DNA of 32,000 bases from Nitrosopumilus adriaticus. Its GTDB lineage: Archaea; Thermoproteota; Nitrososphaeria; Nitrososphaerales; Nitrosopumilaceae. The position numbers and the translations under genes are program-made. The stretch lies in NCBI RefSeq assembly GCF_000956175.1, contig NZ_CP011070.1, forward strand, positions 1,048,147 through 1,080,146. Direction: 5' to 3'. Positions 1 through 32,000 of the stretch are shown here, piece after piece. The notes under the pieces are model-generated. The model was not told the DNA's origin and ran no database searches. It worked only from the letters and a program-made list of their open reading frames with translations. The number at the start of each line of letters is the position of its first letter. The stretch's first letter is position 1.

Positions 1-1
1 C

Positions 2-400
2 ACGTATTTGCTAGAGTCAGATGACATTATTATGAATTCAGACACTTCAAGAATAACACAGATAATCAAAAATTTTCTAAATAATGCCATGGATTTTCTT
101 CCCGAAAATGATCCTAAAATCACTTTATCAGCAAGAAATGAAAATAATATGGTGGTAATTTCAGTCAAAGATAATGGAAAAGGAATTCCAAAGGAAAGTC
201 AAAAGAATTTATTTAAAAAATTCTACCAAGTAGATACTTCTGCCACAAGAGAGCACGGTGGAACAGGTTTGGGATTATCAATTTGCAATGGAATTGCCAT
301 TGGATTAAGAGGTAAAATTGGGGTACACAGTGAGATAAATCAAGGATCCGAATTTTTTATAAAAATTCCAAGAAACACAACGATTGAATTAACCAATTAG
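2..400 (+). CDS. Sensor histidine kinase, C-terminal HATPase_c catalytic domain (5' end outside window)
   Basis: The ORF is open to the window edge. It carries an N-box-like NFLNNAMDF, G1 box VKDNGKGIP, F box FKKFYQ and G2 box GGTGLGLSI. Confidence 0.85.
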   Translation, partial: TYLLESDDIIMNSDTSRITQIIKNFLNNAMDFLPENDPKITLSARNENNMVVISVKDNGKGIPKESQKNLFKKFYQVDTSATREHGGTGLGLSICNGIAIGLRGKIGVHSEINQGSEFFIKIPRNTTIELTN

Positions 401-403
401 AAA

Positions 404-682
404 TTACTTTATTGTTACGCCATTCCAAAATGCAACCATTCCTTTAATTTTTTTGGCAGCATCATTTGGCTCTTCGTAATACCATGCACAATCTTTGTTA
501 GTCTTACCATTTACTGAAACGGAGTAATAATTAGCCATTCCTTTCCATCCACAAAAAGATGTAAAATCAGTCTTTTCAAAATACTCTTTTTTTATAGATT
601 CAATTGGAAAGTAATGATTCCCTTCAACAACTACAGTATCATCACTTTCAGCAATAACTACATCATTCCATATTGCTTGCAT
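404..682 (-). CDS. DUF427-family protein
   Basis: 92 aa. The pattern VVIAESDDTVVVEGNHYFP...FCGWKGMANYYSV...DCAWYYEEP...VAFW matches the conserved DUF427 layout. Confidence 0.75.
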   Translation of the reverse strand: MQAIWNDVVIAESDDTVVVEGNHYFPIESIKKEYFEKTDFTSFCGWKGMANYYSVSVNGKTNKDCAWYYEEPNDAAKKIKGMVAFWNGVTIK

Positions 683-719
683 GATATTCTAACCCATTAA
701 CTGTATTTAAAAAAATACC

Positions 720-2153
720 CTATTCCCCTTTCATTTCTTCTCTGCTTCTAAATTCAGGAGTTATGCCGAGTGATTCGTAATTTCCTGACGAGCAAGTAAA
801 ACACATAGAATCTTTTGGAATTCCGACAGCATTTGCAAGATTTTCAGCATCATTGTATCCCAAAAAGTCGGCGCCAATACTTTGGCGAACCATTTCCGTG
901 ATTTGCTCTTGATTCATTTCTTTTCCATTGGAAAATGTTGCAAGTTCTTCTTGAGAAGGAAAATCAATTCCAGCATAACATGGGAATTTAATTGGAGGAT
1001 ATGTAATTACCATGCTAATTTTCCTAGCTCCTGCTCTACGGAGTGCTTTGATTATTGCCTTGGAGCTAGTACCTCTAACCAGACTATCATCAATTACAAC
1101 AACATGTTTACCTTCAATGATTTCCCTTATTGGAATAATCCATCGGTTAATTTCTATTCTGTCTGATTGATGAGGTTCAATGAAACTTCGTAGTGGCCCC
1201 TTTTTGCTATACCTATCTTTTAGAAGGCCTTCATCAAAAGAAACACCAAGTTCTTGAGCATATCCCAATGCAGCGGGTCTTGCAGAATCAGGTACAGGAA
1301 TTACTAAATCAGCATCATTAATTGGAAATTTCTTTGCCAAAAATCGTCCAATATTCTTTCTTGCAACATAGATGTTTGTACCTTCCATGTTACTTGAGGG
1401 ATGTGCAAAATAAGTGAATTCAAAAGAACAATGTGCACGTGCAGGATCATCAGAGAAACGTTCAGTTTCTAAACCATTTTTGCTTAATTTTATCAATTCA
1501 CCAGGATTTACGTTTCGTTCTAGTTTTGCGCCAACTGCAGACACTGCAGAAGACTCAGACGCGACAATGTAAGTGTCATCAGATTCTTTATGACCTAGAA
1601 CCATTGGACGAAATCCCTTAGGATCACGAGCAGCATAAACAGAATTATCATCAGAGATAAATGTAAAACAATAAGAGCCGACCATTTCATTTTTGAGAAT
1701 TGAAAGTGCTTTTCCCATTTGACCATTCTCTGAAATTAATGCAACTAGTCTTTGAGCGGCAACAAGAGTGTCACTTGCATTTTGTGGTGTAAATGAGCAC
1801 CCACCTACCAGATTAGATAATTCTTGTACATTTGCAATTGTTCCATTGTGTGCAATGCAAAGATCTTTTACTTTGAGTGGTTGGGCATTTTCTAATGAAC
1901 TTCTACCCATTGTAGAATATCGAACATGGCCAATAACTGCAGAAGATGCATATTCCTCAGTTATTTTTTTAAATTCAGATGAGGCACCAGAAACCAATCC
2001 CAATCTCTTAAGTGGCGGTTTATTTGGAATTGCAAGACCCCAAGCTTCTTGTCCTCTATGTTGAAGTGCTCTTAATGCATCAATTACCATAGGAACTACA
2101 TTAGTTCCACTAAGACTAAAAATTCCAACAACGCCACAATTTTCCTTAACCAT
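720..2153 (-). CDS. purF: Amidophosphoribosyltransferase (glutamine-PRPP amidotransferase)
   Basis: 477 aa. The N-terminal MVKENCGVVGI holds the Ntn Cys nucleophile after a short propeptide. It also has the PRPP loop VVVIDDSLVRGTS and a C-terminal Cys cluster CFTCSSGNY. It is the last gene of the purS-Q-L-F cluster on the minus strand. Confidence 0.95.
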   Translation of the reverse strand: MVKENCGVVGIFSLSGTNVVPMVIDALRALQHRGQEAWGLAIPNKPPLKRLGLVSGASSEFKKITEEYASSAVIGHVRYSTMGRSSLENAQPLKVKDLCIAHNGTIANVQELSNLVGGCSFTPQNASDTLVAAQRLVALISENGQMGKALSILKNEMVGSYCFTFISDDNSVYAARDPKGFRPMVLGHKESDDTYIVASESSAVSAVGAKLERNVNPGELIKLSKNGLETERFSDDPARAHCSFEFTYFAHPSSNMEGTNIYVARKNIGRFLAKKFPINDADLVIPVPDSARPAALGYAQELGVSFDEGLLKDRYSKKGPLRSFIEPHQSDRIEINRWIIPIREIIEGKHVVVIDDSLVRGTSSKAIIKALRRAGARKISMVITYPPIKFPCYAGIDFPSQEELATFSNGKEMNQEQITEMVRQSIGADFLGYNDAENLANAVGIPKDSMCFTCSSGNYESLGITPEFRSREEMKGE

Positions 2154-2277
2154 GAAGTACCAAGTCCCCTAACGAATTTAACCAAGTTTTTTGTGCTTTA
2201 TCAACTCTTAGATCAACGACGGATGTTACTCCATTCACAAATTGAATTCTGTCTCCTCCAAATTTACCTATTACTTG
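2146..2277 (-). other. purL: Out-of-frame C-terminal segment of purL (-1 frame relative to main ORF)
   Basis: My translation gives QVIGKFGGDRIQFVNGVTSVVDLRVDKAQKTWLNSLGDLVLHG*, a typical PurL C-terminal strand/helix pattern. Its stop overlaps the purF start (ATGGTTAA). This frame is open from 2328 down to 2146. Confidence 0.8.
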
Positions 2278-4310
2278 AATGAAACTTTGTTCTTTTTTAG
2301 CAAATCTTCTAATTTTTTCAGATTTTTCTTATCAAAAGATAGTAGATATCGAGAATGACTTTCAGAAAAAAGAATTCTAGCAACATCTAATTTTTCCCCA
2401 GGTACTTTTTCCAAGGATACTTTGCATCCGATCATATTTCTCATACATAACTCTGAGATGGCAATTGCCAGTCCTCCCTTTGAGCAGTCATGGGCAGATT
2501 TTAAGAGACCATTATCAATTACCTCCAATACGGATTTCATATTTTTCTTTGATTCTGAAAAAACTACAGTAGGACATTTCCCACCAATGAATTTATGAAT
2601 ATACTCAAAATATTCAGAGCCACCCATCTCATCTTTAGTATCACCAATAATTACGAGACAGTCATTTTCAGATATTTTTTGAGGAATCAGTGGTTTTTTA
2701 TCAATGAGTCCCAAAACGCCAATTACGGGAGTTGGTTTTATTGGCCCTGAAGGAGTTTCATTGTATAGGCTAACTTTGCCACCAACACATGGAATCTTAA
2801 AGTCTTTAGCAAAATCAGTCAATCCCTTTAATGATTCTAAAAATGTCCAAAAGATTTCAGGATCTTTTGGGTTTCCAAATTGAAGATGATCAAGCATTCC
2901 AATGGGCTTTGCTCCTGTGCATACAACATTTCTGCAAGCCTCCTCAAAGCAGCCGATTGCACCTTCTCTGGGATTTATGTAACATTGTTTTGGATTGCCA
3001 TCAATCTTTGCTGAAAGAAATTTCCCATTGTCCAATCTTAAAACAGATGCATCCCCTCCAGGCTTTACAACAGTTCGAATTCCTACTTCATGATCATATT
3101 GACTATAAACCCATATCTTACTTGCGATATTTGGTGATGCAAGTAAGTTCATCAATGTTTTTGAATAATCAGAAATATCTTTGAGTTTCTTTTCATTCTC
3201 AATTGTTTTCAGATATTCAGGTTTTTTTGATGGCAAATCAAGTAAAGTGGCATTTGCAACAACGTCAGTAGGTAAATTTGCAAATGTCTTTTTCCCTTTT
3301 TTTACATGCATTTGATTATCAGATGTAACATGACCAATGACAGAACATTCAATATGGAATTTTTTGCAAATGGTCTCAAGTTTTTTTAATTTAATTTTAT
3401 CTGTAACAATTAGCATTCTCTCTTGAGATTCAGAAACCATAATTTCATCAGGATGCATGTCAGATTCACGAGTGTGAACTTTTTGAACATCCATCTCTAT
3501 TCCAATATCTAATGCATCAGCTGTTTCGGAAATTGCGCAGGATAGTCCACCACCGCCAAGATCTTTCATGGCATGAATTAATTTCTGATTTCTAGCCTCC
3601 AAAACTGCCTCTATGATTAATTTCTCAATGAAAGGATCAGGGATTTGCACTGCAGAACGATCTTCTGATTCTAGGGAGTCAGAGGCAAATTGAGAACCAC
3701 CAATTCCATCTCTACCAGTAGAGCCACCTAGTAAAACAACTAGATCACCTTTGTTTGCATGATTTTTTATCAAATTTTCTTTTTTGCCAAATCCTATTGC
3801 AGCAACATCAACAAGTGCATAGTTTTGATAACATTCATCAAATTCAACTTCTCCTCCAATTGTAGGAATGCCTAAACAATTCCCATAAGCCGCAACTCCA
3901 CTTACTGCATTTTTGAATAACCATCTTGCTTGTTGATCTTTTTCAATATTGCCAAAACGTAAACCATCAAAGATTGCAATAGGTCTTGTGCCAGCAGATA
4001 AAATATCCCTAATCACACCACCCACACCAGTTGCAGCTCCACCAAATGGCTCCACAGCAGATGGATGGTTATGACTTTCAATATGAGCAGTTACTACATA
4101 GCCTCCACCTACATCTAAGACACCAGAATCATATCCTTTTTCATTAATTACAAGAGGTCCAGTCATTGGTAACATTTTGAGATGTTTTTTTGAGGATTTG
4201 TAGGAGCAATGCTCAGACCACTCAGCAGCTACGATTTGTAATTCAGTTGAAGTTGGATTCCTGCCAATTTTGGATTTTAATTCAGATAGCTCATGAGTTT
4301 CTAAACTCAA
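2271..4310 (-). CDS. purL: Phosphoribosylformylglycinamidine synthase subunit PurL (main ORF, ends prematurely)
   Basis: 679 aa with PurL motifs EWSEHCSYKSS, ESHNHPSAVEPFGGAATGVGG and DLGGGGLSCA. It has an ATGA overlap with purQ at 4307-4310. The conserved C-terminus continues in another frame (next feature). Confidence 0.95.
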   Translation of the reverse strand: MSLETHELSELKSKIGRNPTSTELQIVAAEWSEHCSYKSSKKHLKMLPMTGPLVINEKGYDSGVLDVGGGYVVTAHIESHNHPSAVEPFGGAATGVGGVIRDILSAGTRPIAIFDGLRFGNIEKDQQARWLFKNAVSGVAAYGNCLGIPTIGGEVEFDECYQNYALVDVAAIGFGKKENLIKNHANKGDLVVLLGGSTGRDGIGGSQFASDSLESEDRSAVQIPDPFIEKLIIEAVLEARNQKLIHAMKDLGGGGLSCAISETADALDIGIEMDVQKVHTRESDMHPDEIMVSESQERMLIVTDKIKLKKLETICKKFHIECSVIGHVTSDNQMHVKKGKKTFANLPTDVVANATLLDLPSKKPEYLKTIENEKKLKDISDYSKTLMNLLASPNIASKIWVYSQYDHEVGIRTVVKPGGDASVLRLDNGKFLSAKIDGNPKQCYINPREGAIGCFEEACRNVVCTGAKPIGMLDHLQFGNPKDPEIFWTFLESLKGLTDFAKDFKIPCVGGKVSLYNETPSGPIKPTPVIGVLGLIDKKPLIPQKISENDCLVIIGDTKDEMGGSEYFEYIHKFIGGKCPTVVFSESKKNMKSVLEVIDNGLLKSAHDCSKGGLAIAISELCMRNMIGCKVSLEKVPGEKLDVARILFSESHSRYLLSFDKKNLKKLEDLLKKNKVSFK

Positions 4311-4999
4311 TTACTAACACCCATTTTAGATAAAAGTGATTCAAAAATTAATGAAGAAGGTTTGTTATCTACAGGATTAATTTCAGATTCTACTGCTCTT
4401 TCTGGATGAGGCATCATGCCAACAACATTTCCATCTTCGTTACATACTCCTGCAATCCTATCAGTAGAACCATTTACAACTTGGCTATATCTAAAGACAA
4501 TTTGATTTTTTTTCTTTAATTGTTTTAAAACGTCATCATCTGCATAGTATCTACCTTCTCCATTTGCAATTGGGATTGGGATTTTTTGGTGTAGTTTAAA
4601 CTGATTTGTAAATGGAGTTTTATTATTTTCAACTATAAGATTGGTCCACTCACACATAAAATTAAGAGATTCATTTTTCATTAAAACTCCAGGCAACAAT
4701 CCAGACTCTACTAAAATTTGAAATCCATTGCATACACCTAAAATTGGAATTCCTTTCTCAGCCATTTTTCGAACATCTTTAATTATCGGGCTATGAGCAG
4801 CAATTACACCTGCCCTAAGTCTATCCCCATAAGAGAACCCTCCCGGAAGAATAACAGCATCAATATTTTTTGGAAGAGGTTTTTCATGCCAAAAGTATTG
4901 GGCATCTAGATTAAACACATCTGTTAGAACATGATACATATCTCGATCGCAATTACTACCTGGAAAAACTACAACTCCAACTTTCACAATTATTTTCAC
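4307..4999 (-). CDS. purQ: Phosphoribosylformylglycinamidine synthase glutaminase subunit PurQ
   Basis: 230 aa. It has the class I glutamine amidotransferase triad context GVCNGFQIL and MPHPER. It is positioned between purS and purL. Confidence 0.95.
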   Translation of the reverse strand: MKIIVKVGVVVFPGSNCDRDMYHVLTDVFNLDAQYFWHEKPLPKNIDAVILPGGFSYGDRLRAGVIAAHSPIIKDVRKMAEKGIPILGVCNGFQILVESGLLPGVLMKNESLNFMCEWTNLIVENNKTPFTNQFKLHQKIPIPIANGEGRYYADDDVLKQLKKKNQIVFRYSQVVNGSTDRIAGVCNEDGNVVGMMPHPERAVESEINPVDNKPSSLIFESLLSKMGVSN

Positions 5000-5096
5000 A
5001 ATCAGAGATATTTAATTTGAATTGAGACGAGAAAATTTTTGTCTGAGACTAAATCTTGATCGCAATAATCTATCCAGACATAAAGTAGGGTGTATT

Positions 5097-5357
5097 TTAG
5101 TTGGCAAAAACATCGATGGTTACTTTACTTACCATAGGATTGTAAATACGCAATTCATCACAAATTTCTTTTACTTTTAATTGAGCAGATTTTTTATCTT
5201 TTTCTTTAATAGTAAATTTTAGCATCTTTGCTGTTTTTATTTTTGATACTGATTTTTGAGTTCCTTTGAGAACCAAATCATTAAGAATCGTGTCGCCTTC
5301 AGGGTCACTTATTCCCGGTTTGTTTTCAATAGTTACGTGAACATCAAAAAGTGGCAT
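5097..5357 (-). CDS. purS: Phosphoribosylformylglycinamidine synthase subunit PurS
   Basis: 86 aa. It carries the PurS-like KPGISDPEGDTILNDL motif and lies immediately upstream of purQ. Confidence 0.85.
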   Translation of the reverse strand: MPLFDVHVTIENKPGISDPEGDTILNDLVLKGTQKSVSKIKTAKMLKFTIKEKDKKSAQLKVKEICDELRIYNPMVSKVTIDVFAN

Positions 5358-5492
5358 TAATATTTTGCAAAATAAATTTGAGGTTAATCTATCTTCCGAA
5401 AAAATTTATGCTTTTATAGTTATTTTGAGATATTTGTCAGGTATCCGGTTCTGAGACTTGTATTGTTGCAGATATAACCAGCCCAGGATCGG

Positions 5493-5882
5493 CTACTTTG
5501 GATTAAAATTTTCTTTAACGTATTCAGTATATTTTCTGTATAGACCAGACTGATATCGAGGATTAACTACAATTAATAATTTATTTTTCAAATCTTCTTT
5601 TGATTGATACATGTCTTTTTCAACAATTCCTTTGGCATCTAAAGTCACACATACATCTTGCCACGAAAATACCTCATCAGGATCCCTGTTTGCAGTTGCA
5701 TAGTAAACATACAGCAATCGTAGTTTGTTGTATTCATCAAGAGTCAAATCCTTCCCCATAACGTAATTTCTTTTCAAAGTATGAAAAAATTTCAAACCAT
5801 CTGCAGTTAAAACATAATCAAAAAGTTTTGGATAATCATTAATTTCAATTGGGTAAAGGGGGTTTGTTTTGTCAGATTCCAT
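5493..5882 (-). CDS. Hypothetical protein (129 aa), downstream partner of small RHH ORF
   Basis: Clean ORF with no recognisable motifs. It lies 45 nt downstream of the RHH mini-ORF on the same strand. Confidence 0.6.
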   Translation of the reverse strand: MESDKTNPLYPIEINDYPKLFDYVLTADGLKFFHTLKRNYVMGKDLTLDEYNKLRLLYVYYATANRDPDEVFSWQDVCVTLDAKGIVEKDMYQSKEDLKNKLLIVVNPRYQSGLYRKYTEYVKENFNPK

Positions 5883-5926
5883 AGTATTAGAAATAGTGTC
5901 AGTCCATGATTATAATCATATTTTGA

Positions 5927-6082
5927 TCATGTTTTTAATGTCTTGAGACCTTCAGTTACAACCAAGTTGAGTACATGTGAAAAGCTTACAGATGAGGATG
6001 TATTCTTGATCATCTTTGCTTGAATACTCCTAAGTTTTTCTATATTAGATTGATTCATTACGACAGTGATTCTGTTTTTCAC
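5927..6082 (-). CDS. Small ribbon-helix-helix (CopG/Arc-like) protein, 51 aa, GTG start; absent from the ORF track
   Basis: My translation gives (V)KNRITVVMNQSNIEKLRSIQAKMIKNTSSSVSFSHVLNLVVTEGLKTLKT. It has an N-terminal basic beta-strand followed by two helices. It is a clear paralog of the ORF at 10486-10626. Confidence 0.5.
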   Translation of the reverse strand: MKNRITVVMNQSNIEKLRSIQAKMIKNTSSSVSFSHVLNLVVTEGLKTLKT

Positions 6083-6139
6083 GTAAATATTGCCTTGATC
6101 TACTATTAAAACAACTAAGATTTTTCCAGTCTTACAGTA

Positions 6140-6643
6140 TTGGAATTTATATCAGCACAATTTACAACAATCATAATGGCAAAAGGAAGAATGCGATATT
6201 GGAAGATCACTGCAGAAGAACTAGCCAGTTATTCATATGATGAAAGTAATTTGTTAAATTGGGAAATTAAATGTGTCAGAGAGCCTGAAGATGAGGCTAT
6301 TTTTATCGGTGTTTTCATGTATAGAAAAGGCACTGCATATGACTATGAATCAGTCAAAGGAATCTGCTATTTTCATAATAACATAGATAGAAAAGAACTG
6401 CCTTCCATCACAAGTTTTCTTCAAGGAAAATTCAATGGAAAAGAGATGGAAAAAGGAGACAGGATATTCCTCAAGGATTCAAAGGAAATCTATTCTGCTA
6501 AAGACATTAGCGACTTGGCAAAAGAGATGGAATCTAAATTTAATACCAAAGCCATTATTTCTTTAGAATTTGAAGGGATTACTGCAGAGCAACTCAAAGA
6601 GGCAGGACTACCTGAAGCAAAATTATTGCCCATCCCCACTTAA
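6140..6643 (+). CDS. Hypothetical protein
   Basis: 167-aa ORF from a TTG start. An ATG at 6176 (MAKGRMRYWK) is the more likely start. No motif recognised. Confidence 0.6.
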   Translation: MEFISAQFTTIIMAKGRMRYWKITAEELASYSYDESNLLNWEIKCVREPEDEAIFIGVFMYRKGTAYDYESVKGICYFHNNIDRKELPSITSFLQGKFNGKEMEKGDRIFLKDSKEIYSAKDISDLAKEMESKFNTKAIISLEFEGITAEQLKEAGLPEAKLLPIPT

Positions 6644-6673
6644 TTGATATAGTTTAGAAAACAAAGTTATCCA

Positions 6674-7465
6674 ATGTCTGAATTGGATGGAATAAATCAG
6701 CATCTAGAAGAGCTAAGAAAAAGATTACTTCGAATTGTATTAATTATTGGAATTATCACAGTATTCATTTTAACTTTTCATGCCGAGCCTATCGAAGTTG
6801 CAGGAATTACAATGTATTATCCATTGCCTGAACCACTAAACAACATTGCAGCACAAATAACAAATCATATGAAAAATAATCTTGTTCCAGAAGATGTTCA
6901 ATTAATTCAGACAGCTCCAGGACAAGCTTTCTTTGCACAAGTGTACATTGCAGCGCTAGTGGGGATTGTAGTTGGAATGCCAGTAATTGTAAAAGAATTG
7001 GTAGGATTTATCAAACCCGCATTAAAAGAAAATGAAATTCATGTTAGCAGAAACATTACACTTCCTGCTTTGGGATTATTCATTGCTGGTTGTGTTTTTT
7101 CATATAATTTAGTGATTCCATATATTTTGGATTTTTTATACAGATATGGTGAATCAGCAGGTCTAGTAACATTTCTTAACGTCATAGAATTTGTCACATT
7201 TGTTTTACAGTTTTTGCTGGCATTTGGTTTTTCATTTCAGCTTCCACTTGTAATGTATGCAATTTCTGTTTCAGGTATGGTTGATTCTGATTTTTGGAGA
7301 AAAAACATCAGATATGCAATTGTCATTATTGTGATCTTCGGAGCTGTTATCACTCCAGATGGGAGTGGTGTCACTATGTGGTTTATTGCAGGCCCAATGA
7401 TTGCACTATATGTTATAGGCATGGCAGTGATTGAGCGTAAAGAACGCAAAAAGTTGAACACTTAA
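6674..7465 (+). CDS. tatC: Twin-arginine translocase subunit TatC
   Basis: 263 aa and polytopic. The N-terminal HLEELRKRLLRIV motif and a six-TM layout are typical of TatC. It is followed by tatA. Confidence 0.9.
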   Translation: MSELDGINQHLEELRKRLLRIVLIIGIITVFILTFHAEPIEVAGITMYYPLPEPLNNIAAQITNHMKNNLVPEDVQLIQTAPGQAFFAQVYIAALVGIVVGMPVIVKELVGFIKPALKENEIHVSRNITLPALGLFIAGCVFSYNLVIPYILDFLYRYGESAGLVTFLNVIEFVTFVLQFLLAFGFSFQLPLVMYAISVSGMVDSDFWRKNIRYAIVIIVIFGAVITPDGSGVTMWFIAGPMIALYVIGMAVIERKERKKLNT

Positions 7466-7492
7466 ATCCAAATTTAATCAATTAAAAATACA

Positions 7493-7723
7493 ATGTTAGG
7501 AATGGAATTATCAAATTTCATTGCAGGACAAGAATGGATCTTTATCATAATTATTGCAGTAGTATTCATTTTTGGTGCAAAAAAGATTCCAGAGCTTGCC
7601 AAGACCTTTGGTAAAGCTAAAGGAGAATTTGAAAAAGGAAAAATCGAGGCAGATAAAGATCTAAAGGAATTCAAAGAAGGCGTAAACAGTTCCTCCAAAG
7701 ACAAAGAAATCAAATCAGACTAG
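7493..7723 (+). CDS. tatA: Twin-arginine translocase subunit TatA/E
   Basis: 76 aa. It has a single N-terminal TM followed by the amphipathic FGAKKIPELAKTFGKAKGEFEKG signature. Confidence 0.85.
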   Translation: MLGMELSNFIAGQEWIFIIIIAVVFIFGAKKIPELAKTFGKAKGEFEKGKIEADKDLKEFKEGVNSSSKDKEIKSD

Positions 7724-8148
7724 TTTTCTGCATTTTTTACAAAATCATCTAAAATTTTACCATAATCTTGCTCATAGGTATTTTTCCCAAATAAGCTTGA
7801 AATTTTTAATTTACCTTTAATTTTAAAATCAACTTCAACCATAACTTTGGTTCCTTTCTCAAGTTCAAGGAATTTTTCTTTGAAGATACTGCCCTTTGCA
7901 TCCCCACCAATTACAAAAACATCGTGAGATGTTGGAGAATTAGATACGTGTTTTGCCATTATCAGAAATTCCTTATCACCTAGACGCAGATATTCTTCTA
8001 CTACTGAGATATTATTTCGAACAGAGCGAACTCGAATTGATGGGAAATGTTGTGGGAATAATTTTGGGAAATTCTCAAAATCAGAAAAAATGTTATAAAC
8101 AGATTCCCTTTTTGCATCAATAATTCTTTCTAAAGAAAATTTTGGCAA
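7720..8148 (-). CDS. SRPBCC (START/polyketide-cyclase-like) superfamily protein
   Basis: 142 aa. The N-terminal ERIIDAKRESVYNIFSDFENFPKLFPQHF resembles Polyketide_cyc2/SRPBCC openings. It lies directly downstream of ubiX. Confidence 0.55.
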   Translation of the reverse strand: MPKFSLERIIDAKRESVYNIFSDFENFPKLFPQHFPSIRVRSVRNNISVVEEYLRLGDKEFLIMAKHVSNSPTSHDVFVIGGDAKGSIFKEKFLELEKGTKVMVEVDFKIKGKLKISSLFGKNTYEQDYGKILDDFVKNAEN

Positions 8149-8155
8149 TGGTAAT

Positions 8156-8716
8156 TTAGAATGTGCCCCATCGAGGGTATAAATCGTGCTCTATGTTAAA
8201 TTGGTCCAAACATTTTCCAACACCGTGATTTACAATATCATCAATAGATTTTGGTTTTGTATAAAATTCCGTTACAGGAGGCAAAATAACAACACCTAAT
8301 CTAGAAAGCTTTAGCATGTTTTCTAAATGAATTGCAGATAACGGAGTCTCTCTAACCATTAAAATTAATTTTCGAGATTCTTTAATGGTAACACCTGCAG
8401 CTCTTGCAATTAATGTATCATCATACCCATTAGCAATCGCTGCCAATGTCTTCATACTACAAGGAGCTACAATCATGCCATCAATTCTATGAGTTCCACT
8501 TGAAACACTTGATGCCATATTTTTCTCTTCAGAGAAATTAGATGCAAGTGATTTTACATGATCAATTGAATAGTCAGTCTCCATCGAGATACATTTCTCA
8601 GCCCATTCAGACATTATCAAGTGCGATTCAATATTTAATTTCTTGAGAGTCTCAAGCATCCTAATGCCATAGATAACACCGGTACTGCCAGTAATTCCAA
8701 TAACTAATTTCAACAT
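8156..8716 (-). CDS. ubiX: Flavin prenyltransferase UbiX
   Basis: 186 aa. It carries GITGSTGVIYGIRMLETL and VAPCSMKTLAAIANGYDDTLIARAA, which are flavoprotein UbiX/Pad1 motifs. Confidence 0.9.
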   Translation of the reverse strand: MLKLVIGITGSTGVIYGIRMLETLKKLNIESHLIMSEWAEKCISMETDYSIDHVKSLASNFSEEKNMASSVSSGTHRIDGMIVAPCSMKTLAAIANGYDDTLIARAAGVTIKESRKLILMVRETPLSAIHLENMLKLSRLGVVILPPVTEFYTKPKSIDDIVNHGVGKCLDQFNIEHDLYPRWGTF

Positions 8717-8770
8717 TGATTCTAGAGATGCGTAGTATTTTATGTATTAGATGTGAAGGAATGTTTGGCA

Positions 8771-8917
8771 CTAGATATTTTGAGGATTGTCAGATTCTGC
8801 AAGTTCTTCGGATTCTTTTTTCATTTTTCTACGTTTTATCCACAATGAAATTCCCCCCACAGTCATGGCAGTAAGCAAAATAACTCCGGCCATCTGCAGT
8901 TCAAAATGATAAAACAT
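8771..8917 (-). CDS. Possible small single-pass membrane protein (48 aa); absent from the ORF track
   Basis: My translation gives MFYHFELQMAGVILLTAMTVGGISLWIKRRKMKKESEELAESDNPQNI. It has one hydrophobic helix followed by a positive cluster. There is no other support. Confidence 0.3.
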   Translation of the reverse strand: MFYHFELQMAGVILLTAMTVGGISLWIKRRKMKKESEELAESDNPQNI

Positions 8918-9008
8918 ATCTGAAATTGCACATTAGTTTAGGAAAAATCTTGTGATTTGTGCCGATCTTGGAAATTAGCTATATTAGCTCCCCATATCTA
9001 GGCATAAT

Positions 9009-10100
9009 GTGATTAAAAGTTCTGAGATTAAAAAAATAGTTAATGACTACTCAGATGTCAAAATTGGGGTTCTAGGAAGTCATTCTGCACTAGAGATAAT
9101 GGATGGTGCAAAAGATGAAGATTTTCAGACTACAGTTTTCTGCCAGAAAGGCAGAGAAGGACCATATCAAAGATTTGGTAGGATTGCAGACGAGATTATT
9201 GTTTTGAATAAATTCAAGGAAATGGCTTCGGCTAAAAATCAGAAAATGTTACGAGACTCAAATACAATCATTGTCCCGCACAGATCACTTACAGTTTATC
9301 TAGGTTACAAAACAATTGAAAATTCATTCAAAGTCCCAATTTTTGGAAATAGGAAATTATTCCAAGCAGAAGAGAGAACCGCAAAAAAAGGCCAGTATTA
9401 CCTATTAGAAAAAGCCAGAATCAAATATCCAAAATTATTCAAGGATCCCAAAAAAATCAACAAGCCTTGCATAGTTAAAGTTCAAGAAAAAAACAGACCT
9501 CTTGAAAGAGCATTCTTTACTGTTTCATCATACAAAGATTTTGTAGAAAAATCAGAATCAAAGATTAAGCAAGGAGTAATCTCAAGAAAAGACCTTGAAA
9601 AATCAAGCATTGAGGAATTAGCAATTGGAACATACATGAATTTTAATTTCTTCCACACACCAATTTCTGACCAAGTCGATTTTATTGGAATTGAACGAAG
9701 ATTGCAAACAAACATTCACGATTATAATGCATTACCTGCCAAACAACAATTAGACATTGATGTAGATTTACAAAATATCGAAGTAGGTCACACGCCAGCG
9801 AGTATCAGAGAATCCCTACTTGAAAAAGTCATAAAGATGGGGGACAAATTTGTAGATGCTGTTAAAAAAGAATATGCACCAGGTATCATCGGGCCATTTT
9901 CACTTCAAAGTGTAATTACAAAAGATTTAGAATTAATAGTATATGATGTATCATTGAGAGTTCCAGGAAATCCAATAGTTGCAACAACTAGTCCATATAC
10001 AAAATATCAATATGGAACAACATTTGGAATTGGAAGGAGGATTGCCATGGAGATAAAACGAGCCCAGGAAGAAGGTCGTCTAGATGAAATAGTCACATAG
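9009..10100 (+). CDS. purP: 5-formaminoimidazole-4-carboxamide ribonucleotide (FAICAR) synthetase, archaeal PurP
   Basis: 363 aa with a GTG start. The N-terminal GVLGSHSALEIMDGAKDEDFQT and the ATP-grasp-like C-terminal half are typical of archaeal PurP. Confidence 0.9.
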   Translation: MIKSSEIKKIVNDYSDVKIGVLGSHSALEIMDGAKDEDFQTTVFCQKGREGPYQRFGRIADEIIVLNKFKEMASAKNQKMLRDSNTIIVPHRSLTVYLGYKTIENSFKVPIFGNRKLFQAEERTAKKGQYYLLEKARIKYPKLFKDPKKINKPCIVKVQEKNRPLERAFFTVSSYKDFVEKSESKIKQGVISRKDLEKSSIEELAIGTYMNFNFFHTPISDQVDFIGIERRLQTNIHDYNALPAKQQLDIDVDLQNIEVGHTPASIRESLLEKVIKMGDKFVDAVKKEYAPGIIGPFSLQSVITKDLELIVYDVSLRVPGNPIVATTSPYTKYQYGTTFGIGRRIAMEIKRAQEEGRLDEIVT

Positions 10101-10183
10101 ATTTTTCAATACTAAATTGGGCCACATACTGGAAAATTCTAGATATTATTTTAAAACAAGATTTAGAACAAAGAAAAATTAAA

Positions 10184-10290
10184 GGCGCAAACCCCTAACT
10201 GCAGAACTATGAGAGATTCCCTCTCGTGGTCAAACGCCTAAGCCTTTGATTGCCTTTTTTCGTTCTGCGGGGCAGCGCAATCTAATCGCC
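10184..10290 (+). ncRNA. Candidate structured ncRNA of unknown class
   Basis: This is a GC-rich island in AT-rich intergenic DNA. It has a nested closing helix: GCGC/GCGC, CCCC/GGGG and GCAGAAC/GTTCTGC. It has two internal hairpins: GAGAG-AUUCC-CUCUC and GGUCAAA...UUUGAUU. G-U pairs favour the plus strand. Confidence 0.35.
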
Positions 10291-10485
10291 AGATTTTTCA
10301 ACTAACGACATCAATTAGTATAAGACAAATAAGTATTTAACATTTAGTATGATTATTTTGAATAAAAGTGATAAAAACTTGTAAATTTTAGTTAGGCACG
10401 GATAATTATTACATTAAGATCAATAAGGTTAGCACTAGCAGAAATTAAAAACGTCCCTAAAATATGATAATTCATAATTTCATAT

Positions 10486-10626
10486 ATGAGCAAAAGAGTC
10501 ACCATAATGCTATCAGATAGTCTTGATAAAAAAATCAGATTAATTCAGGCTAAAAAGATCAAAGAGCACGCAATATCATATAGTTATTCAAAAACTATCA
10601 ATGATATTCTAGAAAAATCTCTCTAG
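10486..10626 (+). CDS. Small ribbon-helix-helix (CopG/Arc-like) protein, 46 aa; absent from the ORF track
   Basis: My translation gives MSKRVTIMLSDSLDKKIRLIQAKKIKEHAISYSYSKTINDILEKSL. It is a paralog of 5927-6082, sharing R-x-T, IQAK-x-IK and S-x-S-x-S...N. Confidence 0.5.
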   Translation: MSKRVTIMLSDSLDKKIRLIQAKKIKEHAISYSYSKTINDILEKSL

Positions 10627-10732
10627 AAATTACAAAAATATATTTTCAGTTAAAACTGTAAAACTTTGTTAATTGGTTAGATTGGAAATATGCTGAATAC
10701 CATTCGTTCTAATTTTGAATGATTAAAGCGGT

Positions 10733-11068
10733 TTGACATTCAAAATGGAATTGCTGATGCCAATTAACAATACAAACTCTTTAGTGGCCAATAATCAGAA
10801 ATACTGTATGGGGAAAACTATTTTCATAAAAGAAATCATCACTATTTTAAATGAACCAAAACTTTGTCCAACATGTCAAAAAGAAGACAGACTAGAGAAG
10901 GGCACGGTCAGGGAAGAAAGATCAAATGGAAAAACAATCCTGTGCACTAGATGTGAGGCATTAACAGTAGTAACAAATCACAATTTAAAGAATGTAGAAC
11001 TATCCTCAACCAAGGATGACATCATTATGCTAAAAGAGCCATATTTGATTAGAAAAGTAGGTTATTGA
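10733..11068 (+). CDS. Hypothetical zinc-ribbon protein
   Basis: 111-aa ORF from a TTG start, with an ATG at 10745. Two CxxC pairs (CPTCQ ... CTRCE) suggest a zinc ribbon. Confidence 0.5.
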   Translation: MTFKMELLMPINNTNSLVANNQKYCMGKTIFIKEIITILNEPKLCPTCQKEDRLEKGTVREERSNGKTILCTRCEALTVVTNHNLKNVELSSTKDDIIMLKEPYLIRKVGY

Positions 11069-11071
11069 TTA

Positions 11072-11476
11072 TCAGTTTTTAGTGGAATTAGGTTTTCTTG
11101 TTGGCAGTTTTCTTGTCGATGATTTCCTTATAGATGCGTGTATCCTTTGTGTAGATTTTTTTGCAGGTATTCTTCTTCCACTAGCTGGGGCCAATCGAGT
11201 AGATAATAATCCTTTTTTATCTTCAAGAAGTGTAGAAATTATTTTGAGTCTAACATTTGCAAATTCCCAATCCTTTAGATTCGCATTCCGACATTCTTCT
11301 TTAATTATAAGACCTGCCAAACCATTACTCCAGATATGACGTTTAGTATCATACACTTCAATAATTTTTCCATGTTTTGTAATTTTGATTGCACCATGGC
11401 ATCTTTGGATAATTTGCGATGCAACTCTTTGGTAGATTTTATCAAAATTAACCATAAGATTAACACATTGAATCAT
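11072..11476 (-). CDS. Hypothetical protein with basic C-terminal tail
   Basis: 134 aa. The C-terminal tail is R/K/S/T-rich (RRIPAKKSTQRIHASIRKSSTRKLPTRKPNSTKN). The antisense ORF 11082-11339 looks like a shadow ORF. Confidence 0.55.
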   Translation of the reverse strand: MIQCVNLMVNFDKIYQRVASQIIQRCHGAIKITKHGKIIEVYDTKRHIWSNGLAGLIIKEECRNANLKDWEFANVRLKIISTLLEDKKGLLSTRLAPASGRRIPAKKSTQRIHASIRKSSTRKLPTRKPNSTKN

Positions 11477-11616
11477 ATCAAAAAGGTTCTGATTTTTTAG
11501 ATTGGATAATATTATAGCATAGAAATTACATTAAAAACTGCTGATGATTAATCAACCTTCTAAGCTATACTGATAGATGATGAGTTTGCCGAATTATGAA
11601 GCATTTTTAAAATAAA

Positions 11617-12009
11617 TCAAGACTGCATGTCAACAACACTGACTGCCATAGATAATGGTGGAGACAATGCTTCAGGATTGTCAATGCTTTCCCAAACAAA
11701 AACTTGGATATGATATGTTCCAGATTCTTTTGGAATCCAGGATTGTGCAGGTGAAAATGACTGGTTCGGTGACAAAGACCCAGTAAGCCAAGATAATGAG
11801 ATTACAACATTATTGGCATTACTTACTTGTGTAATATACGCAAAATTTTGTTGGATGTCTTGATTGTTTGAAATATCAGCCACAATCATAATTTGTTCAT
11901 CAACAAAATGGGTTTTAATTTCAGATGATGCTTCAGTCGTTACCGGATCAGCAAATGCATTGCCCAGACCAATCATCATTAGAAACAAGGAAAACACCAA
12001 AAATTTCAT
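11617..12009 (-). CDS. Secreted hypothetical protein
   Basis: 130 aa. It has the signal peptide MKFLVFSLFLMMIGLGNAFA followed by a beta-rich sequence. Confidence 0.65.
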   Translation of the reverse strand: MKFLVFSLFLMMIGLGNAFADPVTTEASSEIKTHFVDEQIMIVADISNNQDIQQNFAYITQVSNANNVVISLSWLTGSLSPNQSFSPAQSWIPKESGTYHIQVFVWESIDNPEALSPPLSMAVSVVDMQS

Positions 12010-12045
12010 AACCAGTATTAATGGGATGTATATTTAATCTAGCTA

Positions 12046-12246
12046 TTGGGAGAACTGCCTGAAAAATATCCAGAATATTCTATAATGTACAAAACACTAT
12101 CAAATCAAATTAAAGTTCTGAATAAAAGAAAAGAAAATTCTTCTGCAGCAGAAATAGATGAGATAGAACAAAAAATTCAGAATTACAAATCAGAGATTTC
12201 AAGAATAAAGAAAATGTTTCCAGAGAATTTTTTTGAAGAGATTTAA
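12046..12246 (+). CDS. Small helical protein, paralog of 17347-17580
   Basis: 66 aa from a TTG start, with an ATG at 12085. It shares YK-x-L...RIK-x-MFPE with the ORF at 17347-17580. Confidence 0.45.
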   Translation: MGELPEKYPEYSIMYKTLSNQIKVLNKRKENSSAAEIDEIEQKIQNYKSEISRIKKMFPENFFEEI

Positions 12247-12465
12247 TTATTCATGAGAATGTTCTTGACCGCATCCACATTGATGATCATCGCCTTTAGC
12301 AGACATTAGTTTTTGCACCATTTCATCTCGAATTTTAAGTAAATCGCCAACTTGAGCTTTTAATGAGTTAGAATCCCAGTTAGTCTGACTAAGTTCTCTT
12401 ACAACATCAATAATTTCAAGATCTACATTTAGCAAATTATCCATTAGTTGTTCTTGCTCATTCAT
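12247..12465 (-). CDS. Hypothetical small protein with C-terminal Cys/His cluster
   Basis: 72 aa. The C-terminal HQCGCGQEHSHE suggests metal binding. Confidence 0.45.
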   Translation of the reverse strand: MNEQEQLMDNLLNVDLEIIDVVRELSQTNWDSNSLKAQVGDLLKIRDEMVQKLMSAKGDDHQCGCGQEHSHE

Positions 12466-12523
12466 GCAATTTTACAAATTTACTATGAAAAAAACTATAC
12501 TAATCAACAGATAATTTCAGAAA

Positions 12524-12961
12524 TTATGCTTCCATGCTTTCTTTTAGGAGGTTTTTTCTAACAAGTATAGGAATATTGTAAAATGCACCTAGAGCCATAG
12601 CGTCTGATGCTCGATAATTTCGTAATACTAGGTCTTTTTTGCCTGTAAAATACAGATTGGCACGCAAAACCTCTCCACTTTCATAGATTTTTACTTTAAC
12701 TAGAACCAATTCATTTTCTTCACAAATCTCCTCAATCATCTTATAAATTGAAGGAGCAGATTCCCCATCGGTTTCACCAAAACTTGAGATATGTCTAGCA
12801 ACTTCACCCGAAAAAGCCCTCATGTGAAATTCTTTTCCACTGTCAGATTTTAGGACAACCATCCCTTCTACAGCATATGGATCAACGAATCCAACATAAT
12901 CAATTTTTACAGATTCATAATCAGGCTCTTGTGCTTGATCAATTTCCATCGTATTACGCAT
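12524..12961 (-). CDS. Bifunctional-nuclease (BFN/DUF151) domain protein
   Basis: 145 aa. The pattern ...FHMRAFSGEVARHI...IYKMIEEI...VKIYESGEVLRANLYF...RASDAMALGAFYNIPILV matches the DUF151 layout. Confidence 0.65.
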   Translation of the reverse strand: MRNTMEIDQAQEPDYESVKIDYVGFVDPYAVEGMVVLKSDSGKEFHMRAFSGEVARHISSFGETDGESAPSIYKMIEEICEENELVLVKVKIYESGEVLRANLYFTGKKDLVLRNYRASDAMALGAFYNIPILVRKNLLKESMEA

Positions 12962-13088
12962 AAACTACCGCTTTAGAGCTTATAAAGATAGCAAATTTTT
13001 TAGATCAAAAATTCAACGAGGAACTTCTTAACTATTTTTATTCGATCAGTGGCTGTGCCTAACCCCAAATTATTTAAAATCAACAGCA

Positions 13089-14915
13089 GTGGATAGCTTA
13101 ATGTCCGAAAATCCGGAACGTGCAGTATCATATGTTCTGAGTAAATCAGTTACAAAATACATGGACAAAGATGTTTTGATACTCAGTATGGAAACAGAAA
13201 CAAGAGAAGCAGCTAGAATGTTGCGCCATTATGAAACAGACGACATAATTGTTACTGATGCAGATAACCTGCCAGTTGGAATTGTTACAGATGATGACAT
13301 TCTAAGAAAAGTAAGTGATGTCACAGTTTACGCAGAAGCAACGAAACTTAAAGACATCATGACAACCCCACTAATCACAATTAATGAAAAATCAACTTTG
13401 CAAGATGCATTGCACATCATGCGAGATAACGGTATTAGAAAATTACCTGTCATATCAAAGAAAAATTTTGTAACTGGAATGATCTTTCAGGCAACTATTG
13501 CAAATGTGATTCGAGATGCAACTGGAACGCCACCACGTCTTTTGAGTCCTCCTGTAAAAGCTATTCTTGGTAATCTAGGATTTGTGTTACAATTTGCAGG
13601 AGTCCTATTACTGGTTCCAGCTATACTTGCAACAATTTTAGAAGATACCGTGATTGCCACGGGGATATATCTCACAACAGTTCTATTGCTAGTTACAGGA
13701 TTCTTCCTAAACTCTTATGGAGAAAAATCAAGTCTTAATCTTCAGCAGGCATCAATTCTGGTATTTAGTAGTTTATTTTTACTAACCCTATTTGGCACAG
13801 TCCCATATCTGTATGTGCTGCCAAGTGATGAAACTAACATTGAAGCATTTTCAAATGCATTTTTTTCAAGTGCTGCAGGATTCACAACTGGTGGAATCTC
13901 ATTATTTCAAGAGCCAGAAAATCTCTCTCAGAGTTTTACATTTTTCCGAAGTTATACCCAGTTAGTAGGAGGAATGAGTTTCATCTATTTGGTAATTACT
14001 GCGTTTTACCCAGAATCAAAACTACAATCAATGCGTGGTTTCATCTCAGGTAGAACATTACACATGAAGGAATTATTTCTAACAATTACAGTCATTTTTT
14101 CGATTTACATCGTTATTGTTGCAACGTTGTTGTATGTTTTTGGGGAAAACAACATCATAGACAATTTCTCATTAGCGATGAGTACGCTTGCAACAGGGGG
14201 ATTCGTTCCAACATCTACAATACTGCATGATTTGGTATGGCAAGAACATTTGATATTGATGGGTGGGATGATTTTAGGAGCATTACCATTTACATTCCAC
14301 TATGCATTTGTAAGAAAGAAATTCTTGTCTCCAAAATTAGGAAAAGAGGTATTGACATATTTTGCAATATTAGGGAGTGCAACAGTATTATTCATATCAA
14401 TCAGCGGATTGGATCCATTACTAAGCGCATTTTATTCAGTATCGGCAAGTACAACTGCAGGATTGCAGATGAATAGTCTTGCGGGTTTAAGTGGAGGGGC
14501 ACATGCAATTCTGATAATTTTAATGATAATTGGTGGATGTGGTTTTTCAACAACTGGGGGCCTAAAGATTTTCAGATTAATGCATTTGAGACACATTAGA
14601 TCTTTTCTAAGTAAAGTAAAAAGGGCAGAATTACCAATTGAGACGAAAAAAGAAACCATTTCAACTTTGATCATATTAGCATTATTCCCAATAATTTCTG
14701 CAATTGCAGGGCTTCATCTTGCTGAAAGCGAACAAGTACCATATCAGGATGCATTCTTCGAAGCTGCTGGAGTCATTACCACAGGAGGACTATCAGCAGG
14801 GGTTATTGATTTAGAGACAGATCCTGCAACAAAAATCGTCTTTGGATTCTTAATGATTTTTGGCAGATTAGAAATTATTGCGATAATTTACATATTTGTG
14901 CCTAAACTAAGTTGA
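13089..14915 (+). CDS. TrkH/KtrB-family cation transporter with N-terminal CBS-domain pair
   Basis: 608 aa from a GTG start, with an ATG at 13101. The first ~140 aa look like two CBS repeats (IVTDDDILRKV; GIRKLPVISKKNFVTGMI). A polytopic domain follows with four pore-loop motifs: FTTGG, LATGGF, STTAGL and ITTGG. Confidence 0.85.
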   Translation: MDSLMSENPERAVSYVLSKSVTKYMDKDVLILSMETETREAARMLRHYETDDIIVTDADNLPVGIVTDDDILRKVSDVTVYAEATKLKDIMTTPLITINEKSTLQDALHIMRDNGIRKLPVISKKNFVTGMIFQATIANVIRDATGTPPRLLSPPVKAILGNLGFVLQFAGVLLLVPAILATILEDTVIATGIYLTTVLLLVTGFFLNSYGEKSSLNLQQASILVFSSLFLLTLFGTVPYLYVLPSDETNIEAFSNAFFSSAAGFTTGGISLFQEPENLSQSFTFFRSYTQLVGGMSFIYLVITAFYPESKLQSMRGFISGRTLHMKELFLTITVIFSIYIVIVATLLYVFGENNIIDNFSLAMSTLATGGFVPTSTILHDLVWQEHLILMGGMILGALPFTFHYAFVRKKFLSPKLGKEVLTYFAILGSATVLFISISGLDPLLSAFYSVSASTTAGLQMNSLAGLSGGAHAILIILMIIGGCGFSTTGGLKIFRLMHLRHIRSFLSKVKRAELPIETKKETISTLIILALFPIISAIAGLHLAESEQVPYQDAFFEAAGVITTGGLSAGVIDLETDPATKIVFGFLMIFGRLEIIAIIYIFVPKLS

Positions 14916-15029
14916 AAAATAATTATTTTTACCACAACTAGATACTCAGAACATCCATCATTTCATGTCAATTAACTACGAGTAGGTAAATTGGATAGAA
15001 TTTAATTTCATTAGACAGAGGTAGAGATT

Positions 15030-15857
15030 ATGGAGAGTCAATTTGAAAAAAGTTTGAGCAAAGGCAAAAAGTTAATCATACTAGGATTCATCACAATTGC
15101 AATTCTATTTTACCTATATTCAAGATATCAAGATCCTGAATTACTTACACCTGCAGCAATTGACTCAATACAGAGAATAGCCTATGGATTTTACATTACT
15201 TTAGTTGCAGCATTTGGGGCAATTACTATTGGATTGTATAGGTATTGTAAAGGCAAAGTTCTCGGAAAACAAAAAGATCTATCAACAATAATCGCATTAA
15301 CTGTATGGAATTCAAAATCACGCAGAATATTTGTTGTGATATTTATCGGATATGGAATATTCTTCTCACTAATTTCAGGAACTTTAGTGTATCAGCCAGA
15401 AGTAAATTTTGCAATTCACTATGGTGCAACAATTCCATCAGGGTTTATCGCTCCATGCTGTGACGGTCCGGGATATATGCCAAAAATCATAGTATATCTA
15501 ACAGAACACGTAGGATTGCAAATAATCCCAATAAATTTAGTATTGCAAATCACCGTCTCATATCTAGTCGGATTAAATGCTGCAATAGCTGTTAGTGCAT
15601 ACAGTATTTCAAAAAAGGGTAGAGGAATGAGCTCCATAGGGGCAGCAACAGGATTATTCATAGCATGTCCAACATGCGCAGGAACGTTTTTGTCAATATT
15701 TATTGGAACTGCAAGTGGAATTGCCCTATCAATAGCATTAGCGCAAATGCAGACATTTTTCATTGCAATCTCAATTCCAGTTTTAATTATCACACCATAT
15801 GTAATGGCTAGAAAATTAAGGAATGCAGACGGTAGTTGTAAAATAGACACTAAGTGA
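15030..15857 (+). CDS. Polytopic membrane protein with Cys motifs, unknown function
   Basis: 275 aa with several TM helices. It contains CCDGPGY and CPTCAGTF motifs. Confidence 0.65.
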   Translation: MESQFEKSLSKGKKLIILGFITIAILFYLYSRYQDPELLTPAAIDSIQRIAYGFYITLVAAFGAITIGLYRYCKGKVLGKQKDLSTIIALTVWNSKSRRIFVVIFIGYGIFFSLISGTLVYQPEVNFAIHYGATIPSGFIAPCCDGPGYMPKIIVYLTEHVGLQIIPINLVLQITVSYLVGLNAAIAVSAYSISKKGRGMSSIGAATGLFIACPTCAGTFLSIFIGTASGIALSIALAQMQTFFIAISIPVLIITPYVMARKLRNADGSCKIDTK

Positions 15858-16101
15858 ATTTCTTGACTTCAGGAATTTTATGATTGCCGATATCATAACC
15901 ATCACGTCTAAGATACTTTAGTGTAAGTTTGTACAATAATTCGTCATGTTCTACCTTATCTAAAATTTCAGTCCACAAAACCCTTCCATTTTCTTCTATG
16001 AATTTTTTAAAATCAGGATTCATAGATTCTGCTATATCTTTACATTCATCAAATGTTTTTCCGTTTTTATATGCACGAACACGTCTATCACAGCTATCCA
16101 T
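15850..16101 (-). CDS. Hypothetical protein
   Basis: 83-aa ORF with balanced composition and no motif. Confidence 0.5.
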   Translation of the reverse strand: MDSCDRRVRAYKNGKTFDECKDIAESMNPDFKKFIEENGRVLWTEILDKVEHDELLYKLTLKYLRRDGYDIGNHKIPEVKKFT

Positions 16102-16103
16102 AC

Positions 16104-16412
16104 ATGAATAATGTAAAAATTCTAAATAAACTTAGTTTACCAGGGTTCAAACAAATAGAAGATAAAAAATCAGGGAGTATGGGAATAACGTCGGCCTCAG
16201 AATATGTGGATTTTTTTGTAAATCTCAATATGGGTGAAAATGTTAGTTTGCTCAGTTTTATTAACAATGAGAAAACAGTACTCAAAAAAAATTTAGACTT
16301 GAAAAATATCGATAAAGAACCAATTAAGAAAGGAATAGAAATTTTAGAATTACTAGTAAAAGAGATTAATGATATTGGAGAAAAAGCAGTACTGGGAAAA
16401 TATCATAAATAA
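16104..16412 (+). CDS. Hypothetical protein
   Basis: The ORF track gives 16053-16412. An ATG at 16104 (MNNVKILNKL) avoids overlap with the divergent gene. Confidence 0.45.
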   Translation: MNNVKILNKLSLPGFKQIEDKKSGSMGITSASEYVDFFVNLNMGENVSLLSFINNEKTVLKKNLDLKNIDKEPIKKGIEILELLVKEINDIGEKAVLGKYHK

Positions 16413-16426
16413 TCTTAGGGAAAAGC

Positions 16427-16993
16427 ATGGACAAAAATTCACAGATAATTAGAACTGAAATTATTCGAATTCTTAATGAAAATGGGAAAATTCGAGGCAC
16501 AGAACTAGCAAAAAGAGTAATTAAAAAAATGGGAAATGAAAAAACAGTGTATAGGGAAATTAGTGCATTAGTTGAGGCAGGCGAAATAGAAAAAAAAGTC
16601 CTCAGCAGATCACACATAGAATATGAATTGATAAATTTATACGAATCAGTTAACAATCAACTCAAAAATTTACATAAAGAGATTGAAACAGTCTATGAAG
16701 AAATAAAAAACTATAGTACGTTAAGTAATGAGGAGAAATTCTCATATCATGAAAGACTAAGAGCCATAATCCACTTGATACACATAGTCCAATCAACTGA
16801 CGGAATAATGAAATTGTTATCATACTATCCAGCATTTAAAAAAGACAAAATGTTCTCACAAATTAATAGGAAGATTGAGGATTGCTGGAAAATAATCATG
16901 GAGGATATCGCACATCAGCCAGAAGAAGATTTCTTAAATGAAATACTTGCAAATTTGAGAGTATCACAAATGGATTCAAACAACGTTAATTGA
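16427..16993 (+). CDS. Winged-helix transcriptional regulator (predicted)
   Basis: 188 aa. The N-terminal IIRTEIIRILNENGKIRGTELAKRV...TVYREISALVEAGEIEKK fits a wHTH pattern. Its size and architecture match 22156-22734. Confidence 0.6.
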   Translation: MDKNSQIIRTEIIRILNENGKIRGTELAKRVIKKMGNEKTVYREISALVEAGEIEKKVLSRSHIEYELINLYESVNNQLKNLHKEIETVYEEIKNYSTLSNEEKFSYHERLRAIIHLIHIVQSTDGIMKLLSYYPAFKKDKMFSQINRKIEDCWKIIMEDIAHQPEEDFLNEILANLRVSQMDSNNVN

Positions 16994-17261
16994 ATTTTTT
17001 TAGTTTCTCTACAATTACTTTGAGAATTTCTTCATCATCAAGTAGAATTAATGGGAAGTTATTCTCTTCACTGGCCTTACGAAATTCAGTGTCTTTGGTT
17101 ACTATGATCATGTCATTCTCACGGGCATAATTAATGATAGAATAGTCAGAACCTAGTTTTTTGCCTTCTAACTGAAGTTTCCGTACACTTTGAGCATCAT
17201 AACCTAGATTTTTTAAACGTTCATCCATTCCATCTAAATTTTCATCAACTAAAATTTTCAT
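16986..17261 (-). CDS. PIN-like domain protein (Mut7-C/DUF5615-like)
   Basis: 91 aa. MKILVDENLDGMDERLKNLGYDA...DMIIVTKDTEF resembles the short PIN-like Mut7-C N-terminal module. Confidence 0.55.
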   Translation of the reverse strand: MKILVDENLDGMDERLKNLGYDAQSVRKLQLEGKKLGSDYSIINYARENDMIIVTKDTEFRKASEENNFPLILLDDEEILKVIVEKLKKFN

Positions 17262-17346
17262 AATTTTTTATCATTCAAATTCAATATTAGTGTAAACATA
17301 AAGTAAATCATCAAATACTTATTTTCAATTAAAATATAAATTTCTC

Positions 17347-17580
17347 ATGGATGTAAAAAAAGAGGATAAATCAGAGAGATCTAAAATTGAGCATATTGCA
17401 TACTACAAGTCATTAACCCAAATCATTTCAAATATTCAAAAAGAAAAAGAGCAAGAAAACGAGCAAGCTGTCAAAGATCATCTAGATAACAGAATTGACG
17501 CGATGGAAAAAGACAGAATTAGAATAAAAGAGATGTTTCCAGAGATTAAAGAGGAAGAATGGAATGGCCACACCAACTGA
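17347..17580 (+). CDS. Small helical protein, paralog of 12046-12246
   Basis: 77 aa. It shares YYKSLTQIISNI and RIRIKEMFPE with the ORF at 12046-12246. Confidence 0.5.
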   Translation: MDVKKEDKSERSKIEHIAYYKSLTQIISNIQKEKEQENEQAVKDHLDNRIDAMEKDRIRIKEMFPEIKEEEWNGHTN

Positions 17581-17770
17581 AAAAAACCACAATAAGCACT
17601 TGGACTTGCTTCAAGACTACAAAATCCACCTCATAAAATACATCGAAGAGTTAGAAAAACTAGACAAGCAATCAGAATTTGCAAAAAAATGGAATGAAAC
17701 CATCATAAAAGAAAGAAGACAAGAAGTTCAAGTTGTGGATAAAATCATAAAGAATTTGATTAGATTTTAA
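17564..17770 (+). CDS. Small helical hypothetical protein
   Basis: 68 aa. It overlaps the upstream gene by 17 nt on the same strand. Confidence 0.4.
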   Translation: MATPTEKNHNKHLDLLQDYKIHLIKYIEELEKLDKQSEFAKKWNETIIKERRQEVQVVDKIIKNLIRF

Positions 17771-18114
17771 TCATGATATTTTTGTGTTAAATCATAAAGA
17801 TTATTACAAAAATTATCAACGTGTTCTGAAGATATACCATCAAACCATGCCAACTCTTTATCCATACTAAATTTTTTTGTATTAAATGGGATTTTAGCAT
17901 GTATCAGTTCATCCTTGAATAATTGAATAATTTCTTCTTGCTCTTTTTTTGTTAGTTCATAATTACAAGTAATCAAATCAATTTGAACGTGATATTTTTC
18001 GTCATTGGGATTTATTCGTGCCTTGATGAATGGTTTGTTTAGCTGCTGGCACTCTCTGAAATGTTTGTCATACTCGAACATTTTAGAATCGCCAAGATAT
18101 TTGTGAAAAGTCAT
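17767..18114 (-). CDS. Hypothetical protein
   Basis: 115-aa ORF with no motif. Confidence 0.5.
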   Translation of the reverse strand: MTFHKYLGDSKMFEYDKHFRECQQLNKPFIKARINPNDEKYHVQIDLITCNYELTKKEQEEIIQLFKDELIHAKIPFNTKKFSMDKELAWFDGISSEHVDNFCNNLYDLTQKYHD

Positions 18115-18143
18115 TAGTTTGAAAGAAATTAAATAAACAATCT

Positions 18144-18524
18144 CTAAAGATTCAAAGTAATTTTCTTTATACGAGTAATTAATCTAATTTTTGCATCAAT
18201 TGGCATTTCAGGTTCCATAGTAAAATACACGATGTTTCTTTTTGTATAAATTACCATTTGAGAGACTTTCTCTCGCTCTACATGGACATATCTAACCTTT
18301 CCAAGTGAACGATCAAATTCTTTTCTCATTGATCTTCGTTGAGCAACCTGCTGACAGAAATGTTCTTCCTCTTTTTGATTTTTAAGGTTGGTTTTACCAG
18401 TCTTCATAATAGCTTCACGTATGTTGCCTTTGGGATCAATAATAGCCGCAAATCTCATTTTAGGATCCAAGTTTAATATTTTCTGAACAATCTCCAAAAG
18501 ATCAGTTTTTTTTGCAGATGCCAT
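18144..18524 (-). CDS. Hypothetical protein
   Basis: 126-aa ORF. Its alpha/beta pattern is vaguely Roadblock/LC7-like, which is unverified. Confidence 0.55.
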   Translation of the reverse strand: MASAKKTDLLEIVQKILNLDPKMRFAAIIDPKGNIREAIMKTGKTNLKNQKEEEHFCQQVAQRRSMRKEFDRSLGKVRYVHVEREKVSQMVIYTKRNIVYFTMEPEMPIDAKIRLITRIKKITLNL

Positions 18525-18623
18525 GTGAATTAAAAAATAATTTTGCTAAATATAAGCTATCAAACACTTTAAAGATAAAGTACGCAGAATTATAGTTAAA
18601 TTCATTTGAGAATATGACAATTC

Positions 18624-19241
18624 ATGAATGAATCAATTCTAAAGGTTCTGGAAAAATTAGAAGAACAGTCATCACTTGAAAAATCTAGGAAAGTCAATGT
18701 TTTACCAGAAGACAGGATGCTTGCAATAACCAAAGAAACAGGGGAATTACTTAACATGATTTTACGCCTAAAAAATGCAAAAAATATGCTAGAAATAGGC
18801 ATGTCAGTAGGATATTCGACAATTTGGTGTGCAGAAGCAATCAAAGAGCATTCAGGGAAAATCATATCAATTGAGCACACCCCGTCAAAAATCAAAAGAG
18901 CTAAAGAAAATTTTCTAAAAGCCGGAATTGAAGACATAATCATCATCAAGGAGGGAGAAGCAATGAATATTCTAAAGGAATTTAGTAAGAAAGAAAACTA
19001 CAGAAATTTTTTTGATTTTGTTTTAATTGATGCAGATAAGGAAAATATCATAGAATATTTTGACACAGTCCTTCCAATGGTTTCATTGCAAGGAGTGATA
19101 ATTACAGACAATATGTTGTATCCAGAAAAATATAGAGAAGATATGAAAAAATATTCAAATTATTTAAAAACAAATCCCAACATCATAACCATAACATCAG
19201 AAATTGGAAATGGTGAAGAGATTACAATTAAAATAAAATGA
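18624..19241 (+). CDS. Class I SAM-dependent O-methyltransferase (catechol-OMT-like family)
   Basis: 205 aa. It has LEIGMSVGYSTIW (motif I), GKIISIE, FDFVLIDADKENIIEYF and GVIITDNML. Confidence 0.85.
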   Translation: MNESILKVLEKLEEQSSLEKSRKVNVLPEDRMLAITKETGELLNMILRLKNAKNMLEIGMSVGYSTIWCAEAIKEHSGKIISIEHTPSKIKRAKENFLKAGIEDIIIIKEGEAMNILKEFSKKENYRNFFDFVLIDADKENIIEYFDTVLPMVSLQGVIITDNMLYPEKYREDMKKYSNYLKTNPNIITITSEIGNGEEITIKIK

Positions 19242-20681
19242 TTACTTTTTATCTTTTTTAATTTTTTTTGCAGAAGATTTCTTAGTTTGAGATTTTGTAG
19301 ATTTGGACTTTTTTTCAAGGGATTTTAATTTTTTACTTTTGGCATCAATTTGTTTTTTAATTTTTTCTTGCTCTTGTTTTAATTTTTTATTTTTAATTTT
19401 AATTTGCTTTTCTATTTTTTCATGCTTCTTTCGGAGTGAATCATAAATTTTTTCTTCTTTTTTAATTTGGGCAGTTAATTTGATCTGAGATTTTAGTTTT
19501 TCCTTTTCTTGTTGGGTCTTTTTTGAAATTAGTTCTTTTTCTTTTGAAATGTGATTGATTAAATCAAGTCTACTTTCTTTAGCTTGAATTAATTCCTCTT
19601 CTTGTTTTTGAATTAATTTTCTTAATTTTTCTGATTCCTCAAATTTTGCTTTTTCTGCATTGACTTGAGAAACAATTTCTGCATATTCTGTTTTGGTTTT
19701 TTCCAATTCTTCTTGTTTTGATTTAATCTCATGGGCGATTTTTGCCTGCTCTGCTAGGCGTGATTTTTGCTCTTCAGCCATTATAGCTAATAATTTCTGT
19801 TCATGTTCTACCTGTTTTTCAATTTCTTCCTGTTCGATTTGAGCTTGTACCAATTGCTTTTTTTGCTCAGTTAATTCGGTTTTTATTTTATTTTTTTCAG
19901 TATCAATTTGTTTCAGTATTTTTTCCCTATCTTTTTTAACTTTGATTAACTCCTCTTTTTGGGAAATAATTTCTTGCGATAGTTTTGTTTGGGTTTGAAT
20001 CCTTTCTCGTTCTTCTTTAATTTGTAATTCGAGTGTAGATTTTTCTTGGGTTAATTTTTGCTCATATTCTTTTCTGTGATTGATAAGTTGGGTTAATTTT
20101 GTACGCTGATGAGTAAGCTCATTAGAGATTTTTTCTTGTTGTTGAATTTTTTGTTCTTCATTTTGAATATGAGTGGAGATTTCTACAAGTTCTTTGGAAT
20201 CATTATTTTGATTCCATCCCTTTGGCATACTTCCACGTATATCATTTTTTGATTCAGAAAGTATCAAATCTTCTTTGTGTTGTGAGGAATGTTTTGGTGT
20301 TTGAGTTAATTCAAGAACTCCATCTTGTGATCGAATAGATGAATTGAGTTTTGATTCTAGATATTTTATGTCAGATTGATAAAGTGATTTGTTATTTACA
20401 ATCATGTCATGGATATGCTGTAATCTTCCAGGATCACCAACGCCTAACTCAATGAGTTCTTTAATTTTATACAGTAATTCATTGTCTTCATTACCAGATT
20501 CATCTTCAAGTGAGAAGGATGAGTTTAGTTTGCTTTCTAGATAAACTTGATCTGAGTGATATAGGGGCTCCCTATTTTTTACATATTCTAGTATGTGATA
20601 CAATCTACCAGCATCACCATTACCAGAATCAATTAAGGAGTTTATTTTTTCAATGGTTTCGGTTAAGCTCAATTGGTTCAA
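19242..20681 (-). CDS. Long coiled-coil protein with duplicated N-terminal module and Lys-rich tail
   Basis: 479 aa. Two ~45-aa repeats carry G-x-GD-x-GRL-x-HI...LY-x-SD-x-YLESKLNSS. About 300 aa of E/K/Q heptad-like sequence follows, ending in a KKSKSTKSQTKKSSAKKIKKDKK tail. Confidence 0.75.
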   Translation of the reverse strand: MNQLSLTETIEKINSLIDSGNGDAGRLYHILEYVKNREPLYHSDQVYLESKLNSSFSLEDESGNEDNELLYKIKELIELGVGDPGRLQHIHDMIVNNKSLYQSDIKYLESKLNSSIRSQDGVLELTQTPKHSSQHKEDLILSESKNDIRGSMPKGWNQNNDSKELVEISTHIQNEEQKIQQQEKISNELTHQRTKLTQLINHRKEYEQKLTQEKSTLELQIKEERERIQTQTKLSQEIISQKEELIKVKKDREKILKQIDTEKNKIKTELTEQKKQLVQAQIEQEEIEKQVEHEQKLLAIMAEEQKSRLAEQAKIAHEIKSKQEELEKTKTEYAEIVSQVNAEKAKFEESEKLRKLIQKQEEELIQAKESRLDLINHISKEKELISKKTQQEKEKLKSQIKLTAQIKKEEKIYDSLRKKHEKIEKQIKIKNKKLKQEQEKIKKQIDAKSKKLKSLEKKSKSTKSQTKKSSAKKIKKDKK

Positions 20682-20874
20682 GTTTTCTGGCCTCTTTTGA
20701 TTCTTTTTTATATAATTTGGTAAAGATAACTGTTTAAAAAAAATTCACATATACATGAATTTTAGGTGATTTAGCACAAAATTCAAACCCAATTATTTTC
20801 ACTAATGTAAAAACATTGCAAAGATCATCAGGCAAACTATTGCCGTTTATTAATTAGAACTAAATACCTTCGAT

Positions 20875-21099
20875 ATGAAAACAGGGTTTCCAGTAATTAT
20901 AATAGGATCAGTCATGTTTGTTGCAGGTCTAGTAATGTTCTACTCTATAGAACTTGGTCAGACAGATTCAATTTTACGATTAATCAAAAACATTGGAACA
21001 TTTATCGGTCTGGCTGGAATGGGTGTTACTTTGGCAGGAATTTTACTAAACTTGATTAGTAAAAATCAACAACCAATACAAGAAAATTTTGATGTATAA
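20875..21099 (+). CDS. Small two-TM membrane protein
   Basis: 74 aa with two hydrophobic helices. Confidence 0.55.
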   Translation: MKTGFPVIIIGSVMFVAGLVMFYSIELGQTDSILRLIKNIGTFIGLAGMGVTLAGILLNLISKNQQPIQENFDV

Positions 21100-21189
21100 T
21101 CACTAGGAAACATTAGGTAGTCATCAGAAAATATCTGTACATATTATTTCAAAACTAAATTATATCTTCAAATTTTAGATGGATTGTAA

Positions 21190-21615
21190 ATGCCAGGCAA
21201 ATTTTGGATTGGATCAATCTATTTGAAAGATGAGGGGGGTTATGAGATAGTAATCAAGTCATTGAATCATTATAGAAATAGACTGAAAACCATTGGTAAT
21301 AGTCCAGAGTTAAAAGATGCGGCTGCAATGTTTTCATCAGTTTTAAATCAACAAGCAGTAAAAACAATCCCCAAAATTGATGAAATGTTACTAAAAATAC
21401 AAAATAGTCTATCAGATACTAATGAATTGAAGAAATTAGAAGAAGATATTCCATTTATAGAAAAAGCCCTTTCTTGTTATGATGCAGACATAAAGAAAGC
21501 ACAAGACACCGGTCACGAATATTTTGTGAAACTTATTGGTAATATGGTTGAAGCTAGAGACGATCTAAATACCATAAAAATTGCATTGCAAAAAATAAAA
21601 CAATTTTCAGAATAA
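21190..21615 (+). CDS. Hypothetical protein
   Basis: 141-aa ORF with no motif. Confidence 0.55.
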   Translation: MPGKFWIGSIYLKDEGGYEIVIKSLNHYRNRLKTIGNSPELKDAAAMFSSVLNQQAVKTIPKIDEMLLKIQNSLSDTNELKKLEEDIPFIEKALSCYDADIKKAQDTGHEYFVKLIGNMVEARDDLNTIKIALQKIKQFSE

Positions 21616-21617
21616 TT

Positions 21618-21848
21618 TTACAATCCTTGCAAATACCAATCCAAGTATGGCATTAAAGCCTTGCATTGCTTCTTTTTTTCGGATTCATCATCTAAATCTA
21701 AAATCTTTTGCATTTTACCCTGAAGGTATTCAGATGTTAAATTGCTTTTAAATTCAGGCATCATTTTTTCTAGAACTTCTAGAATTTGTGTTGAAGATGC
21801 ATTCTCAAAGTCATCAATGATCATAGAGACTTTTTCTGCTAACGACAT
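21618..21848 (-). CDS. Hypothetical small protein
   Basis: 76-aa ORF. Confidence 0.45.
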   Translation of the reverse strand: MSLAEKVSMIIDDFENASSTQILEVLEKMMPEFKSNLTSEYLQGKMQKILDLDDESEKKKQCKALMPYLDWYLQGL

Positions 21849-21885
21849 AAGATTATTTTAAAAATCCCATTATTATTTGATTCAG

Positions 21886-22113
21886 CTAGAGAACGTCTTC
21901 ATCATCCCAAGTAAGGCGAAATTTTCCAGTTACTCTAAACATGTGCAGTTTTCCACCTTTCTTGAAATTTAATTTATATGATTTATGTGAGGATTCTTCG
22001 ATGTCTATACTGACATTGTCTTTTATGGTTTGAAAGACGATTGGATTATTAGAAATTTGTTTCCAGTCATTTTCATCAAAATCAAGGTAAAATTTTGTAT
22101 ATAACAATCCCAT
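21886..22113 (-). CDS. Hypothetical small protein
   Basis: 75-aa ORF. Confidence 0.45.
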   Translation of the reverse strand: MGLLYTKFYLDFDENDWKQISNNPIVFQTIKDNVSIDIEESSHKSYKLNFKKGGKLHMFRVTGKFRLTWDDEDVL

Positions 22114-22155
22114 AATTATGGGTGCACTATCCCGAATAAATAACTAGATGAGATT

Positions 22156-22734
22156 CTATTTATTTAATGAATTTTGAGGCATCATAAATTCCAAATAACT
22201 GACTATAGCTGGAAATATAATCTCAGAATGAGGATCATTTCGAATTATTTCAAAAACCTTGTGAATTAGTTGTTGTATTTCCAAGTGCTCATCTTTGTAC
22301 AATGTCTTTTTAGGATTTTTAACAGCATCCAAAATTGTAAATCCATTATCCGTTTGTAGCAGATTTCTTAATATCAAATTAGCCATGTTTATTTTTTCAT
22401 CAATGTCTTTATGCGGATAATCAGTATCCAGTCGCTTAATCAGAGACTTTAAATCATGAAAATAATTTGTAGTGTTTCGTTCTACTTGATGTTGGGATTT
22501 TACCTCAAAATTGTTTGAAGGAGTATAAAATTTCATATTTGCTTTTGTAATTACAGTGATGATTTCTTTATCAATTAGCATATCGCGTGTTTTTTCAAAT
22601 GTTGTTTTTGCCATAAATTCTGGAACAATTAATTTCATCAATGCATTATGGTGCAAATCTGGATTTTTTCGAATTATTTCAAGAACTATCCTCTCACGCT
22701 CATATGTTTTCAGATTAGGCTCATATTGACTCAT
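22156..22734 (-). CDS. Winged-helix transcriptional regulator (predicted)
   Basis: 192 aa. The N-terminal ERIVLEIIRKNPDLHHNALMKLI...TRDMLIDKEIITV fits a wHTH pattern. Palindromic sites lie just upstream. Confidence 0.55.
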   Translation of the reverse strand: MSQYEPNLKTYERERIVLEIIRKNPDLHHNALMKLIVPEFMAKTTFEKTRDMLIDKEIITVITKANMKFYTPSNNFEVKSQHQVERNTTNYFHDLKSLIKRLDTDYPHKDIDEKINMANLILRNLLQTDNGFTILDAVKNPKKTLYKDEHLEIQQLIHKVFEIIRNDPHSEIIFPAIVSYLEFMMPQNSLNK

Positions 22735-22741
22735 TTTAACT

Positions 22742-22769
22742 AGGTCGACCTATATTATACAGGTCACCT
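22742..22769. promoter_or_regulatory. Candidate operator: two copies of a palindromic AGGTC(G)ACCT box
   Basis: AGGTCGACCT (22742-22751) is a perfect palindrome. AGGTCACCT (22761-22769) follows, and both are followed by AT. They start 8 nt upstream of the wHTH gene start, in the divergent intergenic region. Confidence 0.35.
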
Positions 22770-22954
22770 ATTAATCAATATCGGTCTTGAAGTTTACAGA
22801 GAAATTATCCATCGATATTAAATACAAATTTTGTGAGACAAATCACCTAACACATGTGGGGTTTGATGAGAAATCATCAATATTTCACAGTAAATAATAC
22901 CTAATTTTTGTACGTTCAAGGCATTCAAACATCTGAATATTATCCCAAAAACTC

Positions 22955-23965
22955 ATGAAGATTATGGGATTTTACAATTCAACTATTTTGGTGATTGAGG
23001 ATAGTAAGGCAGTACGAATTATGCTATCTCAATATATTAAAAAAATTGGATTTAGCAAAATTATCGAATCTGAAACGGGTGAAGAGGGAATTAGAAAATT
23101 TAATGAATTAGTGGAGATTGAAATCACACCCATTGTTTTTGTAGGATATCATTTGCCAGACATGAGTGCAGCTGAAATAATTCCAAACATATTATCAAAA
23201 ATGCCAATTACAAAAATTATTCTAGAAACATCAAAAGACAGACATGAAGAATCAGTTCGAAGCTTATTTTCATTAGGGATTTCTCATTATATGCCAAAAC
23301 CATTACGTTTTGAAAATATGAAAGAGGTGATCAGAACAATAAAAGAGGAATTTGAGCTTGATGAGACATTGGGGGTGGAGACAGAATCAGATAGAATCAA
23401 GGAACATTTGAAAGCAGTTCATCGAACGAGCATAACTAGAATTTCACAAAATTGTGGATTGTCAACAAAACAAGTTTTAACATATTTACAGAAATTAAAG
23501 TCTAAAGGAGATGTCATGCAAATGAATTCAATTAGAGAAATTTTATGCTCCAATTGCAATTCAGTTAATACATCAACAATATTTTCTTGCCCAAAATGTG
23601 CAAGTTCAAATTTTTCTGAAACAAGATTAATAGAGCATTATGATTGTGGCTCAGTTCATCCAGATATTATGTTTAAAGATGATATTTGCCCCCAATGTCA
23701 AAAAGAGATCAAAGCATTAGGAGTGGATTATAGAATAATGTCAAATTTATTTATCTGTAAAGACTGCACAGAAAGATTCCCAAATCCAGATATTGATATG
23801 AACTGCATCAAATGTGGGAATAAATTTACCTTCTTTGATGGGAAATGGATTGACAGTCCAACATTCATGTGGATGAAAGAGCCATTAGAATCTGAGAATA
23901 CTGATGAGGAAATCACCAATCAAGAGATTATGAATACAATTTCCAATTCAAATCAGATGGTATAA
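22955..23965 (+). CDS. Atypical receiver (REC)-domain protein fused to wHTH and multiple zinc ribbons
   Basis: 336 aa. It has a CheY-like ILVIEDSKAVRIML...YMPKPL. A central HTH reads SITRISQNCGLSTKQVLTYLQKLKSKGDV. Four to five CxxC pairs sit in the C-terminal third. Confidence 0.8.
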   Translation: MKIMGFYNSTILVIEDSKAVRIMLSQYIKKIGFSKIIESETGEEGIRKFNELVEIEITPIVFVGYHLPDMSAAEIIPNILSKMPITKIILETSKDRHEESVRSLFSLGISHYMPKPLRFENMKEVIRTIKEEFELDETLGVETESDRIKEHLKAVHRTSITRISQNCGLSTKQVLTYLQKLKSKGDVMQMNSIREILCSNCNSVNTSTIFSCPKCASSNFSETRLIEHYDCGSVHPDIMFKDDICPQCQKEIKALGVDYRIMSNLFICKDCTERFPNPDIDMNCIKCGNKFTFFDGKWIDSPTFMWMKEPLESENTDEEITNQEIMNTISNSNQMV

Positions 23966-24027
23966 TTTGTTTATTGTTTAAGCCCATATCCAATAAGCTT
24001 AAGTTTAGAATTATTCTAAAAAAAATC

Positions 24028-24144
24028 ATGGATCTAAATGAATTGCATCAAAAAGAGATTGATTCGCTTAGAGATGAAAATATCGAATTGAGAAACAAAG
24101 TAAAAAAACTCGAAGAGAGAATTCAGGAATTAGAGAAAAAATGA
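24028..24144 (+). CDS. Tiny charged helical protein (38 aa), first of ATGA-linked chain; absent from the ORF track
   Basis: My translation gives MDLNELHQKEIDSLRDENIELRNKVKKLEERIQELEKK. Its stop overlaps the next ATG (ATGA). Confidence 0.45.
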   Translation: MDLNELHQKEIDSLRDENIELRNKVKKLEERIQELEKK

Positions 24145-24281
24145 CCTCATTTGAAGAGAAAATTAGAGAAAAGATGGTAAAACAGAAAGAAAAGTATGAA
24201 GAATATAAGAAAAAAGAAGGGGATTCAGACCTGCTCTTTAATGAAAAAGACAATAAGAGCAAAATCAAAGATGAAGAATGA
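24141..24281 (+). CDS. Tiny charged protein (46 aa), second of ATGA-linked chain
   Basis: My translation gives MTSFEEKIREKMVKQKEKYEEYKKKEGDSDLLFNEKDNKSKIKDEE. It has ATGA overlaps at both ends. Confidence 0.45.
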   Translation: MTSFEEKIREKMVKQKEKYEEYKKKEGDSDLLFNEKDNKSKIKDEE

Positions 24282-24448
24282 CTGAAAAATCTACTGATGT
24301 TTACTCAGAAATTGATGAAGAGTTGGAGTTCACAGACGAGCAAACTCAAGAACTTTTGAAGTTAAACGAAAAAGAAATCCAAATTTTAATTCTTTCAGAA
24401 TTAAAAAAAATCACATCACTTCTTAATCAAAGAAAATCAAAGAGATGA
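24278..24448 (+). CDS. Tiny acidic/helical protein (56 aa), third of ATGA-linked chain
   Basis: My translation gives MTEKSTDVYSEIDEELEFTDEQTQELLKLNEKEIQILILSELKKITSLLNQRKSKR. It has ATGA overlaps at both ends. Confidence 0.45.
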   Translation: MTEKSTDVYSEIDEELEFTDEQTQELLKLNEKEIQILILSELKKITSLLNQRKSKR

Positions 24449-25173
24449 AACTTGAAATCATAATTGCGTTGATTTTGATTGGGACATTTGGAATAAGTGA
24501 ATCATTTGCAAAAGAATCAAAAATTCCCAATTGGGTATTGCAGGTTTATGGCTTTTGGATAGAAGATAAAATTTCAGATGTAGAACTAGTTAATGCAGTA
24601 AAATTCCTAAATGAAAACAACATCTTGCCATTAGCACTACAAAAGGAATATGACTATAAATCAAATTTTTTATTGACTGTATTGTATGAAGACTTTGCAT
24701 ACAAAGAAAATTCGTGTGATGATGGATGGTATGTTACAGGATACTTCATACCTGTAGAATCAGATTACTCCAGTCATATATTCGAAATTAAAATTGATGA
24801 TCATCTCTTCGAATATGATTATGATTTTGTAAATTCTGTGAAAATGGAAGGATGGGGCAGAACAAATGATGGGGATTATTTGGGGTGGTATTCAAATGAA
24901 TTTCATCTAAATAAAATCCCGCTAGATAATTTTGGAAACTCACTAAAAGTTGGAACCATTGCCATTGATCCTTCATTATATGAATTAGGCTCAAAAATAT
25001 TCATTTCAACTCTGCTTGAGCCATGGGATGAAGTAATTTTTACTGCCAATGATGTCGGAGAATCAGTAAAGAACAAGCACATTGATGTTTTTACAGGAGA
25101 AGGTAGTCAGGCTGAAGAGGAGACCTACAGGATTACAGGATACAACAATGTCGCATGTTTTATTGATGAATAA
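24445..25173 (+). CDS. Secreted 3D-domain (MltA-like double-psi beta-barrel) protein
   Basis: 242 aa with the signal peptide MKLEIIIALILIGTFGISESFA. The C-terminal half reads YVTGYFIPVESDY...VKMEGWGRTNDGDYLGW...TIAIDPSLYELGSKIFIS...FTANDVGESVKNKHIDVFTGEG. It contains the three Asp positions of the 3D domain. Confidence 0.7.
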   Translation: MKLEIIIALILIGTFGISESFAKESKIPNWVLQVYGFWIEDKISDVELVNAVKFLNENNILPLALQKEYDYKSNFLLTVLYEDFAYKENSCDDGWYVTGYFIPVESDYSSHIFEIKIDDHLFEYDYDFVNSVKMEGWGRTNDGDYLGWYSNEFHLNKIPLDNFGNSLKVGTIAIDPSLYELGSKIFISTLLEPWDEVIFTANDVGESVKNKHIDVFTGEGSQAEEETYRITGYNNVACFIDE

Positions 25174-25209
25174 TTTTCAGGTTTAATTTTTTAATATTCA
25201 CTTTAGAAT

Positions 25210-25422
25210 CTATGAATTTATGAATACTTTGGAGTTTGACACTATAATCATTTCAGCCATTGAAACTGGAATGTTTTCTTTATTTGAAATATCAAGAATT
25301 TCATCAACATGTAATTCTTTCAAGTGTTTTATGAATTCCTTCTCCTCAATATCATTTCGTTTGTAATTGCAAGAGGTGAAAACACAGTTGAAATTCATTG
25401 GTTTCGGTTGAATTTTGTGCAT
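25210..25422 (-). CDS. Hypothetical small protein, possible C2H2-like zinc finger
   Basis: 70 aa. The C-x4-C ... H-x4-H spacing (CVFTSC...HLKELH) is a weak zinc-finger signal. Confidence 0.4.
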   Translation of the reverse strand: MHKIQPKPMNFNCVFTSCNYKRNDIEEKEFIKHLKELHVDEILDISNKENIPVSMAEMIIVSNSKVFINS

Positions 25423-25484
25423 TTTTATCCTTTATTCATAAAATAGAGGACTTCTTTTAATGCTAAAAATGTCATTTCACATTA

Positions 25485-25991
25485 TTGCAAAAAACATCCC
25501 TCATGTTCGGATTGATAGTTATTTTCTTTATTGGGATGATTTCAATTGTAACAGCTGACTCTGACGAACAGTATTTGGAGATCAAAAAAATCTATGATGA
25601 TCAGAGATGGGATCTTGAAAAAGAATTCAAAGAAAAATTCAAAGAATCAAGTAATTTCTTTAAAGATCAAAAACAAGCAATCCAGGAAAAAAGTAAATCT
25701 GATCCAACATTAACTGCTGAACAAATCAATCAAATGCTAAGAGATGTTTTTTATGAGTTTGTTGATAGACAAGAAGAAATCAAAACAGAATACAAATCCA
25801 AAGTAGATGCACTTGATGCAATGTTTGAAAAAAAATTTGAAGAATTTGATGATGGGATTCCACTTTGGATTAAAAAAGTGACTGAATTAAGGAATGAAGG
25901 AAAAATCTCCGATTCCGAATATGTTAATTTTTTGTCATTTTTACTCAGTAATGGCATAATAGTAGATGAGCAATTGAGATTTTTATCTTAA
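25485..25991 (+). CDS. Secreted helical protein with C-terminal IP-x-W...KISD-x-E module
   Basis: 168 aa from a TTG start, with an ATG at 25503. It has a signal/anchor FGLIVIFFIGMISIVTA. Its C-terminal module is shared with 24445-25173. Confidence 0.6.
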   Translation: MQKTSLMFGLIVIFFIGMISIVTADSDEQYLEIKKIYDDQRWDLEKEFKEKFKESSNFFKDQKQAIQEKSKSDPTLTAEQINQMLRDVFYEFVDRQEEIKTEYKSKVDALDAMFEKKFEEFDDGIPLWIKKVTELRNEGKISDSEYVNFLSFLLSNGIIVDEQLRFLS

Positions 25992-26482
25992 CTAAACGCA
26001 TATTTTTTGACAATATTCCATTTGTCAATGTCTTCATGGAATTTTTGAATCCACATTCCAGTTACTTTAAAATGATCTTTGATTGAAATAGAATTTGCTA
26101 ATTTTTGCTGCTCATCTTGATTCATTTTTTTGTAAATCAAACTTGCGTGTGGAATAAACTCATATTTTGAAAAATATTCAAGAGGTTCTGTTAATTTTTT
26201 GTTTATTCTTATCAATTGCTCATTTGGCTTAAATTCAACAAACAATGTCTTCCAAAAAACATCTGAATATGAAATTTTACTTTTTTCAATTACAAAAGAT
26301 TTTTGCCCTTGGATACTATTTGTAACGATTTTATCTAATTTCTCAAGATCTACATCAACTAATCCATAAGCAGTAATGTGAGGTTTGAATGACTGAGAGT
26401 TATATTTTGTACTCAATTCTTGAATAATATTTGTAAAATACTCTGCATCATTTTTTTCAAATACAAACCAAACAGCATACAT
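25988..26482 (-). CDS. 2H phosphoesterase superfamily protein (LigT/cyclic phosphodiesterase-like)
   Basis: 164 aa with two H-x-T/S-x motifs (KPHITAYG and IPHASLIY) at the expected spacing. Confidence 0.6.
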   Translation of the reverse strand: MYAVWFVFEKNDAEYFTNIIQELSTKYNSQSFKPHITAYGLVDVDLEKLDKIVTNSIQGQKSFVIEKSKISYSDVFWKTLFVEFKPNEQLIRINKKLTEPLEYFSKYEFIPHASLIYKKMNQDEQQKLANSISIKDHFKVTGMWIQKFHEDIDKWNIVKKYAFS

Positions 26483-26580
26483 TATGATTTGGTTAAATTC
26501 TACAATTTTTAATTATAACGTGAGTTATTGCCAACTAACTACGCACAAAAGGGGACGTAATCGTTCATAAAAATAAATTT

Positions 26581-26934
26581 TCAGATTTCTAACAATTTTT
26601 GTTCTAGTTGTTCCATTTTTTCATCACCACATTCCTCTGTATTCTCAATTGCACAGAATTCCCGTACTTCATTAAATGCATCAAGACATGATTGTAATTC
26701 TTCAGGATTAAGATTGTCTTCACTACATGCAATCATCATTGCTTCATAATTTATTGTAAATTGCTCTAACATCCATCTTTTGGTATCCATGCTTTCTAAA
26801 ATATCGAAATCACCAATACTAGTTCCAAAATAAACAATCCCTGCAAGTATGGGTAAAATCAGAAGAAATTTTAATTTAGATTTCATTATCGATGACATTG
26901 CCCAATTATTTGATTGACCATATTTATAGATCAA
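26581..26934 (-). CDS. Small secreted/anchored hypothetical protein
   Basis: The ORF runs from a TTG at 26934. The start is more likely an ATG at 26898 or 26886 (MKSKLKFLLILPILAGIVYFG). The mature part is Cys-containing and acidic. Confidence 0.5.
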   Translation of the reverse strand: MIYKYGQSNNWAMSSIMKSKLKFLLILPILAGIVYFGTSIGDFDILESMDTKRWMLEQFTINYEAMMIACSEDNLNPEELQSCLDAFNEVREFCAIENTEECGDEKMEQLEQKLLEI

Positions 26935-26944
26935 AATTTAGAAT

Positions 26945-26969
26945 TATGAACTTGAACATATTGGAAAAA
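26945..26969. repeat. Copy A of 25-nt direct repeat TATGAACTTGAACATATTGGAAAAA
   Basis: It matches 30739-30763 at 23 of 25 positions. The flanking TCAAAATT is also shared after a 5-nt indel. Confidence 0.6.
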
Positions 26970-27007
26970 AATTAATCTTAATGAATAGCCTTTCTTACTT
27001 TTAATTG

Positions 27008-27391
27008 TCAATTCAGTGATTCTTGAATTCTATCGGTATCAGTAAACTGTCTGAACTGAACAATTTTGTTATCTTGGATATGATAAACATGTGAAAATGA
27101 AACATCAAAAGATTTCCCAGTATTTGAGATACCATGATATTTTCCAGTCACCATAATGTGGTCTTTCATATTTGAGATATTTTCTGGAATGGCATGAAAT
27201 TCTTTAAAGTTTGATAACATTTTTGGAAAGTATTCATTGAAGACTGCATCTTTTCCTACAAACTTTCCTCCATTTGGCATACCATCAGCTAACTGCCATT
27301 CAATATTTTCGTCACACAAAGCAAGATAGGTCTCTTGGTCATTATTTTTGAAAGCATGATAGAATTTTTTTATCAATTCCACATTTGACAT
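27008..27391 (-). CDS. SnoaL-like / NTF2-fold protein
   Basis: 127 aa. ELIKKFYHAFKNNDQETYLALCDENIEWQ...GKFVGKDAV is the typical SnoaL_2/ketosteroid-isomerase-like opening. Confidence 0.7.
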   Translation of the reverse strand: MSNVELIKKFYHAFKNNDQETYLALCDENIEWQLADGMPNGGKFVGKDAVFNEYFPKMLSNFKEFHAIPENISNMKDHIMVTGKYHGISNTGKSFDVSFSHVYHIQDNKIVQFRQFTDTDRIQESLN

Positions 27392-27460
27392 GAAATAATT
27401 TTTGAATAATGTAATAATAACTAATTTCCAACAAATAAACTCAAATCACAATCTTAGTTA

Positions 27461-27478
27461 TTCCCAACTTTTTGGGAA
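27461..27478. promoter_or_regulatory. Perfect palindrome TTCCCAA-N4-TTGGGAA in the intergenic region left of the Cas1 block
   Basis: Seen directly in sequence: 7-bp arms with a 4-nt spacer. It lies 70 nt upstream of the SnoaL-like gene start. Confidence 0.25.
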
Positions 27479-27665
27479 CAAAAAGAAATTTGCCCTTTTA
27501 CTCTTTATCAATAAAAAGGCAGAGCCCCCCGTTTACGAATAAAATTATGACGGTTCTCGTAAAGCTTATTTCATAACCTCACAAAAACAGAACATATCTC
27601 AATCAACTAATCCTTATTCTAAACGAAAAATTCCTAAAAAATATGGATGGCCTATCATCATTTTT

Positions 27666-28142
27666 GTGATTGTAATCACAGTTGTAGTAAATGCTCATCA
27701 ACATATTCCAACTGAAACTCCTGAGGAAAAAAAAGAAATCAATAGTTTTTTCACCGCAGCCATGATTTCTTTGCTTAGTGGAACTCTAATTTTGCTAAAA
27801 AAGGGATTGAATGAGAAATATGTCACAGATTCTTTTCAAATTTTACTTTTGATGATTACTCCGTTTTCTGCATTTATTCCTATTTTAGGTAAAGTTGAAA
27901 CTTTTTGGATAATATTGCCAGTTTATTATGCTGTGATAACCTCTTGGTTTCTATTTGTTGATGATCTGGTTATAGGAAATACTGAAAGAGAGGAAGATGG
28001 AAATCGTAAAAGAAATGTTGAACAAAATTATGCTTTCAAAACAAACTTGAGAGTTTACATGATTCTAATGGGTTTGTCAGTGGCTATTTTTTATTGGTAT
28101 TTTCTGCTTATTGTACCTCAAGCTAATAATGTTACAAATTGA
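27666..28142 (+). CDS. Multi-pass membrane protein, start/stop-coupled to cas1
   Basis: 158 aa from a GTG start with about four TM helices. Its stop TGA overlaps the TTG start of cas1 (TTGA). The frame stays open upstream to 27543 without a canonical start. Confidence 0.5.
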   Translation: MIVITVVVNAHQHIPTETPEEKKEINSFFTAAMISLLSGTLILLKKGLNEKYVTDSFQILLLMITPFSAFIPILGKVETFWIILPVYYAVITSWFLFVDDLVIGNTEREEDGNRKRNVEQNYAFKTNLRVYMILMGLSVAIFYWYFLLIVPQANNVTN

Positions 28143-29152
28143 CTCAAAAAGGTCAGAAAAATCACTACAACATAAAATTTCTCAAAGGCTACGGTCACTC
28201 AATATCAGTAAAAGATTCCAAAATAATTCTCAAATCAAACCATGATCCATTTTCTAAACCAGAACAAGAAGAGTGGTTTGTCAAAAATATGCCTTATGAG
28301 AAAATAGTTCTTTCCGGTAAGGGATATGTTTCAACTGAAGCATTATCATTACTTTCTCAAAATAACAGAAATATCATTTTACTTGATAATCATGGAAAGC
28401 CAGTCAGTTTCTGTCATTCTATGATGGATTCACTGACTGCAACCAAATACCGCATGGCACAGTATGATACATTTCGAAATCCTGAGAAGTGTAAGTATCT
28501 GCGTAAGCAAATCATATCTGCGAAGCAACAATCCCAACTAAAACTACTCAGATTAATTGGCAGTGACATTACTGAACTCCCAGAGAAAGAGAATGCTTCG
28601 GCTAGAAAATATTGGTTAGAATTTGCTAAATTTATTCCTGAAAAATATAATTTTCAGTCACGAAATCAATCTCATATACGCAGTAGCAAGAATAATGCAA
28701 CTGACATCATCAATGCTTTATTGAACTACGGGTATTCTGTACTGGCAGGGGAAATCTCAAAATTTGTTTGTGGGTTTGGGTTGGATCCTTATTTTGGATT
28801 CATGCACAAAACCCATACTGGATTTCAACCCTTAGTGTATGACATCATAGAACCATTTCGCTGGTTAGTTGATAATTCTGTTTATACTATTGCAAACAAC
28901 AAAGAGAAGAGAAATAGAATCAAACTCAAAGAGTATAGTTACACAAAAGATGGAACTATAGTAATTGAGTATGCTTTGATCAAACGATTCTTGGAATTGT
29001 TAGAAAGGCAATTTTCTAAAGAAATAAAGTTTGACTTTAGGCACGGAAAGAAGACAAAATTGGGATTGAAATCCGTTCAAGAGATAACGGTTGGAAAAAT
29101 TTACGTTCAAAATTTAATAGATTATTGTACTATGGAAAAGTCGATTTTTTGA
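28139..29152 (+). CDS. cas1: Stand-alone Cas1 integrase (Cas1-solo / casposase-like)
   Basis: 337 aa with a TTG start. Hallmarks are E-NASARKYW (catalytic Glu context), DIINALLNYGYSVL, GLDPYFGFMH (catalytic His) and LVYDIIEPFRWLVD (catalytic Asp/Glu). The N-terminal beta domain reads NIKFLKGYGHSISVKDSKIIL. Confidence 0.85.
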   Translation: MTQKGQKNHYNIKFLKGYGHSISVKDSKIILKSNHDPFSKPEQEEWFVKNMPYEKIVLSGKGYVSTEALSLLSQNNRNIILLDNHGKPVSFCHSMMDSLTATKYRMAQYDTFRNPEKCKYLRKQIISAKQQSQLKLLRLIGSDITELPEKENASARKYWLEFAKFIPEKYNFQSRNQSHIRSSKNNATDIINALLNYGYSVLAGEISKFVCGFGLDPYFGFMHKTHTGFQPLVYDIIEPFRWLVDNSVYTIANNKEKRNRIKLKEYSYTKDGTIVIEYALIKRFLELLERQFSKEIKFDFRHGKKTKLGLKSVQEITVGKIYVQNLIDYCTMEKSIF

Positions 29153-29773
29153 TTTAGGAATTCTACTTAGCCACTCAGTCACAAGATCACACATGTTTTT
29201 TGAGAAAATATTCATCATTGCAGTATATTTAGGAAAACTTACTTTGATCAGTACTCCTTTATCATCTTCGTAAACAAATTTTCCATGTTCCCACCACCAT
29301 GATGAGTGACCTAGCATATTGCGAAGGTCTTTTGGAAATAAGTTTTGGAAATCTTTGAAACAAATTTCTTGGGAAATGCCTACAATTAATGTTCCAAGAG
29401 GTATTTTCAAAGAAATCTTTTGTTTCTTTTTACCAATTTTGACACCTTCTTTCAAATTTTCTATCAAAAATAGACGATGTGCTTCAATGTAGTTTAAACT
29501 ATGAAAAATAAAATAATTTGCAATTAATCGCCTTGAGTGAATGTCATCAATAAAAAAACTATTTTTGTTATTATTTGAAAACTGTTTTAATTTATGTTGG
29601 TCGTTGAAAACCTTTTCAAATTCTTTGTAAGTCTTTCCTGACTCTTGGATATTTTTTAGGATATGTTGCGTTCTTACATTAAATTTTGGAAATTGTTTGT
29701 AATCGGTTAATCCATGTTTTTCTAAAAGATCAAAAAATTTTTTTATAATTTTTTTGTTGGTTTGTGTCGACAT
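29114..29773 (-). CDS. Hypothetical protein with HEPN-type R-N-x3-H motif
   Basis: 219 aa and mostly helical. It carries DLRNMLGH at 29306-29323. Its 3' end overlaps the cas1 3' end by 39 nt (convergent). Confidence 0.6.
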   Translation of the reverse strand: MSTQTNKKIIKKFFDLLEKHGLTDYKQFPKFNVRTQHILKNIQESGKTYKEFEKVFNDQHKLKQFSNNNKNSFFIDDIHSRRLIANYFIFHSLNYIEAHRLFLIENLKEGVKIGKKKQKISLKIPLGTLIVGISQEICFKDFQNLFPKDLRNMLGHSSWWWEHGKFVYEDDKGVLIKVSFPKYTAMMNIFSKNMCDLVTEWLSRIPKSKNRLFHSTIIY

Positions 29774-29785
29774 GGTATAAAGATA

Positions 29786-30733
29786 TTAGAAAACTCCCAA
29801 AGATTTGAGAATTGAATCTAAATTGGAAATTATTGTGGTAATAGTCCCATGAGCACTAGGAACTGCCTGCAATATACCGTGAATTGATTTTAATCCGTCT
29901 GACACTATTTGTCTATTGGGTGAATCAGATTTGGTTTGCAATTCTATAGATTCTATTTGAGAAATAATTTTTTCTTTAACAGAATCTTGTAATGTTTCCA
30001 TCGAATTTTTCATCTGAGAAATCAAATCATTAATGGCAGCTAAATCATTTTGTTTAATAGTTTGATTTGAATTAATCGTGCCCACTTGAAGATTTGAATT
30101 ATTCATTTCCCCAACGGTTACATTGTAAACAGTTGTAGGTGATGCTTCATTAGAATCTGAATCATTATTATTTGATTCTGCTTTTTTTAGATTTTTATCA
30201 AATTTTTCTCTAGATTGTGCCATTAATTGATCTAATCTTTGATCATCAATCAAATCAGGATGGCTAGAAATTGCAAGATAATATGCAGTGTATTTTCCTG
30301 AATTGAGTTTTATAATACGCGTTTTATATGAAACCAAACTTGGGTGTGTATCATCTTGATGTTCGGAGAGTACTGATGAATACATACAAACTTTTTCAAA
30401 TAATTGATTTAATCCAGTATGATCCACACGTCCATTATTTTTGTTGATTTCTAAAAATCGATTAAGAGATTTTTGATCAGACTCAAAATTTACAACAACA
30501 TATGCTTCTCTATTTCTATTAGCCCAATCTTTGATATGATCCTGTAATCGATTAACTTCATCATCATATGGTGTAATGAATGCCATCACCATTCCAGTTT
30601 TAACTAATTCTTGAAAATCCACTTCATCTCCATTTCTAATACTGTCCCAAATTTTTCTTGGATATGGCACATCCATAAATGAAGTAATGTTTCCCCTAGG
30701 TTGTTGTTCTGCATCACTCATAATCCTTTTCAA
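29786..30733 (-). CDS. Hypothetical protein (311-315 aa), upstream partner of the HEPN-motif gene
   Basis: The ORF runs from a TTG at 30733, with a likely ATG at 30721 (MSDAEQQ). It lies 12 nt upstream of the next gene. It has an N/S-rich linker and a helical C-terminal tail. No known motif recognised. Confidence 0.6.
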   Translation of the reverse strand: MKRIMSDAEQQPRGNITSFMDVPYPRKIWDSIRNGDEVDFQELVKTGMVMAFITPYDDEVNRLQDHIKDWANRNREAYVVVNFESDQKSLNRFLEINKNNGRVDHTGLNQLFEKVCMYSSVLSEHQDDTHPSLVSYKTRIIKLNSGKYTAYYLAISSHPDLIDDQRLDQLMAQSREKFDKNLKKAESNNNDSDSNEASPTTVYNVTVGEMNNSNLQVGTINSNQTIKQNDLAAINDLISQMKNSMETLQDSVKEKIISQIESIELQTKSDSPNRQIVSDGLKSIHGILQAVPSAHGTITTIISNLDSILKSLGVF

Positions 30734-30738
30734 AATTG

Positions 30739-30763
30739 TATGAACTTAAGCATATTGGAAAAA
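30739..30763. repeat. Copy B of 25-nt direct repeat TATGAACTTAAGCATATTGGAAAAA
   Basis: It matches 26945-26969 at 23 of 25 positions. Confidence 0.6.
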
Positions 30764-30791
30764 GTAATACACTAAAAAAATAACTAAGATC

Positions 30792-31457
30792 ATGGAACTG
30801 GATGAACAATTAATTAAAATGGGAAAATTATGTTCGATTTATGAAAAGCAATTCCTTCAATTTAGCGATATTGTGCCTTATGTTGATAATGATTGGACTT
30901 TAACCAAATCTCCATTATTGGCTTCAATTCTACTGGGCATTGGACCCCAAATAGAGGCAATGACCAAAATAATTTTCAATGCTTTGGGATTCACAACAGA
31001 AAAAAACAAACCTGGGTTTTGGGATTATTATCCCGAATTAAACCAGAAGAGGATGTTTACTAGTCATTCAGTCATTCTTAAAAATTCAGCATATCAAGGA
31101 TACAAAATACTTCATCCATTTAACGAATTAGGAAGTAATACAGACAATGTTATGTGGTGGGAGGCATACAATAAACTCAAGCATTCTCTTCCGGAAGGAT
31201 TAGAATATGGTTCATTACAAAACACAATTCATGGACTTGCCGCTCTTTCAAGTCTTTTACATATTGCATATGAAATTAAATTAAATTTAACAAAAGAGCG
31301 TGATTTTATTTTGGATTCAAAAAATTGGCATATTACAAATTTGGGAGTTTTTGAAGGTAGAAATGAATGGCCCCCAGTTCAAAATCCATTACATAAAATT
31401 TTAGATTGGAAGTCTGAATTATTTTTCTTTGATAACGTATTGACACTTCGTGTTTAA
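30792..31457 (+). CDS. Hypothetical protein with WWEAYNKLKH motif
   Basis: 221-aa helical ORF. The N-x3-K-H motif at 31155-31184 could be a divergent HEPN-like helix, which is unverified. Confidence 0.6.
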   Translation: MELDEQLIKMGKLCSIYEKQFLQFSDIVPYVDNDWTLTKSPLLASILLGIGPQIEAMTKIIFNALGFTTEKNKPGFWDYYPELNQKRMFTSHSVILKNSAYQGYKILHPFNELGSNTDNVMWWEAYNKLKHSLPEGLEYGSLQNTIHGLAALSSLLHIAYEIKLNLTKERDFILDSKNWHITNLGVFEGRNEWPPVQNPLHKILDWKSELFFFDNVLTLRV

Positions 31458-31511
31458 TGAAAATGTATGCAACACAGATGAATGATACTCAAATGGAATT
31501 GGTCTAAAAAC

Positions 31512-32000
31512 ATGGCAAAAAAATCACAGTGGACTGGTGGAATATTAGGAGTTGCACGTTTTTCTTATAGAATAATCGACAATCCGCCAACGTTAAAAAT
31601 CAGATATTCAATGCCTGAAGGATCGGGAATTTGTACTGATGTAAACCATTCCATGATACGTCCTTTTAGAAAAATTCTTAATGATGCAAAATATCCCGGA
31701 AAAATCACATATGTTTTCATTCGTGATGAAAAAAAGTATCATGTACTAGGAGCATTTAGCCATACCAACAGAAACATCATATTTTTCCCTGGTGTGGTAG
31801 ACAAAAGACTTCTCAATTTTGGAGAAGATGAGTTATTATCAAATGGAATTGAAAAACACGTAGATCATTTTACGCTAGAGAATAATTTGGATTCTTGGCA
31901 TGTTACTGTTCAAGAAAAAGAATTTGACGGTACAAGATTCAAATCACAAAAAACAAAAAAAATTGATGAAAATAATTACTTGTGGTTCATTTTCAAGATA
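31512..32000 (+). CDS. Hypothetical protein (3' end outside window); absent from the ORF track
   Basis: From the ATG at 31512 the frame is open for 163 codons to the window edge (MAKKSQWTGGILGVARFSYRIIDNPP...). No motif recognised. Confidence 0.5.
   Translation, partial: MAKKSQWTGGILGVARFSYRIIDNPPTLKIRYSMPEGSGICTDVNHSMIRPFRKILNDAKYPGKITYVFIRDEKKYHVLGAFSHTNRNIIFFPGVVDKRLLNFGEDELLSNGIEKHVDHFTLENNLDSWHVTVQEKEFDGTRFKSQKTKKIDENNYLWFIFKI

What the first reader, a model, noticed from the sequence alone, without database searches (positions are those of the whole stretch)
28139..29152. Stand-alone Cas1 with no CRISPR array, cas2, cas4 or PolB visible
The 337-aa product carries the full Cas1 signature and the catalytic Glu/His/Asp contexts: ENASARKYW, GLDPYFGFMH and YDIIEPFR. 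It therefore looks active rather than decayed. I found no spaced direct repeats in the 32 kb, no Cas2-sized partner, and no ORF with PolB motifs. By established knowledge, Cas1 outside CRISPR loci in Nitrosopumilus-type archaea is normally the casposase of a family-1 casposon. Such elements also carry a protein-primed PolB, terminal inverted repeats and target-site duplications. None of that context is visible here. Either the element continues past 32000, it is a degraded casposon, or this Cas1 has been recruited into a different module.
Basis: partly seen in the sequence, partly recalled or inferred. Interest (0 to 1): 0.85.

Follow-up and report, generated by a model that had tools for sequence, protein, structure and literature searches.

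The report
Left end of known casposon NitNF5-C1
The "lonely" Cas1 gene is the integrase of NitNF5-C1, a self-replicating transposon (casposon) already catalogued in Nitrosopumilus adriaticus; it only looks alone because the 32-kb window cuts the 19.4-kb element off 2.9 kb before its DNA polymerase gene.

Summary
The ORF at 28139-29152 is a real, intact Cas1 (Pfam Cas_Cas1, E=2e-42). The window holds no CRISPR array, cas2, cas4 or PolB. But it is not stand-alone. The protein is 100% identical to WP_048116294.1 of Nitrosopumilus adriaticus NF5. Krupovic et al. 2019 (PMC6563490) list that protein as the casposase of the family-1 casposon NitNF5-C1 (CP011070 1075658..1095033, 19,376 bp).

All published gene coordinates map onto window ORFs with one offset of 1,048,146. 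The published 27-nt target-site duplication is found exactly at 27491-27517, and the 43-nt terminal inverted repeat at 27512-27554. The duplication contains the 13-bp target ATTGATAAAGAGT that was defined experimentally for the 84%-identical N. koreensis casposase. It is a displaced copy of the ef-2 gene's 3' end.

The element's protein-primed PolB (WP_048116317.1, 592 aa, same contig) would lie at window-equivalent 34887-36665, 2.9 kb past the window end.

Verdict: already known, low interest. Minor side observations are a NitNF5-C1-type TIR remnant beside NitAR1-C1, common tandem junctions at ef-2, and a possible defence-like cargo gene.

The parts
27491..27517 (-). Distal copy of the target-site duplication, which is a displaced copy of the ef-2 3' end. 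The reverse complement reads ...TTT ATTGATAAAGAGT AAAA and encodes ...FIDKE*. The 13-bp core ACTCTTTATCAAT lies at 27500-27512.
   Evidence: It matches the published NitNF5-C1 TSD exactly, and 0/100 shuffles gave a match. The core equals the experimentally defined 13-bp TSD of the N. koreensis casposase. The translation matches the EF-2 C-terminus of AR1.
27512..27554 (+). Left terminal inverted repeat of casposon NitNF5-C1 (AAAAA-GGCAGAG-CCCCCC-GTTTACGAATAAAATTATGACGGT).
   Evidence: It matches the published TIR exactly. It aligns with the termini of other family-1 casposons, sharing the invariant AAAAA and C6 tracts, and is 88% identical to a terminus in L004. C6/G6 tracts are rare in the window, with only 3 found.
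27512..32000 (+). The first 4,489 bp of the 19,376-bp casposon NitNF5-C1. The rest would occupy window-equivalent 32001-46887.
   Evidence: A single offset of 1,048,146 maps the published element and all six gene coordinates onto window ORFs.
27666..28142 (+). RS06380, a 158-aa hypothetical protein with about 4 hydrophobic segments. Its stop overlaps the casposase start by 4 nt.
   Evidence: ORF. No hit in Pfam, NCBIfam, PADLOC or PHROGs. Listed in NitNF5-C1.
28139..29152 (+). Casposase: a family-1 Cas1 homologue of 337 aa with no C-terminal HTH. It is RS06385 / WP_048116294.1.
   Evidence: It is 84% identical to the biochemically characterised N. koreensis casposase. Its best solved-structure hit is the M. 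mazei casposase 6opm.
29114..29773 (-). RS06390, a 219-aa element-specific cargo gene of unknown function.
   Evidence: No family hit. No homologue in any of the 23 related loci.
29786..30733 (-). RS06395, a cargo gene. The published start is at 30721 (311 aa) and the longest ORF starts at 30733 (315 aa). The C-terminal ~100 aa resemble the PADLOC defence candidate PDC-M14B.
   Evidence: The PADLOC hit has E=1.6e-9 over residues 203-308.
30792..31457 (+). RS06400, a 221-aa protein of arCOG13752. The published table also lists this arCOG next to Cas1 in NitAR2-C1.
   Evidence: A weak PHROG hit of unknown function.
31482..32000 (+). The 5' part of RS06405 (309 aa in the genome), cut by the window end.
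   Evidence: The frame stays open to the last base. Published coordinates are 1079628..1080557.

Best explanation
The Cas1 at 28139-29152 is the casposase (integrase) of NitNF5-C1. This is a 19.4-kb family-1 casposon of Nitrosopumilus adriaticus NF5, already described by Krupovic et al. 2019. The window contains chromosome up to about 27511 and then the left end of the element. That end consists of a displaced copy of the ef-2 3'-terminal target site, the left TIR, a small membrane-protein ORF coupled to the casposase gene, the casposase, and four element-specific cargo genes.

The remaining ~14.9 kb lies beyond base 32000. It holds three small conserved genes, the protein-primed PolB, OLD, HNH and NERD nucleases, a XerC-like recombinase and the right TIR. 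A second casposon, NitNF5-C2, and ef-2 itself follow.

Mechanism, inferred from the 84%-identical N. koreensis enzyme: the casposase joins the 3'-OH ends of the TIRs to the two strands flanking the 13-bp sequence ATTGATAAAGAGT at the 3' end of ef-2. Gap repair then duplicates that sequence. The element's own pPolB is presumed to copy the element by protein-primed synthesis.

Shown here: the identity of the protein, the exact TSD and TIR, the mapping of gene coordinates, and a pPolB on the same contig. Inferred: the catalytic activity of this particular casposase, the replication mode, and whether the element is still mobile.
For: (1) The protein is 100% identical to WP_048116294.1/AJW71030.1 of N. 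adriaticus. That accession is listed as the Cas1 of NitNF5-C1.
(2) The published element coordinates 1075658..1095033 and six gene coordinates all map to window ORFs with one offset. Each mapped ORF has a proper start and stop.
(3) The published TSD and TIR are found exactly at 27491-27517 and 27512-27554, where the offset predicts them.
(4) The TSD contains the experimentally determined 13-bp target ATTGATAAAGAGT, flanked by TTT/AAA. It also encodes the EF-2 C-terminus FIDKE*.
(5) The TIR aligns with the termini of NitAR1-C1 and other family-1 elements.
(6) The homologues at 84%, 80% and 79% identity, in L002, L004 and L005, sit 4.7-5.3 kb upstream of a PF03175 pPolB.
(7) N. adriaticus encodes a 592-aa PF03175 polymerase, WP_048116317.1/AJW71040.1, on the same 1.80-Mb contig. 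It is ten GenBank numbers after the Cas1, and its accession and length are those listed for the NitNF5-C1 pPolB.
(8) The best solved-structure match is a casposase, 6opm, rather than a CRISPR Cas1. The protein also lacks the C-terminal HTH, as family-1 casposases do.
Against: I could not read the DNA beyond base 32000. N. adriaticus was not returned by the genome-contig scan, and the contig look-ups found no record for either protein. So the position of the pPolB, the right TIR and the right TSD rest on the published table plus the accession match, not on sequence I inspected.

The right ~10 kb of the published element carries a XerC recombinase and nucleases that are atypical for family 1. 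The published right boundary could therefore enclose a nested or adjacent element.

No experiment shows that this particular casposase or element is active.
Confidence: 0.96

Rival explanations
1. It is a degraded or immobilised casposon. The Cas1 belongs to a casposon relic that has lost its polymerase or one terminus and can no longer move.
For: Decayed relics do exist in relatives. Cas1 N-terminal fragments of ~130 aa occur in L009, L010 and L012, a truncated pPolB occurs in L004, and a lone TIR lies beside NitAR1-C1 in L002. NitNF5-C1 is unusually large and carries a XerC recombinase, so it may be a composite.
Against: The casposase is full length with all catalytic motifs. The left TIR and TSD are intact. 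The pPolB is full length at 592 aa, against 594 aa in NitAR1-C1. The published analysis reports TIRs and TSDs for the element.
Confidence: 0.03
2. It is a genuinely solo Cas1 recruited into a non-casposon, non-CRISPR module, for example together with the neighbouring membrane protein and unknown genes.
For: Within the window, none of the neighbours (RS06380, RS06390, RS06395, RS06400, RS06405) has a homologue in the other casposon loci examined. RS06380 is translationally coupled to Cas1.
Against: The gene sits 150 bp to 1.6 kb inside a canonical casposon terminus with an ef-2-derived TSD. Element-specific cargo is the rule in family 1. A cognate pPolB is on the same contig, ten genes downstream.
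Confidence: 0.01
3. It is a CRISPR adaptation Cas1 whose array and cas2 lie outside the window.
For: Database names call it a 'CRISPR-associated endonuclease Cas1'. It also passes the generic TIGR00287 cas1 cut-off.
Against: No subtype-specific Cas1 model reaches its cut-off. There is no array or cas2 in the 32 kb. The published 21-gene list of the element contains no cas2 and no array. Its closest characterised relative is a casposase.
Confidence: 0

Closest known systems
NitNF5-C1, family-1 casposon of Ca. Nitrosopumilus adriaticus NF5 (Krupovic et al. 2019, Environ Microbiol 21:2056; PMC6563490)
   Same: It is the same element. The Cas1 accession is identical, and the TSD and TIR strings, gene sizes, order and spacing all match.
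   Different: Nothing differs. The window simply contains only its first 4,489 of 19,376 bp.
NitAR1-C1 of Ca. N. koreensis AR1, whose casposase was characterised biochemically (PMC8464041)
   Same: The casposase is 84% identical, of similar size (337 vs 347 aa) and also lacks an HTH. The 13-bp target ATTGATAAAGAGT at the ef-2 3' end is the same. The TIR shares the AAAAA-N6/7-CCCCCC architecture. A small ORF lies immediately upstream of Cas1, and the pPolB is of the PF03175 type.
   Different: The TIR flavour differs (GGCAGAG vs TAGAAT before the C6 tract). The orientation relative to ef-2 is opposite. The cargo between Cas1 and pPolB is unrelated, and the element is 19.4 kb rather than 8.2 kb. 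NitNF5-C1 sits in a tandem array, distal to ef-2.
Family-2 casposons (AciBoo-C1; M. mazei casposase, PDB 6opm)
   Same: They use a Cas1-fold integrase. 6opm is the best solved-structure hit (E=1.4e-28), with the aligned Glu/His/Asp-Glu motifs conserved. They also have TIRs and a TSD of about 14 bp.
   Different: Family-2 casposases carry a C-terminal HTH and are 404-405 aa. Those elements use a different PolB and target tRNA genes.
CRISPR-Cas adaptation module (Cas1-Cas2)
   Same: The Cas1 fold is homologous, and the chemistry of staggered integration that generates a repeat duplication is the same.
   Different: There is no Cas2 and no CRISPR array. The protein passes only the generic Cas1 models, and no subtype model reaches its cut-off.

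Membership tests
Family-1 casposon | Encodes a Cas1-family casposase | tested here: met
   PF01867 E=2.2e-42 and TIGR00287 E=3.7e-41. It is 84% identical to the characterised N. koreensis casposase.
Family-1 casposon | [quoted passage not shown] | tested here: met
   The protein is 337 aa with only the Cas1 domain found. The alignment to the 431-residue 6opm chain ends at chain residue 296. The paper states that family 1 lacks the HTH.
Family-1 casposon | [quoted passage not shown] | tested here: met
   It is not in the window. WP_048116317.1 (592 aa, PF03175) is on the same 1.80-Mb contig. It is listed at 1083033..1084811, which is window-equivalent 34887-36665. Its position rests on the published table, because I could not read the DNA.
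Family-1 casposon | Terminal inverted repeats at both ends | tested here: inconclusive
   The left TIR is present exactly at 27512-27554 and is homologous to the termini of other family-1 elements. The right TIR lies outside the window, and only the published report supports it.
Family-1 casposon | A target-site duplication flanking the element | tested here: inconclusive
   The left copy is present at 27491-27517 and contains the 13-bp core ATTGATAAAGAGT. The right copy is outside the window, near the published C1/C2 junction at 1095033-1095040.
Family-1 casposon | Three or four conserved small genes (arCOG14321, arCOG14992) immediately upstream of the pPolB | not testable with these tools
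   They are listed at 1082116..1083054, window-equivalent 33970-34908, which is outside the sequence available to me. Homologues were seen upstream of the pPolB in L002, L004 and L005.
Family-1 casposon | Integration at the 3' end of ef-2. This is the most common target but not a universal one. | tested here: met
   The TSD copy in the window encodes the EF-2 C-terminal residues FIDKE plus the stop, as at the AR1 ef-2 junction. The paper reports tandem insertion of C1 and C2 into ef-2.
CRISPR-Cas adaptation module | cas2 adjacent to cas1 | tested here: not met
   None of the neighbouring ORFs has a Cas2 domain. None appears in the published 21-gene list.
CRISPR-Cas adaptation module | A CRISPR repeat-spacer array nearby | tested here: not met
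   No spaced direct-repeat array was found in the 32 kb and there is no Rfam hit.

The most novel reading that the evidence does not exclude
NitNF5-C1 may be more than a plain casposon. The Cas1-proximal cargo in the window includes a membrane-protein ORF translationally coupled to the casposase, and the RS06390/RS06395 pair with a PDC-M14B-like C-terminal domain. Together with the downstream OLD, HNH and NERD nucleases and the XerC recombinase, this would make it a hybrid, dual-integrase element that ferries an antiviral defence island. The ef-2 landing pad would then be a turnover hotspot where two TIR flavours of casposon compete. Signs of this are the tandem junctions in L004, L007 and L009, and a NitNF5-C1-type TIR remnant beside NitAR1-C1 that the papers read here do not mention.
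Probability: 0.15. Interest if true: 0.35.

Novelty: already known. Interest (0 to 1): 0.07.

Why it matters
It matters little as a discovery. The element, its boundaries, its TIR and TSD, and its gene content were published in 2019, and a close homologue of the casposase was dissected biochemically in 2021.

The useful lesson is methodological. A Cas1 within a few kb of a window edge should not be called 'solo'. In Nitrosopumilaceae, the short signature [ATTGATAAAGAGT-like ef-2 tail]-AAAAA-N6/7-CCCCCC is a quick diagnostic of a family-1 casposon terminus. C6 tracts are rare in these AT-rich genomes, with only 3 in this 32-kb window.

Tried and rejected
- **Reading past base 32000.** The look-up of encoding contigs found no record for the window Cas1, for P0001 or for the pPolB P0233. 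The genome-contig scan did not return N. adriaticus. Scans of metagenome and viral contigs with P0233 found only pPolBs of 30-66% identity and none of the window's cargo genes.
- **Generic inverted-repeat search.** It gave only AT-rich pairs of 70-84% complementarity. None framed the Cas1; for example, I2 (24597/29122) is a chance match. This is as expected when the partner TIR lies outside the window.
- **Extra copies of the 13-bp target.** One-mismatch hits at 17853-17865 and 24311-24323 lack the adjacent AAAAA-N6/7-C6 TIR and lie inside ORFs. I rejected them as chance.
- **The low-GC region 16-27.5 kb as a further tandem casposon.** It has no TSD or TIR, no Cas1 and no PolB. The only link is a 28%-identical paralogue of a NitAR1-C1 cargo gene. 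This reading is not supported.
- **CRISPR adaptation module.** Rejected: there is no array, no cas2, and no subtype-specific Cas1 model above its cut-off.
- **Annotating cargo ORFs.** Pfam, NCBIfam, PHROGs and PADLOC gave only one partial hit, PDC-M14B for RS06395.

Full report
**1. The observation**

The ORF at 28139-29152 (+, TTG start, 337 aa) is a bona fide Cas1. Pfam Cas_Cas1 gives E=2.2e-42 and NCBIfam TIGR00287 gives E=3.7e-41. No CRISPR-subtype-specific Cas1 model reaches its cut-off.

They align residue for residue with the equivalent motifs of the Methanosarcina mazei casposase structure 6opm. That structure is the best solved-structure hit (E=1.4e-28) and scores ahead of every CRISPR Cas1.

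- There is no spaced repeat array, no tRNA and no Rfam family.
- None of the 20 ORFs scanned has a Cas2, Cas4 or PolB domain.
- tblastn with a casposon pPolB finds nothing in the window.

**2. What it really is**

The protein is 100% identical to the Cas1 of Nitrosopumilus adriaticus, WP_048116294.1/AJW71030.1. Homologues of 65-85% identity are widespread in Nitrosopumilaceae.

The 84%-identical homologue in Ca. N. koreensis AR1 lies directly after ef-2. A PF03175 protein-primed PolB starts 4.7 kb downstream of that Cas1's start. The 80% and 79% homologues in L004 and L005 show the same arrangement. This suggested that the polymerase would fall just past base 32000 here.

Krupovic et al. 2019 (PMC6563490) describe two family-1 casposons, NitNF5-C1 and NitNF5-C2, integrated in tandem at ef-2 in Ca. 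N. adriaticus NF5. Their supplementary tables give the following:
- NitNF5-C1 is CP011070 1075658..1095033, 19,376 bp.
- Its TSD is TGCCCTTTTACTCTTTATCAATAAAAA.
- Its TIR is TAAAAAGGCAGAGCCCCCCGTTTACGAATAAAATTATGACGGT.
- Its Cas1 is RS06385 (1076285..1077298), accession WP_048116294.1.

A single offset of 1,048,146 maps RS06380, RS06385, RS06390, RS06395, RS06400 and the start of RS06405 onto window ORFs with correct start and stop codons. The same offset predicts the element's left end at window 27512. The published TSD is found exactly at 27491-27517 and the TIR at 27512-27554, with 0 of 100 shuffles giving any match.

**3. Independent cross-checks**

*The target site.* The experimentally defined 13-bp TSD of the N. 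koreensis casposase is 5'-ATTGATAAAGAGT-3', with a TTT leader. Its exact reverse complement is at window 27500-27512, flanked by TTT and AAA. In that orientation the sequence reads ...FIDKE*, which is the C-terminus of EF-2 as at the AR1 junction. The left flank of the element is therefore a displaced copy of the ef-2 3' end. That is what one expects at the ef-2-distal end of a tandem casposon array.

*The terminus.* The terminus aligns with those of NitAR1-C1 and with elements in L004, L007, L008, L009 and L012. They share invariant AAAAA and C6 tracts. A terminus in L004 is 88% identical over 51 nt. C6/G6 tracts are rare, with only 3 in the window, and only the one at 27525 sits next to a target-site copy.

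*The polymerase.* N. adriaticus encodes a 592-aa PF03175 polymerase, P0233 = WP_048116317.1/AJW71040.1, on the same 1,803,090-bp contig. This is the accession and the length listed for the NitNF5-C1 pPolB, RS06435 at 1083033..1084811. That is window-equivalent 34887-36665, which is 2,887 bp beyond the window end. The GenBank numbers AJW71030 and AJW71040 are ten apart, matching the ten-gene spacing in the published list.

*The flank.* DNA left of 27512 is ordinary chromosome: purF, purL, tatC, purP-like DUF1246/DUF1297, trkH, an O-methyltransferase, SnoaL and others.

**4. How it works**

By homology with the N. koreensis enzyme (PMC8464041), the casposase joins the TIR 3' ends to both strands flanking the 13-bp target at the ef-2 3' end. 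Repair then duplicates the 13 bp. Like other family-1 casposases it lacks the C-terminal HTH of family 2. The element's pPolB is presumed to replicate the element by protein priming, which follows from established knowledge of the family (Krupovic 2014 and 2019).

The identity, the terminus and the target are shown here. The activity of this particular copy is inferred.

**5. Limits**

I could not read the sequence past base 32000. Scans of metagenome and viral contigs with the C1 pPolB found no close relative. The pPolB position and the right TIR and TSD therefore rest on the published table plus the accession match. The right ~10 kb of the published element (OLD, HNH, NERD, XerC) is atypical for the family and could be a nested element. 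The authors themselves note that NitNF5-C1 is an outlier.

**6. Comparison and novelty**

This is the already published NitNF5-C1. The apparent 'solo' status is a window-edge artefact.

**7. Side observations**

- Directly after the right TSD of NitAR1-C1 in L002 lies GGCAGTCCCCCCTCCTTACG..., a TIR of the NitNF5-C1 flavour. This suggests a remnant of a second element in AR1.
- Junctions between two tandem casposons occur in L004, L007 and L009. L004's left element has a truncated pPolB that is 82% identical to the C1 pPolB. Cas1 N-terminal fragments occur in L009, L010 and L012. Tandem insertion and decay at ef-2 therefore seem common.
- The C-terminal ~100 residues of RS06395 hit the PADLOC defence candidate PDC-M14B at E=1.6e-9.
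- None of the window's cargo genes has a homologue in the 23 related loci. [quoted passage not shown]

Noticed in passing
L002 17566-17610 (N. koreensis AR1, CP003842 ~663508-663552): Immediately after the right TSD of NitAR1-C1 lies GGCAGTCCCCCCTCCTTACGTACG..., a terminus of the NitNF5-C1 flavour (compare window 27518-27554). It looks like a solo TIR or the start of a second, decayed tandem element. No partner TIR or third TSD copy occurs in the remaining 3.4 kb of the locus. The papers read here do not mention it.
   Followed up: partly
L004 9560-9705; L007 9409-9460; L009 2425-2480: These are back-to-back casposon termini (G6-TIR | ef-2-like target | C6-TIR), meaning family-1 casposons in tandem. 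Two TIR flavours occur: AAAAA-TAGAAT-C6 and AAAAA-GGCAGAG-C6. L004's left element has a TIR 88% identical to the window's and only a C-terminal pPolB fragment (8684-9130), which is 82% identical to the NitNF5-C1 pPolB.
   Followed up: partly
L009 3007-3396; L010 5164-5562; L012 8077-8478: Only the first ~130 residues of the casposase are encoded, in the interior of the loci. In L010 the fragment is ~0.8 kb downstream of ef-2, and in L012 it is near a pPolB fragment. These look like decayed casposon relics.
   Followed up: no
window 29786-30733 (-), with 29114-29773 (-): The C-terminal ~100 aa of cargo gene RS06395 match the PADLOC defence-candidate family PDC-M14B (E=1.6e-9). Its downstream neighbour RS06390 has no family hit. 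This may be defence cargo carried by the casposon.
   Followed up: partly
window 27666-28142 (+): A 158-aa ORF with about 4 hydrophobic segments ends 4 nt inside the casposase start, so the two appear translationally coupled. Every family-1 casposon in the published table has a small ORF at this position, but in different sequence clusters.
   Followed up: partly
window 22156-22734 (-); region ~16000-27500: A 192-aa protein is 28% identical to the NitAR1-C1 cargo gene NKOR.03895 (arCOG10540). It lies in a lower-GC stretch, 0.26-0.32 against 0.31-0.38 further left. That stretch is full of small hypothetical ORFs. No casposon terminus was found there.
   Followed up: partly
window 16986-17261 (-): A 91-aa PIN-like protein (DUF5615 / Mut7-C) overlaps the end of a 188-aa ORF with no family hit (16427-16993, opposite strand). 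The PIN-like protein is toxin-like.
   Followed up: no
window 19242-20681 (-): A 479-aa Lys/Glu/Gln-rich protein that looks like a coiled coil, with an internal duplicated N-terminal motif and 54-nt tandem repeats. The region has strong AT skew.
   Followed up: no
window 22955-23965 (+): A response-regulator receiver domain fused to the thaumarchaeal output domain TackOD1.
   Followed up: no
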